DNA of 64,000 nucleotides from Methanosarcinales archaeon (GTDB lineage Archaea; Halobacteriota; UBA148; JAUWXC01): the NCBI GenBank assembly GCA_026016205.1, contig CP061209.1, forward strand, positions 634,330-698,329, written 5' to 3'. This document shows positions 1 to 64,000 of this stretch, piece by piece. How positions within the stretch are numbered: position 1 is the stretch's first letter; each line of letters starts with the position of its first letter. The translations under genes and the position numbers were made by a program. The notes beneath the pieces were generated by a model that did not search any database, was not told where the DNA came from, and saw only the letters and a list, made by a program, of their open reading frames with translations.

Positions 1-1927
1 CCCTGAGAACGTCCGCCTGGATTTCCTTTGCCAAGGCGCACCAGTCCCCCCGCCTGACCTCCAGACCTTTGATTATGATCTCGCCATCTGATGTAAGTCC
101 GGCATAGCGCTTCTTTTTTTCTGTGAAGAATATGACGCTATAAACGCGTTCAATGTCAAGCTCAAGGGGAAGCTCCTTCGACATGGCTTCAGCAAGTGCC
201 TTCGCCTTCTCCATGAGCTGGTCATCTCTTGCCTTCACGAACAAACTGTCCGTATCGCCGTAGATAACCTCCAGTCCCATTTCCTCTGCCCTCTTAATTG
301 CCTGCTTGATGAAATGTCGGCCCCATGCCGCCGTAGCCTCTGCGCATTCCCTTCGATACCATCGCGCCGGAGTCCAGCCAGTATATCCATAAAATGCATT
401 CGTCAGGATTTTGATCGCCTGTTGTCTGATGTCGAGCAATTGATATTCGTGCGTATCCTTGCGTAACGTTTCCAACTCGCGCTTCAGCGCACTCCGCTTG
501 CTGACCAATTCCTGTAAAATTCGTTTGAAAAAACCGTCCGGCTTTTTCCGGAATCTATATCCGACCTCCGGCGCTTCATAGCCATCCTCGCCTGTCACCG
601 TGTCCGGCGAGATGTTGAAGGATATCATAATCGAGGGATACATCGACGAGAAGTCCAAGCAGGCAACATTCTCGTGTATTCCCTTCTTCGGCTCCAGAAC
701 AAAACCGCCAACATATTTTTCACCGACTTCCCTCCCCCTGGATGGTACCAGCTCCCCTATCTTGTAAGCCTCGGCGCACAGGAGCGATTCTACCTGCCGT
801 CCGCGCCCCATCTTCGATACCTCATCCAAGGGTTGCCTGGTCATCCTAGCAAACTCATATTGCAGCGGAAGCAGTTTTTTAGCAATGCCAAGTGTGCTGA
901 TTACATCATCTTTTGCATATCTCAGGAGAATCTTGCGCTTCTCAGGGTCATCCCAGTATTTGTGCATCTCTGCCGCAGGCAGGTTCGTTCGCTCTGACTT
1001 TTTTATCACGCCCAAAAACTCTGCAACGTCCTCCAGCGTCTTAATCTGGACACCGCCCAAATCCCTGTCAACAACCCTATACAAATCCACATTAGACCTG
1101 CCAACAATCGAAACCCTATTAAGAGGGCCTGGCTGAAGGCGCGGCGCGGTTCCATCCCTGCCGATGTTGAGCTGCACCTTATGCAGTTTTGCCCTATGAA
1201 GCATGTAAGGCCAGTCGAAGTTGTCTGAGTTGTAGCCACATATGATGTCAGGGTCGAAATCCTCAACAAATTCCACGAATTCCTTCAGCAGGGCTGCGTC
1301 GTCTTTGTCCATCGTTAAGAGTTTAGCATCACCCTTACTCGTAGCGATTGATATGATTATGATGGGGTCGCGCTCTGGATTGGGCAGACCCCTAGGATTC
1401 GTCATCTCGCAGTCAAATGCCATGATGCGCAATTCCGGGTTTTCATCCCTCTTCTGATACCTGACCTTGCTCGCTTCAAATCCCGCCCCTGAGTCAACAT
1501 CAATGTATTCGCCCTCCGCAACAATTCCGTCAAGAGGTGATAACTCGCAATCGATAATGTAGCGCACCGCAAAAGGTATGTCTGCCTCCCTGATGTCAAA
1601 GCCGAGATTGCCAACTGCATCTCTCAAACCTGGCACGTGCTGTGGGTGCGCAACCGTTACCTTAAAAGCTTCAATCTCTACTCCAAAATCTCTCTTCTTG
1701 ACCTTTTCAACCTTCTTCGGCCGGATGGTTTCATCATACCGCGTTGCCCTGACTTCCATTATGTCATCAGCGCTTCTTTTCCCGATTGCATAGAAATATG
1801 GCTTGAAATTTGGGTCAAAGACCACTACATTTTTTCCCGTATCGTCCCTGCACCATAGCCTTATTACCGCCTTGCCGTTTTTTGTTATGTAATCTGCATC
1901 GAGCAGCCAACCACGCATCTGAGCCAT
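1..1927 (-). CDS. polB: Family B DNA polymerase (PolB), N-terminal ~642 codons; the 3' end runs off the window
   Basis: Absent from the ORF track because it is open at the window edge. My reverse-strand translation from the ATG (complement of 1925-1927) reads MAQMRGWLLDADYITKNGKAVIRLWCRDD... with no stops. It contains exonuclease motifs FDCEM and YNSDNFDWPY and polymerase motifs SMYPSIM, KILTNAFYGY and YGDTDS. Confidence 0.9.
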   Translation of the reverse strand, partial: MAQMRGWLLDADYITKNGKAVIRLWCRDDTGKNVVVFDPNFKPYFYAIGKRSADDIMEVRATRYDETIRPKKVEKVKKRDFGVEIEAFKVTVAHPQHVPGLRDAVGNLGFDIREADIPFAVRYIIDCELSPLDGIVAEGEYIDVDSGAGFEASKVRYQKRDENPELRIMAFDCEMTNPRGLPNPERDPIIIISIATSKGDAKLLTMDKDDAALLKEFVEFVEDFDPDIICGYNSDNFDWPYMLHRAKLHKVQLNIGRDGTAPRLQPGPLNRVSIVGRSNVDLYRVVDRDLGGVQIKTLEDVAEFLGVIKKSERTNLPAAEMHKYWDDPEKRKILLRYAKDDVISTLGIAKKLLPLQYEFARMTRQPLDEVSKMGRGRQVESLLCAEAYKIGELVPSRGREVGEKYVGGFVLEPKKGIHENVACLDFSSMYPSIMISFNISPDTVTGEDGYEAPEVGYRFRKKPDGFFKRILQELVSKRSALKRELETLRKDTHEYQLLDIRQQAIKILTNAFYGYTGWTPARWYRRECAEATAAWGRHFIKQAIKRAEEMGLEVIYGDTDSLFVKARDDQLMEKAKALAEAMSKELPLELDIERVYSVIFFTEKKKRYAGLTSDGEIIIKGLEVRRGDWCALAKEIQADVLR

Positions 1928-2013
1928 CTATACAAGATAGGGAAGGATGCATTAAATATTTGTGGGACAAAAAGGTTACACATTTATGTACGCAAGCCGC
2001 GTTTTCTAGTGCG

Positions 2014-4062
2014 ATGAACGACTACTTAAAATACTTCCCAAAGAAGTCATTTTATCCCAATCAAAAAGAGGCGATAGAAGAGATTTATGATGCACTCTCA
2101 GAGCAAAAAATCGCCTTATTTGAAGGTGCATGTGGCACAGGAAAAACGCTGAGCGCGCTCGTTCCCGCACTGCACGTCGCAAAGCAACGCGGCAAAACCG
2201 TGGTAATAGCCACGAATGTTCACCAGCAAATGCTGCAGTTCATAGATGAAGCAAAAGATATCAAAAGCGTAGCAGATGTCGACGTAATCGTGCTGAAGGG
2301 CAAACTTCACATGTGCCCTGCTGAAAGAAGTTATGAAGAGTGCGACGTGCTCAGGGAGAATACATACGAATTGCTCAAATTGGAGCAAAATGCGAATCAA
2401 GAGATCGATGATGCTCGCATGAGAATTCTTAAGGAGCGGTCATGTGGGCACCTGCTTAATACGCTCAAGAGAGAGGATGACAGTTTTTACAAATGGCTCT
2501 TTTCAGAAGTTAGAACGCCAGAGGAGGTTGCGGAGAGGGCTTCCAAAGACGGAACATGCGGATATGAGTTGTTGAAGAGGGGGATGATGAATGCGGACTT
2601 GGTTATCTGCAACTACCATCACCTCCTGGACCCAGAAATCCTGACGATGTTTCTATCATGGTTAGGCTGTGGACTGGAAGATATTATAGTAATATTTGAC
2701 GAGGCACATAACCTGGAGTCGGCAGCCAGGGCGCATTCATCGCTGATACTGACTGAACGCACCATAGAAAGAGCACTGAACGAACTGACAGACATGGGCG
2801 ATCATGACGCCAAAGAGATTAGAAATCTCCTTCTTGAATTGAGAGAGGCACTGCGGGAAACATATGAATCCCGGTTCGCCTTTGGCGAAATGGAGCGTAT
2901 TGGCGCCGAGTGGCATGATATTAAGATACGAGAACCTGCCGACACTGAGGATGGTCTGACTACAAACCTGCGTGCTCGACTGCCCGACATTGTCGATTTA
3001 ATCGAAGATGTGTGTACCCTTGGTGCGAAATTTGACACGATATATCGCAACCAGTATAAAGAGGGGTTGTCTGATAGCAGAAGGGTTTCTCATCTGCTAA
3101 ATGTGGCAACGTTCCTCAAAAGATATTTTGAGTTGGCGGGCGACGCTGGATATTATCCGCTGATAAATGTAAGGCGTGAAGGGGGCGAGATATCAGGAAG
3201 AATCGAACTTTTTGCATGCATCCCAAAGAACGTGACCAAACCATTGTTTGACTCATTACATTCGGCGGTCCTAATGTCCGCCACTCTGCGACCATTTGAT
3301 GTCGTCAAAACGACGCTGGGCATCGACAGAGAGACAAAAAATATCGTGCATACGTCGCCATTTCCCAAGGAGAGAAGGCGCACCATGGCAGTGACGATTC
3401 CTCCGCTATTCCTGCGAAACAGGGATGACCAGGAGGTTATAGGCATTGTCACAAGTGTATTAGAAGATATTATAGAGCAATCGAATGGAAACGTCTTGAT
3501 TTTCTTCCCAAGTTTCAGCGAGGCGGTTCGGTATAAGGAGTTATTAGATGTCGATGTTCCTGTATTCCTAGATGAAATGGGCGTCTCAGCTACCAACGTC
3601 AAGGAGGATTTTTTCAGAATCGGCGAGTCCGGCGACAAGGCTGTGCTGCTCTCTTATCTATGGGGAACGCTGACAGAGGGTGTGAACTATAGGGATGATA
3701 GAGCGAGAGTTGTGGTCATCGTCGGAGTGGGGTATCCTGCCCTGGGCGATAGGATTAGGGCGATTCAATATTTGTATGACCATGAATTCGGCGCTGGAAG
3801 GGGGTGGCGTTATGCGATTGAGACCCCTATGATTAGAAGAGTTAGACAGGCAATGGGGAGAGTTATCAGGTCGCCGGAGGATTACGGCGCAAGGATGTTA
3901 TTAGATGTGCGATACACGAGTGAGTCCCCGAAAACGATGGGCAAATATTCAGTATACCCAAGTCTTCCGCCAGAAGAGAAAGAAGAAATAATAGATGTGG
4001 CACCTGGGAAGGTCAAGTATGCGCTGATGAATTTCTTTGATGATGTTCGAAAGGCGGACTGA
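2014..4062 (+). CDS. xpd: XPD/Rad3-family (DinG-like) Fe-S DNA helicase
   Basis: Walker A GACGTGKT, DEAH box FDEAHNLE, and four Cys (HMCP, EECD, RSCGH, GTCGY) spaced as in the XPD 4Fe-4S domain. Start moved to MNDYLKY (2014) because the track start at 1810 overlaps the polB start. Confidence 0.85.
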   Translation: MNDYLKYFPKKSFYPNQKEAIEEIYDALSEQKIALFEGACGTGKTLSALVPALHVAKQRGKTVVIATNVHQQMLQFIDEAKDIKSVADVDVIVLKGKLHMCPAERSYEECDVLRENTYELLKLEQNANQEIDDARMRILKERSCGHLLNTLKREDDSFYKWLFSEVRTPEEVAERASKDGTCGYELLKRGMMNADLVICNYHHLLDPEILTMFLSWLGCGLEDIIVIFDEAHNLESAARAHSSLILTERTIERALNELTDMGDHDAKEIRNLLLELREALRETYESRFAFGEMERIGAEWHDIKIREPADTEDGLTTNLRARLPDIVDLIEDVCTLGAKFDTIYRNQYKEGLSDSRRVSHLLNVATFLKRYFELAGDAGYYPLINVRREGGEISGRIELFACIPKNVTKPLFDSLHSAVLMSATLRPFDVVKTTLGIDRETKNIVHTSPFPKERRRTMAVTIPPLFLRNRDDQEVIGIVTSVLEDIIEQSNGNVLIFFPSFSEAVRYKELLDVDVPVFLDEMGVSATNVKEDFFRIGESGDKAVLLSYLWGTLTEGVNYRDDRARVVVIVGVGYPALGDRIRAIQYLYDHEFGAGRGWRYAIETPMIRRVRQAMGRVIRSPEDYGARMLLDVRYTSESPKTMGKYSVYPSLPPEEKEEIIDVAPGKVKYALMNFFDDVRKAD

Positions 4063-4228
4063 AAAGTTCTTCTGAGAATTTTGCGAAGTTTCAATCTTAT
4101 TTTATTGGATGTTGCGCTGTAACTACGAATTTACCATTGTATTTCTTAAGTTTTACCTCTAATTTCATTTTATTGGACCTTTATCTCAATCTTAAAGCTC
4201 TAAACCGCTTTAAAACATTATAATTTGT

Positions 4229-4714
4229 TTACCATTTAACAACGGGCTTCGATAGGAGAATATCAAAACTAATTCTTGGCTCTGTATTCTTTTGATTTGT
4301 AAATTTTAAATACTTCTTTGATAGGTGCTTCTCATCTAACATGCGGCTCATTTTACTGAAATTCTCCGATCTTTCTATGTTAATTTTCCCCCAATTAATT
4401 CTGGTAACAGTTCCAACGTTGGCGGGACCACCTTCTTTGTGAAGGACGTCTATTTTCTCTTTTATGATGAATAAAGGAAAAAGAGGTAATTTCACTATTT
4501 CGATTTTTAATTTGCCTTCAACCTTTGACTTTAATTTTCCTGTACCTTTACATTTACTGCACTCGCGTTTAGAGTCCGTATATACTATTGCCCCCTTATT
4601 GGGGTACCAACCTAGTCCTACTAAACCTCCTCCATCGCAATAAGGACATGTGAATAGTCTTTCCTCACACTTTGAGATTTCTCTAATCATCTTCTCTTTT
4701 CCTTGTTCCTCCAT
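4229..4714 (-). CDS. Hypothetical protein with two DnaJ-type CxxCxGxG zinc-finger motifs
   Basis: 161-aa ORF with CPYCDGGG and CSKCKGTG motifs. It is the only ORF in a visibly AT-rich 0.8-kb gap between convergent xpd and the geranylgeranyl reductase gene. Confidence 0.55.
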   Translation of the reverse strand: MEEQGKEKMIREISKCEERLFTCPYCDGGGLVGLGWYPNKGAIVYTDSKRECSKCKGTGKLKSKVEGKLKIEIVKLPLFPLFIIKEKIDVLHKEGGPANVGTVTRINWGKINIERSENFSKMSRMLDEKHLSKKYLKFTNQKNTEPRISFDILLSKPVVKW

Positions 4715-4865
4715 CTTCTTTCAAACCACTAATGGTAGTACTGTGATGTTCTATTTTTGTCTCTGGCAGTATTATCATCGAGTTGATATACATTTTTTAT
4801 TTTATGTTGATGCACTATATTTATTATATCTTTCCTGATAGCAAGGTGAAGGTGTTTTATCTTTA

Positions 4866-6029
4866 TTATCTCAGCGCCTTAGCAAAAACTCCCGACAATT
4901 TCAACAATCCCGGTTTTGCCATAATTAATTTCTTCGCCACCGCCGAAGGATAGTCCATGTCGCCATATTGAGATATGATGTCCAAAATCTCTGGATCCTC
5001 AAGCGTCTTGACTACTTTATCGTAATCTACATCACTCAACTTCCCCATAGCCTCATGAATCCTCATTCCAATCAATAATTCTCGCCCTATGGCAGACCTC
5101 CATCGCTTTTCGTACTCTACCAGGCGTTTCGCTGACGTATCGCCCTCTTTTACAGCGGCGGCTGCCACCTCTCCCGCAATCTTCGCGCATAGGGCACCGG
5201 CGTATATGCCCCCTCCGGACGTGGGTTTTACCTGCGCAGCAGCATCGCCGACGAGCATTAGTCCTTCGGCAACCGTTCGCTCGGGTGGACCAAGTGGAAT
5301 AGCACCTGCTTCAAAACCAAGATAGGAACCATGATATCTTTTTGATGCAATAGGGTGGGACTTTAGCATCTTCTTGAGATGTCGCAAGGGGTGAGCAGCA
5401 GCACATAACCCGATTCTTGCAACGCCGTCCTCAACTGGAACTGCCCAGGCAAAAAATCCTGGCGCCACCGAACCAATAAACACTTCGACAAAGTCCATAT
5501 CATGTGCATTATACAGTCCCTCGATTTGCACGCCGCCAAGAACCTTTTTTGCCCTGCCCAAGCCAGCCCATTTTGCGACCCTGCTGCTGACGCCATCTGC
5601 ACCGATGATGATTTTTGTGCTTACCTCCAAACTCTCGCCTTGGGCGATGATGTTGAGTTTTTCGTTCTTCAGGCCAGTCGCTTTAGCCTTGACCAAGAGG
5701 TCAGCACCTGCCTTAACCGCCTGTCTCGCAAGCTCCCTGTCGAAAATCTTCCTATCTATCACATATGCCTTGGTCTCTTTTCCATCGACTGTTATGCCTG
5801 TTCCATCCGGCGAATAAATGAAGGCGCCCCGTATCCTGTTCCGTATCCACCTTCCCAATCCAATCTCGCATTCATCCAAAGCCCTGTTGCTGATGAGGCC
5901 GGTGCATGCCTTGTTGCCAATTTCCTGGTGCTCCTCGATGAGAAGGACTGATGCGCCACCTTTCGACGCATATTTAGCTGCCATTGATCCAACTGGACCA
6001 GCCCCAACGACCACCACATCATATTCCAT
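4866..6029 (-). CDS. Geranylgeranyl reductase family flavoprotein (digeranylgeranylglycerophospholipid reductase-like)
   Basis: N-terminal FAD fold YDVVVVGAGPVGS and GADGVSSRV; length 387 aa is typical of archaeal GGR. Confidence 0.85.
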   Translation of the reverse strand: MEYDVVVVGAGPVGSMAAKYASKGGASVLLIEEHQEIGNKACTGLISNRALDECEIGLGRWIRNRIRGAFIYSPDGTGITVDGKETKAYVIDRKIFDRELARQAVKAGADLLVKAKATGLKNEKLNIIAQGESLEVSTKIIIGADGVSSRVAKWAGLGRAKKVLGGVQIEGLYNAHDMDFVEVFIGSVAPGFFAWAVPVEDGVARIGLCAAAHPLRHLKKMLKSHPIASKRYHGSYLGFEAGAIPLGPPERTVAEGLMLVGDAAAQVKPTSGGGIYAGALCAKIAGEVAAAAVKEGDTSAKRLVEYEKRWRSAIGRELLIGMRIHEAMGKLSDVDYDKVVKTLEDPEILDIISQYGDMDYPSAVAKKLIMAKPGLLKLSGVFAKALR

Positions 6030-6074
6030 GTATCAGGCACACCCTTTTAAGTATAAAATATATATTCTCCATCT

Positions 6075-6248
6075 ATGCAGCCTATTATTGAAATCGTCGC
6101 ATTTATATGTGCGCTTGAAACGAGTTACCTCAGCATAAGAGAGATATTCGGGAATAAAATCGATTTAGTAGAGCAGACAATCCTGACAGGGGGGCTGGGA
6201 CTAGCGCTATTTGTCATCGTGAGGTTTATTATCGAGTGGGGTGCATAA
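6075..6248 (+). CDS. Candidate small membrane protein (57 aa)
   Basis: ATG-to-TAA ORF below the track length cut-off: MQPIIEIVAFICALETSYLSIREIFGNKIDLVEQTILTGGLGLALFVIVRFIIEWGA, with a C-terminal hydrophobic helix. No homology recognised. Confidence 0.25.
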   Translation: MQPIIEIVAFICALETSYLSIREIFGNKIDLVEQTILTGGLGLALFVIVRFIIEWGA

Positions 6249-6267
6249 CATAGCGCGGGGTAAAAAG

Positions 6268-6597
6268 ATGTCTGTTAAAAGTAAGATTCTCGGTATTTTC
6301 AAAGGCGCAGACAAAGACGAAAAGAAAATGCCTAAAGTTGACTATTTGTGTAAAATTGTTAAATGCCAAGGTAAAAAAATTGGCGAGAGCATAGCCGTTG
6401 ATGAAAAGCAATTGCTAGTAATAAATAAAAAGGAGATTCTTGCAATTCCATTGGGCAAGGTTGTCGAGGTCTCAGAGGAAGAAATCATCCTTGATAAATT
6501 CAACAAAACAAAGGCTAAAAAAGCTGGCAAATCATGGAAGAAAAACGAGGCAGACAAGCTTAAATTCGACGAGCAGGGAATGATGATAAGCGAGTGA
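6268..6597 (+). CDS. Hypothetical Lys-rich protein
   Basis: ORF 6241..6597; the internal start MSVKSK at 6268 is preceded by GGGGT. No motif recognised. Confidence 0.5.
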   Translation: MSVKSKILGIFKGADKDEKKMPKVDYLCKIVKCQGKKIGESIAVDEKQLLVINKKEILAIPLGKVVEVSEEEIILDKFNKTKAKKAGKSWKKNEADKLKFDEQGMMISE

Positions 6598-6601
6598 GTC
6601 C

Positions 6602-6949
6602 ATGTTTAGTTATAAACAGTGCATAGTCATCAGGTCTGATTTGAAACTCTCGACTGGGAAGTTGGCTGTACAGGTGGCACACGCCGCCATAGGAGCGTAT
6701 GAGCGGGCTGAGCCGAAAATACGAAGGGCATGGAAGGGCGAGGGGCAGAAAAAGGTCGTTTTGAAAGTAAAGGAGTTAAAGGAGTTGTACGAGTTGGAGA
6801 AGAAGGCGAAACGCCTTGGTTTCCCCGCAGCACTGATTACGGATGCGGGGCTAACCGAAATTCCCCCTGACACCGTTACTGCACTGGGCATCGGACCTGC
6901 AAAAAGCGAGGAGTTGGACAGACTCACAGGGGATTTGCCGTTATTGTGA
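6602..6949 (+). CDS. pth2: Peptidyl-tRNA hydrolase, archaeal type (Pth2)
   Basis: 115 aa; KQCIVIRSDLKLSTGKLAVQVAHAA and DAGLTEIPPDTVTALGIGP are typical of PTH2. Confidence 0.9.
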   Translation: MFSYKQCIVIRSDLKLSTGKLAVQVAHAAIGAYERAEPKIRRAWKGEGQKKVVLKVKELKELYELEKKAKRLGFPAALITDAGLTEIPPDTVTALGIGPAKSEELDRLTGDLPLL

Positions 6950-6956
6950 GGATAAA

Positions 6957-7832
6957 ATGACTAAGATTGGATTTGTGGGCGCAGGAAGAATCGGTTCGAC
7001 ATCAGCCTATGCTACCCTATACGACGTGGACTGTGATGAAATAGCGTTAGTAGACCTAGTTGAGGATTTAGCAGCAGGCGAGGCGATGGACCTGGAGACG
7101 GCAGCAATTGCGATGGGTAAAAACGTTATTGTGGAGGGTGGAAATGATTACTCGCTCCTGAAAAACTCGGACATTATCGTGGTATCGGCTGGCATCGCAA
7201 GAAAAGTTGGAACGACCCGGCTGGATTTGACCAAGACGAACGCAGGCATTGTCCAGGACATTATAAAAAAGATATGCCAACATGCCCAGGATGCAATTCT
7301 TATTCTAACAACGAATCCAGTTGATGTGATGACATACGTTGCATACAAAGCATCTGGAAAGCCGAGAAATGAGGTTATGGGCATGGGCGCATCCCATGAT
7401 ACGGCCAGGCTAAGGGAGCAAATACTGCGATTGGGCATAGAGGAAACTGATGCAATGGTAATCGGCGAGCATGGGGATAGTATGGTTTGCTTGAAGGGGC
7501 AGACGAAAATTAAAAGCAAGGAGTGGGAAATTGCCACAAAGGCCACAAAGGAAAGAGGGATGGAAATAATAAAGAGGAAGAGCGCCACATATTATGCTCC
7601 CGCTTCATGTGTCGCAAAAATCGTGAAGGCGATAGTGAGTGATGAAAATGCTGTTATGCCGGTAAGCATTGCGCTGGAAGGAGAATATGGGCTGCGCGAC
7701 GTCGCGATAGGCATGCCGGCAATAATTGGCAAACATGGAGCAAAGGTGCTGGAGTGCGAACTAAGCAAAGAAGAGATGATAACGCTGAAAGAGTCGGCAA
7801 AGGTCGTCAAGAAAACACTGAAGGAGATTTGA
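6957..7832 (+). CDS. mdh: Malate (L-lactate-like) dehydrogenase
   Basis: Rossmann motif KIGFVGAGRIGS, substrate loop GIARKVGTTRLDL, catalytic GEHGDS. Confidence 0.85.
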   Translation: MTKIGFVGAGRIGSTSAYATLYDVDCDEIALVDLVEDLAAGEAMDLETAAIAMGKNVIVEGGNDYSLLKNSDIIVVSAGIARKVGTTRLDLTKTNAGIVQDIIKKICQHAQDAILILTTNPVDVMTYVAYKASGKPRNEVMGMGASHDTARLREQILRLGIEETDAMVIGEHGDSMVCLKGQTKIKSKEWEIATKATKERGMEIIKRKSATYYAPASCVAKIVKAIVSDENAVMPVSIALEGEYGLRDVAIGMPAIIGKHGAKVLECELSKEEMITLKESAKVVKKTLKEI

Positions 7833-9133
7833 TGGGCAGTCCTGCGTTCCCACTCGAGCAAAAGGTTGGCATCGAACTTTATCTGACAAAAAATCCCGGC
7901 ATAGGCGGCAAGATTCGCCAGCAAATAGAAGATTTCTATGTAGAGGAAATCACGAGTAGGGAAGAGGGGGCAGAAGGAAAATATTTGATTCTCGAGCTGA
8001 CTAAACGCGATTGGGATACGCACCACTTGATAAGGGAATTATCCAGAGCGCTCGGCGTTAGCCAGAAAAGGTTCGGCTTTGCAGGAACAAAAGACAAGAG
8101 GGCACTTACAAAACAAAAGATTAGTATCTGGGACGTAAACGAGGATGCGCTTAAGAGAATTAATCTGCCGGGCGTTGAGCTAAGGGTTGTCGGCAGGTCC
8201 AACAAAAAAGTGGTCTTGGGCAACCTGTGGGGCAACAAATTCAGGATTGTCATCAGGGATGTAGAGTCCTCCTTAGATGTCGTGAAAGAAAGGGTAAAAT
8301 CCATCACGGATGAGATTGCCCAGATGGGGGGCATTCCAAACTTCTTTGGCATGCAGCGATTCGGTGTGCAGCGTCCCGTAACCCATTTAGTCGGAGAGGC
8401 GATTGTCAGGGGTGATTTAAAGAAGGCTGTGCTGACATATCTCGCGGAAGTCTCCCCTAACGAGCTGGAGGATGTGCAAAACGCAAGAAGTGCACTCGCA
8501 AAGGACTTGGATTTCCAGAAGGCGTTAAAAGAATTCCCGCTTTTTCTGAGGTATGAAAGGGCGATGCTGAATGTACTAGTCCAAAACCCAGAAGACTATC
8601 TTGGCGCTTTGGGAGCCTTGCCCCAAAAACTGCAACAGATGTTCGTTCACGCGTATCAATCGTGCATATTCAACAAAATACTGAGCGAAAGACTCAGGAA
8701 GAATTTGTCGTTAAACAGTGCCCTGCCCGGTGATATCGTTTGTTTTCCCAATAAGACTGGGCTGCCGAACGTCTTGCGAACTCAGAGAGTCAAGGAAGAT
8801 AATGTTGAGGGTATGAATAATTTAATCACAAGAAAGAGGGCTTTCGTTACCGCGCCGCTATTTGGCTATGAATCACAGTTTGCAGATGGTGTACCAGGCG
8901 AGATTGAGCGGTCAGTTATCGAGAGCATGAAAATCGAGAAAGATGATTTCAGAATACCTGAGGCACCGGAACTGGCATCCAAGGGTAGAAGAAGGGAGAT
9001 ATTATGCTACCTTTGCCCGAGTTATGAGGTCAAGCAAGAAGTAGTACTGCAATTCTCACTGCCAAAGGGCAGCTATGCGACGACTGTGCTGCGCGAGTAT
9101 ATGAAAACTGACCCATTAAGTGCTGGATATTAA
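7832..9133 (+). CDS. truD: tRNA pseudouridine synthase TruD/Pus7 family
   Basis: GFAGTKDKRALT and IPNFFGMQRFG motifs. Start placed at the ATG overlapping the mdh stop (TGATG). Confidence 0.85.
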   Translation: MGSPAFPLEQKVGIELYLTKNPGIGGKIRQQIEDFYVEEITSREEGAEGKYLILELTKRDWDTHHLIRELSRALGVSQKRFGFAGTKDKRALTKQKISIWDVNEDALKRINLPGVELRVVGRSNKKVVLGNLWGNKFRIVIRDVESSLDVVKERVKSITDEIAQMGGIPNFFGMQRFGVQRPVTHLVGEAIVRGDLKKAVLTYLAEVSPNELEDVQNARSALAKDLDFQKALKEFPLFLRYERAMLNVLVQNPEDYLGALGALPQKLQQMFVHAYQSCIFNKILSERLRKNLSLNSALPGDIVCFPNKTGLPNVLRTQRVKEDNVEGMNNLITRKRAFVTAPLFGYESQFADGVPGEIERSVIESMKIEKDDFRIPEAPELASKGRRREILCYLCPSYEVKQEVVLQFSLPKGSYATTVLREYMKTDPLSAGY

Positions 9134-10036
9134 CCGTCCATATGGGCTTTCTTGAAGATACCGCAGGTAATACCGAGCGTAATCTGCCCCTTCCAAGGCC
9201 TCGCCGCCAAAAAGCAGTTTAGCAAGCGTTGGTGTGTTCATGTATTTCACCCTCGGCGTTCCCTCAATGCCCCCCAGTTCAGCAGCAATGTCAATTGCAT
9301 CATACAAGTTGCCAAATTCGTCAACCAATCCAAGGGTTCTCGCATCGGCACCAGTATAGATTCTGCCATCCGATAACCCTCTTACTTTATAGATGGGCAT
9401 ATCCCTGCCTTCTGCAATCTCGCTCACAAATCGCTCGTACGCGCTCATCACAACATCATTTGCGTGTTGCTTCTCTTCATCAGTTAGGCCTCTCCAGTCC
9501 GCACCCATATCCTTGAACTCACCAGATTGAGCGGTGTAGAATTCGATTCCCTCGTTGCCATAATACTCTGATTTATCTGTGAACACCCAGATTACGCCAA
9601 TGCTTCCCGTCATCGTATCTGGGTTGGCTACGATGACATCCGCAGGTGCTGAAATATAATAAGCACCTGAAGTGGCAATATCGCCCATTGACACGATTAC
9701 TGGAATACCCTTATCCTGTGCCCTTTTAATCTCGGTTACAATCTCCTGCGCTGCAGCCGGCGTCCCTCCAGGGCTGTTAATCCTTAATACTATCGCGCTG
9801 ATTGAAGCATCCTCGGTGGCTTCCCTGATGTTTTTGCATATGTTCTCTGACGTTGCATATCCTATGCCCAAAGGCACATTCCCAGTTATCATCCCTCCCT
9901 GGACATAAATCACGGCAACCTGTTTTCCCGCCCGGATATCCTTCATGGGGCCAATATACACCAGAGCGGCAACAAGTACTGCGCAAAATACGATGGCTAT
10001 TGCCAGACATGCCAGCACTTTTGTTCTATGTTCCAT
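9116..10036 (-). CDS. sppA: Signal peptide peptidase SppA (36K type)
   Basis: N-terminal TM helix, LRINSPGGTPAAAQEI and SGAYYIS motifs. Start moved to MEHRTK (10036) because the longer track ORF runs through a tRNA gene. Confidence 0.8.
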   Translation of the reverse strand: MEHRTKVLACLAIAIVFCAVLVAALVYIGPMKDIRAGKQVAVIYVQGGMITGNVPLGIGYATSENICKNIREATEDASISAIVLRINSPGGTPAAAQEIVTEIKRAQDKGIPVIVSMGDIATSGAYYISAPADVIVANPDTMTGSIGVIWVFTDKSEYYGNEGIEFYTAQSGEFKDMGADWRGLTDEEKQHANDVVMSAYERFVSEIAEGRDMPIYKVRGLSDGRIYTGADARTLGLVDEFGNLYDAIDIAAELGGIEGTPRVKYMNTPTLAKLLFGGEALEGADYARYYLRYLQESPYGRLISST

Positions 10037-10037
10037 A

Positions 10038-10111
10038 TGGGCCCGGCCGGATTCGAACCGGCGATCTCCGCCATGTGAAGGCGACGTCATAACCAACTAG
10101 ACCACGGGCCC
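10038..10111 (-). tRNA. tRNA-Val(CAC)
   Basis: Reverse complement GGGCCCGTGGTCTAGTTGGTTATGACGTCGCCTTCACATGGCGGAGATCGCCGGTTCGAATCCGGCCGGGCCCA folds as a cloverleaf with anticodon loop TTCACAT and T-loop TTCGAAT. Confidence 0.9.
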
Positions 10112-10119
10112 GCGGCCAA

Positions 10120-10204
10120 CGTCGAGGGAGGGATTTGAACCCTCGAGTCCCTAAGGGACACAGGTTTAGCAAACCTGCGCCATACCGGGCTAGGCGACCT
10201 CGAC
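10120..10204 (-). tRNA. tRNA-Ser(GCU), class II with a long variable arm
   Basis: Reverse complement GTCGAGG..CAGGT TTGCTAA ACCTG TGTCCCTTAGGGACT CGAGGGTTCAAATCCCTC CCTCGAC G. Confidence 0.9.
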
Positions 10205-10267
10205 TAAAGAGTATATCCCGTTTAGATATTTGTGTATTGCTACTTATAGAGGTTGTTCTAATTGTGT

Positions 10268-10577
10268 GGCAGGCAGGCTATCGGTCGTCGTTCCCATCAT
10301 ACCCCAGCAACCCGAGACCCATCCTCTGCCTCGCAACCCTGTGAGCGCCGGTCATTCACGGTAAGTCTGCTCCCTTCCGGACCTAAACCAGTACCCGTGA
10401 CCAAGATTAAAGACAAACCCTTCGGTTAGCCCTCAACCAAAGCCGACCCAACAGGACGGGGCATCATAGTAGGTTCTTGGACTGAATCACAATGGAAACG
10501 TCTTCCTCAAGCTTCGCCCCTCGCATATCGACGATTTCGAGTTACAGGCGACGCCGAATCGCCCAGGCTAGCCCGCC
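10268..10577 (-). ncRNA. Archaeal signal recognition particle RNA (7S/SRP RNA), ~310 nt
   Basis: The reverse strand starts GGCGGGCTAGCCTGGGCGATTCGGCGTCGCCTGTAAC (Alu-domain-like). It contains the helix-8 signature AGGTCCGGAAGGGAGCAGAC followed by GGCGCTCAC. The 3' end pairs back to the 5' end. No credible ORF. Ends are approximate. Confidence 0.75.
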
Positions 10578-10640
10578 AGTTTAAAACATAAATGCTAAGA
10601 AGCAATAAACTTATCGCAGTATACGCGATATGGAATCAAC

Positions 10641-10883
10641 ATGACAGAAGAACTGGTCGGCTACGTTTCCGGAAATAGAAAAAGGGAGCAAATCATACAG
10701 GCACTTTCAAATAGCCCCCTTGAAGCAGACAAAATCGCCAGGATATCGCGCATACCTGAGCGGCTTGTCGTGAGAATTTTAGAGGATTTGAAGAAGAAGG
10801 GGTTGATCAGGGTCGACGAAAAAGTATATGCGCTGACCGAAACCGGCGTTGATGTAGAGAACAAAATCAGGAGTTTGCGCTAA
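10641..10883 (+). CDS. Small winged-helix DNA-binding protein
   Basis: 80 aa; the pattern EADKIARISRIPERLVVRILEDLKKKGLI is typical of wHTH regulators. Confidence 0.6.
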   Translation: MTEELVGYVSGNRKREQIIQALSNSPLEADKIARISRIPERLVVRILEDLKKKGLIRVDEKVYALTETGVDVENKIRSLR

Positions 10884-10957
10884 GGGGCTGTAGGGTAGCC
10901 TGGTTATCCTAGGGGACTGGGGGTCCTCTGACTGGAGTTCAAATCTCCGCAGCCCCA
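10884..10957 (+). tRNA. tRNA-Pro(GGG)
   Basis: GGGGCTG TA GGGT AGCCTGGTT ATCC T A GGGGA CTGGGGG TCCTC TGAC TGGAG TTCAAAT CTCCG CAGCCCC A. It starts immediately after the stop codon of the preceding gene. Confidence 0.85.
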
Positions 10958-11033
10958 CTGATGCCATAATTACGTTTAATGTCGATGTGTAATTCGTTAA
11001 ATTTATAACCTATCCCCGCATCTAGGCACTCTA

Positions 11034-11750
11034 ATGAATGAAAATGTCGCCGACGTTCGCAACAGGCTGGCCGAAAAGATGGCCGGGGAAATAACTCTTT
11101 CAGACAATCCCGGTGAAACGCTGAAGAAGTGGAGAAAAAACTTTGATATATCGCAAACAAATTTGTCAGATTTTTTAGATATCTCCCCTTCGGTAATCAG
11201 CGATTATGAATCAGGGCGGCGAAAATCGCCCGGAACCTTGATTGTCAGCAAAATCATAGAGGGCATTTTAGAATTAGATGCACGAAATGGTGCGAAAAAA
11301 ATCAGGTCCTATCAAAACATCCTGCGCAGCGAATTTAACGTTGATATTATCTATGACATCCACGAATATGCCACGCCCGTAAGACTTGACAATTTCGCTG
11401 AATTAATTCAAGCGGAAAAAATTACGGGAGATTTTAATAAAACGATTAACGGGCATACTATGATAGATGGTCCAAGAGCGATCCTGGAGTTGTCGTCAAA
11501 CGAATTCTTTAGGCTTTATGGATGGAGCACTGAAAGGGCATTAGTCTTCACAAATGTATCGACCGGCAAATCCCCCTTGGTTGCAATCAGGGTCACAAAC
11601 CTTAGACCTGGCGTTGTAGTCTTGCACGGATTGAAAATGCCAGAAGTGGATCCGATCGCCATAAAGATTGCAGAAATAGAGGGATTGCCATTAATGATAA
11701 CACACCTTGCCAAGAACGAGCTAATCGATGTTCTAAGGAATTTGAAATAG
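11034..11750 (+). CDS. XRE-family HTH transcriptional regulator with an uncharacterised C-terminal domain
   Basis: N-terminal [37 protein letters not shown]; it ends 10 nt before the HMG-CoA synthase gene. Confidence 0.7.
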
Positions 11751-11760
11751 AGGGGGTAAA

Positions 11761-12798
11761 ATGATCGGAATCACAAGTTATGGGGCATACATTCCGTGCT
11801 ACAGAATCAAGGTTGAGGAGATTGCGAGAGTATGGGGAGACAATCCGGAGCATATCAAAAAAGGACTCCTAATATGCGAGAAATCAGTACCTGACCTTGA
11901 CGAAGATGCTGCTACGATTGCAGTAGAGGCTGCGAGAAATGCTATCCGCAGACGCGATATCGACCCCAAGGAGATAGGTGCGGTTTATATTGGATCAGAG
12001 AGCCACCCCTATGCTGTAAAGCCCACTGCCACGATAGTCGCAGAGGCGATTGGAGCAACACCAGACCTGACCGCTGCAGACTTCGAGTTTGCCTGTAAAG
12101 CTGGCACTGCTGCGATTCAAGCCTGTATGGGTGAAGTGACGATGGGGATGATCAAGTACGGCATGGCAATAGGTGCTGACGTCTCACAGGGCGCACCGGG
12201 TGATGCGCTGGAATACACAGCAGCTGCAGGAGGTGCGGCGTATATTATCGGAAAAAAGAATCTCATCGCTGAGATAGAAGATACGTTCTCTTTTACCACA
12301 GATACGCCTGATTTCTGGCGCCGCGAAGGGGAGAGTTATCCCATGCACGGCGGGAGGTTTACCGGCGAGCCGGCATATTTTAAGCATATAATGTCTGCAA
12401 CAAAGAGTCTAATGAAAAAGGTCGGTACCAAGCCCGGCGATTACGATTATGTAGTATTTCATCAGCCAAATGGCAAGTTTCCGCTGCGCATGGCAAAGAT
12501 GTTGGGATTTGTAGAAGAGCAAATCAAGCCTGGACTGGTTGTATCAAAACTGGGCAACACATACTCAGGTTCATCCCTGATAGGACTGGCAGCAGTTCTG
12601 GATCAGGCTAAACCAGGATCAAGGATATTGATGACGTCGTTCGGCTCGGGTGCAGGCAGCGATGCGTTTAGTATGACAGTCACCGACGGAATCGAAGAGA
12701 CTCGGGGGAAGGCGCCAACCATTGCAGAACTATTGAAAAGTCCCAAATACATAGACTATGCATTGTACGCAAAGCATAAAGGCAAGATTGTGGTGTGA
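11761..12798 (+). CDS. hmgB: Hydroxymethylglutaryl-CoA synthase (archaeal)
   Basis: 345 aa; [15 protein letters not shown], catalytic-Cys context [18 protein letters not shown] and GNTYSGSS. Confidence 0.9.
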
Positions 12799-13976
12799 AC
12801 ATGAGAGATGTAGCGATAATCGGCGTTGGTTGCACAAAGTTCGGCGAGATGTGGGAGCGGTCATTTAGAGACTTGTTCGTCGAGGCCGGTTTGAATGCCC
12901 TGGAAGATGCTGGCACCAGAGGGGAAGATATTGAAGCCTTATATGTCGGGAATATGAGCGCTGGTAAGTTCATTGACCAGGAGCACATCGGTGCTCTGAT
13001 AGCAGATTACGCTGGACTGGCTGGCTCCTTACACATACCATCCACGAGAGTGGAGGCGGCATGCGCCTCAGGAGGCTTGGCGTTGCGAGATGGTGTGATG
13101 GCCGTAGCATCTGGACTACACGACATCGTGATTGCAGCCGGTGTGGAAAAAATGACCGACGTTGAAACAGGGGTAACGATAGATGCACTGGCTTCAGCCG
13201 CTGACAGGGAATGGGAAGGTTTCATGGGTGCAACGTTCCCTGGACTGTATGCCATGATGGCGCGCCTGCACATGCATAAATACGGAACTACGCGAGAGCA
13301 ACTGGCAACGGTGGCTGTGAAAAATCACCATAATGCAACAATGAACCCCAAGGCACAGTACAGGAAAGAAATTACAATTGATGATGTTATAAATTCTCCC
13401 TTGGTAGCGGATCCACTCAGGGTTTACGACTGCTCTCCGATTACAGATGGCGCAGCAGCAGTAGTGCTTGCACCGGCAGAATTGGCTCGAAAATTAAATG
13501 ATACGCCAATATATGTGCGCGCATCAGCGCAGGCGAGCGATACCATTACCCTACATGACAGACGGGATATTACAACCTTAGATGCCACAGTGTATGCCGC
13601 CAAGCGAGCATATGAGATGGCTGGCATCTCGCCAAAGGATGTTGATGTCGCAGAGGTGCACGATTGCTTCACCATTGCCGAGATATGCGCCATAGAGGAC
13701 CTGGGATTTGTGCAGAAGGGGGATGGCGGCCCTGCCACTGAAGAGGGCATAACTGCACTGGATGGGGAGATTCCGATAAATCCCTCCGGCGGTTTAAAAG
13801 CATGTGGGCACCCAGTTGGCGCAACTGGAATAAAACAAGCTATTGAAATTGCGGAACAGCTCAGGGGCGATGTAAGGGAGCGGCAAGTAAATGGAGCAGA
13901 GATCGGTTTAACTCACAACGTTGGAGGGACCGGAGGGACAGCGGTAGTCCATATATTGAGCGTTAACAAGAGGTAG
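12795..13976 (+). CDS. Acetyl-CoA C-acetyltransferase (archaeal thiolase)
   Basis: VEAACASGG active-site Cys, EVHDCFT, and [17 protein letters not shown] near the C-terminus; 4-nt overlap with hmgB. Confidence 0.9.
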
Positions 13977-13977
13977 C

Positions 13978-14382
13978 ATGGCAGTAGCAAGATTATGGAG
14001 ACATATTCCGGCAAGATATAACCTAATTGGAACAGAGTGCCAAATCTGTGGCGGACTCTATTTCCCGCCAAGAACAACATGCCCAACGTGTAGAAGAGAT
14101 GGCAAAATCATAGAGCGCAAGTTCAAGGGAACCGGAGAAGTTGTCACATATACGATAATTTACTCGGCGTCAAGTACATTTCGCAGGCAGACTCCCTACG
14201 TTCTTGCCATAATCAGGTTAGATGAAGGTCCACAGCTGACTGGACAGATAGTCTGCAATCCAGATGAGACTAAAATTGGCATGAAGGTGCGACCGATTTT
14301 CAGAAAACTAGGCGAAGATGGATCTAGCGGCATCATTTATTATGGCACAAAATTTACGCCCTTAAGAGAGGCATCCAAATGA
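13978..14382 (+). CDS. DUF35 Zn-ribbon/OB-fold protein (scaffold of the thiolase/HMGCS complex)
   Basis: [20 protein letters not shown] zinc ribbon followed by an OB-fold-like segment. Its position after the thiolase and HMGCS genes matches the conserved archaeal triad. Confidence 0.85.
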
Positions 14383-15650
14383 GCACATCAAGAATTCCCG
14401 GATTTTACAAATTAGATGTACAAGAGCGGTTAAGCGTGGTGAAAAAACTCACACACCTGGATGAGGCATCTATTGACAGCATCAGTAAAACTGGAGCACT
14501 GAGCGTAGACCAGGTAGACAAGATGGTTGAAAATGCAATAGGCATCATGGAAGTGCCTTTGGGTATTGCCACCAATTTCCTGGTTAACGGAAAGGATTAC
14601 CTCATCCCCATGGCAACAGAGGAGCCGTCGGTCATCGCAGCAGCCAGCAACGCTGCCAAAATAGCAAGAGAGAAGGGTGGTTTTTCTGCCAGCACTACAG
14701 AGCCGATAATGATAGGGCAAATCCAGATGATGTGCGAGACGCCAGAAGAGGCGAAGAGTGCCATTCTGGGTGCAAAAGAGGAGATTTTGGCATTGGCCAA
14801 CGAGCAGAATCCCGTTTTGGTGAAGTTTGGCGGTGGAGCAAAGGATATAGAGGCAAGGATTATTGAAACTCCTGCTGGCAAGATGGTGGTCACGCATTTG
14901 ATGGTCGACTGTAGGGATGCAATGGGCGCCAATGCAGTCAACACGATGTGCGAGGTGGTAGCGCCTTTAATCGAAAAGCTGACCACTGGTAAAGTATACC
15001 TCAGGATAATTTCAAATCTCGCGGTCAAACGATTGGCAAGAGCAAAGGCGACTTTCTTCAAAGAGGCGTTAGGTGGAGAGGGTGTCGTAGATGGCATTAT
15101 TATAGCACAAAGATTCGCAGAGTCGGATGCGTACAGGGCAGCGACCCATAACAAAGGGATAATGAACGGCATCTCTGCAGTGGCGCTGGCGACCGGGAAT
15201 GACACCAGGGCAGTAGAGGCGGGTGCACATGCATATGCGTCCTTTTCCGGCAGATACAGACCTCTGACGACCTACGAGAAAAATGAGGATGGCGATTTAG
15301 TCGGCGCCATTGAACTGCCCATCGCTGTCGGTACTGTTGGTGGCGCCACAAAGGTGCATCCCACCGCAATGGCCAATATGAAAATTTTAGGAGTGAAAAC
15401 TGCCTCTGAGCTGGCACAGGTAATAGCATCAGTCGGCTTGGCTCAAAACCTTGCTGCGTTGAGAGCACTTTCCACGGAGGGCATACAGAGAGGACATATG
15501 TCCCTTCATGCGAGAAACATAGCAGTCGTGGCAGGCGCAACCGGGGATTTAGTCGAGGAAGTTGCGAGAATTATGACAGAGGAAGGGAAAATACGAGTAG
15601 AAAGAGCTAAGGAGATTCTTAATGGACTCTCCAAAAAGGGACAAAAATGA
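14379..15650 (+). CDS. hmgA: HMG-CoA reductase, class II (bacterial type)
   Basis: [52 protein letters not shown] and [15 protein letters not shown]. These are class II signatures as in the Pseudomonas mevalonii enzyme. Confidence 0.9.
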
Positions 15651-16438
15651 GGGACAAAATCACTGTTCCAGATATAATTGACATGAAGAAGTCTGGAAAG
15701 AAAATTACGATGCTCACCGCCTACGACTCGCTTTTGGCAAGCATTCTGGACGAGGCAGGAGTTCATATCCTGCTGGTGGGCGATTCACTGGGCAATGTAG
15801 TTCTGGGATACGAGAATCCCATTCCGGTGACGATAGAGGATGTCGTTCATCACGTACGAGCGGTATCCAGGGGTACGAAGAATTCGCTAGTAGTGGGAGA
15901 CATGCCCTTTGGCACATATTTCACCGTAGAAGATGCATTGAGAAATGCCGGAAGGTTGATTCAGGCAGGAGTAGAAGCCGTCAAACTCGAAGGTGGCACA
16001 GTAGTTAAAGACCAGATTGTGGGGCTGATGGAAATGGGCATACCAGTCATGGGACATGTTGGGTTAACACCGCAGTCCATGCATAAAATGGGCGGCTATA
16101 AAGTCCAAGGTAGGACACCCGAAACGGCAAAAAAGATATTGAACGATGCGAAGGCGGTTGAAAGGGCAGGAGCATTCGCAGTTGTGTTAGAAGGAATGCC
16201 ATCAGACCTCGCGAGCAAGATAACAGACGAATTAAAAATCCCGACGATTGGGATAGGCGCAGGACCCCACTGCGATGGACAAGTCCTGGTGACACATGAC
16301 GCTCTGGGCTTTTATGAAAAGACGCCCAAATTTGTGAAGAAGTATGCAAGTCTCAGGGAATTGATATTGAGCGCAGCAAAAATGTACAAAAAGGAAGTCG
16401 AAGAAGGTAGGTTTCCAACCGAAGAGTACAGTTATTAA
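15647..16438 (+). CDS. panB: 3-methyl-2-oxobutanoate hydroxymethyltransferase (ketopantoate hydroxymethyltransferase)
   Basis: [39 protein letters not shown] and GHVGLTPQS; 4-nt overlap with hmgA. Confidence 0.9.
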
Positions 16439-16440
16439 AG

Positions 16441-16485
16441 TTAGAGCGGGTACTCCACGATATTTTCGGAGATTGTGCGCTCGCC
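16441..16485 (-). pseudogene. Degenerate duplicate of the pyrI 3' end (last 14 codons plus stop)
   Basis: The reverse strand reads GERTISENIVEYPL*, compared with [14 protein letters not shown] at the real pyrI end (17789-17833). That is 36/45 nt identical, in the same frame, with the stop codon aligned. Confidence 0.6.
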
Positions 16486-17788
16486 TAACACAGTATAAAA
16501 GGTTCGCCCTACGGGCTCACCCAAATTTTTGCTTCGCAAAAACTTCTTTTATCCACAACGTTAGAAGAAAAATCATGCCTTACTCTGAGACCTCCGCTTG
16601 TGCACATTATTATGATGGTCGTAACAGTAGATTACCAGCCAGTAGATTCCTACCATCTTTACTACATTTGATCCTGTTACTATTTTCCATCTGGGTGACC
16701 ACGAATTATTTATCTCTTCTTTTTGTGGGCGCCTTTTTCAGCGTCTTTTTGTATTGTTTAATCAAAAACTTTACTGTTTGTTTTAAATCTTGATTTTTTG
16801 AGTATTTCTGCAAAGTCGCATAATACTCTTCTCTATCTTGTATTGAAATATTTATTGGAGGATATTTATTCTTAATAAGAATAAAATTCAATAACAATCT
16901 TCCTACCCTTCCATTACCGTCTTGGAATGGATGTATGTATTCAAATTGGTTGTGGATTATTGCCGATAAAACCAGAGGCTTAAACTTGCTTTTATTTTCT
17001 TTATGCCAATCAACCAAATCTTTTAATGCATCCATTAATTCATTAGCAAGAACACCTGCATGTATGACTTCTCCTTTTGAACTTTTTATAACAACTTCCA
17101 GAGTTCTAAATTCTCCTGCAAAATCTTTTGAGCCTTCAAAACATAGTTTATGGATCTTTTTTATTAATCCTAAAGACAAATCCTCTTTTGTTTTTTTGAT
17201 ATATTCAACAGCTTTTGCCACGCCTTTTGTTTCCAGTTCCTCTGCATTTGTTGCTTGTTTTTTGCGAAGAATTTCAGGGACTTCGTCTTCTGCAACTGTT
17301 GAACCTTCTATCGCGTTTGTGTTATAAACAAATTCTTCTGTGAATCTTTGCCAGTCTTTCTGGTCAAGATGAATTATTTTTAGTTTCTTATCATACTTGT
17401 TAAGTGCTTCAACTTGTTTTTTAGTTAAACTGAACAAAAACACTCGTGTATTTAATTCCTCTAACACTTCAAGAATACTTTTTTCTGCTTTTTTCTTTGC
17501 CGTCTCCAATCCGTCCCTGCTCAAATCTTTGCCCAGATAACGCCTTATTTTTTTTACCTTGTCTTGATCCCTGTAAGAATGAACAAGATAGTATTTTATC
17601 CCATACTTCGTTTTTCTTTTTTCAACATACATATTATCACAATAGGTGCCCACATTTATGAAACTTTCCTATCTTGTGGTCACCTCAGCTATTCAGAGGA
17701 GACTTATGTTCCTGAACATAATTTTGGAAGAGCAGCTTTAAGAAGTCCACAGATGGATTCTTGCAGGCACCGGGAGTTAAAGGTGACT
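16486..17788. mobile_element. AT-rich ~1.3-kb islet (possible remnant of an integrated element) carrying a Fic gene
   Basis: Visibly lower GC than the flanks. It is bracketed by the imperfect direct repeat formed by the pyrI 3' end and its remnant. No integrase or transposase is present. Confidence 0.4.
16706..17653 (-). CDS. Fic/DOC family protein (probable AMP-transferase), class II with an N-terminal inhibitory motif
   Basis: Fic motif HPFQDGNGRVGRLL and inhibitory-helix motif TNAIEG (S/T-x-x-x-E-G/N) upstream. An alternative start MYVEKRK lies at 17632. Confidence 0.85.
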   Translation of the reverse strand: MGTYCDNMYVEKRKTKYGIKYYLVHSYRDQDKVKKIRRYLGKDLSRDGLETAKKKAEKSILEVLEELNTRVFLFSLTKKQVEALNKYDKKLKIIHLDQKDWQRFTEEFVYNTNAIEGSTVAEDEVPEILRKKQATNAEELETKGVAKAVEYIKKTKEDLSLGLIKKIHKLCFEGSKDFAGEFRTLEVVIKSSKGEVIHAGVLANELMDALKDLVDWHKENKSKFKPLVLSAIIHNQFEYIHPFQDGNGRVGRLLLNFILIKNKYPPINISIQDREEYYATLQKYSKNQDLKQTVKFLIKQYKKTLKKAPTKRRDK

Positions 17789-18253
17789 TCACAACAGGTG
17801 CTCCGCGATGTTTTCGGAGATTATGCGCTCGCAGTAAACACACCTCAAGCACACGCTCTTTCCATGCTTGCTGATGATGAACCTGGATGCTACTGGCTCA
17901 TTTGTGTTTGATATGCAGTTCGGGTTGGCACACCTCACCAGGCCCTCGATTACGCTTGGCAGCGCTACTTTGTGCTTCTCCTTCACTTTGTATTCGCGAA
18001 CAATGTTAATTGTGGCAGACGGAGCAATGAGCGCAATCTTATCTACTTCATGAGGCGCCAGCTCCCTGCCCTCTACCTTGACGATGTCCTTTGTTCCCAT
18101 TGCCTGACTGGGCACGTTCGTGACCGCGCTTATCACCGCATCTGTTTGCCCAATAATGCCAAGAATTTTAAGAACGTTAAGCGCCTGCCCAGCTGCGATG
18201 TGGTCAATAACCGTTCCGTTCTTAATTGGCCTAACACGCAGCTCCTTCTTCAT
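17789..18253 (-). CDS. pyrI: Aspartate carbamoyltransferase regulatory subunit
   Basis: 154 aa; [15 protein letters not shown] and C-terminal Zn-domain cysteines (CANPNC, CLRCVYC); 4-nt overlap with pyrB. Confidence 0.9.
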
Positions 18254-19167
18254 CTCGCCCCCAACACGAGGGACATGACCGCCATCCTCACGGGCACACC
18301 ATAGAAGGCCTGCTGGAAATATCTTGCATGCTTCGTCGCATCCACATCTGCATCTATCTCGTTTACTCTGGGAAGAGGATGCATGATAATCATGTCATCC
18401 CTAGCGTCTTTTAGCAACTCTGCCGAGATGCGGTAGGTCCCAGCAACCTTCTGATACTCGCTTGGGTCTGGAAACCGCTCTTTTTGAATTCTGGTCATAT
18501 AGAGCACATCTGCATTAGGGATTACGTCTTCCAGTTTAGTGGCCTCAGACACGTCGACTCCTCTCTTCCTCAAATCGCCCTTGATTTCGTCTGGCATCTT
18601 TAACTGCTCAGGGGATACCAAGGAGATCTTAGCGCCGTATAACGATAATGCATAAGCAAGGGAGTGAACGGTTCTGCCATACTTAAGGTCACCAATCAGT
18701 GCGATGTCTAAATTTTCAAGATGGCTCTCTCGCTTGATTGTGTACAAATCCAGCAAGGTCTGCGTAGGATGATGGCCTGCTCCGTCACCAGCGTTTATGA
18801 CCGGGATATTTGATATCTCTGCAGCCATCCTTGCCGAGCCTTCTTTGGAATGCCTGAGCACGATGGCATCCGCGTATTCGCTCACTACTCTAATCGTATC
18901 AGCGAGTGTTTCACCTTTGGAGGCGGAGCTGGTCTCGGTAGAAATCATGTTGACCGTCTCGCCGCCCAGGCGCTTCATCGCAGTTTCAAAAGATAGTCTG
19001 GTGCGCGTACTCGATTCGTAAAACAACAGTGCCAAAATCTTTCCAGCCAACAAATCAGACTTTTTACCTTTGGCAAAAGACTCAAGTTCTTCGGCTTTTT
19101 TAAGAATAGCGTCAATCTCCGCCCTGGAGAAATCTCTCATCGAGATGATGTGCTTTTTAGTGAACAT
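18250..19167 (-). CDS. pyrB: Aspartate carbamoyltransferase catalytic subunit
   Basis: [15 protein letters not shown] and HPLPRV motifs. Confidence 0.92.
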
Positions 19168-19198
19168 CGAATTGATTATAGCGGGATTTTACTTAAAA

Positions 19199-19645
19199 TT
19201 ATTGTCGTTTGTGCATTCGTACTGCACCAAAAATAGACCTCTTAAGCGCCCCTGGTATGACCAGCACAGGGCAATCAGCACTACACATTACCTCCCCTAT
19301 TACCTCCTTTTTTTCAAAGCTGTACCAAGATGGCTTTTCACCGGCACCCACCACTACCAAGTCTGCTTTTATCCTGCCGGCCACCTCTACTATGCCTTGC
19401 GCAACGTCCTCCGTGGACTCAAAGAGAGGATTCGCCTTTACTCCCGCCTTTTCAGCGGCATCGACAAATATCTTAAGCGCTTTTTTGCCCTCTATCTCCA
19501 GTTCCTCATTCGAAACCAATGAGAAACGAGGCAATAAATGCAACACGGTCATTTTAGCATCAAAGGTTTTAACGACCTTCATTACATGGTGCACTACTGC
19601 TGAGGCGGGTTCAGGTCCTGCGGTGCATACCAATACATGCTTCAT
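19199..19645 (-). CDS. Universal stress protein (UspA family)
   Basis: 148 aa; alternating alpha/beta USP pattern, DLVVVGAGEK and CPVLVIP. Confidence 0.8.
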   Translation of the reverse strand: MKHVLVCTAGPEPASAVVHHVMKVVKTFDAKMTVLHLLPRFSLVSNEELEIEGKKALKIFVDAAEKAGVKANPLFESTEDVAQGIVEVAGRIKADLVVVGAGEKPSWYSFEKKEVIGEVMCSADCPVLVIPGALKRSIFGAVRMHKRQ

Positions 19646-19759
19646 AGGGTCACCTTAAGATAGGTAACTTGTTCGAGTATTTATTTCATTCCGTTTTAGC
19701 AAGAACAAGGCACAAAGATTATATACTAGATCAGTCCCAGTTAAATCTGGGGATGGGAG

Positions 19760-19918
19760 ATGCGGTGTATTTGGTGTGGTATAAGATATACTGAAGAGTT
19801 TGGAGATGTTGCCGCTGGTTTTTGCGGATCTGTATGTGAGCATAGGTGGTCTCAATCGTTCGAGCACCACCACATAAGTGTCACATCGGATTTCTCAGAT
19901 ATAAGAGTCAGCGGATAA
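19760..19918 (+). CDS. Candidate small zinc-ribbon protein (52 aa)
   Basis: ORF below the track cut-off: MRCIWCGIRYTEEFGDVAAGFCGSVCEHRWSQSFEHHHISVTSDFSDIRVSG, with CxxC...CxxxC. It lies in an otherwise unassigned 275-nt gap. Confidence 0.25.
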   Translation: MRCIWCGIRYTEEFGDVAAGFCGSVCEHRWSQSFEHHHISVTSDFSDIRVSG

Positions 19919-19920
19919 TA

Positions 19921-20670
19921 TCACAGCCGTGCTATCGTGATAAATCCCGTATGAGCTACACGCGTAGAGGGACGTGTACCTCTCTTAGTGAATTCTAGAT
20001 TCCTTTCAACGCACTCAAGAGTCTGCACTTCAGAAAATCCTTCTCTCTCGATGGCAACTCTTATATCCTCGGTCTGTTCAAAAAATGGCGAATATGTCGC
20101 CAGAAAACCACCGGGCTTTAGTACTTTTTTTACGTGTGGTACGACCATGGCAGCATCCTTCATATCCAACGTAATCAAATTAAAATTCTTTTTCAAGTGT
20201 GGCGCCTCAGATACGATGTCGGCGTGCCTCAGTTCGACGTTTCGCAGCCCAGCAGCCTCAATATTCTTTCGGGCAATTTTAACAAATTCCCCGTTTCTTT
20301 CATAGGTGACCACTTTTTTAGCGATATTGCCAAGGTAGATGGCGAGGATTCCCGAGCCTGTGCCAGCGTCGAGTACGTGGTCTTCTGGACACAAACCGGC
20401 ATATGCGAGTATAATTCCAATATCCTTCGGCATCATTGGCGCACCCGTCCTTTTACAGTGCCTGAAAAAATCTGGCGCCCTTGGCTTTATAATGTCATAT
20501 TCATAACCAAGATGCGTCATGAGTGTGTCTCCAAATGTTTTCTCGCGCAACTCACCTAGATCGAGGATTCCGTGGTCGGTATGAAATTTTTTATCAGAAG
20601 CCTCCACGAGATATTCGCGCTTCTTGCCTTTAAGCAGAACTAGACTCTTATCAGCTACCACAACTATCAC
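19921..20670 (-). CDS. trmI: tRNA (adenine-N1)-methyltransferase TrmI/GCD14 family
   Basis: KRTGAPMMPKDIGIIL and SAM motif VLDAGTGSGILAIYL. Confidence 0.75.
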   Translation of the reverse strand: MIVVVADKSLVLLKGKKREYLVEASDKKFHTDHGILDLGELREKTFGDTLMTHLGYEYDIIKPRAPDFFRHCKRTGAPMMPKDIGIILAYAGLCPEDHVLDAGTGSGILAIYLGNIAKKVVTYERNGEFVKIARKNIEAAGLRNVELRHADIVSEAPHLKKNFNLITLDMKDAAMVVPHVKKVLKPGGFLATYSPFFEQTEDIRVAIEREGFSEVQTLECVERNLEFTKRGTRPSTRVAHTGFITIARL

Positions 20671-21008
20671 TTTCGCAGCTTCATTATTGCTTCTGCTAGG
20701 TCGCCTTTGGCATCCTTCAGGGCTGCCCTCGCTTCATCAGCAGATACCCCTGTCTGCCCAGCCACGAGTGTTACATCTTCTTCAGGTACTTTCAACTCGC
20801 GAGGATGTGTTTCCGGTGTGCCAGTGATTTGATATGTCCTCATGCCCTGGGCACCCATTATCGTGACCTGAGCATCGCTAAAAACTATCTCGCTGTCTGC
20901 CGTCTTGATGATAACCTCCTCAACACCGCTAAGTTCCTCGATGTTGATGCCCATCTGTTTCATCATCTGCTGCAACCTGCGTGGATTCATGCCTCTCATA
21001 GGAATCAT
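20667..21008 (-). CDS. nac: Nascent polypeptide-associated complex protein (NAC alpha homologue)
   Basis: MNPRRLQQMMKQMGI, NAC beta-barrel segment, and C-terminal UBA-like ADEARAALKDAKGDLAEAIMKL. Confidence 0.85.
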   Translation of the reverse strand: MIPMRGMNPRRLQQMMKQMGINIEELSGVEEVIIKTADSEIVFSDAQVTIMGAQGMRTYQITGTPETHPRELKVPEEDVTLVAGQTGVSADEARAALKDAKGDLAEAIMKLRK

Positions 21009-21085
21009 AATACTTACTCCATCTGTATAGGAGAAAGAGTGTACGCACTATTAAACATAACCCTTTATAGAGTGGCCTGAAGATT

Positions 21086-21748
21086 ATGGAATCAGTGACT
21101 GAAATCATCACGTCAAAACAGATAAGGGCGATAGATATCAACTCAGAATACGTTGGCATCCCTCGCCTGGTGCTCATGGAAAACGCCGGCAAAGCAGTTG
21201 CAAATGTTGTGCGAGAACGCTTTGATAAAGGTAAAATCACGATTCTTGCTGGGAGAGGCAACAATGGCGGAGATGCATTCGTTGCCGCCAGACATCTGAA
21301 GGGCTTTGATGTTCAGGTGATGCTGCTCGGTAGCGCCGATGACATAAAGACGAAAGAGGCAAAGATTAATTGGGATAGACTGAAAGATACCAAAGTGACG
21401 CTGGCTGAGGTGCGTAGCTCAAAAGACCTCGATAAGACTTACATCATGGACTCGGACGTGATTATCGATGCGATATTCGGAACGGGCATTACAGGAAAAA
21501 TCAGAGAGCCGGAAGCAACCGCTATAGACTTGATTAATGCATCCAATACGTTCGTAATATCGATTGACATTCCAAGCGGGATGAATCCAGACACGGGTAA
21601 AGGTGAAAAAATTGTCCATCCGGATTTAACGATTACCTTCCACAAAATGAAAAGAGGATTGATAGGAGTGCCTAATGTAAAAGTAGTAGATATCGGCATA
21701 CCAGAAGAGGCGGAATTGTTGGCAGGGCCTGGAGATTTCAGATGCTAG
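21086..21748 (+). CDS. nnrE: NAD(P)H-hydrate epimerase (YjeF N-terminal domain)
   Basis: LMENAGKAVA, GRGNNGGDAFVAARHL and DAIFGTG. Confidence 0.8.
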   Translation: MESVTEIITSKQIRAIDINSEYVGIPRLVLMENAGKAVANVVRERFDKGKITILAGRGNNGGDAFVAARHLKGFDVQVMLLGSADDIKTKEAKINWDRLKDTKVTLAEVRSSKDLDKTYIMDSDVIIDAIFGTGITGKIREPEATAIDLINASNTFVISIDIPSGMNPDTGKGEKIVHPDLTITFHKMKRGLIGVPNVKVVDIGIPEEAELLAGPGDFRC

Positions 21749-22527
21749 CGCCAAGGAACTCAGAAAGCCACAAAGGCGACAATGGACGTATACTCGTCAT
21801 AGGTGGCGGTGCATACGTCGGCGCGCCTGCACTAACAGCATTAGCAGCGCTCAGAGCGGGCGCAGACATAGTGACAGTTGCCGCGCCGTCAAGCGTTTCA
21901 GGCATCATTGCATCATTTTCTCCAAACCTGATTATCTCATCCCTGACATCGGATGTCCTCGTGCCCGATGACGTGCCAATCATAACCGAACTGATAGCCA
22001 AGCATGACGTGGTAGTAATCGGCATGGGTCTGGGCAAGAGCGAGCCTGCGGCTAGGGCGGTTAGAGCAATCGTGCCACTGTGCAAAAAGGTTGTAATCGA
22101 TGCAGATGCATTGAGTGCACTTGAGTTTCCGTTACAGGGGGCAATAATAACACCTCATGTAGGGGAGTTTGAATCGCTTAGCAATATGCACCTGCCAAAA
22201 GACTTGAAGAAGCGAACTGAAATGATCAAAAAGTTTGCCAAAGATAGCGGTGCTGTAGTGCTGTTGAAGGGCAAGATGGACATAATATCTGATGGAGAGA
22301 GGGCAAAAATAAACAAAACCGGCAATCCGGGCATGACAGTTGGCGGAACAGGTGATGTGCTTGCTGGCATCGTAGGGGCGCTGTACGCAACGAATAGCGC
22401 CTTCGAGGCGGCCCTTGTAGGAGCGTTCATAAATGGCAGAGCAGGGGATTTCGCATTTAACAAATATGGATTCGGCCTGTTGGCAACAGATGTTATAGAC
22501 AACATTCCGAAAGCGATGAAACCATGA
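21742..22527 (+). CDS. nnrD: ADP-dependent NAD(P)H-hydrate dehydratase (YjeF C-terminal domain)
   Basis: SHKGDNGRILVIGGG, ITPHVGEF and GGTGDVLAG. Its start overlaps the nnrE stop by 7 nt in a different frame. Confidence 0.8.
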   Translation: MLAPRNSESHKGDNGRILVIGGGAYVGAPALTALAALRAGADIVTVAAPSSVSGIIASFSPNLIISSLTSDVLVPDDVPIITELIAKHDVVVIGMGLGKSEPAARAVRAIVPLCKKVVIDADALSALEFPLQGAIITPHVGEFESLSNMHLPKDLKKRTEMIKKFAKDSGAVVLLKGKMDIISDGERAKINKTGNPGMTVGGTGDVLAGIVGALYATNSAFEAALVGAFINGRAGDFAFNKYGFGLLATDVIDNIPKAMKP

Positions 22528-23216
22528 AGTTTAGAATTGTGCTCGTAGAGCCAAAATATGAGGGGAATATCGGCTCGGTTGCCAGAGTGATGAAGAATTT
22601 TGGTTTTAAAGAGCTGGTACTGGTAAAACCGCCGCCATTGGGTGATTTTTGCAGGGCAATGGCCTCGCATGCAGGGGATGTCCTGAATAACTGCAAGACC
22701 TTCGATTCATTTGTAGATGCGGTGAAAAATTCGAACATTATGGTTGGCACAACTGCAATTACCGGAAAAAGTGATGATGAACACACTCGGATGCCGTTCT
22801 TTACGCCTAAAGATCTAAAGGAGAAATTGTGTGGAAAGGTAGGAGAGATATCACTGGTTTTTGGTAGGGAAGATGCGGGGCTGAGCAACGAGGAGATTAA
22901 GAAATGCGACATGATTGTAGGTGTTCCAACTTGCATGGAATATCCAGTGATGAACTTATCCCATGCAGTAGCCATAATTTTGTATGAATTAAACAATGTC
23001 CCTCCGGGGAAAATCGAACTTGCCAAGCATGACGATTTAGAGCGATTGTATGAGCACTGCCAATTTATCTTAAACCAAACAGACTATCCTAAGCACAAGC
23101 AAAATAAAACGCTCCTGATGCTACGCAGAATATTTGGAAGGGCAATGCTCACCGGACGGGAAGTGCAAACCTTTAGAGGGATATTAAGGAAAATAGAGTT
23201 CCACATTAAAAGATAG
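22524..23216 (+). CDS. SpoU/TrmH-family RNA 2'-O-methyltransferase (TrmJ-like)
   Basis: VLVEPKYEGNIGSVARVMKNFG and SLVFGREDAGLSNEE, followed by the C-terminal knot region NLSHAVAIILYE. Confidence 0.75.
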   Translation: MKFRIVLVEPKYEGNIGSVARVMKNFGFKELVLVKPPPLGDFCRAMASHAGDVLNNCKTFDSFVDAVKNSNIMVGTTAITGKSDDEHTRMPFFTPKDLKEKLCGKVGEISLVFGREDAGLSNEEIKKCDMIVGVPTCMEYPVMNLSHAVAIILYELNNVPPGKIELAKHDDLERLYEHCQFILNQTDYPKHKQNKTLLMLRRIFGRAMLTGREVQTFRGILRKIEFHIKR

Positions 23217-23243
23217 ACAAATATAATAGTATATCAGGGCATT

Positions 23244-23495
23244 TTAGTCACAATAGCGTACGACGAGATAGCATAATACCATGAAAAGTACCATCGCTAG
23301 CGCCAAAAGTGTGTCGGAATTAATGATTGTTGAATAACTGACGAACACATAGCCAAGCCCAAAGAAACAAGAAGTAGCAGAAACAAGGAGAAATAGCATT
23401 AAAAGTGTAGGACTTAACTTTTTTCCACATATCACAAAAGCCATGGTATTTTGTATTAGTTTTGACAATATATAGTTTACCATAAAAAACAACAA
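23244..23495 (-). CDS. Hypothetical small membrane protein
   Basis: 83-aa ORF with three hydrophobic segments in an AT-rich gap; no motif recognised. Confidence 0.35.
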   Translation of the reverse strand: MLFFMVNYILSKLIQNTMAFVICGKKLSPTLLMLFLLVSATSCFFGLGYVFVSYSTIINSDTLLALAMVLFMVLCYLVVRYCD

Positions 23496-23544
23496 TAACC
23501 TTAACCTCGTAATCTACATATCAAATGAGGAGATATAGTAAGTC

Positions 23545-24597
23545 ATGAGCGATAAACAGAAAGATGGCATAAAATATCTAATTGATAAAAAGTGGCTAAT
23601 TGCAAGTGCAATATCCGCGCTCATTCTGCTGCTACTTACCGCCTATTTCTTTTCCCCCCTGATAGACGGCTTGGTATTAGGGCTTGTCTTTGCTTATGTT
23701 GCCAGGCCCATAAAAGAGAGAGTGAGTAAAAAGCATGTATATCTGTCTTGTCTCATCGCCACGTGCTGCATCATTATACCATGTATGCTAATTCTTGGAC
23801 TGGGCACGATAGAGACGATAAATCAGCTCATCTGGATAGCCCAACACCAATCCGAGATAGTAGATTCGTTCATCGGGACACTTGCTGCGATGAATTTACC
23901 TCCGCCGGTGTACAGCGCGATTTTGGATTTCGCGCGAAACTATGCCAGTTCGTTCATAGCAGCAATCAGCCAGATTTCGACGCTGAGGCATGCCAGAAGC
24001 TTGGCGATGATAGGCACAAATTTTCTGGTATCAATCTTTGTGTGCTTTTTCCTACTTGCAGATGGTGAACGGTTTGCAGAAGCGGTTATAGACATCCTGC
24101 CGTCAGAAAAAAAGAAGATACTCAAGTCATACCTCCTGCATGCTGATACGATATTATTTGGCATCTATACTGGCAATTTTTACAATGCAATCGTCGTGAG
24201 TGTAATCTCCCTATTCGTGTTTTTCTTTTTTGGCATACCGCATATTTTTGTGTTATCCTCTTTCATATTTTTGGCTGCACTGCTCCCCATAATCGGCGGT
24301 TGGATGGTGCTTATTCCTATAACAGGATTTATGTACTGGAATTTTGGGATTCAAAGAGCGCTGGGATTTTTGCTTGCCTCTACGATTGCCATATATGCGC
24401 CGTCTGAATTCTTCCTGAAACCATATATCGTGAGCGTAATGTCCAAAACTCATCCACTTCTGATGCTGCTGGCATTTCTGGGCGGAGGACTGATCGCTGG
24501 CATTGCTGGCTTCTTCTTGGCACCGATGATGGTTGGCTTACTTATAGCAGCATACAGGACATTCATCGAAGAAAGAGATAATACCCCTACATTGTAG
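23545..24597 (+). CDS. AI-2E family transporter (PerM/UPF0118) membrane protein
   Basis: 350 aa, multi-TM, with the layout and C-terminal segment typical of this family. Confidence 0.75.
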   Translation: MSDKQKDGIKYLIDKKWLIASAISALILLLLTAYFFSPLIDGLVLGLVFAYVARPIKERVSKKHVYLSCLIATCCIIIPCMLILGLGTIETINQLIWIAQHQSEIVDSFIGTLAAMNLPPPVYSAILDFARNYASSFIAAISQISTLRHARSLAMIGTNFLVSIFVCFFLLADGERFAEAVIDILPSEKKKILKSYLLHADTILFGIYTGNFYNAIVVSVISLFVFFFFGIPHIFVLSSFIFLAALLPIIGGWMVLIPITGFMYWNFGIQRALGFLLASTIAIYAPSEFFLKPYIVSVMSKTHPLLMLLAFLGGGLIAGIAGFFLAPMMVGLLIAAYRTFIEERDNTPTL

Positions 24598-24690
24598 GGC
24601 GAAGGTCATTAACGCGCAACCCACATATCTGGTCGGCATAATCGATAAATAAAGTTAAGAACGATGCAGAGTGAAAGATAGGGTAAAATC

Positions 24691-26565
24691 ATGCAATTAT
24701 TACTCATCCACTCGGATTATATCGAATATGAGGTAACAAAGGAGACCCCTATTGCAGAGAAGATAGATGAATCGCTCAAGAAGGGTCGGCTGGAGGATTC
24801 CATAGGGGCGTTCATCGCAGTTGAGAGGGTCGACGAAACAAATCCAAAAAAAGCGGCAGAGCAAACTGCAGATGAAATTAAAAATGTTGCCAATCAAGTC
24901 AAGGCTAAAAATGTCATGCTCTACCCCTATGCACACCTAAGTTCCGATCTTGCGTCGCCAAAGGTTGCAGTGGAAGTGCTAAAGAGCATTGAAGAGCTTT
25001 TGAAGCCCCATCTTAGCGTTGTACGAGCGCCATTTGGATGGTACAAGGCATTTAAGCTCAGCTGCAAAGGACACCCTTTATCAGAGTTATCCAGGAGCAT
25101 CAAACCCACGGAGAAAGAGAAGGTTTCAGAAGCCCTGAAGGCAGAGAAGATTGAATCACATTGGCGTGTATTAACGCCGGATGACGAACTTCTGGAAATA
25201 AACGAATTTGACTTTTCCAAACACGAGAAGCTCAAAAAGTTCGCCGATTATGAGATGACCAAAAGTAGGGCCGTTGAGCGAGTACCACCGCATGTCGAGT
25301 TGATGCGCCGTTTTGAGTTCGCAGACTATGAGCCCGGCTCGGACCCTGGCAACATGCGGTTCTACCCAAAAGGGAGGCTTGTGAAAAGTTTGTTAGAAGA
25401 CTATGTGCTCAGGCGTGCTATTGACTATGGTGCCATGGAAGTCGAAACCCCAATTATGTATGACATGGAACATCCCACGTTGCGGAAATACCTGGAGAGG
25501 TTTCCAGCACGCCAGTATTCAATGGAGTCTGACAAAAGACGACTGTTCCTAAGATTTTCCGCATGCTTTGGCCAGTTTCTCATGAATCATGACATGACGA
25601 TTTCGTACAGAAACCTGCCGTTAAAGATGCTCGAAATGACCAGGTATAGTTTCAGGAGGGAACAAAGAGGCGAACTGGTTGGACTGCGTCGCCTCAGAAC
25701 CTTCACGATGCCGGATATGCACACTTTATGTGAAGACATGACGCAGGCTGTCGAGGAGTTTAAGAAACAATACCAGATGTGCATGGATGTCTTGGCTGAC
25801 ATAGGACTTAGCCAAAAAGACTACGAAGTTGCCATCAGATTTACTAAGGATTTTTATGATGCAAACAAGACGTTCATCCACAGCCTGGCCAAGATTGTTG
25901 ACAAACCCGTTCTAATCGAGATGTGGGATGAGCGTTTCTTCTACTTCGTACTCAAGTTCGAGTTCAACTTCGTAGATGCGCTGGATAAGGCAAGCGCCAT
26001 GTCAACGGTGCAGATAGACGTGGAGAACGCTGAGCGGTATGATATCAAATTTATAGATGCTAATAACAAAGAAAAAAGACCAACTATCCTGCATTGCTCG
26101 CCGAGTGGCGCCATAGAACGATGTATGTATGCGCTGCTGGAAAAGGCATGGATGGATGCCCAGCATGGAAAAATGCCAATGCTACCGCTCTGGATATCGC
26201 CAACACAGGTCAGGATAGTCCCAGTAGCAGACAGGCACTTCAAATATGCTGATGAAATTGCAACGCAACTGGAGATGCAACATATCAGGGTCGATGTCGA
26301 TGACAGAGAGGGGACACTAAACAAAAAGATCAGGGATGCGGGCATGGAGTGGATTCCATACGTAGTGGTAATTGGTGATAATGAAATGCAAAGTGGCATG
26401 CTTAAGGTTACAATCAGGGAAGAGTCTAGACCTAAAAAAGCGCAAAATGTAGATATGTCTCCAACTGAACTATCTTCCCGAATTTTGGCAAAGACCAAAC
26501 CTATGCCCTATAAACCGCTTCCTCTGCCCAGATACCTATCCTCCAGGCCAAAATTTGTCGGATAG
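24691..26565 (+). CDS. thrS: Threonyl-tRNA synthetase, archaeal type with an N-terminal DTD-like editing domain
   Basis: [15 protein letters not shown] editing-domain start, class II core ([24 protein letters not shown]) and a C-terminal anticodon-binding domain. Confidence 0.92.
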
Positions 26566-26612
26566 AACGAAGGATTTAATATCCCACATATAATATCCTA
26601 AAGAAGAGGAAC

Positions 26613-26894
26613 ATGATAGGCCCAACCGAATTGATGACTATACTTGCTATAGCAGCAGTTTTATTCGGCACCAACAAACTGCCCGAAATCGCACGTCAGA
26701 TGGGCAAGGCGATGGGTGAGTTCAAGAAGGCGCAGATGGAATTTGAATCAGAGATTAAATCAGCTACATCCATAACGCCCAAGCCGGTTGAATCCAAAGC
26801 GAAAAGTTCTGGCGACTTTGATATCGAAGATAAACTCAAGGATAAAGTAGTCGGACAGGTTACCTCCAAATTGAAGTCGAAGGTTTTAAAGTGA
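26613..26894 (+). CDS. tatA: Twin-arginine translocase subunit TatA/E
   Basis: TM helix followed by FGTNKLPEIARQMGKAMGEFKKA. Confidence 0.8.
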   Translation: MIGPTELMTILAIAAVLFGTNKLPEIARQMGKAMGEFKKAQMEFESEIKSATSITPKPVESKAKSSGDFDIEDKLKDKVVGQVTSKLKSKVLK

Positions 26895-26895
26895 C

Positions 26896-27276
26896 TTATC
26901 TTATCACGGTTACCGGGCAGGGGGCATAGCGAGTTACAGCCTCAGCGACACTCCCCAACTCCATTCGTTTAATTCCTGTGATACCTCTTGACCCCATAAT
27001 TACCTGGTCAATATTTCCCTTTTCTGCCTCTTCAATAATGCCCCTGGAAATGACAGAATTAATGTATGACTTGGTGTTGCATTCAACACCAATTCCTTTT
27101 GCTATATCTCTGACTTGCGCGAGCACTCTCTCACTCTCTTCTTGCGCAACTGGCGATGTGATGACGTGAAGGGCAGTAATGCTGGCGCCAGAATCTTTAG
27201 CAAATTGTAAGGCGTACCTGGCCGCTTTCTCTGCCTCAGATGATCCATCAACAGCCATTAATAATTTTTTAATCAT
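26896..27276 (-). CDS. Universal stress protein (UspA family)
   Basis: 126 aa; KKLLMAVDGS, VIMGSRGITG and CPVTVIR. Confidence 0.8.
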   Translation of the reverse strand: MIKKLLMAVDGSSEAEKAARYALQFAKDSGASITALHVITSPVAQEESERVLAQVRDIAKGIGVECNTKSYINSVISRGIIEEAEKGNIDQVIMGSRGITGIKRMELGSVAEAVTRYAPCPVTVIR

Positions 27277-27342
27277 ATACCACCACTTCCGCCCATTTTT
27301 AAATATACTTTAAACATACTCGGCACTAATAAAGTTACCGAA

Positions 27343-27416
27343 TGGGGGCGGTAGGATTTGAACCCACGATCGGCTGGTCTGGAGCCAGCTGCCCTTCCGG
27401 ACTAGGCCACGCCCCC
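27343..27416 (-). tRNA. tRNA-Trp(CCA), no intron
   Basis: Reverse complement GGGGGCG TG GCCT AGTCCGGAA GGGC A GCTGG CTCCAGA CCAGC CGATC GTGGG TTCAAAT CCTAC CGCCCCC A. Confidence 0.9.
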
Positions 27417-27422
27417 ATAAGA

Positions 27423-27522
27423 TAGTCCCGGGCGGATTCGAACCGCCGTCGCGGGCTTTCTTCACAACCCTTAAAAAGGTTGTGCCAAAGGCCCGCAGGA
27501 TTGACCACTACCCTACGGGACT
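27423..27522 (-). tRNA. tRNA-Gln(UUG) with a canonical 27-nt intron (plus coordinates ~27458..27484)
   Basis: Reverse complement AGTCCCG TA GGGT..ATCC .. CGGGC CTTTGG[CACAACCTTTTTAAGGGTTGTGAAGAA]A GCCCG .. GGCGG TTCGAAT CCGCC CGGGACT A. The BHB is clean: central helix CTTT/GAAG, 3-nt bulges GGC and AAA, inner helix ACAACC/GGTTGT. Confidence 0.85.
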
Positions 27523-27544
27523 ATACTTCGTTTAAGCGAATGCA

Positions 27545-27618
27545 TGGGCCCGGCCGGATTCGAACCGGCGATCTCCGCCGTGTAAAGGCGATGTCATAAC
27601 CAACTAGACCACGGGCCC
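27545..27618 (-). tRNA. tRNA-Val(UAC)
   Basis: Near-identical body to the Val(CAC) gene at 10038; anticodon loop TTTACAC. Confidence 0.9.
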
Positions 27619-27752
27619 TTGCCCAAAGAGATGATATACGATTACTCATAAATCTTTTGGGTTTTATACCGGCAGAACAAAGTAAATTGTGGCAAGCGAG
27701 AGAAATGCCATTATAAGCAGGACTGCCACTATTCTCTCTTCTTTCTGCATCA

Positions 27753-27880
27753 TGGACCGGTCGGGATTTGAACCCGAGGCTTATAGGCGCAGTCAAAGCG
27801 CTCTCTACCAATAAGGATGTCATGCTCTTTCAGACCATGACATTTGCCAAGGTAGCGATCTACCCCTGATCTACCGGCCC
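27753..27880 (-). tRNA. tRNA-Ala(GGC) interrupted by two introns: 34 nt at 37/38 (27811..27844) and 22 nt at 45/46 (27781..27802)
   Basis: Reverse complement GGGCCGG TA GATC AGGGGTA GATC G CTACC TTGGCA[34 nt]T GGTAG AG[22 nt]GCC TCGGG TTCAAAT CCCGA CCGGTCC A. It has the G3:U70 Ala identity pair. The mature length is 72 nt, and both inserts show bulge(3)-helix(4)-bulge(3) geometry. Confidence 0.7.
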
Positions 27881-27988
27881 GAGTATATTCTTGAATGGCA
27901 AGATTTTACAATAAATCTATCGGTGAGGGGCTTTTTATATAAAGAAAACTTTAACTATATGCTGCCCTAACTCTGTGGCAATTCATCT

Positions 27989-28080
27989 GGGCCCGTAGCT
28001 TAGTCTGGTTGGAACTCGTAAGAGCAATATGCGCACGGCTGATAACCGTGAGGTCGGGCGTTCAAATCGCCCCGGGCCCA
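27989..28080 (+). tRNA. tRNA-Ile(GAU) with a 17-nt non-canonical intron in the D-arm (28014..28030)
   Basis: GGGCCCG TA GCTT AGTCTGGTTG GA[ACTCGTAAGAGCAATAT]GC G CACGG CTGATAA CCGTG AGGTC GGGCG TTCAAAT CGCCC CGGGCCC A. Removing the insert restores D-stem GCTT/GAGC. BHB: GTTG/CAAT helix, bulges GAA and ATG, inner CTC-GTAA-GAG hairpin. Confidence 0.7.
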
Positions 28081-28085
28081 CTATT

Positions 28086-28123
28086 TAGATAAAAAAATAA
28101 AAAAAAAGAAGGAAAAAAAGTAG
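28086..28123 (-). terminator. Oligo-T tract downstream of the MC1 gene (archaeal intrinsic terminator candidate)
   Basis: The reverse strand reads CTACTTTTTTTCCTTCTTTTTTTTTATTTTTTTATC immediately after the MC1 stop codon. Confidence 0.4.
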
Positions 28124-28432
28124 TTACTTCAAAACGTCAGATGGATTTCTTGATAGTTGGTTATATTTCAGGTGGCGAACGCCAACCTTCTTAACCTTTG
28201 GTTTCCAGACCGTTGATGGTAACCAGCTCGGTGCACCACTTGGAGCACTGACTTTCTCTCTCGAACCAGTAAATACATGAAGTCTTTTTGTACCCTTCTC
28301 TCTGAGGACTATTTTTGTCTTTCCTCTGCTTGCGCATTTTAGAGCAGCATCTCGTGGCTGAAAACCACTGAATGTTCCCAATTCTTTACCATTCTCTATC
28401 AAACCAAAATTCTTTTTAGCTCTGTTTGCCAT
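28124..28432 (-). CDS. Chromatin protein MC1
   Basis: FSGFQPRDAALKCASRG...IVLREKGTKRLHVFTG...APSWLPSTVWKPKVKK closely follows the Methanosarcina MC1 pattern. ATG at 28432 preferred over the TTG at 28447. Confidence 0.85.
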   Translation of the reverse strand: MANRAKKNFGLIENGKELGTFSGFQPRDAALKCASRGKTKIVLREKGTKRLHVFTGSREKVSAPSGAPSWLPSTVWKPKVKKVGVRHLKYNQLSRNPSDVLK

Positions 28433-28553
28433 ATTCAATCTCCCCAAACTTTACTCAGTAGATAAAGATATAATCCTCTCCTATTTCAACGTTGCGTTTT
28501 TTTCTTGATGCCAAACCCGTATATTCAACGTGATTTTGAATTCTGCAATCAAA

Positions 28554-29858
28554 TTACCATGTAAAAAGGCCAAAAAAGTACAAAATTAGTGGAAGCAGTA
28601 ATATGCCCATGGCATGCGTTCTTCTCACCTTAAGGTAAGGCGAGAGCATCCCAACAACCATAGCGATTGCGAAGACGATAAACCCAAACAAACCCGTGAA
28701 CAAAACAACCATTACTCCTAGACAAAGCAAAATTGCTGCACTGAGCTTTGAATAGTTCATGCGGACTAGAAGTTTAGATGCACGGTCACCTATAAAAATC
28801 GTGGCGAAGTAAGATAGAATTGAAACTCCTACAACGACCATCAAGAGAAGCACTATTAATGATATGCTCCATGCATTTGGCTCCATGACGCTTTTGATGG
28901 CAACCATGGCACCGCTGCGCGGTCGCTGAATAGTATATAGCGCGATTATGCCAAAAATTGCGTTCGCCGTGTTAACCCCGCTGACTGCGACTATAAACTC
29001 CCTTGAAGAACCTTCTCCTTTTTCCTTGACCAATAACCGAGTTACCACTGTCGCCACTGCAGGCGATACCCCGGGCAGCCATGCCACCATGGACCCAGCT
29101 AAACTTCCCGTGAATATGCCCCTTGTTACCCTTCGTTTTGACAGTTTAAATTTCGTCTTCACCTGTTTAGGAATCGTGGACTTGGTGACCAAGCTAATTA
29201 TGAGCATGCTTGCCCCAAACATTCCTGAGAGCAGTGGAAATAATATAGAAGGTTCGCCAATGGGTATTATAGGGCACATCAAGCCGCTTCTGGTGAAGGA
29301 AAAGATGCCCAGCATACCAGAGAGCAGAAACACCAGTGCAGCATATCCTTTGTATTTGAGCTTCGACTCCCAAGGGTCTATTCTCTCACCGCTCTCGGTC
29401 CCTATCATAATTAGTGCGATGGATAGCAAAATCCAGCCCATATATTGGTTGAGAATGGGATAGATATGCTTGAAGAGGATGCCGAGCGGTAGTATGAGTC
29501 CCAATGCTACTATCACCGAGCCGGCGCTGCCCAACGCAGATAATCTAATCGCTTCAATGCCTCTTCCCTCTAACAACAGCCTATGCCCTGGCAGGACCGC
29601 AAGCGCCGTCTCTGCCTCAGGTGCGCCAAGGAATATTGACGGGATGAAATCCAAAAAAGTGTGTGCTACCGCATTTGCTAGGATTATAATAATGATACAG
29701 ACCGGCGAAATGCCATGCTGGAGCAGCGCTGGAGAGAATGTGACGAGCAGTATTGCGACGTTGTTGACGTGAAGCCCTGGGATTAACCCGGTAATGATGC
29801 CCAGAGCGCATCCTACAAGGGCGGATGCTAACAAGAAATGCAACGCAATCTGTGGCAT
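28554..29858 (-). CDS. TctA-like (DUF112) integral membrane protein
   Basis: 434 aa with ~11-12 TM segments; the N-terminal ITGLIPGLHVNNVAILL is typical of the archaeal DUF112/TctA family. Confidence 0.65.
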   Translation of the reverse strand: MPQIALHFLLASALVGCALGIITGLIPGLHVNNVAILLVTFSPALLQHGISPVCIIIIILANAVAHTFLDFIPSIFLGAPEAETALAVLPGHRLLLEGRGIEAIRLSALGSAGSVIVALGLILPLGILFKHIYPILNQYMGWILLSIALIMIGTESGERIDPWESKLKYKGYAALVFLLSGMLGIFSFTRSGLMCPIIPIGEPSILFPLLSGMFGASMLIISLVTKSTIPKQVKTKFKLSKRRVTRGIFTGSLAGSMVAWLPGVSPAVATVVTRLLVKEKGEGSSREFIVAVSGVNTANAIFGIIALYTIQRPRSGAMVAIKSVMEPNAWSISLIVLLLMVVVGVSILSYFATIFIGDRASKLLVRMNYSKLSAAILLCLGVMVVLFTGLFGFIVFAIAMVVGMLSPYLKVRRTHAMGILLLPLILYFFGLFTW

Positions 29859-29891
29859 GAATCGTTTTCATTACACTTATAGATGAAAAAG

Positions 29892-31040
29892 TTACCTCAC
29901 TAAAACGTTCTTAATTCTTTCCAGCCCTTCTGATATGCGCGCCTGCGAGGTTGCATAGGATATCCGCACGTAATTGGCGCCAGATGGCCCGAATGCGCCG
30001 CCGGGAGTAACCGCGACATACGCTTCGTTCAGCAAGCGTTCTGCAACGCTCATTCCATCTCTATACTGGTCAACGTTCACGAACACATAGAACGCGCCCT
30101 TTGGTTTTACGCATTCAAATCCCATTGACTTAAGACCGTTTACCATAAGGTCTCTGCGCGCTCTAAACTCGCTCACCATCCCGGCAATGCAATCCTGCGC
30201 CCCTGTCAGCGCTGCTACCGCGCCATACTGCGCAAAGGATGTTGCACAGCTCGTAGAGTGCTGCTGTATCTTGAGCATGGCATCCAGGATCTCTGGCGGA
30301 GCGGTTGCGTAGCCCAGCCGCCAACCGGTCATCGCATATGCCTTGGAAAAACCATTGACCGTAATCGTTCTCTCATGCATACCATTGAAGGAGGCGATGC
30401 TGATGTGCGCTCCTTCATAAATGATTTTTTCGTATACCTCATCGGAGAGCACGAGTATGTCATGGTCTTTTGCGATATCTGCAATCATCTTGAGCGTGTT
30501 TTCGTCAAAAACTGCCCCGGTTGGATTGCCTGGCGTGTTTAGGATGATTAGTTTGGTTTTGTCAGTGATGAACTCCAAGAAGTTGTCTGGTATAAATCCT
30601 CTTTTCTCATCCGTTCTGACCCATACTGGCTTCGCACATGCAAATTTTACGCAGGACTCATATGAAACCCAGGCAGGGTCGAACAAGATTGCTTCGTCAC
30701 CCTCGTTGAGTATGGAAAGCGCGACTTCAAAAATCGCCTGCTTTGCCCCTGGCGTTACGATGATGTTGTCCACGGATGCGCTAATGCCGTTCTCCTTGAA
30801 TTTATTCGCAATCGCCTCTCTTAATTCGGGTATGCCGGCGCTCGGCGTGTAATGCGTTTTTCCCTCGTCCAGCGCCTTCTTCGCAGCATCCATGATGTGC
30901 TGCGGAGTGGCAAAATCGGGCTCGCCAACGCTGAAGCTGATGACATCCTTTCCAGAACGTTTTAACTTATTCGCCAAGTCTGATATTCTGAGCGTCGCAG
31001 ATTTTTCTATCCTGTTGACCCGTTCTGATGGCATGTTCAC
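29892..31040 (-). CDS. aspC: Aspartate/class I-II PLP-dependent aminotransferase
   Basis: FSVGEPDFATP, NTPGNPTG, and PLP-lysine context GFSKAYAMTGWRLGY. Confidence 0.85.
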   Translation of the reverse strand: MNMPSERVNRIEKSATLRISDLANKLKRSGKDVISFSVGEPDFATPQHIMDAAKKALDEGKTHYTPSAGIPELREAIANKFKENGISASVDNIIVTPGAKQAIFEVALSILNEGDEAILFDPAWVSYESCVKFACAKPVWVRTDEKRGFIPDNFLEFITDKTKLIILNTPGNPTGAVFDENTLKMIADIAKDHDILVLSDEVYEKIIYEGAHISIASFNGMHERTITVNGFSKAYAMTGWRLGYATAPPEILDAMLKIQQHSTSCATSFAQYGAVAALTGAQDCIAGMVSEFRARRDLMVNGLKSMGFECVKPKGAFYVFVNVDQYRDGMSVAERLLNEAYVAVTPGGAFGPSGANYVRISYATSQARISEGLERIKNVLVR

Positions 31041-31456
31041 TCACGCATTCGCTGCACCATCTTTACCGCTGATTCAACCGCCCGCTTCGCATAATCAATG
31101 CGCTCGTGTGCCTCCAGCCTGCTCATTCCAGGACCAGATATGCCCAGCGCAACGGGTTTCTCAAAATCCAGCGATAAATCTGTGATTTTTCTGGATGTTT
31201 GCTGCATGATGACTTCGTCGTGTTCTGTCGTGCCTTCAATAACGCAACCAAGAGCGACGATGGCATCGATATTCTTATCCTTGGCCAATTTCTTCACTGC
31301 CAGGGGCATATCATAAACGCCTGGTACGAGAATGGTTTGCACCACAGATGCACCGAGAAACGCAGCGTGCTCTTTCCCCAGTAATTCCATCTGATGCGTC
31401 AAATCTCTGTTGAATTCCGACACGACAAATCCAAGTCTGATTTTATCCATTTTCAA
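31037..31456 (-). CDS. ribH: 6,7-dimethyl-8-ribityllumazine synthase
   Basis: LGFVVSEFNRDLT, VPGVYDMPLAVKKL and ALGCVIEGTTEHDE. Confidence 0.88.
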   Translation of the reverse strand: MKMDKIRLGFVVSEFNRDLTHQMELLGKEHAAFLGASVVQTILVPGVYDMPLAVKKLAKDKNIDAIVALGCVIEGTTEHDEVIMQQTSRKITDLSLDFEKPVALGISGPGMSRLEAHERIDYAKRAVESAVKMVQRMRE

Positions 31457-31464
31457 TCCTCCTG

Positions 31465-31953
<489 letters not shown>

Positions 31954-31982
31954 TTAAGAGTTTCTTTCCAAAAATGAGATGA

Positions 31983-33107
31983 TTACTTCAGCGCATCTTT
32001 TGCAGCAGCCATGCCACCTTCTGCGTTAACACCGAGTTCAGACAGCGTGGACTCCAATGCCTCCAATGTAGTCAAAATCTCTTTTGTGGACACATTGCCC
32101 ATGTGACCTATCCTGAATATTTTATCTTTGAGATGCGCCTGCCCGCCTGCTATGAGCACTCCTCTTTTCTTCATGCCGCCGCGCAGCTGCTTATCGGTTA
32201 TGCCGTCAGGCATTTTTACTGCCGTAACCGTATTCGAGTACGCGCTGACATCGTTCAAACGCGGGAATAACTGCAGGTTTATTGCATTCATCGCCGTCCT
32301 GACTGCCTCCGCGCACTTCCTATGCCGCTCGATTCTTTCGTGCATGCCCTCTTCCTTCATCATACGAAGCGCTTCATGTAGTCCAAAGAACAGAGACACG
32401 GCTGGAGTATATGGCGTCTGCGCCAGCTCCTTTGCGGCATATTTTCGGTATGCCTGGAGGTTAAGATAGTATGGAGATTTTGCCTTCACACGCCCCCAAG
32501 CTTTTTCGCTGACAGCGAGAGCCGCTAACCCTGGAGGTGCGGCAAGACATTTCTGTGAGCCGACGATGGCAATGTCCACGCCCCATTTGTCCACTGGTAT
32601 ATCCACGCCGCCTATTGAGGAAACACCGTCCATGATGAACAAGGCATCGTACTTCTTGGCCAGCGCTCCAACCTCTTTAGCTGGGTTTAGCATGCCAACC
32701 GAAGTCTCGTTGTGGACCATGGTTATGATTGATGCGCCCTTCTCCAGCGCGCCCTCTACACCGCCTAGTTCTACAGGATTTCCCCAGTAATACTCCATGG
32801 GTATCGGATTTCCATACAGCGCGACGATTTCCTTGAAGCGCTCGCCGAATTTGCCGTTTACAATCGTAACCACATCGTCGCCATCTACAACGTTGCTGAC
32901 TGCTGCTTCCATTCCGGCAGTTCCAGAGCCGCTGAGCACGAAAACATCATTCCTTGTCTGGAAAACCTCTTTCAATATCGCGATACACTCCCCGTATACC
33001 TCCGCAAATTCTGGACTGCGGTGACTGATCATCGGCCTGGACATCGCCTTCAGTACCCTGGAATGCAAAAGCACGGGTCCCGGTATCATCAGCAGTTCTG
33101 AATTCAT
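31983..33107 (-). CDS. Class V PLP-dependent aminotransferase (AGXT / archaeal phosphoserine aminotransferase-like)
   Basis: LMIPGPV, HRSPEF, HNETSVG and SQKCLAAPPG. Start trimmed to MNSELLMIPGP. Confidence 0.8.
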   Translation of the reverse strand: MNSELLMIPGPVLLHSRVLKAMSRPMISHRSPEFAEVYGECIAILKEVFQTRNDVFVLSGSGTAGMEAAVSNVVDGDDVVTIVNGKFGERFKEIVALYGNPIPMEYYWGNPVELGGVEGALEKGASIITMVHNETSVGMLNPAKEVGALAKKYDALFIMDGVSSIGGVDIPVDKWGVDIAIVGSQKCLAAPPGLAALAVSEKAWGRVKAKSPYYLNLQAYRKYAAKELAQTPYTPAVSLFFGLHEALRMMKEEGMHERIERHRKCAEAVRTAMNAINLQLFPRLNDVSAYSNTVTAVKMPDGITDKQLRGGMKKRGVLIAGGQAHLKDKIFRIGHMGNVSTKEILTTLEALESTLSELGVNAEGGMAAAKDALK

Positions 33108-33182
33108 TGTTATGGAATGCGCCCGTAAAGATATAAAAAAGTAACTTATTAAGGCAAACATGAGAATATAAGATGAAAGCAG

Positions 33183-33641
33183 ATGAAAACGAAGTTCGAG
33201 TTCAAAAAGGATGCGTACTCTGCAAAGAAGGAGGCGTTTAAGAAGAGTATAAAGAAGTATGGTCTTGCATGGAAGAAGGGCAGCAGACCGTATACCGGTT
33301 CCTGGACGTCTAAGACCGAGAAATTGTATGCGGAGTGGGATGCCGAGAAAAATACGGGCTTGTTTATTTACGAAGGCAAGAATGCCAATTTTCTGAAGGA
33401 GTTAGGGTCGTTTGTCACATCCATCGGCGGGAAGATGACAAAGGGCTATGTGCCAAGCAAAGAGGATATCGATGCCATTGTAGAGCAAAGACTCAAGTAT
33501 GTAATCCATGAGGGACGATATCCAGTGGCATTAAGGGAAAAAAGCGCCCCAGAGAGTTACATCAAAGCAGCAGTAGCAGATTGGAAGAAACTCAAAGAGG
33601 GAATCAAGGCAGAAGTGGAGAAAGAGATGAAAGAGCGATAG
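33183..33641 (+). CDS. Hypothetical Lys-rich soluble protein
   Basis: 152-aa ORF; no motif recognised. Confidence 0.45.
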   Translation: MKTKFEFKKDAYSAKKEAFKKSIKKYGLAWKKGSRPYTGSWTSKTEKLYAEWDAEKNTGLFIYEGKNANFLKELGSFVTSIGGKMTKGYVPSKEDIDAIVEQRLKYVIHEGRYPVALREKSAPESYIKAAVADWKKLKEGIKAEVEKEMKER

Positions 33642-33683
33642 AAGGGCTTATCTAAGTAGTAGTGATAGATATAGAGGGAGATA

Positions 33684-34085
33684 GTGAGTGACATGCACAA
33701 GGGAAAAGTAGCCATTATTATGGGTTCTGAGTCTGATAGGAAGGTTGCCGAGGATGCCGTACGTGTGCTGGAAGAGCATGTCGTTGCGTATGACGTACAG
33801 GTCATCTCCGCGCACAGGAATCCTACTGCCCTGGATGAGTACATCAAAAAGTCAGATGTAGATGTTTTCATTGCCATTGCCGGGCTCTCCGCCGCACTTC
33901 CTGGCGCCATTGCTTCCAGAACCAAAAAGCCAGTGATAGGCGTGCCCGTTAACGTCAAGTTGGATGGCCTGGATGCGATGCTTTCGATGATGCAGATGCC
34001 TTCTGGCGTTCCAGTGGCGACCGTCGGCATCGATAACGGAAAGAATGCAGCCCACCTAGCACTTAGGATTCTGGGAAAAGTTTAG
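33684..34085 (+). CDS. purE: N5-carboxyaminoimidazole ribonucleotide mutase / AIR carboxylase catalytic subunit
   Basis: [27 protein letters not shown] and [10 protein letters not shown]. Confidence 0.9.
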
Positions 34086-34444
34086 TCTTTTTTCTCTGCG
34101 ACCTGCTCTAATATTATATCTGTGATTTTGTCGTTGTAACCGATTGGCTCACAGTAGATTATTTCAGCACTGTTAATGGTACTATGGCCCTCTTTGATGC
34201 CGAACGCTTTTGGGATAGTTTCCTTGGTATGTCGCCCGTGTGCGATGAACATTGGAACAACAAACACACGGTTACATTTGATGTTTTGAAGTATTTCTTT
34301 GATGGCCAGCATGTTGTGAAGGGAACATGCATATACATGGCTGAAGATGCCCAGTTCTTGTATGCGCGCGGCATGGTGCCGAACTACATCTTCACTCTCT
34401 CCGTCACTACTTCCATGCCCTACCAACACCAAAATATCGTTCAT
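34082..34444 (-). CDS. cbiX: Small sirohydrochlorin chelatase CbiX(S) (possibly the CfbA nickelochelatase in a methanogen)
   Basis: 120 aa; LVLVGHGSS and [12 protein letters not shown]. Confidence 0.8.
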
Positions 34445-34447
34445 GAT

Positions 34448-35713
34448 TTATTCCTTAAGGATGTCACGCATGATTTTGATTGCACAAAGCTCCCCACACA
34501 TGGAACATGCATCGCTGGATGTTTTTCGGCCGCGCCGAATCTTTCTCGCCTTCTCAGGGTCTATTGCAAGATTAAACTGTGCATCCCAGTCGAGGTTTTT
34601 GCGTGCGTGCGCCATCCTATCGTCCCATGTTTTTGCTCTGTCCTTCTGCCCATCCTTGGTTAAATCCGCGACATGCGCTGCAATCTTGGTTACTATGGTG
34701 CCCTCTTTAACATCCTCGATAGTTGGCAGGGCGAGATGTTCTGTTGGGGATACCATGCACAGGAAGTCTGCCCCATACATGCCTGCTACAGCTCCCCCAA
34801 TAGCACCTGTTATATGGTCATAACCTGGCCCTATATCAGTCACAAGTGGGCCTAACAGGTAAAGCGGGGCATAATGCGTTAGACGTTTCATCGCTATTAC
34901 GCTCGCTCCAACATCATCCAATGGAACATGCCCCGGCCCCTCTACAATCGTCTGCACACCTTTACTCCTTGCCCTGCACACAAGCTCGCCGAGCGTGACA
35001 ATCTCAGTAAACTCCGGTGCATCACTGGCATCCGAGATGCATCCAGGCCGCATGCCATCGCCGAGACTGATCGCAACATCATATTCTCTTGCGATTTCCA
35101 GCAGATAATCGTACTCTGCATAGAATGGATTCTCTTGTTCGTGCTGTGCCATCCAGACAACCATGAATGCGCCCCCTCTGGACACGACATCCAAGATGCG
35201 CCGTCTCTTTTTGAGGTGTTCTACAGCGCTTAACGTGACGCCGGCATGGATGGTCATAAAGTCGATGCCATCTGCTGCGTGCTTCCGAACGGCATTGAAC
35301 ATGTCATCAGAATTCATATCTGGGTTCTGTGCAGCTTGGTAAATGGGGACTGAGCCCACCGGCACGCTGACAGCATCGAGAATCCTTCTCCTGATGACGT
35401 TCAGATCGCCGCCAGTTGAAAGGTCCATGACCGCGTCTGCGCCATGTTTTGCCGCCACTAACGCCTTTTTTATCTCCTCTTCCATATCGACGAAATCGAT
35501 GGACGTGCCCACGTTAGTGTTGATTTTAGTGCGCACCAATTCGCCAATGCCAACGGGCATAACATCCCTGGTAGCGCTCTTCAAGATGGCTAATCGTCCA
35601 TCTGCAACCAATCTTCTAACTTTTTGGACGTCGATGCCTTCGGCTTGTGCAACTGCCTCCATTTCTGGCGTTATCTGTCCTCTACTGGCGGTTTCGATTA
35701 AGGTCATCGTCAT
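34448..35713 (-). CDS. thiC: Phosphomethylpyrimidine synthase
   Basis: VGTVPIYQA, TIHAGV, SRGG, GPGHVPL, and the C-terminal CSMCGELCA cluster motif. Confidence 0.92.
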
Positions 35714-35742
35714 ACCATTTATTTATGTGATATTAATCGCGA

Positions 35743-36420
35743 ATGATTTATCATATGGTCAATGTGCATAAAATTACTGGCTCACATGGGGCAAACGCCT
35801 ATCTGATTGATGCTGAGCATCCAATTTTAGTGGACGTTGGCGCACCCAACATGTCTGACGCGCTGAAAAAGTTTCTGAATCCAACTGATTTAGAGTACAT
35901 CATTCTAACACACTGCCATTATGACCATGCCCTCGGCGCTACCCAGCTGGCAAAACGGACAGGTGCAAGCATCGCAATCCATGAAGAAGACGCGAAGCTG
36001 CTTGGTGATGATTGTGCAACCGCCTCCGCCATCTTTGGAGCGCGTGCACCAAGCATAGAACCAGATATGTTGCTGAAGGGCGGGAAATCGCTTGATTTAG
36101 GTGATATCTCGCTTAGGATAATTCACACACCAGGGCATAGCCCGGGAAGCATCTGCCTTTATGGCTCCGGTCTTCTATTTTCCGGTGACACAATCTTCGT
36201 GGCGGGCGGCATCGGGCGTACGGACTTGGGGGGAGACGCACATGCATTGGTTGATTCAATTAAACTGCTGACAGCGCTAGACGTTGACATTCTCTACCCA
36301 GGACACGGAGACATCACAAATCAGAATGTTAATGCCCAGATCAGAGCATCACTTAAATATGCAAAGATCAATCGTAAAGCCTATAATTCAAAAGGTTTTT
36401 ATGCATTTTGTATAATTTGA
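35743..36420 (+). CDS. MBL-fold metallo-hydrolase
   Basis: THCHYDH, HTPGHSPGS and PGHG motifs. Confidence 0.8.
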   Translation: MIYHMVNVHKITGSHGANAYLIDAEHPILVDVGAPNMSDALKKFLNPTDLEYIILTHCHYDHALGATQLAKRTGASIAIHEEDAKLLGDDCATASAIFGARAPSIEPDMLLKGGKSLDLGDISLRIIHTPGHSPGSICLYGSGLLFSGDTIFVAGGIGRTDLGGDAHALVDSIKLLTALDVDILYPGHGDITNQNVNAQIRASLKYAKINRKAYNSKGFYAFCII

Positions 36421-36490
36421 TATAATCATTAACTGATATTACGTATGATTATAATATCTAGTCTAGTTATCTAGTAAAAAAAGGATGGAG
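36411..36490 (+). promoter_or_regulatory. Candidate promoter/operator region of the mrp operon
   Basis: AT-rich stretch with TATA-like tataatttgatataatc. Imperfect inverted repeat gatataatcat (36419-36429) / atgattataatatc (36445-36458). SD-like ggatggag lies 5 nt before the ATG at 36495. Confidence 0.3.
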
Positions 36491-36494
36491 TTAG

Positions 36495-37016
36495 ATGCGC
36501 TCGCTGAATTGGAATGAGAACATAGCCAGTTTCGCACTGACATTCATCATCTTATTCGCGCTCTGGGCAGCCTTGTCGACATTTTTTGATATTGTGCATT
36601 TATCCTTGGGCCTAATATGCTCTTTTCTCGTGGCATACGTATCTTATGACCTGCTGATACGGCCCGAGGGCACTAAACACGTTTTGGCAGTTATAAAAAC
36701 CGCTGTCAAATCTATTCCATATTCATTCTGGCTTTTAGCGCAAATCATCAAAGCCAATGTCGATGTGGTGATGATTATCCTCAACCCCAGATTGCCGATA
36801 TCCCCTGAAATTGTCAAGTTTGATTCGAAACTGCCGAACGATGTGGCACTCGCCACACTGGCTAACTCAATCACTCTGACCCCGGGGACGTTAACGCTTG
36901 ACATAGACGAGAAAAAGACATACTATGTTCACTGTCTGGCGAAACGGCATGGGGACAGTCTTCTTGAAGGAACAATGCAATCATATGTAGCACGCGTATT
37001 TGGAGGCAAAGAATGA
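36495..37016 (+). CDS. mrpE: Mrp-type cation/proton antiporter subunit E
   Basis: LANSITLTPGTLTLDI is the MnhE signature. Confidence 0.8.
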   Translation: MRSLNWNENIASFALTFIILFALWAALSTFFDIVHLSLGLICSFLVAYVSYDLLIRPEGTKHVLAVIKTAVKSIPYSFWLLAQIIKANVDVVMIILNPRLPISPEIVKFDSKLPNDVALATLANSITLTPGTLTLDIDEKKTYYVHCLAKRHGDSLLEGTMQSYVARVFGGKE

Positions 37017-37279
37017 TCGAACCATTTTTGCTCACAGCACTGCTGCTGGTTTTTGCATCAGTATTATGCCTCTATAGAACTGTTAAAGGGCCAACCGCAC
37101 CTGACAGGATTGTAGCCGTCAATGTGATAGCTACCTGTACGATAGTCGTACACGTTCTCATCGCCTTTATAGGCAATCAACCGATGTTCGTCGACATCGC
37201 CATGACGTATGCGCTCTTGAACTTCCTGGTCACGCTTGTCGCTGCTCGATATCTTGCCACAGGGAGTGTGTTTACATGA
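37013..37279 (+). CDS. mrpF: Mrp-type antiporter subunit F
   Basis: 88 aa, 3 TM; LYRTVKGPTAPDRIVA is typical of MnhF. Confidence 0.8.
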   Translation: MIEPFLLTALLLVFASVLCLYRTVKGPTAPDRIVAVNVIATCTIVVHVLIAFIGNQPMFVDIAMTYALLNFLVTLVAARYLATGSVFT

Positions 37280-37629
37280 GTGTTCTGTTAATTCTTTCAA
37301 CTATTTTCCTCCTCGCGGGGTCTTTCTTCTTCATCGTGGGCTCGATAGGTTTGAACAGGCTGCCAGATGTGTACACGAGATTGCATGCAACGACAAAATG
37401 CGATACTCTCGGGCAGGCGCTGGTGCTGCTTGGCGTAATATTTTATGATGGGGCGACGTTTACGAGCGTGAAGATTTTGCTTATCATTGTATTCGTCTTA
37501 GTAGCGAATCCTACGGCTGCGCATGCTCTGGCAAAAGGTGCATACTTACATGGTGTAAAGCCGTGCGATGTTACGAGTCTTGACATGTACAAAGAAGAGG
37601 CGAAGAGGATAAAGAGGCGATTAAAATGA
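37276..37629 (+). CDS. mrpG: Mrp-type antiporter subunit G
   Basis: GSIGLNRLPDVYTRLHATTKCDTLG is the MnhG signature. Confidence 0.85.
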   Translation: MSVLLILSTIFLLAGSFFFIVGSIGLNRLPDVYTRLHATTKCDTLGQALVLLGVIFYDGATFTSVKILLIIVFVLVANPTAAHALAKGAYLHGVKPCDVTSLDMYKEEAKRIKRRLK

Positions 37630-37871
37630 TTTGGTTGCTCAATATTGCACTTTTGATGCTTTTAGTTGCTACCGCCATTGCGGTAGTCGTTAATAAAGAC
37701 CTGCTCGCTGCAGCGATTACATTTTCTATCTATAGTTTTATCATGGCGATGCTATACACGCAGCTCAACGCTCCTGATGTGGGACTGACGGAGGCTGCTG
37801 TAGGGGCAGGAGCTACGACTGTTCTGTTTATAATAGCCATATCAAAGACGTCCAGGAGGGAAGAAGATTGA
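37626..37871 (+). CDS. DUF4040 / MbhD-like small membrane subunit (equivalent to part of the MrpA C-terminal region)
   Basis: 81 aa; YTQLNAPDVGLTEAAVGAG. Confidence 0.7.
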   Translation: MIWLLNIALLMLLVATAIAVVVNKDLLAAAITFSIYSFIMAMLYTQLNAPDVGLTEAAVGAGATTVLFIIAISKTSRREED

Positions 37872-38134
37872 AGCTTGCCCCCCTTATCGTGGTACTGATT
37901 ATCGGCGCAACGCTCGCCGTAGCGGTGGCAGGCATGCCAGCATTTGGCAGTTCAGATGCACCGGCATACACGCATGTCGCATCAAGGTATCTTGAAAAAG
38001 GCGTCGAGGAGACTGGTGTTGGCAATATAGTAACTGCCATTGTCGTATATTACAGGGGATATGATACATTTGGCGAGGTTACGGTCATATTTACTGCTGG
38101 AGCAGCGGTCATCGCGCTTCTCGGGAGGGAGTAA
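37868..38134 (+). CDS. MbhE-like small membrane subunit (N-terminal piece of MnhB)
   Basis: NIVTAIVVYYRGYDTFGEVTVIF motif. Confidence 0.7.
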   Translation: MKLAPLIVVLIIGATLAVAVAGMPAFGSSDAPAYTHVASRYLEKGVEETGVGNIVTAIVVYYRGYDTFGEVTVIFTAGAAVIALLGRE

Positions 38135-38135
38135 C

Positions 38136-38576
38136 TTGCCAGAGTTGTTCGAGGATGTAATCGTACGAACGATTGCAAGGCTGATGACACCATTCATACA
38201 GTTGTTTGCCCTCTACGTCCTCATGCACGGCCATGCTACACCAGGCGGAGGTTTTCAAGCGGGCGTGATGATGGCGGCCAGTTTTATATTAATTGCCATA
38301 GCACTCGGCTTGCAGGAGGCAAAGGACAGGGTCAAGCAGAAGGCGAGATTGCCCCTGGAAAGCTTCGGTCCTCTGAACTTTGTGGTAATAGGCATCATAT
38401 GCATGGCCTGCGGCGGCTACTATCTACAATATACGACAGTGCCGCTTTTGCCCTCTTTGCAGGCAGTAGGCGCGATCCTGATATCAGCAGTTGAGGTGGG
38501 CATTGGCGTTACGGTCATGGCGATGGTAACAACGATATTCTTCTCCATGGCGGGTGGTAAACATGATACCAGTTGA
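38136..38576 (+). CDS. mrpB: Mrp-type antiporter subunit B (MnhB domain)
   Basis: LMHGHATPGGGFQAGV motif. Start placed at the in-frame TTG (38136) right after the upstream stop, not at the track TTG (38040). Confidence 0.75.
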   Translation: MPELFEDVIVRTIARLMTPFIQLFALYVLMHGHATPGGGFQAGVMMAASFILIAIALGLQEAKDRVKQKARLPLESFGPLNFVVIGIICMACGGYYLQYTTVPLLPSLQAVGAILISAVEVGIGVTVMAMVTTIFFSMAGGKHDTS

Positions 38577-38940
38577 ATTTGAGTTTCTGCTCAGGCATTA
38601 TAACTACTGGACGTCTGTAATCCTTGTTATGATAGGGCTCTACACCATGATCGTGAAGAAGAATCTAATTAAAAAATTCATGGGACTAAACATCGTCGAG
38701 ACTGCCACATTTCTTTTTTACATCTCCATGGGTGATGTGGAAGGGGGGGTTGCACCCGTCATAGTACACGGCGAGCATGCCGCTGAGCACGTGGTATATG
38801 TGAATCCACTGCCATCCGTGCTGATACTCACGGCAATAGTCGTCGCCCTATCTACGACAGCGCTTGCACTTACATTGGCAATCAAAATATACGAAAAATA
38901 TGGAACGCTTAACTCGGAAAGAATTCTGGAGCTGATGTGA
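38554..38940 (+). CDS. mrpC: Mrp-type antiporter subunit C (NuoK-like)
   Basis: 128 aa, 3 TM; GLNIVETATFLFYI and LTAIVVALSTTALALTL. Confidence 0.8.
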   Translation: MVNMIPVEFEFLLRHYNYWTSVILVMIGLYTMIVKKNLIKKFMGLNIVETATFLFYISMGDVEGGVAPVIVHGEHAAEHVVYVNPLPSVLILTAIVVALSTTALALTLAIKIYEKYGTLNSERILELM

Positions 38941-40418
38941 TGAACGTATTATTCCATCTTCCCATCATCGTGATTTTGATACCGTTAACGGCTGCGTACC
39001 TCATGCCGTTAGTGGGACATAAATGGAAAAAATGGTGCAATTCCCTTGCAGTAGTCGCATTGGCTCTTTCTTTTGTGGCGTCACTCGTACTCGCGAGGCT
39101 TGTGCTGGTAAATGGACCCATGCACTATTATATGGCAGGATTTATGCCCCCCTGGGGTATTGAGCTGGTAGTGGATTATCTGGGCGCATACATGTGCGTC
39201 GTCATATCATTTATCACCCTACTAGTCGCATTGTACTCTAAGGAGTACATTACCAAAGAACTGTCAGAACAAAGAAGGCCCCAGTATTATACCCTGCTTT
39301 TGTTGTTAACCGGCTCTATGATGGGCGCCTCGATTACAGGAGACTTATTTAATTTGTTCGTTTGCTTTGAAATCTTATCAATATCATCTTATGCACTTGT
39401 GTCCATCAGCGGAGAGGGTAAAGCGCTCCTTGCAGGTTATAAATACCTGCTAATAGGCGCTATTGCATCCAGCTTCCTACTGCTTGGCATAGGGCACCTG
39501 TATATATCTACCGGCACCCTGAATATGGCGGATATGTTCGTAAGGCTGCCACCTCTCTACAGTTCCTGGACCGTTCTCGCTGCGCTGGCTCTGCTAATCG
39601 TGGGCCTCAGCATAAAAACCGCGTTGTTCCCATTGCACGTATGGCTGCCGGATGCGTATACTAATGCGCCGTGTTCTGTGCCAGTCCTATCAACCCTGGT
39701 TATAAAGGTGGGAGCCGTAGCAATCATCCGGCTCCTATTTAACATATTCCAGCCATCATTTGTCATAAATACAATCCCAATGACGGCTGCCCTCTCATAT
39801 ATAGCAGCAATTGCAATAATTGTGGCCTCGTTATTCGCGATATCTCAAACAGACATCAAAAGGATGTTGGCATACTCGTCTGTGTGCCACGTGGCATACG
39901 TGATACTCGGCATTGGAGTAGGCACGGAACTTGGCTTGACAGGAGGGATGCTGCATATTATCAATCACGCTGTCACAAAAGGATGTTTATTCTTTTGTGC
40001 AGGTGCGATTATCTACAAGACTGGAACAAGGAATATCAGGGAGTTTGGCGGTCTGGGGAGAAAGATGCCGGTTACGATGGGGGCGTTCACCTTGGCTGCG
40101 CTCTCGATGGTAGGCATTCCTCCGACGAATGGATTTATGAGCAAGTTCTACATCGCACTTGCTGCTATGACCGCAGGAAGACCTGAGTGTGCAATCGTTA
40201 TATTATTGAGCAGTTTGCTGAATGCCATATACTTTATAAGGGTGATAAACATCACATACTTTGGCATTCCAGAAGAGGAGATCGAGATTGATGAAGCCCC
40301 GCCCACGATGTTGTATCCAATAGTAATGTTGGCTGCATGCTGCCTGATATTGGGCTTTGGTGTAGAGTTGCCGCTCACGATACTGAGACCTGCGGCTCAA
40401 GTGCTGTTAGGAGTCTAG
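38937..40418 (+). CDS. mrpD: Antiporter-like subunit MrpD/NuoN-M family, copy 1
   Basis: 493 aa, ~14 TM; FPLHVWLPDAY and KRMLAYSSV motifs. Confidence 0.85.
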   Translation: MMNVLFHLPIIVILIPLTAAYLMPLVGHKWKKWCNSLAVVALALSFVASLVLARLVLVNGPMHYYMAGFMPPWGIELVVDYLGAYMCVVISFITLLVALYSKEYITKELSEQRRPQYYTLLLLLTGSMMGASITGDLFNLFVCFEILSISSYALVSISGEGKALLAGYKYLLIGAIASSFLLLGIGHLYISTGTLNMADMFVRLPPLYSSWTVLAALALLIVGLSIKTALFPLHVWLPDAYTNAPCSVPVLSTLVIKVGAVAIIRLLFNIFQPSFVINTIPMTAALSYIAAIAIIVASLFAISQTDIKRMLAYSSVCHVAYVILGIGVGTELGLTGGMLHIINHAVTKGCLFFCAGAIIYKTGTRNIREFGGLGRKMPVTMGAFTLAALSMVGIPPTNGFMSKFYIALAAMTAGRPECAIVILLSSLLNAIYFIRVINITYFGIPEEEIEIDEAPPTMLYPIVMLAACCLILGFGVELPLTILRPAAQVLLGV

Positions 40419-40464
40419 AAAATAAAATATAGCATCAAGGATAACTAATCACGAAGGTGTGTGT

Positions 40465-41955
40465 ATGGAAGAAATAGCTATATCAATCTTGCCTGTTATA
40501 GCAGTATTTTTGCCCCTGTTGAGCACACCGCTGGTGTTTTTTGCGAGAGAGGCAATTTCCGAGGATTTTAGGGATTATTTTGCAATAGGGGTAAGTGTGA
40601 TAGCCTTCTTGGCTGTCATGGCAATGATTCCCACCCTGATGGGCGGCAAAATAATTGAATACCTACTCATCTCTAAAGACATAACTCCGGTCGAGGTCGC
40701 ATTTAGGGTAGACCATCTTAGTTTGATAATGGCGATATTCGCCTCCTTTGTCTGGATGGTAGCTACGATTTACTCGAGGGAATATATGGATCAGGAGCAT
40801 GCGAAGGATAGATACTACGCGTTCATGATGCTAACCCTCGGCGCTACATTGGGCATTGTGCTTACAAAGAATTTGTTCGCGTTGTACATATTCTTTGAGA
40901 TGATGGCGTTGTCGTCGTATGTGCTCGTTATACATGAGGAGACCAATGAAGCGCTATCGGCGGGCAAAAAATATCTGTTCATTTCCATCGGATTTGGGCT
41001 TTTCCTCTTGCTATCGATACTCGTAACGTATATGATAGCGGGCACGCTGGATCTAACTCAAATCGGCATTCTGCCACATGAAGGCGCATCAAAATTGGCA
41101 TATGGTATCCTTTTCTTTACGTTTATAGCTGGCTTTGGCGCAAAGGCTGGTATGTTTCCCGTACATGTATGGCTTCCTGATGCACATCCAGTCGCACCCT
41201 CGCCTGCGTCTGCACTACTTTCCGGCGTGATGATCGAGAGCGGCGCATATGGCATTATTAGGGTGATCTACAATGTATTCGGTCCCGAACTCGTGTCTGA
41301 AATAGGAGTTCATATAATACTGGCAATTCTCGCTGGAATATCGATATTCCTAGGCAGTGCAGTAGCGATTTCTCAAAAGGAGATAAAGAGGATGCTTGCG
41401 TATTCGAGCATAAGCCAGATAGGCTATCCACTCCTCGGCGCTGCGCTGCTAACTCCCAGTGGACTGGAGGGTGCCATCTTTCATCTCTTTAACCATGCAT
41501 TCATGAAGGGGTGCCTCTTTCTCTGCGCCGGTGCCATCATCCATCAAACCGGGCTCAGAAACATCGACGATTTTGGTGAGTTGGGCCAGAAGATGCCGGT
41601 TACGATGTTATGTTTCACAATAGCAGCACTTTCAATGATAGGCGTTCCTCCTCTGAACGGTTTTGTCAGCAAGTGGATACTTTGTCTCGGTGCACTCGAA
41701 GCAGGCAATATCGTCCTTATGTTGTTCGTAGCAGTGCTATTGTTGAGCAGTCTGATGAACGCCATCTATTATATGCCAGTCATCATCAAGGCGTTCTTTG
41801 GTCCTAGGTCCAAGAAGCCGGTGAAAAAAGTCGATCCTAGACCGAGCATGTTAATACCAATTATCGCTCTTGCACTTGGTTGTATAATATTCGGAATATT
41901 CGCAAATCTACCGCTGTCAATCATAGAGTTAGCGGTTCACGCACTACTTGGATAG
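40465..41955 (+). CDS. mrpD: Antiporter-like subunit MrpD/NuoM family, copy 2
   Basis: GAKAGMFPVHVWLPDAHPVAPSPASALLSG and KRMLAYSSISQ. ATG at 40465 is preceded by gaaggtg; the track GTG is at 40459. Confidence 0.85.
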   Translation: MEEIAISILPVIAVFLPLLSTPLVFFAREAISEDFRDYFAIGVSVIAFLAVMAMIPTLMGGKIIEYLLISKDITPVEVAFRVDHLSLIMAIFASFVWMVATIYSREYMDQEHAKDRYYAFMMLTLGATLGIVLTKNLFALYIFFEMMALSSYVLVIHEETNEALSAGKKYLFISIGFGLFLLLSILVTYMIAGTLDLTQIGILPHEGASKLAYGILFFTFIAGFGAKAGMFPVHVWLPDAHPVAPSPASALLSGVMIESGAYGIIRVIYNVFGPELVSEIGVHIILAILAGISIFLGSAVAISQKEIKRMLAYSSISQIGYPLLGAALLTPSGLEGAIFHLFNHAFMKGCLFLCAGAIIHQTGLRNIDDFGELGQKMPVTMLCFTIAALSMIGVPPLNGFVSKWILCLGALEAGNIVLMLFVAVLLLSSLMNAIYYMPVIIKAFFGPRSKKPVKKVDPRPSMLIPIIALALGCIIFGIFANLPLSIIELAVHALLG

Positions 41956-41967
41956 AGGAGAAAAACA

Positions 41968-43461
41968 ATGGAGCCAGTATACTCGATAAGACCAGCCCTT
42001 GCAATTGCCATTTCGCTGACTTGTGCAGGGTTGATCGGTCTCACGGGCAAAAGGCATAGGAACTTTAGAGAATTCTGGACTCTTTCCGCAGCTGTATCCA
42101 AATATATTATAGTTATATCAATGTTCCCCCTTGTTTATCATGGCGGCGAATACATATTCTCCACGTTTGAAATCATACCCGGTGTTGGTTTTGATTTGAG
42201 GGTCGATGCCTTCAGCATGTTCTTTTCATTTTTGTCATCCTTCCTGTGGATCGTGACATCGGTATATTCGATAGGCTATATGAGGTCGCTCCATGAGCAC
42301 TCACAAACTAGGTATTACTTATCGTTTGCCGTGTGTGTAGCATCTACCATCGGCATAGCCTTTGCAGACAACCTGTTCACCTTATTCATATTCTATGAAA
42401 TGTTGACTATAGCGACGTATCCTCTGATTATCCATGAGGAAACGCCAGAGGCGATGGCTGCCGGCAGGAAGTATCTGATATATCTTTTGGGTGCAAGTCT
42501 ATTCATCCTGCTCGGAATGGTCATAACATACTCCTTAACTGGAACTCTCACCTTTTCTAATAGTGGCATATTAGCTGGTCATGGCACACCTGAGACGTTG
42601 AAGACACTGTTTGTACTCTTTGTCATCGGTTTTGGTACGAAGGCTGCCATTATGCCGCTTCACGGCTGGCTACCAAGTGCCATGGTGGCACCTACGCCAG
42701 TCAGCGCCTTGCTACATGCTGTAGCGGTCGTAAAGGCAGGCGTTTTTGGACTCATACGGGTGATATATTTCATTTATGGCACGGATCTCATGAGGGAGCT
42801 TGGTCTTGGTTTGCCCCTTGCCATCGCGGCATCAATCACAATCATCGTAGCGTCGCTGTTTGCGCTGGCGCAGGACAATCTCAAGTTAAGGTTAGCGTAT
42901 TCTACAGTGAGCCAGTTATCCTACATCATCTTGGGTGTTGCACTGCTGACACCAAGCGCTGCCACTGGAGGAATAATACACATTGCAAACCAGGCATTCA
43001 TGAAGATAACGCTGTTCTTCTGTGCTGGTGCGATTTTCGTCCAGACCGGCAAAAAGAACATCAGCGAGATGCACGGCATTGGAAAGACTATGCCCCTCAC
43101 GATGATATGCTTCGCGATATGTGCCATGGGTATGGCTGGCGTTCCGCCAATGGCCGGATTCATAACCAAATGGTATTTGTGTTTAGGGGCCTTGGAAGCA
43201 GGACAACCAATATTCGTAGCCGTGCTATTAACGAGTGCGTTGCTGAACATAGCCTACTTCTTCCCTCCCATCTATAATGCATTCTTTATGGAGCCGGAAA
43301 AGGGAGCCAAGAAGGATAACGACCCTACCTGGTGGCTATTGCTGCCCATCGTGCTATGTGCGCTGGCATCCATATTCTTAGGGTTAATACCGAGAGCGCC
43401 ATTTACACCCCTCAGGCTAGCGTCGGTCGTAGTTGAACAGATCATGGGAGGTCTGTTATGA
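41968..43461 (+). CDS. mrpD: Antiporter-like subunit MrpD/NuoM family, copy 3
   Basis: GTKAAIMPLHGWLPSAMVAPTPVSALLHA and LRLAYSTVSQ. Confidence 0.85.
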   Translation: MEPVYSIRPALAIAISLTCAGLIGLTGKRHRNFREFWTLSAAVSKYIIVISMFPLVYHGGEYIFSTFEIIPGVGFDLRVDAFSMFFSFLSSFLWIVTSVYSIGYMRSLHEHSQTRYYLSFAVCVASTIGIAFADNLFTLFIFYEMLTIATYPLIIHEETPEAMAAGRKYLIYLLGASLFILLGMVITYSLTGTLTFSNSGILAGHGTPETLKTLFVLFVIGFGTKAAIMPLHGWLPSAMVAPTPVSALLHAVAVVKAGVFGLIRVIYFIYGTDLMRELGLGLPLAIAASITIIVASLFALAQDNLKLRLAYSTVSQLSYIILGVALLTPSAATGGIIHIANQAFMKITLFFCAGAIFVQTGKKNISEMHGIGKTMPLTMICFAICAMGMAGVPPMAGFITKWYLCLGALEAGQPIFVAVLLTSALLNIAYFFPPIYNAFFMEPEKGAKKDNDPTWWLLLPIVLCALASIFLGLIPRAPFTPLRLASVVVEQIMGGLL

Positions 43462-45956
43462 GCGATATATCTCACGAAGTTGCTCACGGGATGGTGGAAG
43501 CGGCGCATCTGCATATATCATCGGTTCCAGTGTGGGCAATAGCAGTTCCATTGATTGGTGCTATTCTAGCATACGTCATCGGGAGGCGGTCAGAGAGGGC
43601 AAGGGATGTTTTAGCGGTAGCGATAACCATACTCACCTTTGGCTTAGTGGCCTCTATGTGCCCCGTCATGCTGTCTGGAGGTAAAATCGCATACACACTT
43701 CACTCACCTTTCACCCTATACGAACCCACATTTGTAGTGGATCCTTTTGCCTTCTTGATTGCCCTGGTTACATCCTTCGTCTGGATGCTTGCCACAATCT
43801 ATGCATTGAGTTACATGACTCATGAGCATGCCAGAAACAGATTTTACCTATTCTCATTGCTCTCCTTGGCGGTTGACCTTGGAGTTCTCCTGGCTGGCGA
43901 CTTGTTCACCATGTATATCTTCTTTGAATTACTGGCGATATTCTCTTATGTGCTGGTTATCCATGTGGAAATGCCAGAGGCGATGGCTGCCGGCAGGAAG
44001 TATTTATTTATAGGGATCACGGGGGGGCTATGCCTTTTGGCGGCTATTTTCCTGTTGTACCATTATTCTGGAACACTCGAAATCACCTCACTTGCCCAAG
44101 CACTAGAAGGAATAGGATACCTGAGGTACCTAATCTGCGCGTTAATGCTCATAGGTTTTGGCGCAAAGGCTGGTATGTTTCCCGTACATGTATGGCTTCC
44201 TGATGCACATCCAGTCGCGCCAACCCCAGCGTCTGCACTACTTTCCGGTGTAATGATTAAAGCGGGTGCGTATGGCATCTTCAGGACTGTTAATATGATA
44301 TTTACGCCACCTGCTGAAGTGGCAGAACACGGTGCAACCGTCATTGAACATGCTGCAACCTGGGCTACGGCCACTAACATAGGATATGTGGTGATATGGA
44401 TAGGGATAATCACGATGTTTTTTGCTGTCATTCTGGCTTTAATGCAGGAAAACTCAAAAAGGATGTTGGCATATCACAGCATCAGCCAGATGGGCTATAT
44501 CATAATGGGGGCTGGATGCGCTGCCTATCTTGGGGCTGATGGAGCACTGGGCCTTGCTGGAGGGCTATACCATATTATAAACCATGCCCTGTTCAAATCG
44601 TGCCTGTTCTTAACCGTAGGAGCTGTGTATTATCGAACGAACGAGTTAAATATGTACAAACTGGGCGGACTATGGAGGGAAATGCCATTCACGGCATTAG
44701 CCATGTTCGTTGCAGTCATGGGCATATCTGGAGTACCAGGATTTAATGGATTTGTGAGCAAGTCCCTGTTACATCATGCCATCGTTGAGTCCTATCATCA
44801 CCATGGCGATCCTTTGTTGGGCTTTGCAGAGATTATATTTGTAGTAACTGCTGGTGGCACTTTTGCCTCGAACATAAAAATGTTCATATTCACTTTTCTG
44901 GGCAAGAAACCAGATAATATCAAGAAAATAGGGAAAGTAGAACCAGCCCCACTGCCGATGAAGATTGCAATGGGCGCCTTGGTAGCATCGATTATTCTAA
45001 TAGGCATAATGCCCAATCTGCTGTTGAGTATAGTAGTTCCTGCTACAGGTCTTCATGCTTTCTCTTTGCATGGGATAGAGCATCTGGCAGAATACATGAC
45101 TCATCCTCTCCACTTCTTTACAGCAGAGGGTGTGCTGGTTGCAAGCACAGAATTGATGATAGGCGGCATCATATTCGTAACGGGTATACGCTTTGGGTGG
45201 TTCCACTGGGAGCACAAGATTCCGCGCTGGTTTGGTGTTGATTATTGGTATGGACAACTTGCCGATAAATTTCTATGGCTCTGCAAGAAACCGTTCACAG
45301 CATTCGACGCAGAGGTAGATAAAGCGTATCTAGCAGCAGCTAATGGCTTCCTCGGAATTGTGGAACCTTCTACCAAGCTTGATGAGGATATAAATAAGGC
45401 CTATGTAAAGGGCGCTAAAAAATTCCTCAAACTTGCAGGACCTGCTACGAAACTTGACAAGGATGTGGACAGGGCATATGTAAAGGGTGCTAAAGGATTC
45501 GTTGACTTTGCAAAAGGGCCTGCTACGAGGTTTGACAAGGGGGTGGATAAAGGTTATGTAAAGGGCGCAAAAGGAGCCGTCGCATTAGCCAGAAGGCCTG
45601 TTGCAAGAGCCAGAAGAGTGCACTTTACAGGGACGTACGACAAACTCACCACATTTGGCGCAGACCCAATTCCGACAATTGTAGTCCTCGTCTCCAACTG
45701 GTTTATGCAGATAAGCATGGCGCTCGTCGGGATTGTTGCGTATCCTTACGCTTTTGTTAACTATATCCTGGACTTAATAAGCAAAAAGTCTGGAGAGCCC
45801 ATCACGAGCATTAGCGAAAAAACACGCCAATTTAGGGAAACATATAAACCGACCATGCCCCATGTCGAGAGCATTGGATTTGCATTATTCATAGTGGCGG
45901 TCATGCTCACGATATATATCATATACATCGCGCTGGAATACTTCCTCCACTTTTAG
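43458..45956 (+). CDS. MrpA/NuoL-like antiporter subunit (832 aa) with a repeat-containing C-terminal arm and two terminal TM helices
   Basis: The N-terminal ~560 aa is antiporter-like (GAKAGMFPVHVWLPDAHPVAPTPASALLSG, KRMLAYHSISQ). Residues ~612-713 are four tandem 25-26-aa repeats, followed by two hydrophobic helices. Confidence 0.8.
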   Translation: MSDISHEVAHGMVEAAHLHISSVPVWAIAVPLIGAILAYVIGRRSERARDVLAVAITILTFGLVASMCPVMLSGGKIAYTLHSPFTLYEPTFVVDPFAFLIALVTSFVWMLATIYALSYMTHEHARNRFYLFSLLSLAVDLGVLLAGDLFTMYIFFELLAIFSYVLVIHVEMPEAMAAGRKYLFIGITGGLCLLAAIFLLYHYSGTLEITSLAQALEGIGYLRYLICALMLIGFGAKAGMFPVHVWLPDAHPVAPTPASALLSGVMIKAGAYGIFRTVNMIFTPPAEVAEHGATVIEHAATWATATNIGYVVIWIGIITMFFAVILALMQENSKRMLAYHSISQMGYIIMGAGCAAYLGADGALGLAGGLYHIINHALFKSCLFLTVGAVYYRTNELNMYKLGGLWREMPFTALAMFVAVMGISGVPGFNGFVSKSLLHHAIVESYHHHGDPLLGFAEIIFVVTAGGTFASNIKMFIFTFLGKKPDNIKKIGKVEPAPLPMKIAMGALVASIILIGIMPNLLLSIVVPATGLHAFSLHGIEHLAEYMTHPLHFFTAEGVLVASTELMIGGIIFVTGIRFGWFHWEHKIPRWFGVDYWYGQLADKFLWLCKKPFTAFDAEVDKAYLAAANGFLGIVEPSTKLDEDINKAYVKGAKKFLKLAGPATKLDKDVDRAYVKGAKGFVDFAKGPATRFDKGVDKGYVKGAKGAVALARRPVARARRVHFTGTYDKLTTFGADPIPTIVVLVSNWFMQISMALVGIVAYPYAFVNYILDLISKKSGEPITSISEKTRQFRETYKPTMPHVESIGFALFIVAVMLTIYIIYIALEYFLHF
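45291..45615 (+). repeat. In-frame tandem repeat, four units of 75/75/78/78 nt plus a degenerate fifth, inside the MrpA-like gene
   Basis: Units start at 45291, 45366, 45441 and 45519 (partial fifth at 45597). Example: cctgctacgaaacttgacaaggatgtggacagggcatatgtaaagggtgctaaa vs cctgctacgaggtttgacaagggggtggataaaggttatgtaaagggcgcaaaa. Confidence 0.9.
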
Positions 45957-46111
45957 ATGACGCCTAACACGTGCAGGAGAAGCATGATAGCGCCGATTAT
46001 TATGCCTAATACTGCACAGATTTGTCCCACTAAAAAAAGCAGGTAGATCTTAGCTCGCATCTCCGGCTTTTTAAGAAGGTCCTTCAACCACTCGTCATTC
46101 AAGTCAAACAT
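45953..46111 (-). CDS. Candidate small membrane protein (52 aa)
   Basis: ORF below the track cut-off: MFDLNDEWLKDLLKKPEMRAKIYLLFLVGQICAVLGIIIGAIMLLLHVLGVI. It starts 5 nt after the stop of the 130-aa membrane ORF upstream on the same strand. Confidence 0.3.
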   Translation of the reverse strand: MFDLNDEWLKDLLKKPEMRAKIYLLFLVGQICAVLGIIIGAIMLLLHVLGVI

Positions 46112-46116
46112 CCCAC

Positions 46117-46509
46117 TTAATGATGAGCATGTCTGCCCTCTACTGCATAAAACACCAGGAAAGCTGTCGCGACCATCATCACGACAAATGTTATGTATCC
46201 AATTACAGATGGCAAGTGCTCCATATATTCCGCTACTGCTTTTCCCCTAAGGATAAGAATGGCAATTGCGGCTATGATGGTGATTAGAATTGTAAATTCG
46301 ATGTCCTCTGCTTTGCCGGCATGTCTCGCATAAGCTGCCAGTAGCACTATGGTCACCAGCAGCGCTGCCCAGAAGGCCCAGTATAGCAGATGTAAAATCG
46401 TGGATGATATAGGTGGTCCCTGATGTACCTCATGCGAAACCTCAGCGGCAGCAAAGATAACTGGCGAGAATATATTAAAAACTGTAATAGTGGATAATAT
46501 CTTCATCAC
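46117..46509 (-). CDS. Hypothetical membrane protein with an N-terminal signal-like segment and a His-rich C-terminus
   Basis: 130 aa with 3-4 hydrophobic helices; no motif recognised. Confidence 0.45.
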   Translation of the reverse strand: MMKILSTITVFNIFSPVIFAAAEVSHEVHQGPPISSTILHLLYWAFWAALLVTIVLLAAYARHAGKAEDIEFTILITIIAAIAILILRGKAVAEYMEHLPSVIGYITFVVMMVATAFLVFYAVEGRHAHH

Positions 46510-46547
46510 CTTCTTTTTTAAAATGATATTGCTCTCTTTTACTATTT

Positions 46548-47147
46548 CTATATTTCTTCCAGCAATGCCTTGATTCTCTTTCTCCTGAAAAAATCTTCCC
46601 GCTCCAGTTCTTCAAGATGCATCTCAATGTAACTTTGCGTTGCGCTGAGCTTGGGTATGAATATGTTCTCCAGCGCGTTGACCCTCCTTTTGGTCTTCTC
46701 TACCTCTTGGGCCAGCATTCTTATTGCGCCATCGCTCTCTGCCAGTTTGAGCACGTGCTTCAATACTTCTTCAAAGTAACTCGCTGCCTCGTCTAACTTT
46801 GCTGACGTGCCAGCGTAACCATATCCTCTTTCTTTACCCGCCTGAAGGGACACTTCCTCTATGATGGGGATCTTTGCACCCATTATACTCTTGGTGTCAA
46901 CTTCCACATCGGCCATCTCTGCAACTGAATAGGATGCATCCTCTACACCAGAGCGCCCCATTATCATTTGCGCCTCTGCCAAGGATTCATATGCCCCTTT
47001 GACTTTCACCCCTAACCCGCTCCTGAGGTCTCTGCGTGCATCTATCAACTTGAAGAATTCCATGACCAGTGCATCCCGCTTCTCCTCCAGCAGATTATGC
47101 CCTTTCTCAGCCAACGTTCGCCTTTTCCTTAATTTTAAAAGCTCCAT
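46548..47147 (-). CDS. atpD: A-type ATP synthase subunit D
   Basis: LAEKGHNLLEEKRDAL and the C-terminal LEELEREDFFRRKRIK. The true start may lie upstream of the first ATG (see findings). Confidence 0.85.
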   Translation of the reverse strand: MELLKLRKRRTLAEKGHNLLEEKRDALVMEFFKLIDARRDLRSGLGVKVKGAYESLAEAQMIMGRSGVEDASYSVAEMADVEVDTKSIMGAKIPIIEEVSLQAGKERGYGYAGTSAKLDEAASYFEEVLKHVLKLAESDGAIRMLAQEVEKTKRRVNALENIFIPKLSATQSYIEMHLEELEREDFFRRKRIKALLEEI

Positions 47148-47211
47148 CCGAGTCGGTCTGACTCCGCTGAGAATCTCCCTAGCCAGTTTTATCCACTCCT
47201 CTATACTTCAT

Positions 47212-48615
47212 TTAAACTTTCGTATATTTAGGATGATACTTTTTGATACATTCTGGGTCGATTCTCTTTAACTCGGATTCTGGAAGCATTGATAACAGAT
47301 TCCAAGCAATTTCAAGCGTTCTCTCAATCGATCTGTCTTCATCGATAGCCTGGTTCATGAACTCCCCTTCAAAGCGGTCAGAGAATGCCAGATAGGTTCT
47401 ATCAAGCTCGGTCAAAGCCTCCTCCCCTACGACTGCGACCAAATCCCGTAATTTTCGCCCCTCGGCGTATGCAGAATAAAGTTGGTCGTTTACATCAGCA
47501 TGGTCCTCTCTGGTTCGACCTTCGCCAATTCCGCCCTGCATCAACCGCGATAGGCACGGAAGAACATCGACTGGAGGATATATGCCTTTTCTACTAAACT
47601 CCCTGGACAGCACGATTTGTCCCTCTGTGATGTAACCTGTTAGGTCAGGGATTGGATGCGTTATGTCGTCGTCTGGCATCGTCAGCATCGGCATCTGAGT
47701 GATTGACCCTTTCTTTTCTTTTATTCTGCCGGCCCTTTCATAGATTGATGCAAGGTCAGTATACATGTAGCCGGGATATCCCCTTCGCCCTGGCACCTCT
47801 TCCCTAGCGGCTGCTATTTCCCTGAGCGCTTCACAGTAATTGGTCAGGTTGGTCAAAATGACGAGTATATGCATATCCTTCTCAAATGCAAGGTATTCTG
47901 CCGTAGTCAATCCCAACCTTGGAGTAATAATCCTCTCTATAGCAGGGTCGTCAGCAAGATTGAGGAACAGCACTGCTTTTTCTAAGGCACCTGTCCTCTC
48001 AAAGTCCCTGATGAAGAAACTCGCCTCTTCATGGGTAATTCCCATGGCAACAAACACGACTGCAAACTCCTCTTTTTTCCCCCGAACTTTTGCTTGTCTG
48101 GCTATTTGTGCTGCCAGTTCATTATGGGGCAATCCTGCACCGGAGAATATGGGGAGTTTCTGGCCCCTGACAAGCGTGTTCATGCCATCGATAGTTGAAA
48201 TACCTGTTTCGATAAAATCTCGCGGGAATTCCCTTGCACACGGATTAATTGGGGCACCATGTATATCTAGCACCTTTTCCGGGATGATAGGAGGGCCGCC
48301 ATCGATTGGCGTTCCGGTGCCGTTGAATACCCTTCCCAGCATCTCTACTGACACCGGGATCTTCATGGTTTCGCCAGTGAACCTGACTGCTGTTGTATCT
48401 GTATCCAGGTCATGCGTGCCTTCGAATACCTGTACGATTGCTTTGTTGGTCTGGGCTTCGAGCACCTGTCCTCTCCTTCTTTCGCCAGAGGGGGTCTTAA
48501 TCTCTACTACCTCTCCATACGCCACACCTGAAACGTTATCTACGACCATCAGCGGTCCACTTACCTCTGTTACAGTCGTATACTCCTTGCTTTTTGATAT
48601 CGCCATCTTGGTCAT
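47212..48615 (-). CDS. atpB: A-type ATP synthase subunit B
   Basis: 467 aa; the non-catalytic B-subunit pattern [25 protein letters not shown] and [15 protein letters not shown]. Confidence 0.95.
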
Positions 48616-50372
48616 CCCTCCATCTCTCTAAACTGAGCCGCCATCTCTTTTTCAATCTCTTCAAATTGCTTTTGATACTCTGCATCCGGAACAGTGCTCA
48701 TCCTGGCTAATTTGTCCTTGACTGGCATCTCCCTGATCTTCCCGATTGAAGCGCCCTTTTGAATTGCTTTATACATCAACTCGTTGAACTTCAACAGGAT
48801 TTCGAGCATCCTGTATTGTTTTTCTTTGGGGCAGTAGGTATCCACCTTGTGGAACGCATTTTGCATGAGGAATCCTTCTCTGATGGACTTCGCCCCATCA
48901 AGAGCGGCCTGGTCGCTTGCTGGAAGGGTATCCGGTCCCACTAACTGCACAATCTCCTGCAATTCACTCTCTTTCTGAAGTAATCTCATCGCCTCATTTC
49001 TCATCTCCCCCCATTTTGCCCCTACCTCTTTGTGCCACCAATCCTTGACATGGTCAACGTAAAGTGAATATGATTGCAGCCAGTTGATGGCAGGGAAATG
49101 GCGCTTGTTCGCCAGGTCAGCATCCAGCGCCCAGAAGACTTTCGTAATTCTGAGCGTGTTCTGCGTCACAGGCTCTGAGAAGTCCCCACCAGGGGGAGAT
49201 ACCGCCCCGATAACGGAGATCGAACCTACTTTCTCACCCTTTCCATGTAATATAGCGCGTCCAGAGCGTTCATAGAAATCTGCCAGCCTGGATGCAAGGT
49301 ATGCTGGATAGCCCTCCTCACCTGGCATCTCCTCTAACCTGCCAGAAATTTCCCTCATCGCTTCTGCCCACCTTGACGTGGAGTCAGCCATCAACGCAAC
49401 ATCATACCCCATGTCCCGGTAGTATTCTGCAAGCGTCATTCCTGTATACACGCTTGCATCTCGTGCTGCGACTGGCATGTTACTGGTATTGGCGATGAGT
49501 ATCGTTCTGTTCATCAGGGGCTCGCCGGTTTTTGGGTCTTCCAATGCAGGGAATTCCCTGAGGACATCTGCCATCTCGTTTCCTCTTTCACCGCATCCGA
49601 TATAGACGATTATATCCGCGTCTGCCCATTTTGCAAGCAACTGTTGTACCACAGTCTTTCCACTGCCAAAAGGACCCGGAATTGCAGCCGTTCCACCCTT
49701 CGCCACAGGGAAGAAGGTATCGATGACTCTCTGGCCAGTGATTAAGGGAACACTCGGATCCAGTTTCTTGGCATACGGCCTTCCTATTCTGACCGGCCAT
49801 TTCTGGAGCATCTGAATTTCCTTGACCCCTTCAGCCGTTTTTATTTTTGCTATGGTTTGCTCGATGGTATATTTGCCCTTGGAAGATATGTCAACAACTT
49901 TTCCCGCGACATCGGGCGGGACCAATATCCTGTGCTCGATTGTTTTTGTCTCCTGTACGACTCCCAATATGTCGCCGGGGCCCATGGTTTCGCCTTTTTT
50001 GGCAACAGGCGTAAAGTCCCATTTTTTATCCCGCTCCAGTGCAGGCACTTCGACCCCTCTTTTTATGAAGTCCCCCATCTGAACCTTGATTAAATCAAGG
50101 GGGCGCTGAATACCATCATAGATATTTCCAAGCAATCCTGGACCCAGTTCAACAGACAGCGGTATACCGGTCGGTATGACTTTCTCACCAGGGGTGACGC
50201 CGCCAGTTTCCTCATATACCTGTATTGTTGCTGTATCTTCGTCCAATCCAATTATCTCTCCAATTAATCGCTCAGTTCCCACGCGAACTAACTCATACAT
50301 CCTTGTGCCCCTCATGTTCTTGGCAGAAATGACGGGGCCCGCGACCCTGCTGATGATGCCTTCTTGTGTCAT
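48612..50372 (-). CDS. atpA: A-type ATP synthase catalytic subunit A
   Basis: P-loop [15 protein letters not shown] and [27 protein letters not shown]. Confidence 0.95.
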
Positions 50373-50695
50373 TTAACTTCACCTCTCTCCACATCGATGC
50401 CGACCGCTCTCCGAATCAATCTGTTTATGGGGTCGGTTGCTCTTGCCCCCTCTTTGCCTGGCACTTCAACTACAATTGGAAAAACCTCTTTTTTGACTTG
50501 AATCTTGTCCATGTACGGTCTGATGCTTTCTGCCAGGCTATCTAAAAGTATTATCACGCCTACCTCAGGGTCGACAAGAAAATGTTTTAACGCCTCTTCC
50601 GTTTCCTGGGGAGTTTCTACTACTCTCATCTTTTTCACTCCCGCAAGCGAGAAACCAAGTGTCATATTTCTATCTCCTATCACAGCCGCTTTCAT
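50369..50695 (-). CDS. atpF: A-type ATP synthase subunit F
   Basis: 108 aa; [20 protein letters not shown]; position between atpC and atpA. Confidence 0.85.
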
Positions 50696-51879
50696 ATGCC
50701 TTCCTCACATATCACGATATCCTTCATCTTTTCCAACGACATGCTCTCTCTAATTCCATGGAGCGCCGCCCTGATGTTCCTAACTTCGTAATCCTTTGCT
50801 ATTATAAACCTCATTATCGGCCCTACGTCGAAGGTGTTCTCTCTGGCAAACCCGAAGACCATGTGCAATAGGTGCCTATCAAAAATTGCCTCAAACGCGT
50901 AGATGCTCCCGCTTTTCTCGTATTCGGACATCGCCTTCTTGAGTAGGGGTACATACTTCGTCTTCTCAAGTGTTGAGACTATTTCTGCTACATCTCTGGA
51001 CTCAGCAACCTGAATGAGCATCCATGCTGGAAGAGTTCCACCTGGCAGCAGGTATTTTCGGGTTGTTTCAGGTTCAAAACCCTCCTTTTTGCCCCTTATG
51101 ACCACTTTTATATTGGTTACATCGACGTACGTGTCAACGAACTTGCTTATAGACGCAACCACCGATGCAGGGATTTTAGATGCAGATTCGCTGAGCCCTT
51201 GGAACACACATCCATCCAATGCCAGTTCCAGAGGCAGCATCGATCCAGTCTTCTCGTAATCGAGTAGGGCATTGGATAGCGTTTTCCCATATGCCGTATC
51301 TGACAGTATCTGGACGATTCTGTCCATGCTATCCGCCTCTGCCAGTTCTCCTATCAAATCTGGAGTGATATTCCCTACTGAAACCGTTTTTTTCTTAATC
51401 GCATCTGGAGATAGTCCTGCATTTTTGCCCTTTATGGCAACCTTCAACTGCTCCGCCTCGAACTTCGTCAGGTATGATTCCAAGAAGGGTTTTATGCACT
51501 CTGGCACTCTGGCAATGGTGTTTTTGTACGTTCTGAAAAGAGCCAGCTTTAGCGCCTTCTCGATTTCATCTGGGTCATCGCCAGTTACATCGAGTTTATA
51601 ACTATCTGCAATTCTTGAGATTACCTCGGAGACGTTTTTCGATTCCAAGAGTGGATGCATGTTGGTCGCAAGAACATAGGGCACACCAACTGCCCTGACC
51701 CTTGCGTTTGGATATGCAAAGCGCATGGCATTCACGAGTATTTGCGCTTTAGGGGCAATTATCTTCACGATGACGACGGCAAAGACTCCCAGCGCCATCA
51801 CATATAGCCATTCAATTAGTGCTACGCCCAAAAGTTTGTCAAATTGATTTAATAAATTGAGCAAATCACCGAGCATCAC
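50692..51879 (-). CDS. atpC: A-type ATP synthase subunit C, with a ~50-aa N-terminal hydrophobic extension
   Basis: Core begins at RFAYPNARVRA. The start (GTG/ATG at 51879/51876) overlaps the atpE stop. Confidence 0.8.
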   Translation of the reverse strand: MMLGDLLNLLNQFDKLLGVALIEWLYVMALGVFAVVIVKIIAPKAQILVNAMRFAYPNARVRAVGVPYVLATNMHPLLESKNVSEVISRIADSYKLDVTGDDPDEIEKALKLALFRTYKNTIARVPECIKPFLESYLTKFEAEQLKVAIKGKNAGLSPDAIKKKTVSVGNITPDLIGELAEADSMDRIVQILSDTAYGKTLSNALLDYEKTGSMLPLELALDGCVFQGLSESASKIPASVVASISKFVDTYVDVTNIKVVIRGKKEGFEPETTRKYLLPGGTLPAWMLIQVAESRDVAEIVSTLEKTKYVPLLKKAMSEYEKSGSIYAFEAIFDRHLLHMVFGFARENTFDVGPIMRFIIAKDYEVRNIRAALHGIRESMSLEKMKDIVICEEGI

Positions 51880-52484
51880 TTCTCACCGTACAAAATCCTT
51901 GATATCTCATGCCGCAACTCGTTACTTTGCCGTTCCAATATCGCTTCAAATGTATTGTTCACTATGACGTCGCCGGATTTTGACTTGACAACAACCCCGC
52001 CGATGGTATCGATGTCCTCTTTGCCAACACTGATTTTTAGGCCCTTCTTTGGCATGCCAGAGATTACTTTTTTAATGGCGCGTTTATCCTTCTTATTGCA
52101 TAGGAGGATAACGTCATTTCCTATTAACTTCGCTCCATCATCTATCGAATCTCTTAGAATATTTTCATATTTTTTCGTGTTTGCCAACTTGCTCAGCGCT
52201 TCCCTTGCCTCTGCAAAGCACCGGGAAATGACCTGGTCTTTAGCACCTATGACGGTTCGCATAGCATCGATTCTTGCTCCAGATTGGATTCTGTTAACTG
52301 ATGTATCAATGTCCTTCTTGCCCCTCTCGATTATCTTAGTGTGCTCTTGTTCACCCTGTCTTCTCGCCTCATCTAAGATCTTCTTTGCCTCTTGCATAGC
52401 ATCCGCTTTGATGTGCTGCATCTCTACTTTTGCATCGCTCTCAATCTTAGATATGATTTTATCTATGCCATTCATCTGACCCAC
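51876..52484 (-). CDS. atpE: A-type ATP synthase subunit E
   Basis: 202 aa with an N-terminal long charged helix; operon position. Confidence 0.85.
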   Translation of the reverse strand: MGQMNGIDKIISKIESDAKVEMQHIKADAMQEAKKILDEARRQGEQEHTKIIERGKKDIDTSVNRIQSGARIDAMRTVIGAKDQVISRCFAEAREALSKLANTKKYENILRDSIDDGAKLIGNDVILLCNKKDKRAIKKVISGMPKKGLKISVGKEDIDTIGGVVVKSKSGDVIVNNTFEAILERQSNELRHEISRILYGEK

Positions 52485-52533
52485 TCATGCTGTGCGCTAC
52501 GATGTACAGGAATGTTGATTTCTAACTCTTGCC

Positions 52534-52761
52534 TTAAATCAATCCCATGCCGACCATCAGCAGGATTGCTATCAGCAATGCATAGATGGCTTGCGTCTCT
52601 GGCAATACTGCAAAGACCACATTCTTACCGAATGCTTCTGGGTTTTCCGCGGTTGCTCCTACGGCAGCTGATGCTGCCATTCCTTGTGCCAGTGCAGAAC
52701 CCACGATTGCGATACCACATCCTATAATCGCAATCCCAAGGCCAATTCCAAATTCTACCAT
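52534..52761 (-). CDS. atpK: A-type ATP synthase proteolipid (c/K subunit), single hairpin
   Basis: 75 aa, two TM helices; helix-2 ion-binding motif LPETQAIY and a Q in helix 1 (ALAQGMA). Confidence 0.9.
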   Translation of the reverse strand: MVEFGIGLGIAIIGCGIAIVGSALAQGMAASAAVGATAENPEAFGKNVVFAVLPETQAIYALLIAILLMVGMGLI

Positions 52762-52783
52762 TTTCTACCTCCTTTTGTTTATT

Positions 52784-54748
52784 TTATGTCTTTAGTTTGG
52801 TGTATCTTCTAATGGACTTGAATGGGATAAAGTACTTACCATCACCACTATAGAATTGTCCAAAGAACTCCACATAATGCAAACGCAGCGAATGAACGAA
52901 TGCTCCAAGCGCCTGTAGCACGCAGTTGAATATCTGTCCAAACACGAAGACGATTGCTGCCAGAACAACTGCGGCAGGATGAATGCTCATTATCAATTCT
53001 ACGAGGATGTTTATGGTCATCGCTATGCCGCTGGTGGCTAGCGCTAATGCGAGAATCCTAGAATATGACAGCCAGTTGCCCACAAATCCAGTGAGACCGA
53101 ACACTCCGAGAGGTCCTTCTTTGATGGCAATCAGGATTATCCCGATAAGAACTCCCACGCCTCCAACGGTCTTTAAAGAAGGCGCTATTGCCGCCCAGTT
53201 GAAGAAGTCGAGGATCAGTATGGCAGCACACGGCTGGAGGACGAACATCGATATCTGCCCGCCTAAAAGGTCCTTGTGCGCTTTTTTTCGCGCATTCTGA
53301 TAAGCCGCCACAACTAGGCCCATATTGAGGTGAATGATTCCTATCACCAGGGCAATTACAAGCACTTTTGTGGGCTCCCTCAATGGGTCTATCAACATGA
53401 ACGGCGATGCCATGCCCAAAAATCTGGGGAATGCGTCTCCACAGTAGCCCCCCTGTATTGCTCCCAATATAGTGGTCGATGCGCCTATCGCCATCAGAAT
53501 AATGCTCATATTGTGCATCGATTCGCTGACCTTGCCTGCACCCCTGTATAGTAAAAATCCTGCCATGACGATAATCAACCCATAGACGGCATCTCCAAGC
53601 ATCAATCCGAAGAATGCGACGAGGACTGTACCAAAGAATATCGTAGGGTCTACTTCCCCATACTTGGGATGTCCGAACATCTTCGTCAACGTTTCAAATG
53701 GTCGCAGCCATGAAGGATTGTCGTATTTAATTGGAATCTCATCTGGCGCTGCCTCTGGCTCTCTGAATTCATAAAAAGTGTGCCCGCCTGATGCGTCGTC
53801 GCACAGTTTCTTCAATTCATCGACATTTTTGGCTGGAATCCACCCTTCAATAATGCTTGTTTTTACGGTTTTGCCAAACTTAGAAGGTGAGTCCATTCTC
53901 TCCTTTTCGATTTTTAACTCTTCCTGGAGGGTCAAAAGTTTCTTATTCCACTTACCGTGCATGGTCTTGAGTTCTTTGAATAACTCCTTTTTACGACCTC
54001 CCAGCCCTTGTATTTCGCCATCTATTTGCGTGATGCGCTCGCCTGGCTTGCCTTCTGGGCGTTCTATCTTAATCGCATTGAAAATACGCCCTCTCAGGAC
54101 GTCGTCAAGTTCCTCCCTTGCACTGGATGGCACTGCGATGATGACCACGTATAACTCGCCAATTTGATGTTTGAGCAATAAAATATCCTCGATTGCAGAG
54201 AGCGTCTGTGTGAACAGCTCATAGTCTCCGACCCTAACAGTTCCAGCAACGACATACAGGTATTTTGATTCACCCAGATAGCTCAGGTCAAAATCAAATG
54301 GCTTCAATAATTCAAAGGGCGTTCGCTGTGCTTGCAATGCACCAATTTTTTCATCTGTACCAGCCAATTCATCCTGGATGGAAATGGCCCTTTCAGCCTT
54401 CTCTAAAATGGACTCTGCTTCAGCAAATAACTGGTTGGGATCCCTCTCCTTCACAGGAGTTTTAGCGACGGGTTCGGGAGAGAGGAACTGCTTTATTATG
54501 CTTTCTTTAGAATCTTGAAATCCCTTTAATGCGTCCAAGACGCGACTAACCTTCAGCGCATATTCTGCACACTTTCCAGCCAGGGAATGAGACTCTCCTT
54601 GCTCCAAGGTTGCGATGGTCTCGCTCTTTGAATCCTGGACATTTGTAATCTCCATGATTCCAGCTTCATGGAGGGTTGAGATTATTTTTTCACGATACGC
54701 GTCATGGGTAACTATCGTCACACTTTTCATTTCTGCCGGAAAAAACAC
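52784..54748 (-). CDS. atpI: A-type ATP synthase subunit I (stator a-subunit)
   Basis: 654 aa; soluble N-terminal half plus ~8 TM; SYSRILALALA arginine motif. Confidence 0.9.
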   Translation of the reverse strand: MFFPAEMKSVTIVTHDAYREKIISTLHEAGIMEITNVQDSKSETIATLEQGESHSLAGKCAEYALKVSRVLDALKGFQDSKESIIKQFLSPEPVAKTPVKERDPNQLFAEAESILEKAERAISIQDELAGTDEKIGALQAQRTPFELLKPFDFDLSYLGESKYLYVVAGTVRVGDYELFTQTLSAIEDILLLKHQIGELYVVIIAVPSSAREELDDVLRGRIFNAIKIERPEGKPGERITQIDGEIQGLGGRKKELFKELKTMHGKWNKKLLTLQEELKIEKERMDSPSKFGKTVKTSIIEGWIPAKNVDELKKLCDDASGGHTFYEFREPEAAPDEIPIKYDNPSWLRPFETLTKMFGHPKYGEVDPTIFFGTVLVAFFGLMLGDAVYGLIIVMAGFLLYRGAGKVSESMHNMSIILMAIGASTTILGAIQGGYCGDAFPRFLGMASPFMLIDPLREPTKVLVIALVIGIIHLNMGLVVAAYQNARKKAHKDLLGGQISMFVLQPCAAILILDFFNWAAIAPSLKTVGGVGVLIGIILIAIKEGPLGVFGLTGFVGNWLSYSRILALALATSGIAMTINILVELIMSIHPAAVVLAAIVFVFGQIFNCVLQALGAFVHSLRLHYVEFFGQFYSGDGKYFIPFKSIRRYTKLKT

Positions 54749-55065
54749 TACGCCACCTCTGTTACCTTTTCGACAACATACTTAACCGCGTTTGAAATTT
54801 TTTTCTCTGCCTCTTTTCTGAGTTTTTCAGCCTCATCTTTGCCTTGCTGCCTGAGTTTTTCTGCCTCTTTCGTTGCAGCCTTCTCTGCTGTTTCCCTATC
54901 CTTCTTGATGAGTTCTCTCGCTTTTTCCTGGCTTTCCAAAATTAATTTTTCAACATCTTCGTGTGCTTTTTTGATGGTCTCTTCGGCCTCTGCCTGGGCC
55001 TTCTCTACCATTTTTAAGGCCTTTGCCTCTGCCTTTTTAATCTGCTCGATTTCGTTTTGAACCAT
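54748..55065 (-). CDS. atpH: A-type ATP synthase subunit H
   Basis: 105 aa, highly charged coiled-coil (EIEQIKKAEAKALKMVEKAQAEAEE); first gene of the operon. Confidence 0.8.
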   Translation of the reverse strand: MVQNEIEQIKKAEAKALKMVEKAQAEAEETIKKAHEDVEKLILESQEKARELIKKDRETAEKAATKEAEKLRQQGKDEAEKLRKEAEKKISNAVKYVVEKVTEVA

Positions 55066-55094
55066 CTTTGAGCCCCTGAGTTGCCGATATGCTG

Positions 55095-55116
55095 ATAGAT
55101 ATATTAGATAAATATG
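55095..55116 (-). promoter_or_regulatory. TATA-like element upstream of the ATPase operon
   Basis: The reverse strand reads catatttatctaatatatctatc, 30-50 nt upstream of the atpH ATG. Confidence 0.3.
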
Positions 55117-55283
55117 AACGTACGACTTATGATTTAAATTTTTGTTTTTTTAACGGCGACGGAAAAAAATTGAAGAATATAGTAATCACATTCTCGTGAC
55201 TCTCGCCTTGGTAAACCCTGAAATGATATGGAGAAGTAGAACTTGAAGCTTGACACTCTTGGATTTACGCTTTTAAAATAAAA

Positions 55284-55769
55284 TTAGCCCTTTATAGATA
55301 TATCCGCGATCAACTGCTCGCTCACGACATCAATGATTTTTACTGTAGCAGTCTTTCCAGCTTCAGGCAACGAGGCGTCTGGGCCTACATTCTCCTTATA
55401 TTCCCTTAAGTGATACTCACCGTCGCTTAGCCAGATATAACAACTCTCGCCAGCCGTCAACTTTCCACTTGCAGGGAGATTCTGAACTGCCGTACCGTTG
55501 ACGATGACCCTTATAGAAGCACTTGTTAACGGTATTTCCTCTCCGCCCTGATGCTCCAATTTGATGACGTTGTGAGTAGTATTACCACTAGGATCTGTGA
55601 TTGCTGTACCCCTAATACTCGCCTGGGGTGCCATCGCTGGGGGTGCCATGCCGAACACGAAGGCTGCGATGATGGCTGCGAGAATGACTGTTATGGCGAC
55701 CATTAGAATGACGCCAATGACTGGACTCACTGCTTTCTCATCTGCTCTGAATTTCCCATTTGCTTTCAT
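55284..55769 (-). CDS. Archaeal type IV pilin-like protein (class III signal peptide, DUF1628-like)
   Basis: N-terminus ...ADEKAVSPVIGVILMVAITVILAAIIAAFVFG is typical of archaeal pilin/archaellin-type prepilin signals. Confidence 0.75.
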   Translation of the reverse strand: MKANGKFRADEKAVSPVIGVILMVAITVILAAIIAAFVFGMAPPAMAPQASIRGTAITDPSGNTTHNVIKLEHQGGEEIPLTSASIRVIVNGTAVQNLPASGKLTAGESCYIWLSDGEYHLREYKENVGPDASLPEAGKTATVKIIDVVSEQLIADISIKG

Positions 55770-55821
55770 TTCTTTTCACCTCTTATGTCCTCTTTTTAGC
55801 ACAGACGGATGCTAAAGACGA

Positions 55822-56013
55822 CTATCGCTTCCCTTCTGTCAGGCGCTCTAATCGCCTTTGCCATAGATCACCCACTTCTGTGCTATCACATTCGAGGTAA
55901 TGTTGAACTGCTGTTGAAAGTGCTTCCTTTGTCGAATCTGTACCGACCTTCTTTTTTAACCGGTCCAGGTCTTCAGCGGTAAGCACTGTTTGCGCGTATA
56001 TTATTCTGACCAT
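55822..56013 (-). CDS. Small ribbon-helix-helix (CopG-like) DNA-binding protein
   Basis: 63 aa; beta strand RIIYAQTVLT followed by two helices (AEDLDRLKKKVG, STKEALSTAVQHYL). Confidence 0.55.
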   Translation of the reverse strand: MVRIIYAQTVLTAEDLDRLKKKVGTDSTKEALSTAVQHYLECDSTEVGDLWQRRLERLTEGKR

Positions 56014-56130
56014 TACCTCACCTCATAATGATGATAATGATGAGGTCGTATATATAACTTTCGTAAAATCGCGAAAAATGTGCCATCTACAATATGACTT
56101 TATACAATTGTTGATAAATATCCTGCTGAC

Positions 56131-56931
56131 ATGGTGGAACGCATAACCAATAAGATCAAGGTTGCAGATTATATGACCCATGACGTTGTGACCGTCTCAC
56201 CCGAGGACACAGTGGAGGACGTCATCGACATCATATGCAAAACCGAACATGAAAGCTTTCCCGTGGTGGAGAACGGCAAGGTCATCGGCTATATATCATC
56301 TGCAGATTTACTACGGCACAATCCAAAAGACCCCATCTCTAAACTCATGTCAACCGACCTCATAGTCACCAATCCCGACATGGACCTTACAGACGCAGCA
56401 AGGGTGATGTTTAGAACGAGCTTCTCCAAACTACCCGTTATAGACGAGGAGGGGCACTTGGTAGGGCTACTCAGCAACTCAGACGTCATACGCTCGCAGA
56501 TCGAGAGGGCTACACCCGAAAAGGTATGGAAGTTAAAGAGGACATTAGAAACCATCCATAATATAGAGATAAAGGTGGGCCGGAGCAAAGTGGCAATAAA
56601 TCAGCTCGTGCCAACGCAGCCGAAAATCTATGCGGATGAACTTGAGGGCCGGATATATGAACTAAAAAAAGGCCTGACTGAGCCATTAGTGGTCATACAA
56701 AAACCAAACAGGATAGTATTGGTGGATGGACATCACAGGGTCGTGGCAGCTAAAAAGCTCGGCATAGATGTGATGGATGCGTATACACTCATGCTGGAAA
56801 AAGACATTCCGCTGGGAATGGAAAAAACCGCCAGGGATGCAGGGCTTTATTCACTAGACGACATTAAGGTACTTGACTATGCCAGACACCCACTGGTGGA
56901 AGCAACCAAATTACGGAGGAGAAAGAGATGA
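56131..56931 (+). CDS. CBS-pair / ParB-Srx-like nuclease-domain fusion protein
   Basis: Two CBS motifs at the N-terminus (VADYMTHDVVTVSP..., LMSTDLIVTNP...). C-terminal ParB-like N-domain: LVPTQPKIY...VLVDGHHRVVAAKKLG. Confidence 0.75.
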   Translation: MVERITNKIKVADYMTHDVVTVSPEDTVEDVIDIICKTEHESFPVVENGKVIGYISSADLLRHNPKDPISKLMSTDLIVTNPDMDLTDAARVMFRTSFSKLPVIDEEGHLVGLLSNSDVIRSQIERATPEKVWKLKRTLETIHNIEIKVGRSKVAINQLVPTQPKIYADELEGRIYELKKGLTEPLVVIQKPNRIVLVDGHHRVVAAKKLGIDVMDAYTLMLEKDIPLGMEKTARDAGLYSLDDIKVLDYARHPLVEATKLRRRKR

Positions 56932-57212
56932 AAGATTTGTCGATAATTCAAGAGGTTTACGATGTAATCCTCGACAGAAAGGAAAATCCAAAAGAAAGCT
57001 CTTACGTTTGCTCGTTGCTGGAGGATGAGAATAAGATTCTAAAAAAGGTCAGCGAAGAGTCGGGCGAACTGATAGTCGCAGCCAAGTGTGGAAATAAAGA
57101 TGAAATCATCCATGAATCCGCAGATTTGATATTCCATACATTGGTGCTCATGGCATCCAAGGGCGTGTCTCTCGAAGACCTATCAAATGAACTGAGAAAA
57201 CGCAGAAAATAG
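56928..57212 (+). CDS. hisE: Phosphoribosyl-ATP pyrophosphohydrolase
   Basis: 94 aa; SYVCSLL, KKVSEESGELIVAAK and ESADLIFHTLVLM; 4-nt overlap with the upstream gene. Confidence 0.85.
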   Translation: MKDLSIIQEVYDVILDRKENPKESSYVCSLLEDENKILKKVSEESGELIVAAKCGNKDEIIHESADLIFHTLVLMASKGVSLEDLSNELRKRRK

Positions 57213-57215
57213 GCG

Positions 57216-58103
57216 TCAATACACAGCCAGCTCACTTAGGACATCGGTCTTCGTGATAATCCCTATTGGTTCTCCTTTTTCAGTTACCACAAGCCGCCCT
57301 ATTTTATGCTCGTCTAAAACTTTAATCGCATCGTTAAGCGTCTGCTCAGCATCAATCGTGATGATATCCCCTGTCATTACCTCCTTGACCAGAGACTTCA
57401 TTTTTTTCTCTGCTATCGCCCTTCCGACATCGGTGAACGTCACAATTCCGACTAGTTTCCCCTTATCCTTCACGGGGGCGCCGTGAATGTCATGTTCGAT
57501 TAAGGTACGTGCCGCCTCCTCTATTGTCGTGTCAGGGGCGACAAAGACCATCTTGTCGGGTATGTACTCTTTAATTGGTTTTTTTGGTAGGGATACCATC
57601 TCTAAGATGGAGCACAGTATGACGTTATCTGTGTCATCGCGTCCGCGTACATCCCCTCTGATTCTCAATTTGTTGACTGGCGTGGGTCCAAATTGAATTT
57701 TGTCCCCTATGTCAAAATCCCGTATATCCCCAAGAACCTTTATGGCAGCGTAACATAGGCAGGGATGCCTCACTGTCGTAAAATTAATTTCTGCAACTGT
57801 CGCTCCCTCGACTAATGCACCATTCCTATATATTGGGACGGGCACCTCTTCCTCTATATCTTCAATATTAAGCGCCTCGTATGCCTCTCTGGTTGGTTTA
57901 TATCCTCCCTTGGGCCCTGGGACGCCCTCCACGAGCCCCAGCGCCTTTAGAGCTTGCATTTGATTCCTAATCGTACCAGGATTGCGGTCAATGACTCCTG
58001 CGATTTCCTCTCCTCTTATGGTTCCTTTCTGCCGGGCCAGGTTAATCAATGCTGTCAGAATCTCTCTTTGTATAGGCGGGAGTTCCATGAGTTTTCTTAT
58101 CAT
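57216..58103 (-). CDS. Transcriptional regulator with an N-terminal wHTH and a C-terminal CBS pair
   Basis: IQREILTALINLARQKGTIRGEEIAGVIDRNPGTIRNQMQALKALGLVEG, plus two CBS motifs at the C-terminus. Confidence 0.75.
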   Translation of the reverse strand: MIRKLMELPPIQREILTALINLARQKGTIRGEEIAGVIDRNPGTIRNQMQALKALGLVEGVPGPKGGYKPTREAYEALNIEDIEEEVPVPIYRNGALVEGATVAEINFTTVRHPCLCYAAIKVLGDIRDFDIGDKIQFGPTPVNKLRIRGDVRGRDDTDNVILCSILEMVSLPKKPIKEYIPDKMVFVAPDTTIEEAARTLIEHDIHGAPVKDKGKLVGIVTFTDVGRAIAEKKMKSLVKEVMTGDIITIDAEQTLNDAIKVLDEHKIGRLVVTEKGEPIGIITKTDVLSELAVY

Positions 58104-58202
58104 AATGATTAATAGTAATATACATAGGGTATGTTAAATACGTTTCGTGAGATTATTATGTTTCATATGGTATGTAGGGTATCATGATATTACGAGGTTG
58201 CA

Positions 58203-59168
58203 TTGATATTTGAGAAGATACCGACGGTTCCCATGGCAGATGAACTGGTCGATAAGGCATTTAGAAGGGCATCGCGTGCAGGAAGAGGGAAGACAAGGGA
58301 CAGGAGAGGAGCGGCAGAATCGATGGTAATGACTGCATCGAATATCCTTTCTGACAATTTAATTCACGTTGTAAAGCGATTCCCAAATCTTGACGATTTG
58401 CCGCCGTTTTACAGAGATCTGACCGATATCCTGGTCGGTGTGGACAAACTCAAGATGTCCTTGGCCTCAGTGAATTGGGCAGGCAACAAGGTCAAGGAGA
58501 TATCCAAGGGCCATATTGGAAAGCTGCGGAAAGGGCAAGACCCGTCCAGGGTTAGGAAGGAAGCATTCGGGCGCATTGCTTCGATTGTTCGAGAAGTGGG
58601 GCCAGACCTGGCGTTTTTGAACGATGCAAGGGATAAATTACGAAAGCTTCCAGAGGTGAGCGAAATACCCACGATAGTAGTAGCCGGATATCCCAATGTC
58701 GGCAAATCGAGTTTTGTCGCCGCAGTCAGCAGCGCAAAGCCAGAGGTAGCAGAGTATCCATTTACGACGAAAGGGGTTTCTATCGGGCATTTCATGCATG
58801 AAAGGTGTAAGTATCAGGTAATTGATCTGCCTGGGCTATTGGACCGCCCCCTGTCAGAGAGGAACAAAATTGAACTGCAAGCCATATCTGCGCTCAGGCA
58901 TCTTGGCGATGTAGTCTTATTCATACTGGACCCAAGCGAGACATGCGGGTATTCGCTGGCATCACAAAAGCACCTGCTGGAGGAAATCAAGAGTGAACTG
59001 AAGATTCCAGTGCTGGTGGTGGCGAATAAGAGCGATTTAACAAGCGATTTGAAAAAGGTAGAAACAGATATACTCATGTCCGCGGGGACGGGCGAGGGCG
59101 TAGCAGAGGTAAAGGCAAGATTGATAGAGATGCTCAAAGAATGCCGGCGCCCAAGCAACCAGCCATAA
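58203..59168 (+). CDS. NOG1-family GTP-binding protein
   Basis: N-terminal NOG1-type helical domain, then G1 GYPNVGKSS, G3 DLPGLLD and G4 NKSD. TTG start as in the track. Confidence 0.8.
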   Translation: MIFEKIPTVPMADELVDKAFRRASRAGRGKTRDRRGAAESMVMTASNILSDNLIHVVKRFPNLDDLPPFYRDLTDILVGVDKLKMSLASVNWAGNKVKEISKGHIGKLRKGQDPSRVRKEAFGRIASIVREVGPDLAFLNDARDKLRKLPEVSEIPTIVVAGYPNVGKSSFVAAVSSAKPEVAEYPFTTKGVSIGHFMHERCKYQVIDLPGLLDRPLSERNKIELQAISALRHLGDVVLFILDPSETCGYSLASQKHLLEEIKSELKIPVLVVANKSDLTSDLKKVETDILMSAGTGEGVAEVKARLIEMLKECRRPSNQP

Positions 59169-60087
59169 ATCCGATTATAGCACCGCTATTCAAGAACGGC
59201 AGCCCTGGCTGTGGCTCTCCTTTTGCGACGAATTTTGTTAATACTACAAAGCCTATTAGCGTGCCGATGATGGCACCAAGCGCTGGGAGATTAAGGAATC
59301 CTGCAGAAGGGGCTATGAAAACATTGGCGGATACCACGAGAATTGAGGGTATGACTGCATCCCCCAGCCCCATGAAATACGCACCCCTCTCACCCTTTTT
59401 AGACCCATTCTTCAAAAATGAGTAGCCTCTGTGCTTTGGAACGACGAACATGACCGGGAGTCTCAGTTCCATTACGCCCTCGGCAAGCGCAATCATATGC
59501 TTGGTCTTGTAGACCGCTATGGCATCATATACCGCCAAGCCTATCAGCAGAACTAACGTGGGCTTGATGTCCAGCGATATGCCGAATATAGCTGTGACGC
59601 CTGCGCCTATCAAAACACCGACAATATCGATGACGTACCATTCTGGGAATTTATACACTAGCAAGGTGAGAGCACTTGCTCCGAGCAGCGAACCGATTAT
59701 CGAGATACTTATTAGATACCCTGTTCCATCCATATAGAAAAGGATGCCCGCTCCTAGTAGTGAACTAATTATTGAGATATCAAGCGTAGATACAAAAGTC
59801 AACAACCCAAAGAACACGGTGTACAGCGTAGACCATATGACAACCAAGATGAAGGCGCGAAATGGCCACTTCAATTTCAATTTTATGACGAACAGCGTGG
59901 CAAGCGTGAAGAGCAAGATCAAACCCATGTACAGTATGGGATTCCAGACGGACTGAGGATTTTCAAATGCCTGCATGTCATGGGCGACCATCTGGGGGGT
60001 TAGCAGTAAAGCAAGGACCTGCACGATTATGAGGAAGACGCCCATGCAGGCAAACGGCAAATAATTCGCAATGGTTTTAGATTTCAT
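59134..60087 (-). CDS. Presenilin/signal-peptide-peptidase homologue (A22 intramembrane aspartyl protease)
   Basis: Nine-TM-like profile with catalytic YD (LAVYDAIAVY), GLGD (FMGLGDAVIP) and PAL (LNLPALG) motifs. Confidence 0.8.
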   Translation of the reverse strand: MKSKTIANYLPFACMGVFLIIVQVLALLLTPQMVAHDMQAFENPQSVWNPILYMGLILLFTLATLFVIKLKLKWPFRAFILVVIWSTLYTVFFGLLTFVSTLDISIISSLLGAGILFYMDGTGYLISISIIGSLLGASALTLLVYKFPEWYVIDIVGVLIGAGVTAIFGISLDIKPTLVLLIGLAVYDAIAVYKTKHMIALAEGVMELRLPVMFVVPKHRGYSFLKNGSKKGERGAYFMGLGDAVIPSILVVSANVFIAPSAGFLNLPALGAIIGTLIGFVVLTKFVAKGEPQPGLPFLNSGAIIGFMAGCLGAGIL

Positions 60088-60177
60088 TTTGCTCCTGCCA
60101 CACTAATAAGTGAAGATTTATAATATATAGGTGTATTATTATCCAATAGAGTTAGTCTTTGCCAATGAGGTGGAATA

Positions 60178-60495
60178 ATGGAAGCAAGGGATATTTTACT
60201 TTCGGTCGTCATGGTGGTTTCCGCATTCGTGCTCACCTATAGATGGCTTGGTCAATATGGATTGGGAGATTCTGTCATAGTTCTGGCAGCGATGGTGCTG
60301 GTCGGAGCGCTGGCTGCATTGCTCTTGAGCATCGATATCAGGTTGGGAGTAGTAGAGAATAAAATTGATGCCAAGGAACGGTCCATCAGGGTTAACATCC
60401 AGGGCGTAGAGGACAACGTGGACAGGAAATTAAACATGATGCTCAATAGGATTAATGAAGCGCTGGAATCTCTGACACGACGGCAGTATCGATAA
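60178..60495 (+). CDS. Hypothetical membrane protein (two TM helices plus a C-terminal coiled-coil)
   Basis: 105-aa ORF; no motif recognised. Confidence 0.45.
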   Translation: MEARDILLSVVMVVSAFVLTYRWLGQYGLGDSVIVLAAMVLVGALAALLLSIDIRLGVVENKIDAKERSIRVNIQGVEDNVDRKLNMMLNRINEALESLTRRQYR

Positions 60496-60593
60496 TCATA
60501 TTTTAATATTTTTAATAAGCGAGCGGAAGCGCTTCATGTTTTATGGGAAAATATAATAAAGACGTTAAAGCATAGGTTTACTCGGAGATATCA

Positions 60594-61607
60594 ATGGGCG
60601 TAGACCTCGGAGATCTGGTCGAGAGGCGGGAAATCTCTTTAAAGGACTTATTTGGAAAGGCAATAGCCATAGATGCACATAATAGTCTATATCAGTTCCT
60701 CAGCATCATCCGCCAGCCGGATGGCACACCATTGATGGATTCCAGGGGAAACATCACATCACATCTTTCCGGGTTACTCTACAGGACGACAAACCTAGTT
60801 GAAGAGGGTATCAAACCCATCTTTGTGTTCGACGGAAAGCCACCCGACTTTAAGGCATCTACGATCAAAGAGCGGAGCGAAATCAGGGATGCAGCAGAAA
60901 AGCAGTGGATCAAAGCGAAGGAGAGAGGGGAGGAGGCTTTTAAGTATGCACAGGCGTCTGCAAGGGTAACCAAGCAAACAACCGAGGATGCCAAAGCGCT
61001 CCTGGGATACATGGGAATCCCATGTGTTCAGGCACCGTCAGAGGGAGAAGCGCAGGCTGCGTTCATTGTTAGCAACGGCGATGCTGATGCCGTAGGTTCG
61101 CAAGATTATGATGCGCTGCTGTTTGGTGCCCCTAAACTCGTGAGAAATTTGACGATTACAGGGCGCAGGAAGCTGCCTGGAAAAAACGTCTATGTTGCAG
61201 TGAAACCGGAAATGATAGAACTGAAATCGATGCTTGATGCACTGGAAATAACGAGGGAGCAGTTGGTCGATATTGCGATTTTGATAGGCACGGATTATAA
61301 TAATGGCATCAAGGGCATAGGGCCGAAGACTGCATTGAAACTGATTAAAAAGCATGGCTCAATCGAAGGGGCGCTAGCTGAACTCGGCAAGGAAATCAAG
61401 GATTTCGATGCCATCAAAGGCTTCTTCCTGAATCCGGACGCTACATCTGAGTATAAGATAACGTGGCACGAGCCAAGAGAGGCAGAAGTCGAAAGATTTC
61501 TGTGCGATGAACACGATTTCTCTGAGGACAGAGTGCACAAGGCGTTGGCACGATTGGTAGAAGCATCTGGCAGGGGGCAGAAGACCCTGGACCAGTGGGT
61601 TGGATGA
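60594..61607 (+). CDS. fen1: Flap endonuclease 1
   Basis: [43 protein letters not shown], and the H3TH region [15 protein letters not shown]. Confidence 0.92.
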
Positions 61608-61643
61608 ATCTACCAAAAAGTTCAGATAAAAACGTTCAAATGA

Positions 61644-62279
61644 TTACTTGCGAAATCCGTGCTTCCCTATCAGTGGGACGAACATCACGCCTCCTTTTCC
61701 ATTCCGGATAATGCCGTCCTTCTTTTCGATCAAATAGAGTTCTTGGAGATGGCGCCCGATGGGTATGACCATTTTTCCATTTGGCTTGAGTTGTTCGAAC
61801 AGGGGCGGTGGAACGTCTGGCGCTGCACATGCAACGCTAATCCCATCATATGGAGCGTGCTTGGCATAACCCAACGTGCCGTCCCCCTCTACAATGGTCA
61901 CGTTTTTGCAGCCAGCGTCCTTGAGATTCTTTCGCGCTATGTCAGCTAACGACTTCCAGCGTTCAATGGCATAGATATGTCCTTTTCCAACTAGTTCTGC
62001 CATGACAGCTGCATGATAACCGCATCCAGCGCCGACTTCGAGCACTTTCATGCCATCTTGTAAATCCAACAAATCGCACATCATTGCGACCATATGCGGT
62101 GCAGAAATGGTTTGATTTCGCCCTATTGGGAGTGGGCAATCGGCGTATGCATGGCCCCTAAATTCTATCGGGATAAATACATGCCTTGGCACTCGCTTCA
62201 TCGCTGCTACTACGCATTCGCTTATGCCGTATGATCTAAGCTTTTCAACCAATTTGTTCCTTTCAGATTCGTATTTCAT
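61644..62279 (-). CDS. pcm: Protein-L-isoaspartate O-methyltransferase
   Basis: QTISAPHMVA and VLEVGAGCGYHAAV. Start trimmed to MKYESE because the longer ORF overlaps tRNA-Asn. Confidence 0.88.
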   Translation of the reverse strand: MKYESERNKLVEKLRSYGISECVVAAMKRVPRHVFIPIEFRGHAYADCPLPIGRNQTISAPHMVAMMCDLLDLQDGMKVLEVGAGCGYHAAVMAELVGKGHIYAIERWKSLADIARKNLKDAGCKNVTIVEGDGTLGYAKHAPYDGISVACAAPDVPPPLFEQLKPNGKMVIPIGRHLQELYLIEKKDGIIRNGKGGVMFVPLIGKHGFRK

Positions 62280-62288
62280 GATTTTGAG

Positions 62289-62373
62289 CGCCGCCAACAG
62301 GACTCGAACCTGTGACAACCTGGTCTCTGCATCTTTTAACAGCCAGGTACTCTACCAACTGAGTTATGGCGGC
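62289..62373 (-). tRNA. tRNA-Asn(GUU) with a 12-nt intron at 37/38
   Basis: Reverse complement GCCGCCA TA ACTC AGTTGGTA GAGT A CCTGG CTGTTA[AAAGATGCAGAG]A CCAGG TTGTC ACAGG TTCGAGT CCTGT TGGCGGC G. Central helix CTGT/GCAG; bulges TAA and AGA. Confidence 0.8.
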
Positions 62374-62413
62374 TTGTATATTATTTACGTTGTGGACAAC
62401 AAAAAGAGACGCA

Positions 62414-62707
62414 TCATCTTAAGGTTTTTGATATATCGGCTAACTTTTTCTCCAGTTGGCCCATCTTTGATTCGAACTGAGTGATGAATTTCGTCGCTTT
62501 TTTCGTCGTTATTGCGCCCCTTGAAGATGGCTCAATCAAACCCTCGTGTTCTAACACCCTCAGCGAATAGCGTACCTTATGCTTGGGGAGTTTTACCTCC
62601 TCTGCGAGTTTCAGTATCCCAATCGGCTCCTCCCGTACTACTGCTTTTAGCACGGTAAGATGGCGCCCCAGTATGTCTATTTCGCGCTCTAACCTTTTGG
62701 CCAGCAT
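62414..62707 (-). CDS. Small winged-helix transcriptional regulator
   Basis: 97 aa; ILKLAEEVKLPKHKVRYSLRVLEHEGLI. Confidence 0.6.
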   Translation of the reverse strand: MLAKRLEREIDILGRHLTVLKAVVREEPIGILKLAEEVKLPKHKVRYSLRVLEHEGLIEPSSRGAITTKKATKFITQFESKMGQLEKKLADISKTLR

Positions 62708-62756
62708 GTGAACACCATAATTATTATAGTCCTACTAAGGATATTATCTATTCGCT

Positions 62757-64000
62757 ATGAATGTTAAGGTTCGGCCCTCTGTAGTCCATGGAGATGTTTA
62801 TGCGCCTCCGTCCAAGAGCTATACACACCGAGCGATGACAATTGCCGCTCTTGGCAAGAAGGCGGAAATTTCGTATCCCCTTCTCTCTAAAGACACGATG
62901 GCCACTGTTAGGGCATGTGAGGCGTTTGGGGCAACGATACACACGCCTGAAGAAAAAGAGGATATTTTAAGGATTATCGGCGTTGACGGGCATCCCAAGG
63001 TTCCCGAGGATGTGATAAATGCCGCGAACTCCGGTACAACGCTCAGGTTTATGGCTGCCGTGGGAAGCCTGGTAGATGGGGCGGTGGTCCTGACCAGCGA
63101 TGATTCACTGCGGAAGCGACCTAATGGGCCTTTATTAAAAGCGCTTAACGATTTAGGGGCGAATGCATTTTCCGCCAAAGATGATGGGGCTGCACCGATC
63201 GTGGTCAAGGGCAAGCTCAAAGGAGGAGAGGCCACCATTAGCGGGGAAATTAGTTCACAGTTTATCTCTGCACTGCTACTCGCCTGTCCTTTTGCGTGTG
63301 AAGACACCGTAATAACGGTAAAGGGTAAACTGAAATCCAAGCCATATGTGGAGATGACGCTGGATATGCTGGAGAGCGCTGGCGCCAAGATAGTTACGGA
63401 TTTCACCAAGTTTGAAATCCCCCATAATCAGAAGTTTGACCTTGGCTCATATGTCATTCCAGGCGATTTCTCTTCGGCGTCGTATTTGCTCGCAGCTGGA
63501 GCGATTACCAATTCAAAGGTGGTTGTGAGAAATTTGATTCCATCTAAACAAGGAGATGTTGCCATCGTATCCATCCTTCAGCAAATGGGTGCAGATGTGG
63601 TGTGGGATCAGGATGTAGGTGTGGTGACCGTTGATGGTGCAGACTTGAAGGGCATCAGGATTGATGTAGGCGCTCACCCAGACCTGGTTCCAACTCTTGC
63701 AGTATTGGGAACTTGCGCCGAGGGCGTTACAGAAATCACCAATGCAGCTCATCTGCGCTACAAGGAGACTGACAGGCTAAGGGCGATGTCAACGGAATTA
63801 AGGAAGATGGGTGCAAAGGTAAAAGAATTGCCAGATGGCCTGGTCATTGAGAAATCGCGTTTGCACGGCGCCAGATTGCACGGATACAACGACCACCGGA
63901 TTGTGATGGCGCTTACTGTCGCTGGTTTGGTCGCAGAAGGAGAAACAGTCATCGATGATGCAGAATCCGTGGAGGTGTCATACCCGGACTTTTTCGATGA
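62757..64000 (+). CDS. aroA: 3-phosphoshikimate 1-carboxyvinyltransferase (EPSP synthase); the 3' end runs off the window
   Basis: Absent from the ORF track (open at the window edge). My translation reads MNVKVRPSVVHGDVYAPPSKSYTHRA...NSGTTLRF...LRKRP...SSQFISALLL...DHRIVMAL with no stops. Confidence 0.9.
   Translation, partial: MNVKVRPSVVHGDVYAPPSKSYTHRAMTIAALGKKAEISYPLLSKDTMATVRACEAFGATIHTPEEKEDILRIIGVDGHPKVPEDVINAANSGTTLRFMAAVGSLVDGAVVLTSDDSLRKRPNGPLLKALNDLGANAFSAKDDGAAPIVVKGKLKGGEATISGEISSQFISALLLACPFACEDTVITVKGKLKSKPYVEMTLDMLESAGAKIVTDFTKFEIPHNQKFDLGSYVIPGDFSSASYLLAAGAITNSKVVVRNLIPSKQGDVAIVSILQQMGADVVWDQDVGVVTVDGADLKGIRIDVGAHPDLVPTLAVLGTCAEGVTEITNAAHLRYKETDRLRAMSTELRKMGAKVKELPDGLVIEKSRLHGARLHGYNDHRIVMALTVAGLVAEGETVIDDAESVEVSYPDFFD

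Follow-up and report, generated by a model that had tools for sequence, protein, structure and literature searches.

How toxin-antitoxin modules and single-gene defence modules move between genomes when they carry no mobility gene is poorly understood, and the locus described here poses that question in a small space: how did a Fic gene come to lie between two convergent housekeeping genes, panB and pyrI, leaving both whole and having a copy of the pyrI 3' end on either side of it? The locus lies within a stretch of 64,000 nucleotides from a Methanosarcinales archaeon (contig CP061209.1, positions 634,330 to 698,329; hereafter the window), whose genome (G000) measures 0.99 Mb with a GC content of 0.46. 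The first-pass annotation, made from the letters of the window, had described an AT-rich islet between the true pyrI tail and a decaying copy of it, and had read this as the footprint of an integrative element of which no integrase remains. The features on which the argument rests are these:

15647 to 16438, plus strand: panB (ketopantoate hydroxymethyltransferase), left flank, convergent with pyrI; Pfam Pantoate_transf, E = 1.4e-111
16441 to 16485, minus strand: displaced original pyrI 3' end (pseudo-tail, GERTISENIVEYPL and stop), the left direct-repeat copy
16486 to 16705, no strand assigned: non-coding left part of the islet, beginning CTAACACAG; GC 0.40
16706 to 17632, minus strand: class II Fic gene, 308 aa, cargo of the islet; Pfam Fic, PF02661
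17654 to 17663, minus strand: candidate archaeal TATA-like box (TTTCATAAAT), a reading of the sequence, ending 21 nt before the ATG at 17632
17745 to 17782, plus strand: vapC (PIN) remnant of 38 nt, 6 nt from the new pyrI stop
17789 to 17833, minus strand: working pyrI 3' end, the right direct-repeat copy; last codon and stop derived from the insert
17789 to 18253, minus strand: pyrI (aspartate carbamoyltransferase regulatory chain), right flank; Pfam PyrI, E = 2e-32, and PyrI_C, E = 3.6e-16
17834 to 17895, minus strand: divergent pyrI segment beside the repeat, in which G001 differs by 29-31% from the G000/L092 type
18250 to 19167: pyrB, after pyrI; Pfam matches to OTCace_N and OTCace

The segment at 17789-17833 encodes the true C-terminal end of the 154-aa PyrI protein (Pfam PyrI plus PyrI_C), and the segment at 16441-16485 equals it at 36 of 45 nt with reading frame and stop in register, as had been proposed. 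The local alignment of both tails scores 53, against a mean of 18.6 (SD 2.3, maximum 39) for random segments of the same genome and 19.9 (SD 2.0) for shuffles of the insert; at about 15 SD over random segments and shuffles the similarity is significant, and a chance origin is ruled out. A repeat search delimits a core of 36 nt (16449-16484 and 17797-17832, 89% identity, spacing 1348 nt), and the similarity stops at CTCGC (16485/17833). This boundary bears on the zinc-ligand Cys, which the first-pass annotation took to have been lost from the copy by decay: the first base of its codon lies outside the duplicated stretch, so that the loss is a boundary effect. The 45-nt repeat and the islet are each confined to a single locus in the genome, with no second occurrence. 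The islet ends lack inverted repeats, and neither a tRNA nor any known RNA was found at them; a DNA transposon, insertion sequence or MITE is ruled out by the missing terminal inverted repeats, the 45-nt duplication and the single-copy state of the unit.

Comparison with relatives shows which of the two tails is the older one. The islet sits at the same place in seven independent assemblies and is thus not an assembly artefact; a chimeric assembly with a DPANN contig is ruled out by this shared arrangement. The sister species G003 provides the empty site, where only 2 nt separate the panB stop from the pyrI stop, much as the first-pass annotation had expected of a related genome, and in G010 the aligned panB and pyrI ends lie 9 nt apart. 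Relative to this empty site the islet is an insertion, and the ancestral tail-to-tail spacing of panB and pyrI was 2 nt only. In the window the panB stop (TAA at 16436-16438) is followed by 2 nt and then by TTA, exactly as in the G003 empty site, and the pseudo-copy ends in EHLF-stop in G001 and in L091-L094, like the real pyrI of G002 and G003. As the panB-side copy keeps both this layout and the genus-type EHLF-TAA ending, it is the displaced original pyrI tail, now dead. The four nucleotides nearest the stop read TCAC in the working tail and TTAG in both the pseudo-copy and the empty site; the working pyrI uses the far-side copy, and its change of ending from F-TAA to L-TGA was supplied by the insert. 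The word "decaying" fits the displaced copy only in part, since in the four assemblies L091-L094 the two copies are identical at 41 of 45 positions (39 of 40 in the core), and short-patch recombination may be as responsible as decay for the additional mismatches of G000 and G001.

The same junction takes other defence or toxin-antitoxin cargo in relatives. Among the 11 same-order genomes in which both gene ends were found, the panB-pyrI gap ranges from 2 nt to about 1550 nt; it holds vapBC in G002 (a MazE/AbrB-type ORF and a PIN ORF), a ThsB-like TIR protein with a radical SAM protein in G004, and two ORFs in G005. Significant pseudo-copies of the pyrI or panB tail were not found in these three inserts, apart from a tandem 27-nt duplication of the panB tail in G005. 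When metagenomes were scanned with PyrI for further states of the junction among close strains, no relative exceeded 69% identity. This other cargo was missing from the first-pass annotation, as were the vapC remnant and the class of "insertion with long target duplication" to which we return below.

The Fic cargo is foreign to its host. The DNA between the repeat copies has a GC content of about 0.35 (0.346 for 16486-17788) and the 1-kb interval 16601-17600 falls in the lowest 0.85% of the genome by GC, in agreement with the AT-richness first noticed; the Fic ORF itself has a GC content of 0.32 and a GC3 of 0.27, against GC3 values of 0.48-0.61 in the neighbouring genes. Thousands of proteins are 57-70% identical to it, and the named best ones outside the genus come nearly all from low-GC DPANN metagenome-assembled genomes. 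Nucleotide homology to DPANN-labelled homologues amounts to 72-73% and spans 16688-17689 only, the islet left part upstream of 16688 having no match in the DPANN loci, while the same-order genomes hold Fic paralogues of at most 35% identity. The protein belongs to a family of about 308 aa that is set apart from FICD and SoFic and is very common in DPANN archaea. Taken together, the gene was likely transferred from a DPANN-type source into a larger archaeal host lineage.

The gene is intact and under purifying selection (dN/dS about 0.2 between clades). Its likely start is the ATG at 17632, an alternative GTG at 17653 giving 315 aa, and its match to PF02661 reaches 71.9 bits (E = 8e-20) against a cut-off of 24. 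The core motif HPFQDGNGR occupies residues 234-242 (HPFQDGNGRVGR begins at residue 234), and the inhibitory motif TNAIEG stands N-terminal to it in the same polypeptide, at residues 105-110, where the phmmer alignment pairs it with TVAIEG, the inhibitory helix of human FICD (the best relative of solved structure, E = 2.6e-22). The PADLOC SoFic model PDLC03963 is matched with E = 3.1e-39, residues 71-302 covering positions 30-268 of the 361 in the profile, and the NCBIfam SoFic equivalog with 63 bits against a cut-off of 550, so that the protein is a relative of SoFic and not its equivalog. It is most likely a self-inhibited AMP-transferase of a defence or addiction type, a predicted function that would help the cassette to persist. 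The candidate TATA-like box is identical in all seven islet copies, and its distance from the ATG would suggest a leaderless or short-leader Fic mRNA.

Fic takes up about 1 kb of an insert unit of 1348 bp. It is the sole intact gene in the islet, as first described, and the description has to be widened by the vapC remnant. The remnant matches an internal part of the G002 vapC (L053 5440-5477) at 32 of 38 positions in the same orientation (BLAST E = 2e-7; score 26 against 10 +/- 1.2 for shuffles), and its place beside the new tail points to a history more complex than a single clean event. The non-coding part at 16486-16705 has no match elsewhere in the genome, in the G002 insert or in Rfam, folds unremarkably (z-scores -0.65 and -1.75) and differs by 4.5-5.9% among G000, G001 and L092; its opening CTAACACAG may continue the repeat for a short way in degenerate form. 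A plus-strand ORF at 16473-16793 (106 aa) was rejected as a gene, having no Pfam match, a frameshift in G001 and an antisense overlap with Fic.

Direct repeats at a conserved gene's 3' end, together with a replacement end, are the classical footprint of an integrase, and foreign, low-GC cargo is what such an element would bring. The unit could accordingly be all that is left of a larger integrative element (a virus, a plasmid or an ICE-like element) that had its own tyrosine integrase and an attP mimicking the pyrI 3' end, and from which later deletions spared only Fic because it was addictive or useful. On the DPANN contig L097 a 400-aa tyrosine integrase does lie directly downstream of a homologous Fic gene, so that an integrase-borne ancestor of the Fic unit is possible; two further DPANN contigs have a weak integrase match 4.5 kb from their Fic homologue, and a search for direct repeats around the L097 pair gave nothing convincing. 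G000 has just two tyrosine recombinase genes, at C1:193.8 kb and C1:819 kb; both are at least 168 kb away and could work in trans. Yet ORF and Pfam searches of all seven islet copies found no integrase, integrase fragment or other element gene, and the 350 nt that are not Fic hold a vapC remnant in place of element genes. The att-like sequence and the islet end are unmatched in IMG/VR, where the Fic protein has no close relative either, and phage and plasmid records hold only bacterial Fic proteins of at most 35% identity. What stands of the integrative-element reading is thus the insertion, the replacement end and the foreign cargo; the integrase-bearing element itself is wanting in all seven assemblies, and we regard a decayed element as rather unlikely.

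This judgement is strengthened by the rest of the genome, for at least four more integrase-free islets with duplicated gene tails occur in G000, three of them carrying toxin-antitoxin modules:

AbiEi/AbiEii islet: 67-nt duplicated gene tail
HicAB islet (C1:573440-574720): 63-nt duplicated gene tail, 95%
three-small-ORF islet (methylase-tail islet): 155-nt duplicated gene tail
vapBC islet (C1:518643-519571): 75-nt duplicated gene tail

Each of the four is 0.85-1.8 kb long and of the same build as the Fic islet. In the HicAB and vapBC islets the repeat copies are 92-95% identical. For the vapBC islet G001 provides an empty site with one copy of the tail, and the regions surrounding the AbiE, HicAB and small-ORF islets are specific to G000. 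Independent decay of larger elements would not be expected to leave five islets all of this size and all without an integrase, nor does it sit well with repeat lengths that vary from 45 to 155 nt.

The 155-nt repeat also indicates where the second tail came from. Its copies differ at 30 of 153 sites without a stop codon and with a pN/pS of 0.38, whereas random change on this tail introduced a stop codon 78% of the time and gave a ratio of 0.38 or less in 0.5% of trials. Hence a second tail, a functional allele, came in with the donor DNA, which fits a crossover within a homologous stretch and not a staggered cut; the statistical support for this comes from one of the five islets, the 155-nt one. 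In the Fic and vapBC islets the differences between copies fall in the halves that are no longer functional (positional test for the vapBC islet, p about 0.07), a pattern explained equally well by decay of the dead halves after plain duplication. A true target-site duplication, with breaks staggered by about 40-45 nt in the pyrI tail, fill-in and later divergence of the copies, could appeal to this pattern, to the single difference in the 40-nt core of L091-L094, and to the name "target duplication" under which the published class goes. It has to contend with the divergence of the 155-nt copies under purifying selection (p about 0.005), and, in the Fic islet, with a genus-type ending that has been lost from the tail in use (L-TGA for F-TAA) and kept in the dead one. 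We know of no enzyme that makes staggered cuts 45-155 nt apart, and we consider a target-site duplication improbable.

The boundary on the pyrI side points to a further possibility. Across 17834-17895, next to the repeat, G000 and G001 differ at 18 of 62 positions, against 6 of 358 in the remaining pyrI; the G001 version resembles G002 and G003, and all but one of the seven islet carriers have the other, unusual 62-nt allele (ASRFII[SG]KHGKSV[CR]LRC), as though the insert had brought along a pyrI stretch longer than 45 nt. This would suit a linear donor, made up of the pyrI 3' part of a relative, the vapC remnant and Fic, that entered by homology-facilitated illegitimate recombination, with a homologous crossover in pyrI and an illegitimate join at the far end that fell 45 nt inside the host tail. 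The vapC piece adjoins the tail as vapC does in G002, and a TAA(A)CACA microhomology is found at the left junction; this microhomology, however, is beside the junction and not on it. Moreover, the alignment of G000 with G001 has many mosaic patches of 100-400 nt at 10-17% divergence throughout its length, so that the 62-nt segment, a recombination patch adjoining the repeat, may be unrelated to the insertion. Frequent short-patch recombination of this kind obscures the record at the islet boundaries. A linear donor would also demand one separate accident per islet, and yet the frames of the neighbouring genes are intact in all five; it seems to us distinctly improbable.

On balance we favour a horizontally acquired, integrase-free cassette that entered by a Campbell-type single crossover in the gene tail. 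An extrachromosomal and probably circular DNA would bring the cargo together with a short segment of homology to the tail of the target gene, and one reciprocal crossover inside that segment would join donor to chromosome, duplicating the tail and leaving both convergent genes whole. The homologous recombination machinery of the host, or else a recombinase supplied in trans, would most likely make the crossover, rather than an integrase encoded on the unit, and selection in a very compact genome would retain only those insertions that spare the gene ends. Neither an excised circle nor a donor molecule came to light. More tentatively, and with a good deal less confidence, the islets may represent cassettes travelling within this lineage of small archaeal genomes, in which toxin-antitoxin or defence genes hitchhike with a copy of a gene tail, enter by a host-made single crossover, may loop out again and derive in part from DPANN archaea. 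Were this so, hitchhiking on gene tails would be a general route by which selfish and defence genes enter genomes nearly devoid of intergenic space, and part of the cargo would originate in DPANN archaea possibly living on these hosts.

A compact genome can, at any rate, admit foreign genes at a 2-nt gene junction without harm to either gene, and this 0.99-Mb genome offers five clean natural cases of the process, two of them with empty sites in sister species. Annotators should leave the pseudo-tail without a gene call and record the stop and last residue of pyrI as derived from the insert.

Several known systems resemble the Fic unit in part. Phage 21 and e14 integrate at the 3' end of icd in Escherichia coli and supply a similar, non-identical replacement end, the displaced original end staying behind as a pseudo-copy; they encode an integrase of their own and run to tens of kb. 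The 3' target in a housekeeping gene, the replacement end and the pseudo-copy are common to them and the Fic unit, which differs in having no integrase and only 1.35 kb. Measured against integrase-borne elements in general, the unit has att-type repeats at the 3' end of a gene that is kept intact, but no integrase or remnant inside any of its seven copies. CIMEs (cis-mobilizable elements) are islets between att sites that no longer possess an integrase and rely on a related element acting in trans; like them the Fic unit has att-like direct repeats, no recombination module and cargo only, but searches of the genome, its relatives, IMG/VR, and phage and plasmid records found no related integrase-bearing element that uses the tail of pyrI. 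Archaeal elements of the SSV and pTN3 types have tRNA genes as their usual targets and come with an integrase, the SSV type splitting its own upon integration; their direct repeats copy the 3' part of the target gene as those of the Fic unit do, the latter being without tRNA target and without integrase. The Fic protein, for its part, shares the HPFx(D/E)GNGR core and the N-terminal (S/T)xxxE(G/N) helix with human FICD/HYPE and SoFic, and lacks the TPR and membrane parts of FICD.

The closest likeness is to restriction-modification complexes with long target duplication (Nobusato et al., 2000, Gene 259:99; Furuta, Abe and Kobayashi, 2010, NAR 38:2428; PMC2853133). [quoted passage not shown] The Fic unit shares the build without mobility genes, the repeat length, the single-copy empty site and the deviant GC: against survey limits of less than 20 kb for the insert and more than 30 bp for the direct repeats it measures 1348 bp and 45 nt, related genomes have an empty site (G003 and G010), no mobility gene lies in or next to it, and its repeat is unique in the genome. 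It differs in its cargo, which is Fic here, and AbiE, HicAB, VapBC and small ORFs in the other islets, where the surveyed units carry R and M genes. The authors of that class suggested DNA breakage by the cargo (PMC2853133); as the cargo here is not R and M genes, breaks made by it cannot be the cause, and with such non-cutting cargo double-strand breaks from that source are ruled out as a general cause. It differs further in that the second copy of one islet is a diverged functional allele and not a plain duplicate, and in its host, for the survey of Furuta et al. contains no archaeal case (PMC2853133). The five islets of G000 with their duplicated tails show that long target duplication operates in archaea as well, with non-cutting cargo, and it is in this class, probably with a crossover of the Campbell type, that the Fic islet is best placed.

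The genome under study (G000) is a single archaeal contig of 987 kb, of which the window covers C1:634330-698329, and the MAG Methanocellales archaeon CSMAG_2511 is its nearest relative in the public species set. The 1348-bp Fic-carrying insert, here termed the islet, lies between two convergent genes:

15647-16438, plus strand: panB, convergent with pyrI
16441-16485, minus strand: repeat copy starting 2 nt past the panB stop, translating as GERTISENIVEYPL*
17789-17833, minus strand: right repeat copy, the true PyrI end
17789-18253, minus strand: pyrI, convergent with panB, with pyrB next

The two copies share 36 of 45 nt, including an ungapped 36-nt core of 89% identity, at a spacing of 1348 nt, and their local alignment score of 53 compares with 18.6 +/- 2.3 for random genome segments and 19.9 +/- 2.0 for shuffles of the insert. 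The 1303 nt between them have a GC content of 0.346 versus 0.462 for the genome, and the central kilobase falls in the bottom 0.85% of the genome's 1-kb windows by GC. The first-pass annotation had described a duplicated pyrI tail, a Fic cargo and a GC discontinuity against the surroundings, and the whole of this observation holds. Its claim that a zinc-ligand Cys was lost in the copy has to be corrected: the Cys-to-Gly difference is the edge of the duplicated stretch, where similarity stops immediately after CTCGC, and no mutation inside it.

The empty site that the annotation had proposed to seek in relatives is found in the sister species G003, where the panB stop, 2 nt and the pyrI stop follow one another. 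The copies adjoining panB in G000 and in the related carrier G001 keep this layout exactly (panB stop, 2 nt, TTA), and the ending EHLF* of this copy in G001 and in four further islet assemblies (L091-L094) is the real PyrI ending in G002 and G003. The copy adjoining panB is the original pyrI tail. The working tail in all islet carriers ends in EHLL* with a TGA stop and has islet DNA before it (GGTGACT/TCAC...); the insert therefore pushed the former pyrI end aside, and at least the final codon and the stop of the present end came with it. The islet occupies the identical place in G001 and in five more assemblies (JGI 3300029811, 3300029812 and 3300039051; GCA_013282375.1; ERZ3612386), of which four have contigs reaching the pseudo-copy, with a far better conserved repeat that matches at 41/45 positions overall and 39/40 in the core. 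All islet copies have internal non-coding DNA in common and thus a single origin.

The sole credible gene of the islet encodes a Fic protein (Pfam E = 8e-20), with a probable start at ATG 17632, the start chosen by gene callers and by nearly all homologues, giving 308 aa; the TATA-like TTTCATAAAT 21 nt upstream is a candidate promoter element. The best solved relative is human FICD (E = 2.6e-22), and because the inhibitory helix of FICD, TVAIEG, has its aligned counterpart in TNAIEG (residues 105-110), alongside the core HPFQDGNGR (residues 234-242), the earlier assignment to class II holds at the level of sequence motifs. The protein matches the PADLOC model of SoFic, a single-gene defence system (E = 3e-39), and scores far under the NCBIfam SoFic equivalog cut-off. 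Its GC3 is 0.27, with 0.48-0.61 in neighbouring genes. Comparing the two clades of islet carriers gives a dN/dS of about 0.2 (dS about 0.10), so the gene is maintained by selection. Beyond the genus, the closest relatives number in the thousands and are about 308 aa long (64-70% identity in the best 120), the few named ones among them being from Woese-, Pace- and Nanoarchaeota. Homologous loci in the species set are 57-67% identical and mostly labelled DPANN (Woese-, Pace-, Nano-, Nanohal- and Aenigmatarchaeota), the other labels being Methanosarcinales (seven bins), Omnitrophota bacterium (one) and archaeon only (two), and the GC of most is 0.27-0.40. Nucleotide similarity to the DPANN genes (72-73%) is confined to 16688-17689. 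Genomes of the same order hold only Fic paralogues of at most 35% identity; G000 itself has two more (C1:343959-344849 and C1:907482-908072), 31-33% identical to the islet Fic, the first of them inside another small low-GC patch and present also in G001. A 106-aa ORF at 16473-16793 (plus strand), which extends from the pseudo-tail to the region antisense to the 3' part of Fic, matches no family and is frame-shifted in G001; it is therefore unlikely to be a gene.

The arrangement of panB and pyrI is conserved across the order. The gap between them was measured in the 11 same-order relatives in which both gene ends were found, and additionally in G000:

G003: 2 nt
G010, another family of the order: about 3 nt, with 9 nt between the aligned gene ends
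G007 and G009: 70-90 nt
G011-G013: 300-340 nt
G002: 669 nt, MazE/AbrB-type antitoxin and PIN toxin
G001, likewise G000: 1348 nt, Fic islet
G005: about 1450 nt, two predicted membrane or secreted proteins
G004: about 1550 nt, ThsB-like TIR protein and radical SAM protein

The junction is a repeatedly used site; no pyrI pseudo-tail is detectable in the inserts of G002, G004 and G005. In G005 (contig C1, about 3285-3338) the panB 3' end is duplicated in tandem over 27 nt, in frame and with a stop in each copy (PTDQYSYD*TTDQYSYD*), immediately ahead of the 1.45-kb low-GC insert. The insert of G004, which belongs to another family of the order (C1, 3523-4945), encodes a 157-aa ThsB-type TIR protein (PADLOC E = 7e-14) and a radical SAM protein of 264 aa whose end overlaps that of pyrI.

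The history of the islet is more than one clean event. At 17745-17782, separated by 6 nt from the new stop of pyrI, lie 38 nt that match, with 84% identity and in the same orientation, part of the interior of the vapC (PIN) gene which fills the same junction in G002; they were either left behind by a previous occupant of the junction or belong to the donor DNA. Directly upstream of the repeat, 62 nt of pyrI are 29-31% diverged between G001 and the other carriers, with 1.4-1.7% in the remaining gene. This odd allele adjoining the repeat, like the vapC piece, supports a rival explanation, the uptake of linear DNA through one homologous and one illegitimate join. Between G000 and G001 the last 107 nt of pyrI (17789-17895) are 11-30% diverged and the rest of the gene 1.7%, the G001 version resembling G002 and G003. 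Both hmgA (about 14940-15240) and panB (about 15840-16100) show mosaic patches of a similar kind. The pseudo-tails of G000 and G001 differ at 7 of 45 positions, and dS between their Fic genes is 0.034. Their alignment shows 97-98% identity overall with many patches of 100-400 nt at 83-91%; short-patch recombination is therefore frequent, and the boundaries are blurred.

Taken singly, the islet is an ordinary horizontal transfer with a neat footprint. Comparing G000 with itself across the whole genome turned up four further small islets (B, C, D, F), each flanked by an in-frame second copy of a gene's 3' end and devoid of mobility genes:

C1:61588-63415: islet B, repeat of 67 nt (87%), AbiEi/AbiEii
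C1:518643-519571: islet F, repeat of 75 nt (92%, spacing 854 nt), vapB/vapC flanked by convergent genes of 221 and 125 aa
C1:571328-572547: islet D, repeat of 155 nt (84%), three small ORFs downstream of a TaqI_C specificity-domain gene
C1:573440-574720: islet C, repeat of 63 nt (95%), HicA/HicB and a winged-helix protein

Islets B, C and D are low in GC. In islet B it is the copy adjoining the downstream gene that looks like the original tail, having the longer, typical ...TIEWF... ending. For islet F, G001 shows the empty site with one copy of the repeat sequence (C4:9948-10022); the repeat of this islet spans both convergent gene ends, so that each gene's end stays intact. The copies of islet D differ at 30 of 153 sites with no stop and a pN/pS of 0.38, while random change produced a stop in 78% of trials and a ratio that low in 0.5%; this marks the second copy as a functional, diverged allele introduced from another lineage and not as a duplicate that decayed later. 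The side-specific differences that separate the copies in the Fic and vapBC islets can equally be explained by decay of the now non-functional halves. A 75-nt direct repeat (97%; C1:523926-524000 and 580505-580579, 56.6 kb apart) encloses the region of islets C and D, and could be a pair of paralogous tRNA-like genes or mark where a large element begins and ends.

Jointly, the data fit a unit of cargo plus a short homologue of a host gene tail; such a unit would enter the chromosome via a single reciprocal crossover inside that tail (Campbell type), which would necessarily duplicate the tail and leave both neighbours intact; a true staggered-cut duplication remains as a rival account of the repeats. 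For the crossover our preferred agents are the host's own homologous recombination or a trans-acting recombinase, because the unit has no room for an integrase, the seven islet copies hold no integrase remnant, and the only tyrosine recombinase genes of G000 are distant, at 193.8 kb and 819 kb. The first-pass annotation was right that there is an insertion with an empty counterpart and that the gene end was replaced; the integrase-borne element it proposed is unsupported. Decay from such an element is nevertheless still an alternative in view of a DPANN contig (GCA_053534855.1, JAIYKI010000009.1, 6001-8287) on which a tyrosine integrase of 400 aa is encoded downstream of, and co-oriented with, a Fic gene 68% identical to that of the islet; no direct repeats were found flanking this pair. 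The same integrase-free build occurs five times in this 1-Mb archaeal genome, and empty sites are available for two of the islets, which makes the mode of insertion experimentally approachable.

The element e14 and phage 21 integrate into icd and replace the gene end, as the islet does at pyrI, but both carry integrases and the islet has none. The closest described phenomenon is 'insertion with long target duplication', reported for restriction-modification gene complexes in several bacterial phyla: these units are small and free of mobility genes, their repeats exceed 30 bp and often extend across a start or stop site, and related genomes show the site empty (PMC2853133). That survey retained no archaeal case; it describes the mechanism as unknown, with breakage by the restriction-modification enzymes suggested as possibly involved (PMC2853133). 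The G000 islets agree with these units on every structural criterion, but their cargo is Fic, AbiE, HicAB, VapBC and small ORFs, with no DNA-cutting restriction enzyme, and their host is an archaeon.

Follow-up and report, generated by a model that had tools for sequence, protein, structure and literature searches.

A two-intron tRNA-Ala(GGC) gene, interrupted at positions 37/38 and 45/46, in an uncultured archaeon labelled Methanocellales

Positions 27753-27880 of the window (i.e., the whole 64,000-nucleotide stretch of DNA that was analysed) hold, on the minus strand, a genuine tRNA-Ala(GGC) gene with two introns, one at position 37/38 and one at 45/46, as comparison with orthologous genes confirms. 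We consider it very likely that the gene is functional, that its 128-nt precursor loses both introns by protein-dependent splicing, that the splicing endonuclease (EndA) is of the alpha'2 type, and that the introns have the history given below. The host is an uncultured lineage labelled 'Methanocellales archaeon' in public MAGs. Such a gene is rare, two introns being present in approximately 0.1% of euryarchaeal tRNA genes, and it is new for the order; its type is already known.

An earlier note on this DNA had read the locus as a tRNA-Ala(GGC) gene with introns at these two positions, and the 128 nt on the minus strand match its quoted sequence letter for letter. It had proposed a covariance-model search as one check. 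The Rfam tRNA model RF00005 matches 27753-27880(-) at 44.9 bits over model positions 1-71 (the gathering score is 29, and E is 2.5e-6 when the whole window is counted). In its alignment a 36-nt block replaces two model positions of the anticodon loop, and 23 nt are inserted within the variable region, i.e., inserts at the claimed places. For in-silico splicing, gene positions 37-70 (window 27844-27811) and 79-100 (27802-27781) were deleted, leaving 72 nt. ARAGORN calls this spliced form tRNA-Ala(GGC), with a standard cloverleaf and with the G3:U70 pair and variable loop AGGCC that had been predicted for it. As a check on the unspliced DNA, however, ARAGORN fails: run on the window it misses the gene, and with its intron option it builds a false tRNA-Pro(tgg), which has a 36-nt intron and a long arm. 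The alanine identity features present are the acceptor stem GGGCCGG/CCGGUCC, G3 opposite U70, the anticodon GGC and the discriminator A73. The parts of the gene are as follows.

27753..27880, minus strand: tRNA-Ala(GGC), whole gene, 128 nt, no encoded CCA (Rfam RF00005, and ARAGORN on the spliced form)
27845..27880, minus strand: exon 1, gene positions 1-36, with the acceptor 5' strand, D arm, anticodon stem 5' strand and U32 U33 G34 G35 C36 A37
27811..27844, minus strand: intron 1, 34 nt, at 37/38, AAUGUCAUGGUCUGAAAGAGCAUGACAUCCUUAU
27803..27810, minus strand: exon 2, gene positions 71-78, with U38, the anticodon stem 3' strand GGUAG, and A44 G45
27781..27802, minus strand: intron 2, 22 nt, at 45/46, AGCGCUUUGACUGCGCCUAUAA
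27753..27780, minus strand: exon 3, gene positions 101-128, with G46 C47 C48, the T arm, the acceptor 3' strand with U70, and the discriminator A73

The exact boundaries come from orthologues. One genome per species was scanned using an exon-1 20-mer (GGTAGATCGCTACCTTGGCA) as the query, and at least 119 loci matched, from Methanosarcinales, Methanotrichales, Methanomicrobiales, Methanocellales, ANME, some DPANN and one bacterium (L097, a chance match). At least 108 of these (at least) 119 loci read ...TTGGCA-TGGTAGAG-GCC..., i.e., TGGTAGAGGCC..., with no insert at either of the two sites marked here by hyphens; among the loci listed, six have the 37/38 intron only and two have both introns. 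Exon 1 is the same as in the intronless orthologues, and the uninterrupted 72-nt gene equals the predicted spliced product in at least 15 species-representative genomes. One such intronless twin (L058) scores 65.6 bits with the tRNA model vs 44.9 for the interrupted gene. Moving either intron by a single base alters the product relative to the intronless orthologues, so the boundaries are unique to the nucleotide, and they agree with the junctions first proposed (27845 to 27810 and 27803 to 27780).

Other accounts of the locus were set aside. The gene is the same or nearly the same in independent assemblies (L001, L071, L195 and L002/L016), whose agreement rules out an assembly artefact, and group I or II self-splicing introns are ruled out by size (22 and 34 nt). 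A 100-aa ORF that overlaps the gene (27521-27823, minus strand) is taken as spurious. The possibility that intron 1 is a known RNA, such as box C/D, was also considered, and in 27650-28000 no Rfam family except tRNA came near threshold.

Upstream of the gene lies one further element.

27901..27921, minus strand: GATAGATTTATTGTAAAATCT, an A/T-rich element lying 21-41 nt before the mature 5' end, a candidate TATA/BRE promoter of archaeal type

The same 21 bases are found in L002, where the flank is 70% identical overall, and the element may act as the promoter. The flanking genes encode ThrRS, TatA, Usp, MC1, TctA and riboflavin functions, with an A1AO ATPase operon further on.

A Logan contig of run DRR463595 is 100% identical to window positions 27550-39858, and five relatives, whose MAGs are all labelled 'Methanocellales archaeon', allow the history of the gene to be followed.

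L071: MAG CSMAG_2511, 94-98% nucleotide identity to the window
L195: metagenome contig, a strain of the window clade, 94-98% nucleotide identity to the window
L002/L016: MAG Yes46-10, about 83% nucleotide identity to the window
L032: CSMAG_2674, about 84% nucleotide identity to the window
L099: MAG-838, about 69% nucleotide identity to the window

Synteny was also sought via ThrRS homologues, which worked for the closest relative only: L004 and L006 (71-72% ThrRS identity) are not syntenic with the window, and L008 and L009 end before the tRNA cluster.

Conservation of the gene stands out against that of its surroundings. Between the window and L016, the two-intron gene is identical at 126 of 128 positions vs 70-81% in the flanks, and both substitutions that separate the window from L002 keep pairing. 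Intron 1 is conserved at 33-34 of its 34 positions in L016, L032, L099 and L195, where flanks are 55-88% identical; in L099, the most diverged, it is 33/34 identical beside flanks of 55-59%. Three substitutions in intron 1 are known from relatives, all giving U.G wobbles in the inner helix, which is weaker evidence of covariation than that from intron 2. The latter can be compared over four variants (the window, L002, L196/L199 and L214), with hairpins GCGC/GCGC, GCGU/GCGC, GCACGG/UCGUGC and UUGUA/UGCAA, respectively. All 36 of the 36 pair cells are paired, three pairs of the hairpin have changed on both sides, and slid registers reach at most 53% pairing. On this sequence evidence, the introns are under purifying selection or pairing constraint.

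At 89-90% identity to each other, L002 and L032 group as sisters; the window clade lies one step outside this pair, and L099 outside all three. All four carry intron 1, and intron 2 is present in the window clade and in L002 but missing from L032 and L099. The simplest history would have intron 1 older than the split from L099 and intron 2 gained later, then precisely lost in L032. Transfer is an alternative to gain followed by loss for the distribution of intron 2.

Both introns can be folded into bulge-helix-bulge (BHB) motifs. A canonical BHB has a 4-position helix (H) between two 3-nt bulges, with cuts after the second base of each bulge, and the first two anticodon bases lie within H (PMC4090602). 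The earlier note had described a bulge(3)-helix(4)-bulge(3) geometry at both inserts, with U.U pairs in the first H, and this description holds; the cuts so defined coincide with the boundaries set by the intronless orthologues. The elements of the two motifs are as follows.

27847..27850, minus strand: BHB-1 central helix H, exon strand, nt 32-35 UUGG, pairing with CCUU at 27813-27816
27813..27816, minus strand: BHB-1 central helix H, intron strand CCUU
27817..27843, minus strand: BHB-1 inner hairpin h', AUGUCAUG/CAUGACAU, 8 bp, loop GUCUGAAAGAG (pair probabilities 0.85-1.0)
27805..27808, minus strand: BHB-2 central helix H, exon strand, nt 40-43 GUAG, pairing with CUAU at 27783-27786
27783..27786, minus strand: BHB-2 central helix H, intron strand CUAU (CUAC in L002 and L214)
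27787..27801, minus strand: BHB-2 inner hairpin h', GCGC/GCGC, loop UUUGACU (pair probability 0.97-0.99)

In BHB-1, H is UUGG/CCUU (two G-C and two U.U pairs), the bulges are CAA and AUU, each cut after its second base, and the inner helix has 8 bp. The outer helix h is the 5-bp anticodon stem, and h and h' both flank the bulges. With only two Watson-Crick pairs, H lacks the four standard pairs of a strict hBHBh' motif, and it is absent from the minimum-free-energy (MFE) structure of the anticodon arm folded alone. In BHB-2, all four positions of H (GUAG/CUAU) are paired, the bulges are AGA and AAG, again cut after the second base, and the inner helix is GCGC/GCGC. Its outer helix is either the single pair G39:C47 or, alternatively, GGC(34-36)/GCC(46-48) with a 2-nt 3' bulge. 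By our own calculation, which assumes uniform base composition, a random insert would offer both H and inner-helix pairing with a chance of ~6e-4 for intron 2 and ~1e-4 for intron 1.

The exon strand of H in BHB-2 (G40-G43) is the 3' strand of the anticodon stem, and BHB-1 and BHB-2 are therefore mutually exclusive, a point that the earlier note had overlooked. The full precursor has a predicted MFE of -53.3 kcal/mol, and enforcing BHB-1 (-52.6) or BHB-2 (-52.0) costs at most 1.3 kcal/mol. When intron 1 is removed from the sequence, helix H, the 5' bulge and the hairpin of BHB-2 appear in the MFE structure with a probability of ~0.6, and H is in the MFE for the window, L002 and L199 sequences alike. 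Two pairings account for this: the D-region GGGGUAG is able to take up the 5' strand of the anticodon stem, and G46-C48 pair with the anticodon GGC. BHB-2 competes with the 5-bp anticodon stem: when a D stem and the other cloverleaf arms are constrained, folding into BHB-2 costs ~9 kcal/mol relative to the cloverleaf. The folding models taken together suggest that intron 1 is removed before intron 2.

The pathway we propose would begin with transcription of the 128-nt precursor, carrying two BHB introns for EndA. Intron 1 would be presented in the classical way, i.e., with the anticodon stem as the outer helix, nt 32-35 paired with the intron's CCUU, and the 8-bp hairpin closing the motif. Intron 2 would need the other fold, in which G40-G43 leave their usual partner to pair with the intron's CUAU, with the 4-bp intron hairpin opposite. 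Since the two motifs exclude each other, the introns would be excised sequentially from alternative conformers, probably intron 1 first; after its loss, BHB-2 is in the predicted MFE, and the anticodon GGC and G46-C48 would form the outer helix. Cleavage would be by the lineage's own EndA, a predicted tandem-repeat homodimer of the alpha'2 type, an RNA ligase would presumably join the exons, and CCA would be added afterwards. Two motifs that compete for one strand of the anticodon stem make a simple substrate for questions of splicing order and RNA refolding.

The EndA itself was searched for by tblastn in the window and all loci, using M. jannaschii EndA (checked against 1A79) as the query, followed by an alpha'2 EndA found within L014 as a further query. 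In the window, tblastn found no EndA gene. A 348-aa EndA (P0183) is encoded on JASEEY010000003 of GCA_030018435.1, a sister MAG which also has the two-intron gene, on JASEEY010000010 (L002). Its Pfam domains run PF02778, PF01974, PF02778, PF01974 (N-C-N-C). In the PDB it is closest to the A. fulgidus alpha'2 enzymes 1R0V/2GJW (full-length, E 4e-39); EndAs of Methanosarcinales align with it colinearly, as does the catalytic repeat of the A. fulgidus enzyme. We aligned it with seven homologues (six from Methanosarcinales/Methanotrichaceae plus a close relative, P0215) and found the RVY, HS.YLV and SVRK motifs conserved and, relative to those seven, no private insertion and no L1/L2/L3-type loop in P0183. 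Judged from its sequence, P0183 is an alpha'2-type EndA, with two N+C repeats, a C-terminal catalytic Tyr/His/Lys and no specificity loop. P0215 comes from run DRR463595, is 82% identical to P0183 and has the same neighbouring genes. Sample, synteny and divergence all assign it to the window organism: its locus and the Yes46-10 EndA locus share 83.8% nucleotide identity, which equals the divergence between the window and L016, so P0215 is probably the window organism's EndA. The EndA type, another of the checks the earlier note had suggested, is thus the tandem-repeat alpha'2 form in both the sister MAG and the same run.

The earlier note had gone further and taken the gene to imply an endonuclease of relaxed specificity. 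This implication is not supported: both sites have the 3-4-3 geometry, and P0183 and P0215 appear to be ordinary alpha'2 EndAs. Greater tolerance of this EndA arises as a question from H of intron 1 and the outer helix of intron 2, and it is not supported by the enzyme's architecture. Alpha4 and alpha'2 enzymes are reported to cleave canonical BHB only, a strict motif from which H of intron 1 departs, and a D-loop intron of relaxed type is reported not to be processed by the EndA of A. fulgidus (PMC4033280, PMC5829648). If the two U.U mismatches in H of intron 1 and the weak outer helix of intron 2 were beyond a standard alpha'2 EndA, then an EndA of broadened specificity, a second enzyme or a cofactor would be needed, and a second endonuclease gene could lie elsewhere in the genome. 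The window's richness in introns (5 per 10 tRNA genes) would fit such a reading, as would the Lys that P0183 and P0215 carry beside the catalytic His. We nevertheless judge it unlikely. In both introns the two 3-nt bulges are spaced by exactly 4 positions, and it is this spacing that the dimeric enzyme measures; an H containing U.U at a 37/38 intron also occurs in ANME-2 and Methanosarcinales genomes (L098, L114, L127). P0183 is colinear with Methanosarcinales EndAs and free of L1/L2/L3-type insertions, and non-canonical and double introns have already been predicted in cultured Methanocellales and Methanosarcinales, which are reported to have alpha'2 enzymes (PMC8450103 Table S7; PMC5829648).

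The Lys in question is that of HSKYLV; the six Methanosarcinales/Methanotrichaceae homologues and A. fulgidus EndA have Glu at this position. We treat the substitution as a lead only.

Splicing of both introns by the alpha'2 EndA is also to be preferred over removal of the 37/38 intron alone, with the 22-nt insert kept as a long, class II-like variable arm. Given the corresponding 94 nt, ARAGORN does call a tRNA-Ala(ggc), drawn with a long extra arm, and GCGC/GCGC folds into a stable hairpin. In all four of the four variants, however, CUAU/CUAC is complementary to the anticodon-stem strand, which would be useless in a variable arm and would destabilise the mature tRNA; the bulges set cuts that restore exactly the universal AGGCC loop; and the close relative L032 and at least 108 other genomes do without the insert and are otherwise unchanged. 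We know of no tRNA-Ala with a long arm, and consider this reading very improbable. Still a little less credible is a decaying or silent pseudogene copy with junk inserts, GCC/GCU being decoded by another tRNA: the genome is known from MAG fragments, which leaves room for another copy, and the unspliced covariance-model score is a modest 44.9 bits, but the exons are unchanged relative to functional orthologues despite flanks diverged to 55-80% identity, base pairing constrains how the introns evolve, relatives share the A/T-rich element upstream, the structure is maintained in at least two species-level lineages and several strains, and among the matches listed (exon-1 20-mer, both MAGs, which are incomplete) there is one gene copy per MAG.

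Reviews give euryarchaeal organisms with alpha4 or alpha'2 enzymes single canonical introns, and report multi-intron tRNAs from Crenarchaeota, Nanoarchaeum, M. kandleri, M. thermautotrophicus, Korarchaeum and ARMAN (PMC4090602, PMC4033280, PMC5829648). A later and finer-grained picture comes from the tRNAscan-SE 2.0 survey, which for 144 euryarchaeal genomes counts 520 canonical and 25 non-canonical introns and seven two-intron genes (PMC8450103 Table S7). The earlier note had called such a gene unusual for a euryarchaeon. As a statement of rarity this is borne out, with two introns in 7 of 6970 euryarchaeal tRNA genes, none of them from Methanocellales (PMC8450103 Table S7). It is overstated all the same, because precedents for such a gene in such a host exist in the same table, which has non-canonical introns in Methanocellales and two-intron genes in Methanosarcinales (PMC8450103): the three Methanocellales genomes have 13 canonical and 4 non-canonical introns and no double-intron gene, and Methanosarcinales have 11 non-canonical introns and three double-intron genes (PMC8450103 Table S7). 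Both orders belong to a group reported with alpha'2 EndA only (PMC5829648).

The predicted non-canonical and two-intron tRNAs of cultured Methanocellales, Methanosarcinales and Methanomassiliicoccales in Table S7 are from the same broad organism group as the window and thus the nearest comparison, but the table gives no positions or isotypes, and comparison with the present gene is by counts only. Intron density in the window (5 in 10 tRNA genes) can be set against 17 in 154 genes in cultured Methanocellales. Thermoproteales have multi-intron tRNAs, e.g., Pyrobaculum islandicum tRNA-Pro(UGG) with introns at 25/26, 37/38 and 56/57 (PMC4090602, PMC8450103). As in the present gene, a canonical 37/38 intron is joined there by a further, non-canonical BHB intron, splice sites lie in 3-nt bulges, the 45/46 position is known, and one intron may need to be removed before the next motif forms (PMC4090602, PMC8450103). 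The Thermoproteales hosts, however, are Crenarchaeota with a heterotetrameric (alpha-beta)2 EndA that has a specific loop, and many of their motifs are relaxed (hBH, HBh'), whereas the present host is a Methanocellales-labelled euryarchaeon with a loop-free alpha'2 EndA and both its motifs are 3-4-3. The pre-tRNA-Glu(UUC) of Methanopyrus kandleri is likewise euryarchaeal, combines a canonical with a non-canonical (D-loop) intron, and is paired with an EndA that has no specificity loop (PMC5829648). That EndA is (alpha-beta)2, however, and the second intron of M. kandleri is a relaxed HBh' that is poorly cut in vitro (PMC5829648), while the second intron here is at 45/46 and has two 3-nt bulges. 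Reviews tie multiple and non-canonical introns to EndA with special loops, and the present gene is a natural test of that rule; its value as a test lies in having the exact boundaries, covariation, relatives with and without intron 2, and the EndA sequence in hand.

Introns at 45/46 were also seen in tRNA-Ala(GGC) genes of DPANN, namely L196/L199 (Aenigmarchaeota by FtsZ) and L214 (from the 0.1 um fraction of Hainich groundwater). Like the window gene, these have near-identical exons (one base different in the Aenigmarchaeota), the same insertion point, A as the first intron base, CUAY as the H strand and AA before the 3' cut, and the L196/L199 intron is also 22 nt long. Unlike the window gene, they have inner hairpins unrelated in sequence and no counterpart of intron 1, in place of which L196 has a D-loop intron. 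L214 has four introns in one gene (D-loop, 33/34, a 12-nt one at 37/38, and 45/46). Common descent, transfer and convergence are all compatible with the likeness between the DPANN and window introns. A metagenome pattern, GGTAGAGN{10,40}GCCTCGGG..., gave 97 matches, of which 90 have a gap of 21 and are ordinary tRNAs matched via the D-loop GGTAGAG; only four loci are informative (five counting L195).

Across its 10 tRNA genes, the window has five introns, two of which sit at non-canonical positions. The other BHB introns are one of 27 nt in tRNA-Gln, one of 12 nt in tRNA-Asn and one of 17 nt in the D stem of tRNA-Ile; the last is also found in L015 and L058, with covariation in its hairpin, and may be one of the known Methanocellales non-canonical introns. 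The lineage therefore already handles a non-canonical intron position. In the sister MAG, one intron sequence is common to tRNA-Gln and tRNA-Ile.

A bolder reading is that a lineage with a plain alpha'2 enzyme is in the midst of a burst of tRNA-intron gain, with BHB introns moving between genes and even between organisms. Recombination between the almost identical tRNA genes of a host and a symbiont could then have exchanged the 45/46 intron, and the intron sequence common to tRNA-Gln and tRNA-Ile in the sister MAG would fit as well. The conservation of intron 1, as strict as that of the exons, would then point to a role for the excised RNA itself or for the precursor before splicing. We hold this reading as a whole to be rather improbable; if true, the rule that EndA architecture limits tRNA gene disruption would need revision.

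Annotated with tools that do not allow for introns, such MAGs will seem to have incomplete tRNA sets. Mislabelling occurs as well: ARAGORN reports the neighbouring tRNA-Ile(GAU) as 'tRNA-Ala(agc)' because of its D-stem intron.

L214 is a DPANN-linked contig (ERZ1292623 contig 63657) from the 0.1 um fraction of Hainich groundwater. Its tRNA-Ala(GGC) gene contains four inserts, all four in bulge-helix-bulge geometry, which are given below with the central four-position helix (H) of each splice motif.

239 nt, minus strand, end at reverse-complement position 1902: L214 precursor
D-loop insert: 80 nt, H UCAG/UUGA
33/34 insert: 48 nt, H UACC/GGUA
37/38 insert: 12 nt, H UUGG/CCAA
45/46 insert: 23 nt, H GUAG/CUAC

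ARAGORN identifies the predicted 76-nt spliced product as tRNA-Ala(GGC). In published surveys no archaeal tRNA gene has more than three introns (PMC4033280; PMC8450103 Table S7), and our literature search for a four-intron tRNA gene in archaea gave no report.

Two further DPANN-linked contigs, both from metagenome Ga0315295, are assigned to Aenigmarchaeota by an FtsZ that is 90% identical to that of an Aenigmarchaeota MAG.

L196 5550-5820: tRNA-Ala(GGC) region
L199 330-424: tRNA-Ala(GGC) region

The 45/46 intron of their tRNA-Ala(GGC) is 22 nt long (AGCACGGAAATCGTGCCTATAA), and its two ends are similar to those of the window's intron 2. An extra 59-nt D-loop intron (H CAGC/GCUG) is present in L196 and absent from L199, a presence/absence polymorphism inside one sample. 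At 37/38, the tRNA-Ala(GGC) genes of three ANME-2/Methanosarcinales MAGs (L098, L114 and L127) and of a nanohaloarchaeon (L107), all sharing the exon-1 segment that served as the 20-mer for the scan, carry unrelated introns of 33 nt and 18 nt. Different lineages have thus gained or retained different canonical introns in this one gene.

The window's ten tRNA genes hold five introns in total, including those in the three genes listed here; tRNA-Trp(CCA), at 27343-27416, is intronless.

27423-27522, minus strand: tRNA-Gln(UUG), canonical 27-nt intron, H CUUU/GAAG
27989-28080, plus strand: tRNA-Ile(GAU), 17-nt intron within the D stem
62289-62373, minus strand: tRNA-Asn(GUU), canonical 12-nt mini-intron, H CUGU/GCAG, inner helix nearly absent

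The tRNA-Ile(GAU) gene is mislabelled tRNA-Ala(agc) by ARAGORN. Its intron (H GUUG/CAAU, hairpin CUC-GUAA-GAG) interrupts the 3' strand of that stem, with G-A on one side and G-C on the other. Loci L015 and L058 share this intron, their hairpin (CUUC/GAAG) covarying, so its origin predates that of the introns in tRNA-Ala.

The tRNA-Gln and tRNA-Ile genes have 37/38 introns in the sister MAG Yes46-10 (L002 and L016), and a third version of this shared intron occurs in the tRNA-Ile of CSMAG_2674 (L032).

L002 9179-9328, minus strand, and L016 1711-1954, plus strand: sister-MAG loci for the tRNA-Gln/tRNA-Ile introns
L032, position 2919 of the reverse complement, minus strand: tRNA-Ile locus

In the sister MAG, the intron of tRNA-Gln(UUG) is 77 nt (an Rfam insert block of 80 bases) and that of tRNA-Ile(GAU) about 150 nt. 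Both have the ends ACAACCTTTTAAAAAAGGTTGATCA ... TGATCAACC..TGCAGGTTGT which places a homologous intron in two different tRNAs, a situation like the intron transposition described for Thermoproteales. Of these introns the window keeps only a remnant of 27 nt, in tRNA-Gln; its tRNA-Ile is uninterrupted at 37/38.

The splicing endonuclease EndA was compared using the sister MAG's protein and its homologue from run DRR463595.

L227 3001-4047: EndA P0183 (sister MAG)
L228 1501-2547: EndA P0215 (DRR463595)

At the catalytic histidine both read LIHSKYLVH, and the equivalent site is PHSEYLV in A. fulgidus EndA and six Methanosarcinales/Methanotrichaceae homologues. The difference is a Glu-to-Lys change adjoining the active site in the EndA of this intron-rich lineage.

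A short reading frame adjoins the window's tRNA-Ala gene.

27663-27752, minus strand: 29-codon ORF (MMQKEERIVAVLLIMAFLSLATIYFVLPV), starting at the tRNA-Ala gene's last base

Its product corresponds to the N-terminal membrane segment of a longer protein (at least about 100 aa), which is intact at the equivalent place in MAG-838 (L099), L015, L058 and L082. L016, L032 and the window clade have a shortened frame, so the ORF is either what is left of a gene or the code for a small membrane peptide.

Finally, a more distant 'Methanocellales archaeon' MAG has a ThrRS with 71% identity.

L006 9838-13842 and L007 9838-11895: cytochrome-gene loci beside ThrRS

Besides a gene for cytochrome c maturation, these contain one for a giant multihaem cytochrome (called at 2945 aa), which is uncommon in a lineage classed with methanogens.

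What the first reader, a model, noticed from the sequence alone, without database searches (positions are those of the whole stretch)
27989..28080. tRNA-Ile(GAU) with a 17-nt intron inside the 3' strand of the D-stem
- The 92-nt gene has a normal acceptor, anticodon arm (CACGG CTGATAA CCGTG) and T-arm, but the D region is 17 nt too long.
- Excising ACTCGTAAGAGCAATAT (28014-28030) joins ...GGTTGGA to GCG CACGG. This restores D-stem GCTT/GAGC, G26 and a 75-nt mature tRNA.
- The insert is presented in a BHB-like fold: 4-bp helix GTTG/CAAT, 3-nt bulges GAA and ATG, and an inner CTC-GTAA-GAG hairpin with a GNRA-type loop.
- A D-stem (about 23/24) intron is a rare non-canonical position.
- Together with tRNA-Ala, four of the nine tRNA genes in this window are interrupted.
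Basis: partly seen in the sequence, partly recalled or inferred. Interest (0 to 1): 0.6.

Follow-up and report, generated by a model that had tools for sequence, protein, structure and literature searches.

The report
D-stem intron in isoleucine tRNA gene
The only isoleucine (GAU) tRNA gene of a small-genome relative of the methanogen Methanocella carries a real 17-base protein-spliced intron inside its D-stem; relatives have kept it at the same spot, and it is a rare position for a well-known kind of archaeal intron.

Summary
Window 27989-28080 (+) is a tRNA-Ile(GAU) gene (Rfam tRNA, 54 bits) with extra sequence in its D region.

Removing 28014-28030 gives a 75-nt tRNA with every stem fully paired. 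The insert sits in a 3-4-3 bulge-helix-bulge fold, and both cuts fall between bulge bases 2 and 3. That is the same rule a canonical intron in this window obeys.

The comparative evidence is strong:
- 30 distinct tRNA-Ile(GAU) genes carry a 16-35-nt insert at exactly this site. They come from the organism's own order, Methanocella spp., peat-bog relatives, one Aenigmatarchaeote and two Asgard archaea.
- The central helix is 100% paired, with compensating changes in 3 of 4 pairs. All 3 inner-helix pairs counted also show compensating changes.
- A sister family and other relatives have the exact empty site, GGTTGGA|GCGCACGG.

The gene is single-copy. The genome encodes an ordinary alpha'2 splicing endonuclease and the RtcB ligase.

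The weak point is the outer helix, which is only G-C plus G.U here and one pair in most relatives.

Verdict: a real intron, and a new member of a known kind. Interest is modest.

The parts
27989..28013 (+). Exon 1 of tRNA-Ile(GAU): acceptor 5' strand, U8-A9, D-stem 5' strand GCTT, D-loop, and G22-A23 of the D-stem 3' strand
   Evidence: Rfam alignment. Cloverleaf score is 31 of 31 after excision. Identical or near-identical exon in orthologues.
28014..28030 (+). 17-nt BHB intron ACTCGTAAGAGCAATAT at Sprinzl position 23/24
   Evidence: The boundaries are unique: neither can slide without changing the product. They match the empty site GGTTGGA|GCGCACGG in G004, G017 and G037. The 17-mer occurs only once in the genome.
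28031..28080 (+). Exon 2: G24-C25 of the D-stem, G26, anticodon arm (anticodon GAT at 28041-28043), variable loop, T arm, acceptor 3' strand, discriminator A
28008..28011 (+). Central helix H, 5' strand GTTG (D-loop G19-G21). It pairs with 28025-28028.
   Evidence: 100% paired in 17 distinct sequences, with 3 of 4 pairs showing changes on both sides.
28025..28028 (+). Central helix H, 3' strand CAAT (the intron's 3' part)
   Evidence: Variants seen in relatives: GTCG/CGAC, GCCG/CGGC, GTTA/TAAT, GTTC/GAGT, GTTT/GAAT.
28012..28014 (+). 5' bulge GAA. The 5' splice site lies between 28013 and 28014.
   Evidence: The cut between bulge bases 2 and 3 was calibrated on the tRNA-Gln intron at 27423-27522 (sequence). 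GA is invariant in all 30 orthologues.
28029..28031 (+). 3' bulge ATG. The 3' splice site lies between 28030 and 28031.
   Evidence: Same rule. The third base G (G24) is invariant.
28015..28024 (+). Inner helix h' CTC/GAG capped by GTAA
   Evidence: Predicted in both the MFE and the centroid fold. The three pairs next to the bulge are 98% paired across relatives, all with compensating changes. Length and sequence vary freely: 2-11 bp, and introns of 16-35 nt.
28006..28007 (+). Weak outer helix h, 5' strand (U17a, G18). It pairs with C25 and G26 at 28032-28033.
   Evidence: G18-C25 is invariant, but both bases are conserved for tRNA reasons anyway. The 17a-26 pair forms in only 7 of 17 sequences. 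Adding these 2 bp costs +2.7 kcal/mol in the nearest-neighbour model.

Best explanation
This is the single functional tRNA-Ile(GAU) gene of the organism. It is interrupted by a 17-nt archaeal bulge-helix-bulge intron between positions 23 and 24, inside the 3' strand of the D-stem.

Shown here:
- The exons make a perfect 75-nt tRNA.
- The insert is held in a 3-nt bulge / 4-bp helix / 3-nt bulge fold. In that fold D-loop bases G19-G21 pair with the 3' end of the intron, and a short intron hairpin forms the inner helix.
- The geometry, but not the sequence, is conserved with compensating changes in relatives.
- The splicing endonuclease (alpha'2 type) and the RtcB ligase are encoded.

Inferred:
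- In the precursor the D-arm cannot form, because half of its 3' strand lies on each side of the intron.
- The precursor instead adopts the BHB fold, which is the most stable of the tRNA-frame conformers I evaluated.
- The EndA dimer cuts after A23 (28013) and before G24 (28031).
- RtcB joins the halves, and only then do the D-stem and the G18/G19 tertiary contacts form.

The intron was probably gained once in the common ancestor of Methanocellaceae, the peat-bog 'bog_38' lineage and this small-genome order. It was later lost precisely in one sister family.
For: - Gene and insert: Rfam tRNA 54 bits with the insertion in the D region. The best cloverleaf arises only with excision of 28014-28030.
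- Cleavage rule: it matches the canonical tRNA-Gln intron of the same window (read directly).
- Empty sites: G004, G017, G037 and G032 read GGTTGGAGCGCACGG, or GGTTGGAGCGCTCGG in G032.
- Recurrence: 30 of 33 exon-defined insert-bearing tRNA-Ile genes obey strict 3-4-3 geometry.
- Covariation: score 0.709 against 0.253 for shuffles (0 of 500 reach it), and at most 0.141 for slid partners. H is 100% paired and h' 98% paired.
- Phylum scan: present in 40 of 401 genomes, confined to 4 families. The reversed-pattern control gave 0.
- Single copy.
- Machinery: EndA is a 354-aa protein with N-C-N-C domain order, collinear with the A. fulgidus alpha'2 enzyme. RtcB is intact.
- Energies: the tRNA frame with H and h' gives -34.5 kcal/mol, against -29.1 for a formed D-stem with the intron bulged out.
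Against:
- The outer helix that should close the 3' bulge is only G18-C25 plus U17a.G26 here, and a single pair in most relatives. It is unfavourable in the energy model.
- Published in-vitro work reports that alpha'2 enzymes need a strict hBHBh' motif, and that the A. fulgidus enzyme handles a D-loop HBh' intron poorly (PMC3239211, PMC5829648).
- The unconstrained minimum-energy fold of the precursor (-37.1 kcal/mol) is not the BHB fold. The same holds for the mature tRNA, whose unconstrained fold also lacks the D-stem and anticodon stem, so this says little.
Confidence: 0.9

Rival explanations
1. The extra 17 nt are not removed. The mature tRNA keeps an enlarged D region with an extra mini-hairpin.
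For: No RNA data were available. The inner hairpin is stable in all folds.
Against: - Insert length (16-35 nt) and sequence vary freely, while the 3-4-3 splice geometry and the flanking exon bases are fixed. That is the signature of selection for excision, not for a structural role.
- A sister family lacks the insert exactly.
- With the insert retained, the D-stem conformer is the least stable one evaluated.
Confidence: 0.03
2. It is an intron, but with other boundaries. One option is the D-stem GCTT/ATGC that the Rfam alignment implies. Another is a 20-nt excision beginning after gene base 16 (window 28005-28024).
For: cmscan pairs GCUU with AUGC. The 20-nt alternative scores 29 in my cloverleaf scoring.
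Against: - The Rfam pairing carries a U-U mismatch and does not model introns.
- The alternative loses a D-stem pair and shortens the D-loop to 7 nt.
- Intronless orthologues fix the junction as GGTTGGA|GCG.
- Only 28013|28031 places both cuts between bulge bases 2 and 3.
Confidence: 0.03
3. The gene is a decaying pseudogene, or the insert is an assembly artefact.
For: ARAGORN misreads the gene as tRNA-Ala(agc).
Against: - It is the only tRNA-Ile(GAU) gene in a one-contig genome, so AUU and AUC decoding depends on it.
- An independent assembly of the same genus (G001) has the identical sequence.
- All stems are perfect.
Confidence: 0.02

Closest known systems
[quoted passage not shown] 2007-2009; reviewed in PMC4090602 and PMC4033280), including D-arm introns of Thermoproteales and Asgard archaea (bioRxiv 10.64898/2026.10.13.758758)
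   Same: - A short intron outside position 37/38.
- Presented in a 3-4-3 bulge-helix-bulge fold.
- Cuts fall in the two bulges.
- Removed by EndA and joined by RtcB.
- Standard tRNA finders miss or miscall the gene.
   Different: - The host is a member of Halobacteriota with an alpha'2 endonuclease. This group was summarised in the 2014 reviews as having only canonical-position introns.
- Here the intron is old and vertically kept in one tRNA, rather than part of a lineage-wide burst.
- I could not confirm whether position 23/24 appears in the published site lists.
The orthologous tRNA-Ile(GAU) intron of Methanocella arvoryzae MRE50, M. conradii and Methanocella sp. MCL-LM
   Same: - Same tRNA and same splice junctions (GA|...|GC).
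- Same BHB architecture.
- Both gene copies in M. arvoryzae carry the intron.
- Same alpha'2 EndA architecture.
   Different: - Different intron sequence and length (20-26 nt).
- The central helix is GTCG/CGAC instead of GTTG/CAAT.
- The 17a-26 pair is absent.
- Methanocella genomes have few interrupted tRNA genes, 4-5 of about 50 (PMC3146512). This genome has 22 of 40.
Methanopyrus kandleri pre-tRNA-Glu(UUC) D-loop intron (HBh' type; PMC5829648)
   Same: A euryarchaeal tRNA with an intron in the D region whose motif lacks a solid outer helix.
   Different: - M. kandleri has an (alpha-beta)2 enzyme.
- Its D-loop intron is removed inefficiently in vitro, including by the A. fulgidus alpha'2 enzyme.
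- Here both 3-nt bulges are formally present, and the host enzyme is alpha'2.
ARMAN-2 (Ca. Micrarchaeum) disrupted tRNA set with epsilon2 EndA (PMC3239211)
   Same: A small-genome archaeon of about 1 Mb with more than half of its tRNA genes interrupted.
   Different: - ARMAN-2 has a special three-unit enzyme with an extra loop and many relaxed motifs.
- This genome has a plain alpha'2 enzyme.
- 19 of its 23 introns sit at 37/38.

Membership tests
Archaeal BHB (EndA-dependent) tRNA intron | Two 3-nt bulges on opposite strands, separated by a 4-bp helix | tested here: met
   GTTG/CAAT flanked by GAA and ATG. The same geometry is seen in 30 of 33 exon-defined orthologues.
Archaeal BHB (EndA-dependent) tRNA intron | Cuts between bulge bases 2 and 3 leave exons that join into a canonical tRNA | tested here: met
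   The 75-nt product has all 21 stem pairs, U8, A14, GG, U33 and a purine at 37. It equals the intronless orthologue junction.
Archaeal BHB (EndA-dependent) tRNA intron | The helices are maintained by compensating substitutions | tested here: met
   6 of 9 pairs show changes on both sides. Covariation is 0.709 against 0.253 for shuffles (0 of 500 reach it).
Archaeal BHB (EndA-dependent) tRNA intron | The genome encodes the splicing endonuclease and the RtcB ligase | tested here: met
Archaeal BHB (EndA-dependent) tRNA intron | The intron is absent from the mature RNA | not testable with these tools
Strict hBHBh' subclass (the substrate class reported for alpha4 and alpha'2 enzymes) | An outer helix h closes the 3' bulge, and an inner helix h' closes the 5' bulge | tested here: inconclusive
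   - h' is present: 3 bp here and 2-11 bp in relatives.
- h is only G18-C25 plus U17a.G26. The second pair forms in 7 of 17 sequences.
- h costs +2.7 kcal/mol in the energy model.
- It could stack on the adjoining anticodon stem; that is inference.
Mobile (transposed) tRNA intron families, as in Thermoproteales | Intron sequence shared with introns at other sites in the same genome | tested here: not met
   The 17-mer has no other copy within 1 mismatch, and the 2-3-mismatch hits are at chance level. A different hairpin family is shared by other introns of this genome.
Self-splicing group I or group II intron | A catalytic RNA core | tested here: not met
   The insert is only 17 nt. Rfam finds nothing but tRNA here.

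The most novel reading that the evidence does not exclude
In the clade made of Methanocella, the peat-bog lineage and this order, a plain alpha'2 splicing endonuclease routinely removes a D-stem intron from the only tRNA-Ile(GAU). The outer helix of that intron's motif is reduced to one or two pairs, so it is effectively an HBh'-like substrate.

This would show that the textbook link between enzyme architecture (alpha4/alpha'2 = strict motif, canonical site) and intron type does not hold in vivo. It would also fit this order's intron load of about 55% of tRNA genes without any special enzyme loop.
Probability: 0.3. Interest if true: 0.5.

Novelty: new member of a known kind. Interest (0 to 1): 0.3.

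Why it matters
For annotation: the essential tRNA-Ile(GAU) of this genome is miscalled as tRNA-Ala(agc) by ARAGORN. Pipelines that do not model D-arm introns will mis-describe it, which makes the tRNA set look incomplete or wrong.

For biology: this is a clean, old and vertically inherited non-canonical intron in a euryarchaeal lineage with an alpha'2 endonuclease. It has a natural series of variants (16-35 nt, eight different central helices) and a natural precise deletion. That makes it a convenient substrate series for testing what alpha'2 enzymes really require around the 3' bulge.

It does not reveal a new mechanism.

Tried and rejected
- tRNAscan-SE and SPLITS are not available. I wrote my own strict-BHB plus cloverleaf scorer. 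The first version, which relied on ARAGORN to judge spliced candidates, gave too many false solutions and was dropped.
- Whole-precursor minimum-energy folding does not return the BHB or even a cloverleaf. It behaves the same for the mature tRNA, so I used structure-specific energies instead.
- I looked for a published description of the Methanocella tRNA-Ile intron or of site 23/24. The M. paludicola genome paper gives only counts (PMC3146512), and Sugahara et al. 2007 is not held. Prior description therefore remains unverified.
- I considered a special endonuclease with a CSL- or ASL-type loop. The catalytic repeat is collinear with the A. fulgidus alpha'2 EndA, with only short indels of up to 5 residues and no loop of that size. 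I did not model the structure.
- I considered whether the intron belongs to the hairpin family shared by other introns here. It does not.

Full report
**The organism**

The window is C1:634330-698329 of a one-contig archaeal genome of 987,146 bp with 46% G+C. It carries an archaeal SRP RNA.

A contig of the same genus is deposited as 'Methanocellales archaeon CSMAG_2511'. Members of a sister family include 'Methanocellaceae archaeon UBA148'.

One same-phylum relative, G031, has exactly 3,179,916 bp. That is the published size of Methanocella arvoryzae MRE50 (PMC3146512). The organism is therefore a small-genome relative of Methanocella within Halobacteriota.

**The observation**

Rfam's tRNA model matches 27989-28080 (+) at 54 bits and places a 21-nt insertion in the D region. 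ARAGORN instead calls a tRNA-Ala(agc), reading part of the insert as an anticodon loop.

Reading the sequence gives:
- acceptor GGGCCCG/CGGGCCC;
- anticodon arm CACGG-CTGATAA-CCGTG, with the anticodon at 28041-28043;
- T arm GGGCG-TTCAAAT-CGCCC;
- D-stem 5' strand GCTT.

Removing 28014-28030 (ACTCGTAAGAGCAATAT) joins GGTTGGA to GCGCACGG. The result has D-stem GCTT/GAGC, G26 and 75 nt.

In a scoring of all strict-BHB excisions, this one reaches the maximum of 31, with all 21 stem pairs. The next alternative scores 29. The boundaries cannot slide, because the bases on either side differ.

**The splice motif**

I calibrated the cleavage rule on the canonical 27-nt intron of tRNA-Gln(UUG) at 27423-27522 (sequence). 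There the helix CTTT/GAAG is flanked by bulges GGC and AAA, and both cuts fall between bulge bases 2 and 3.

Applying this rule to the Ile gene gives:
- helix GTTG (28008-11) / CAAT (28025-28);
- 5' bulge GA|A (28012-14);
- inner hairpin CTC-GTAA-GAG;
- 3' bulge AT|G (28029-31).

A local fold recovers the helix, the bulge and the hairpin.

Energies of the conformers that keep the acceptor, anticodon and T arms:

| Conformer | kcal/mol |
|---|---|
| BHB fold (H plus h') | -34.5 |
| No D-region pairing | -33.8 |
| D-stem formed, intron bulged out | -29.1 |

**Comparative evidence**

A BLAST of the gene against 40 relatives, and a pattern scan of one genome per species, gave many tRNA-Ile(GAU) genes with extra sequence in this region.

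I selected genes by exon context only: TAGCTYAG, 8 nt, GA, insert, GCRCNCGGCTGATAACC. That gave 33 distinct genes. Thirty obey the strict 3-4-3 rule at the same junction. The other three are false matches of the regular expression whose intron lies elsewhere.

The thirty come from:
- the organism's own genus and a sister family;
- Methanocella species, including complete genomes;
- peat-bog MAGs (bog_38, fen_29, SPRUCE);
- one Aenigmatarchaeote;
- two Asgard archaea.

Introns are 16-35 nt long. The central helix appears as GTTG/CAAT, GTCG/CGAC, GCCG/CGGC, GTCG/CGAT, GTTA/TAAT, GTTA/TAAC, GTTC/GAGT and GTTT/GAAT.

On a 37-column alignment of the 17 distinct motif sequences, with the variable loop replaced by a fixed linker, one search shows:
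- the central helix is 100% paired, and 3 of 4 pairs change on both sides;
- the three inner pairs next to the bulge are 98% paired, all with compensating changes;
- the covariation score is 0.709, against 0.253 for shuffles (0 of 500 reach it) and at most 0.141 for slid partners.

**Empty sites**

G004 belongs to a sister family of the same order. Its tRNA-Ile(GAU) reads ...GGTTGGAGCGCACGG..., with no D-region insert. It carries instead an intron of about 190 nt at 37/38.

G017 and G037 also have the uninterrupted junction, and G032 the same junction with one exon-2 base different (GCGCTCGG). This fixes the boundaries without relying on any motif.

G002 and G003, of the organism's own genus, carry both the D-stem intron and a 37/38 intron of about 150 nt.

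**Distribution**

In 401 genomes spread over the phylum (121 genera), the 23/24 intron occurs in 40 genomes of 7 genera. It is found in only four families: the organism's own, one sister family, the peat-bog family and Methanocellaceae. The reversed-pattern control found nothing.

The simplest reading is one old gain with a precise loss in family f2. The Aenigmatarchaeote and Asgard cases are more likely independent gains at a site that suits the motif. I did not test this.

**Function and machinery**

The gene is the only tRNA-Ile(GAU) in the genome, so it must be matured.

The genome encodes one EndA of 354 aa with N-C-N-C domain order. It is collinear over its length with the A. fulgidus alpha'2 enzyme, with no large insertion in the catalytic repeat. 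RtcB is intact. Methanocella, the peat-bog lineage and the sister families have the same EndA architecture.

**The weak point**

The outer helix that should close the 3' bulge is G18-C25 plus U17a.G26 here. The second pair forms in only 7 of 17 sequences. Adding the two pairs costs +2.7 kcal/mol in the energy model.

Published work states that alpha4 and alpha'2 enzymes need a strict hBHBh' motif (PMC3239211). It also reports that the A. fulgidus enzyme removes a D-loop HBh' intron of M. kandleri poorly (PMC5829648).

C25-G26 runs directly into the anticodon stem, so the short outer helix could stack on that stem and mimic a longer helix. This is inference. Whether these alpha'2 enzymes tolerate a minimal outer helix is the one open mechanistic question here.

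**Context in this genome**

My census of the 40 Rfam tRNA hits finds 22 interrupted genes and 23 introns, 19 of them at 37/38. The non-canonical ones are:
- Ile at 23/24;
- Arg(CCU) at 29/30;
- Leu(GAG) in the D-loop;
- the second intron of Ala(GGC) at 45/46.

Methanocella has 4-5 interrupted genes of about 50 (PMC3146512).

Several canonical introns share a hairpin, AACCTTTTT...AAAAAGGTT. Five of its nine genome-wide matches lie inside tRNA genes, which make up 0.39% of the genome. The Ile intron is not part of that family.

**Limits**

- No RNA data could be consulted.
- tRNAscan-SE and SPLITS were not available.
- I could not verify whether the Methanocella intron or the 23/24 site has been explicitly described.

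**Verdict**

It is a new member of a well-known kind, of modest interest.

Noticed in passing
whole genome (C1); window genes at 27423-27522, 27753-27880, 27989-28080, 62289-62373: 22 of 40 Rfam-detected tRNA genes are interrupted (23 introns, 19 at 37/38). The only EndA is a plain alpha'2 type. Reviews give under 10% for Euryarchaeota and called 56% in ARMAN-2 extraordinary. Relatives show a gradient in hits longer than 90 nt: M. arvoryzae 4 of 50, G018 at least 9 of 40, G005 at least 12 of 37.
   Followed up: partly
genome C1:244420-244439, 566379-566401, 594365-594388, 804681-804698, 15071-15093 (outside the window); similar stretches in the tRNA-Gln intron at window 27465-27490: A hairpin AACCTTTTT...AAAAAGGTT, often followed by GATCAAAA, recurs in introns of different tRNA genes. 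Five of nine regex hits lie inside tRNA genes, which make up 0.39% of the genome. This suggests an intron family that has spread between tRNA genes.
   Followed up: partly
L150 31-301 (G004) and L007 1501-1744 (G002): Relatives carry a 150-190-nt intron at 37/38 of tRNA-Ile(GAU). It holds the same hairpin and a conserved GTCCTACATTCGC...AGTAGGAC stem. G004 has lost the D-stem intron, while G002 and G003 have both. The content of this long intron was not analysed.
   Followed up: no
genome C1:594340-594455 (+), outside the window: tRNA-Leu(GAG) appears to carry a 31-nt strict-BHB intron in the D-loop (about 20b/21) with a 10-bp inner helix. This is a second D-arm intron in the same genome.
   Followed up: partly
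window 27989-28081: ARAGORN annotates this gene as tRNA-Ala(agc), taking the intron's GAGC region for an anticodon loop. Automated annotation could therefore report a spurious tRNA-Ala and a missing tRNA-Ile.
   Followed up: yes
window 27933-27961: Two A/T-rich TATA-like boxes, TTTTTATATAAA (27933-27944) and TTTAACTATATG (27950-27961), lie 28-56 nt upstream of the tRNA-Ile 5' end. They sit in the divergent spacer shared with tRNA-Ala(GGC). Which one serves which gene was not resolved.
   Followed up: no
L066 (Aenigmatarchaeota MAG), L105 (Heimdallarchaeota MAG), L112 (Asgard MAG): Distant archaeal phyla also have a BHB intron at exactly 23/24 of tRNA-Ile(GAU). Their central helices are similar (GTTG/CAAT, GTTA/TAAT). 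This could be recurrent gain at a favoured site or transfer; it was not tested.
   Followed up: no

Follow-up and report, generated by a model that had tools for sequence, protein, structure and literature searches.

Four in-frame tandem repeats were found near the C-terminus of an antiporter-like protein, and they probably account for the greater part of the amphipathic helix, of the lateral (HL) type, in the L-like subunit of a stand-alone Mrp antiporter. The helix would serve as a strap, the length of which is only loosely constrained. The gene is located in a stretch of 64,000 nucleotides that was analyzed as a whole and is called the window here. The repeats follow a 14-TM core and TM15 and precede a membrane anchor at the C-terminus, i.e., they are at the position of the lateral helix in NuoL and MrpA. 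On the basis of this location, the predicted helicity and a hydrophobic face that stays in phase, the reading as a lateral arm, which had been proposed in a preliminary description, is therefore well supported, and the fold match to MrpA and NuoL agrees with it. The additional proposal that the repeat number is a one-to-one ruler of the subunits is not supported.

An Mrp-type gene cluster with three MrpD-like genes

The ORF of the NuoL/MrpA-N-type subunit covers positions 43458-45956 on the forward strand (+), which also carries all features with coordinates described below, and encodes 832 amino acids. It is the final gene of an 11-gene Mrp/Mbh-type cluster. The cluster starts with seven small genes (36495..38940) in the order MnhE, MrpF, MrpG, MbhD, MbhE, MnhB and NuoK-like MrpC, which were assigned by Pfam matches (PF01899, PF04066, PF03334, PF13244, PF20501, PF04039 and PF00420). 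Three Proton_antipo_M genes follow, which encode MrpD-like subunits of 493 aa (38937..40418; PF00361, E 2.7e-66), 498 aa (40459..41955; PF00361, E 1.5e-71) and 497 aa (41968..43461; PF00361, E 1.2e-59). The first of them has no C-terminal arm, and the core HMM match reaches residue 490 of 493. The stop of the third overlaps the start of the 832-aa gene by 4 nt. Two domains were detected in the 832-aa protein, PF00662 (Proton_antipo_N, E 1.1e-06) and PF00361 (Proton_antipo_M, E 1e-61). ORF coordinates and Pfam domains thus agree with the earlier description of a last gene with an antiporter-like core and of three additional MrpD-like genes.

MbhD and MbhE are the equivalent of the fused C-terminal domain of MrpA (PMC7419157). 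The operon therefore contains equivalents of all proteins from MrpA to MrpG; MbhD, MbhE and the L-like protein together take the place of MrpA, and MrpD occurs three times. The upstream flank contains ThiC and a metallo-beta-lactamase, and downstream an ORF without Pfam match is followed by ATP synthase D and B. Pfam analysis of the flanking genes revealed no hydrogenase or other redox module adjoining the cluster. Judged from the gene content, the complex is predicted to be a stand-alone archaeal Mrp-type (CPA3) cation/proton antiporter with four antiporter-like subunits, i.e., the 832-aa protein and the three MrpD. The identical 11-gene order was found in three further loci (L084, L086, L087), and in a fourth (L002) with one extra small ORF. 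Archaeal Mrp complexes that are predicted to stand alone and to have four antiporter-like subunits exist and are conserved, and they are often encoded beside an A-type ATP synthase operon.

Sequence, predicted structure and amphipathicity of the arm

Residues 612-713 (45291-45596) consist of four in-frame units of 25, 25, 26 and 26 aa. Unit 1 comprises aa 612-636 (PFTAFDAEVDKAYLAAANGFLGIVE; 45291..45365; 22.4 bits with the unit profile), unit 2 aa 637-661 (PSTKLDEDINKAYVKGAKKFLKLAG; 45366..45440; 36.5 bits), unit 3 aa 662-687 (PATKLDKDVDRAYVKGAKGFVDFAKG; 45441..45518; 31.5 bits) and unit 4 aa 688-713 (PATRFDKGVDKGYVKGAKGAVALARR; 45519..45596; 27.2 bits), and all four starts are codon-aligned. 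TRF detected a period of 78 nt with scores of 188 and 173. The DNA identity among units 2-4 was 63-73%, with 73% between units 3 and 4, and unit 1 was 53-56% identical to the other units. At the protein level, autocorrelation at a lag of 25 yielded 24 identities at 77 positions (z = 10.2), and the BLOSUM score was reached by none of 5000 shuffles. The TRF score of 188 and the z value of about 10 confirmed the four codon-aligned repeats and their starts as given in the preliminary description. A conserved core, D-x-x-[VI]-[DN]-x-x-Y, is retained in every unit, in archaea as well as in bacteria. An alternating two-unit super-repeat, which would be a sign of helical hairpins, was not present in the arm: the units were most similar to their neighbours and not to every second unit, and the autocorrelation was weaker at lag 50/51 than at lag 25.

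The repeats are preceded by the core with the 14-TM antiporter fold and TM15 (aa 1-588; 43458..45221), which is supported by PF00662, PF00361, AF2 and Foldseek, and by the base of the arm, termed unit 0 (aa 589-611; 45222..45290; PRWFGVDYWYGQLADKFLWLCKK). Unit 0 contains the sequence P-R-W-F-G-V-D-Y-W-Y, which represents a family motif (P-x-W-x-G-V-D-Y-W-Y) conserved among archaeal and bacterial relatives. The unit profile matched it only weakly, i.e., its last eight residues (603-610) to the second half of the profile. The segment behind unit 4 (aa 714-738; 45597..45671; PVARARRVHFTGTYDKLTTFGADPI) had been regarded as a degenerate fifth unit. The unit profile does not recognize it, its hydrophobic moment (muH) is 0.12 (p = 0.78), and AF2 predicted mostly coil with a pLDDT below 50. 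With 15 of 25 residues identical to the equivalent segment of P0002, an 81%-identical homologue, it is a separately conserved, non-repeat linker.

Two hydrophobic helices end the protein. The first is long (aa 739-775; 45672..45782; AF2 helix 737-775; hydropathy peak 1.92) and terminates in a conserved Y-P-Y-A motif. It may be embedded in the membrane as a surface helix or be a TM helix, and a crossing of the membrane is uncertain; the equivalent segment is polar in some relatives, e.g., P0006 and P0015, and absent from Met12. The second is the C-terminal transmembrane anchor (aa 801-830; 45858..45947; AF2 helix 801-830; hydropathy peak 2.73), and a terminal TM was present in every full-length relative inspected. 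Of the two terminal TM helices that had been postulated, both were thus recovered as hydrophobic helices, but the TM nature of the first is uncertain.

The AF2 monomer model of the 832-aa protein had a pLDDT of 82 and a pTM of 0.78, with values mostly above 90 in the core. A Foldseek search with the whole model revealed MrpA chains as best matches (7qru_A and 6z16_A; about 850 columns), and NuoL/NdhF chains were also found; the matches to MrpA and NuoL chains had a probability of 1.00 and extended over the full length. In the model the C-terminal extension comprises a helix at residues 556-579, three helical segments covering 594-711, and the helices 737-775 and 801-830. The arm helices (594-659, 664-684 and 690-711) are interrupted only at two G-P-A-T junctions, at which Gly precedes Pro. 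The pLDDT of units 2-4 is only 48-62.

Units 2, 3 and 4 were significantly amphipathic, with muH values of 0.45, 0.53 and 0.51 (shuffle p = 0.004, 0.002 and 0.008, respectively); the identical measure gave 0.15-0.42 for the lateral helix of E. coli NuoL. When residues 612-713 were treated as a single helix, the hydrophobic moment had its maximum of 0.376 at 100 degrees per residue, and the values at other angles did not exceed 0.18. The phases of the hydrophobic faces of the units were all within 49-132 degrees, i.e., the face stays in phase over four units. The mean hydrophobicity of units 2-4 was -0.10 to -0.17, in contrast to +0.1 to +0.4 in the E. coli HL, and these more polar units may be located above the membrane and not within its surface.

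Between the conserved motif and the hydrophobic helix that follows, the arm measures about 150 aa, and the distance to the last TM is about 220 aa. In E. coli NuoL the spacing between TM15 and TM16 is 75 aa for three antiporter-like subunits, which equals 25 aa per subunit. Canonical scaling for four subunits would thus yield about 100 aa, in contrast to the approximately 150 aa of the arm.

The arm had only chance matches to PDB sequences (a viral nucleocapsid, a DARPin) and no link to solved lateral helices, and the unit profile did not match the HL of E. coli NuoL. By eye, G-V-D-Y-W-Y resembles G-F-D-W-L-Y of E. coli, and F-D-x-x-V-I-D resembles the repeat units. A derivation of the units from the canonical NuoL HL motif is unproven; the scores of the FDxxV[IV]DGxVN segments of relatives were not significant (no better than 2-47% of shuffles), and a regular expression for the canonical motif matched two of 156 L-like tails. 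A search with residues 589-738 against 1.84 billion representatives yielded 16 matches, one of which, a 4340-aa ankyrin-repeat protein with a 33-aa period and no unit-profile match, was judged to be spurious. Among solved structures, MbhH (E 9.7e-66) and the MBS subunit 6u8y_X (E 9.2e-54) were closest to the core in sequence.

The polarity of units 2-4, which are highly charged, would also fit a different role. The repeats could mainly be a solvent-exposed cytoplasmic helical extension, i.e., a spacer, dimerization or partner-binding element, with only unit 0 and unit 1 being HL-like. The low pLDDT in the arm and its excess over the length required to span the MrpD subunits are consistent with this, and in MBS the HL also contributes to the dimer interface (PMC7684303). 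Furthermore, in relatives from Actinomycetota and Coriobacteriia with three MrpD, unit 0 and unit 1 are followed by a charged helical insert of about 300 aa. However, the hydrophobic face is in phase across 100 residues, as a helix on a single surface needs, the membrane anchor at the end of the arm implies that both ends are tethered at the membrane, and a peak of the moment at the periodicity of coiled coils is missing (0.084 at 105 degrees versus 0.376 at 100 degrees). A cytoplasmic extension is regarded as unlikely, although it is the likeliest alternative to the lateral helix.

As a lateral helix, the arm would exit the core after TM15 and, like the HL in complex I, Mrp and MBS, strap the subunits of the row to each other; this function, the path along the MrpD subunits and the site of the excess length are what we infer. 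Tandem duplication of a 75-78-bp unit, in frame, would have lengthened the arm. A stretch of 25 residues corresponds to about seven alpha-helical turns, and therefore the gain or loss of a unit would alter the length without rotating the hydrophobic face off the membrane, so that the copy number could change easily. The length would be loosely constrained: the arm has to be long enough for the row of MrpD subunits, but its length is above the canonical value of 25 aa for each subunit.

Copy number among relatives and alternative readings

Archaeal and bacterial relatives with overall identities of 38-81% have the same 25-aa units at the equivalent position. The repeats are present even in distant relatives, and therefore they are not a slippage artefact confined to the window, a possibility that had been raised before. 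A comparison with P0002 revealed the mode of their turnover. The core is 92% identical, in contrast to 57% for the arm. Units 1 and 2 of the window correspond to units 2 and 3 of P0002, and units 3 and 4 both correspond to its unit 4. An additional unit 1 is present in P0002, and both proteins have four units in total and arms of 150 and 151 aa. The best conserved pair is unit 2 of the window and unit 3 of P0002 (22 of 25 aa, 95% nucleotide identity).

That the arm changes far faster than the core might indicate that the copy number is largely neutral, i.e., that replication slippage acts on a tolerated linker and that the units have no function beyond joining the core to the anchor. The 73% DNA identity of units 3 and 4, which indicates a fairly recent duplication, and the range of one to seven units among relatives, which does not track the gene content, can be explained in this way. 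Yet the D-x-x-[VI]-[DN]-x-x-Y core and the amphipathic pattern are found in each unit in archaea and bacteria, all repeats preserve the reading frame, different indels have led two sister lineages to equal total length, and the nucleotide sequence of unit 2 is nearly that of its P0002 orthologue. A neutral copy number is improbable.

The preliminary description had proposed one repeat per subunit spanned and, thus, a correlation of the repeat number with the number of MrpD copies. This survey was performed, and the counts did not track MrpD. Loci with three MrpD had 4, 4, 4, 4-5 or about one unit, loci with two MrpD had 1, 3, 5, 5, 5-6, 6 or 7 units, and one locus with a single MrpD had about six. 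Among the matches listed in metagenome and genome scans, distant relatives prevailed over the closest ones, so that the close-clade comparison comprised a handful of loci; the counts in close relatives were 4, 4, at least 5 (P0121) and 6 (L004, Methanocellales). The arm of Met12 has a length of about 95 aa and is about 55 aa shorter than that of the window, though both have three MrpD. In two archaeal sister pairs (P0035 to P0014 and P0015 to P0006) a third MrpD was gained together with units, and in both the difference was two to three units for one MrpD. Scaling of the 2M complex I type, in which each further antiporter-like subunit would add about 26 aa, was not observed: in relatives with known gene context the units did not track MrpD one-to-one. 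Across 66 sequence clusters of the superfamily the length of the C-terminal extension was correlated with the number of upstream antiporter-like genes (Spearman rho 0.49, p 3e-5), but only as a loose trend: the extension tends to be longer where more antiporter-like genes are adjacent.

In a further reading, the units would be true docking modules, and the length of the arm would be that of the complex after assembly. This reading can take two forms. In one, the arm passes the three MrpD and then the MbhD/E-MnhB-MrpC and MrpEFG modules, and would be an end-to-end clamp of the whole complex of roughly at least 200 A. In the other, some MrpD are present in multiple copies, so that the antiporter-like subunits of the complex outnumber their genes in the operon; if so, the repeat number (4-7) would predict a stoichiometry that is invisible to gene counts. 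We give docking modules of either kind little credence.

Even less probable is a strict modular ruler, in which each unit of 25-26 aa docks one antiporter-like subunit and the number of units equals the number of subunits spanned. A helix of 25-26 aa is about 38 A long, the D-x-x-[VI]-[DN]-x-x-Y core of each unit suggests one contact that is repeated, and the unit equals the 25 aa per subunit of E. coli NuoL. It also equals the 26-aa HL insertion that, according to PMC9040806 citing Chadwick 2018, accommodates an extra pumping subunit (NuoM in 2M complex I, MrpD2 in Manganitrophaceae). When only units of at least 10 bits were counted, seven loci with full context fitted a number of units equal to MrpD plus one: the window, L084, L086 and L087 (three MrpD, four units), L088 and L031 (two MrpD, three units) and L120 (one MrpD, two units). 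Inspection, however, gave five units for L031 and about six for L120, and the gene contexts of further relatives already contradict a one-to-one ruler: with two MrpD each, P0110, P0078 and P0083 have 5-6, 6 and about 7 units, so that bacterial relatives with two MrpD span 5-7, P0008 has two MrpD and 4-5 units, and Met12 has three MrpD and about one unit. The six units of L004, the at least five of P0121 and the shift by two to three units, not one, per MrpD in the archaeal sister pairs argue against it as well.

Comparison with known systems

The lateral helix of complex-I-type pumps has been the subject of a long debate, in which it was regarded as a coupling rod or as a mere stabilizing strap. 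In the family described here, interchangeable seven-turn units make up the helix, and nature provides a series of lengths: close relatives differ in the number of units, often with an unchanged set of pumping subunits. It therefore offers a handle on how much helix is needed and on the role of excess length. The arm had been called undescribed, and this holds only in part. The match of HL length to subunit number has been published for MBS versus complex I (Yu et al.) and for 2M complex I, so that the principle of more subunits and a longer helix is already known. Literature searches yielded no description of a lateral helix built from tandem repeats. This construction seems to be new, as do the fast turnover of the units and the excess length.

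The Mrp antiporters (PDB 7qru and 6z16) have the same gene set, with MrpC-G, MrpB and MrpD equivalents, and are the best full-length structural matches. Their MrpA likewise combines an antiporter-like core with a cytoplasmic surface helix that is TM-anchored at both ends by TM15 and TM16. In contrast, MrpA is split in the window, with the L-like part as last gene and separate MbhD and MbhE, and MrpD is present three times, not once. The arm itself is made of tandem copies of 25-26 aa, is several times longer than that of MrpA and has no detectable sequence similarity to it.

MBH and MBS (HL of MbhI and MbsH'; PDB 6cfw and 6u8y) share the split small subunits MbhD and MbhE, and also there the HL holds the pumping subunits together. 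They differ in that they have one or two pumping subunits and a short HL, and in that a hydrogenase or sulfane-reductase module is attached to them; the window shows none of this. The HL of NuoL/Nqo12/ND5 in complex I is the same structural element, and its length quantum is likewise about 25-26 aa for each antiporter-like subunit. The predicted complex of the window differs from complex I in that no redox module adjoins it. The extended HL of 2M complex I and of the Manganitrophaceae MrpD2 type carry single insertions, which are not reported as tandem repeats, whereas the arm in the window is repetitive, occurs with one to seven copies among relatives and exceeds the canonical length.

Repeat units and their turnover

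The last gene of the Mrp/Mbh-type cluster (ORF 43458-45956, + strand) encodes an L-like protein (NuoL/MrpA-N-type subunit) of 832 aa with Proton_antipo_N and Proton_antipo_M domains. Its C-terminal arm contains four codon-aligned repeat units (45291-45596, + strand; residues 612-713) with lengths of 25, 25, 26, and 26 aa. Analysis with TRF revealed a 78-nt period at this region (scores 188 and 173), and the lag-25 autocorrelation of the protein was above that of all 5000 shuffles (z = 10.2). Together with the codon alignment, these results verified the four in-frame tandem repeats, exactly at the coordinates of the preliminary description. The DNA identity among units 2-4 was 63-73%. A degenerate fifth unit had also been proposed, but residues 714-738 were not matched by the unit profile and instead form a separately conserved linker. 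A degenerate unit 0 was found upstream of unit 1 (residues 589-611), and it contains the motif P-R-W-F-G-V-D-Y-W-Y.

Units were present at the equivalent position in archaeal and bacterial proteins with overall identities of 38-81%. This distribution shows that the repeats are old and excludes an artefact of assembly or slippage, the latter having been considered before. In comparison with P0002, the 81%-identical homologue, the core was 92% identical and the arm 57%, and, judged from the sequences, the arm is evolving fast. Units 2 and 3 of P0002 are orthologues of the window units 1 and 2 (window unit 2 and P0002 unit 3 share 22 of 25 aa and 95% of the nucleotides), P0002 unit 4 matches both window units 3 and 4, and P0002 has an additional unit adjoining unit 0. 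Both proteins have four units, and their arms comprise 150 and 151 aa, which, with two lineages as the basis, hints at a length constraint on the arm. Among other close relatives, six units were found at the Methanocellales locus L004 and at least five in the protein P0121.

Relatives with a different C-terminus contain the motif FDxxV[IV]DGxVN twice, just N-terminal of the last TM helix and with a spacing of exactly 26 residues (P0012 aa 757/783; P0023 aa 693/719; P0124 aa 658/684). This is a second 26-aa period in the lateral element. The likeness of the motif to the window units had no statistical support.

Predicted structure of the arm

An AF2 model of the L-like protein (75-sequence alignment, mean pLDDT 82, pTM 0.78) had a confident core and a helical arm with pLDDT values of about 50-60. 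The nearest Foldseek matches of the whole model were MrpA structures (7qru_A, 6z16_A), aligned over about 850 columns, with NuoL/NdhF chains ranking next; the solved cores nearest by sequence were MbhH, an MBS subunit, and MrpA. The predicted arm helices comprise residues 594-659, 664-684, and 690-711. They are followed by a coil linker and helices 737-775, 785-796, and 801-830.

Units 2-4 were each amphipathic (muH 0.45-0.53, shuffle p = 0.002-0.008). When residues 612-713 were treated as one helix, a sharp single moment peak was seen at 100 degrees/residue (0.376, versus at most 0.18 elsewhere). Because 25 residues correspond to 6.94 turns, a further unit leaves the orientation of the hydrophobic face unchanged. 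For the two 26-residue units a phase shift of about 80 degrees is expected, and the predicted helix breaks in the arm lie at exactly those junctions, i.e., only at the two G-P-A-T junctions, while the E-P-S-T junction is unbroken. As a control, the lateral helix (HL) of E. coli NuoL yielded muH values of 0.15-0.42 by the same measure, but a higher mean hydrophobicity.

Probably, the repeats make up the lateral helix of a stand-alone Mrp complex with four pumps. The helix would have been lengthened by duplication of a seven-turn unit and would serve as a strap, and its length follows the number of MrpD subunits only loosely. It is unlikely that the repeats instead form a helical extension that is exposed mostly to solvent and has a different role, although units 2-4 are polar, the pLDDT of the arm is low, and, at the equivalent place, Actinomycetota/Coriobacteriia relatives (L008-L012, L023; e.g., L008:8882-11533) with three MrpD genes have kept the arm base and carry about 300 highly charged, apparently helical residues instead of tandem repeats before the terminal TM helix.

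Unit number and gene context

The order in the 11-gene cluster is MnhE, MrpF, MrpG, MbhD, MbhE, MnhB, a NuoK-like MrpC, three Proton_antipo_M proteins (493, 498, and 497 aa), and the L-like gene. One flank of the cluster encodes ThiC and a metallo-beta-lactamase, the other A/V-type ATP synthase subunits; no attached redox module was found among the flanking genes. The ATP synthase operon (46548-54748, - strand; D and B subunits by Pfam, ORF sizes in agreement with the L084 operon) adjoins the Mrp-type cluster also in four archaeal relatives (L002, L084, L087, L089), and this recurrence looks like conserved synteny. Between the cluster and the D subunit lies a 130-aa ORF without Pfam match (46117-46509, - strand), and L084 has a 128-aa ORF at the equivalent position. 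The window also contains an archaeal SRP RNA (10267-10578, - strand) and two small tRNA gene clusters (10038-10204, 27343-28080). The SRP RNA marks the window as archaeal, and the L-like protein has an identical counterpart in a Methanosarcinales MAG.

The gene contexts of 12 relatives were read and 160 loci among the matches listed were scanned, with antiporter-like genes called by a core HMM and units by a unit HMM. Three MrpD genes coincided with four units in the window, P0002, and P0014, with 4-5 units in P0006, and with about one unit in the relative Met12 (P0007; 95-aa arm). Two MrpD genes were accompanied by one (P0035), three (P0015), 4-5 (P0008), five (L031, counted by inspection), 5-6 (P0110), six (P0078), or about seven units (P0083), and a single MrpD gene by about six (L120). 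Two archaeal sister pairs shifted in the expected direction, yet by 2-3 units per MrpD.

In the wider superfamily, terminal L-like genes encoded longer C-terminal extensions the more antiporter-like genes lay upstream (Spearman rho 0.49, p = 3e-5; 66 clusters at 60% identity, among the matches listed). The median extensions were 133, 143, 180, and 258 aa for 0, 1, 2, and 3 upstream genes, with a very wide spread. In E. coli NuoL the gap between TM15 and TM16 is 75 aa for three subunits, i.e., 25 aa per subunit, so that four subunits need about 100 aa. In the window protein, about 150 aa separate the motif from the first hydrophobic helix that follows it, and the last TM helix is about 220 aa from the motif.

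These data fit an arm that must have a minimum length and exceeds it to a variable extent. The excess of the proposed strap could take a zigzag path on the surface, pass over the small-subunit module, or be looped into the cytoplasm. That the copy number has essentially drifted neutrally in a tolerated linker is improbable. Least probable is a strict ruler: the initial proposal of one repeat per subunit spanned is refuted by the unit and MrpD counts and the arm lengths, which leave a loose trend only. The lateral arm itself is retained, without the per-subunit ruler and without a new principle.

Several loci have an unusual architecture. At L120 (L120:1847-11188), the small Mrp subunits have been lost together with one MrpD, and the L-like gene has been kept; the locus may be a decaying cluster. 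An Rnf operon lies directly upstream of it and of another bacterial relative (L090:1-12289). The P0004 locus (L085:2232-13840; E F G MbhD MbhE B C D D L D L) has two L-like subunits, the first of 740 aa with a short arm and the second of at least 644 aa, and a total of five antiporter-like genes in a single cluster. In the bacterial locus L051:1101-13059, two MrpD genes precede a row of three L-like genes, whose products (676, 694, and 670 aa) all have an arm and a terminal TM helix of their own; repeat units are confined to the last one. Met12-type loci, which also deviate most in repeat number, contain one additional ORF (105-114 aa; L002:9669-9986; L003:9276-9593; L001:9642-9986), which separates the L-like gene from the last MrpD and apparently encodes three hydrophobic, TM-like stretches; it is absent from the window.

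Comparison with known lateral helices

Novelty had been claimed for the arm. No report of a lateral helix that is built from tandem repeats or variable in copy number was found in the literature searched, in which subscription journals were thinly covered, but the principle that the lateral arm length is related to the subunit number is known. HL is also part of a dimer interface (Yu et al., PMC7684303). According to PMC9040806, citing Chadwick et al. 2018, a conserved 26-aa HL insertion in NuoL of the Nitrospira 2M complex I and in MrpD2 of Manganitrophaceae is read as making room for an extra pumping subunit. Whereas these proteins have a 26-aa insertion, the arm in the window consists of tandem units of 25-26 aa.
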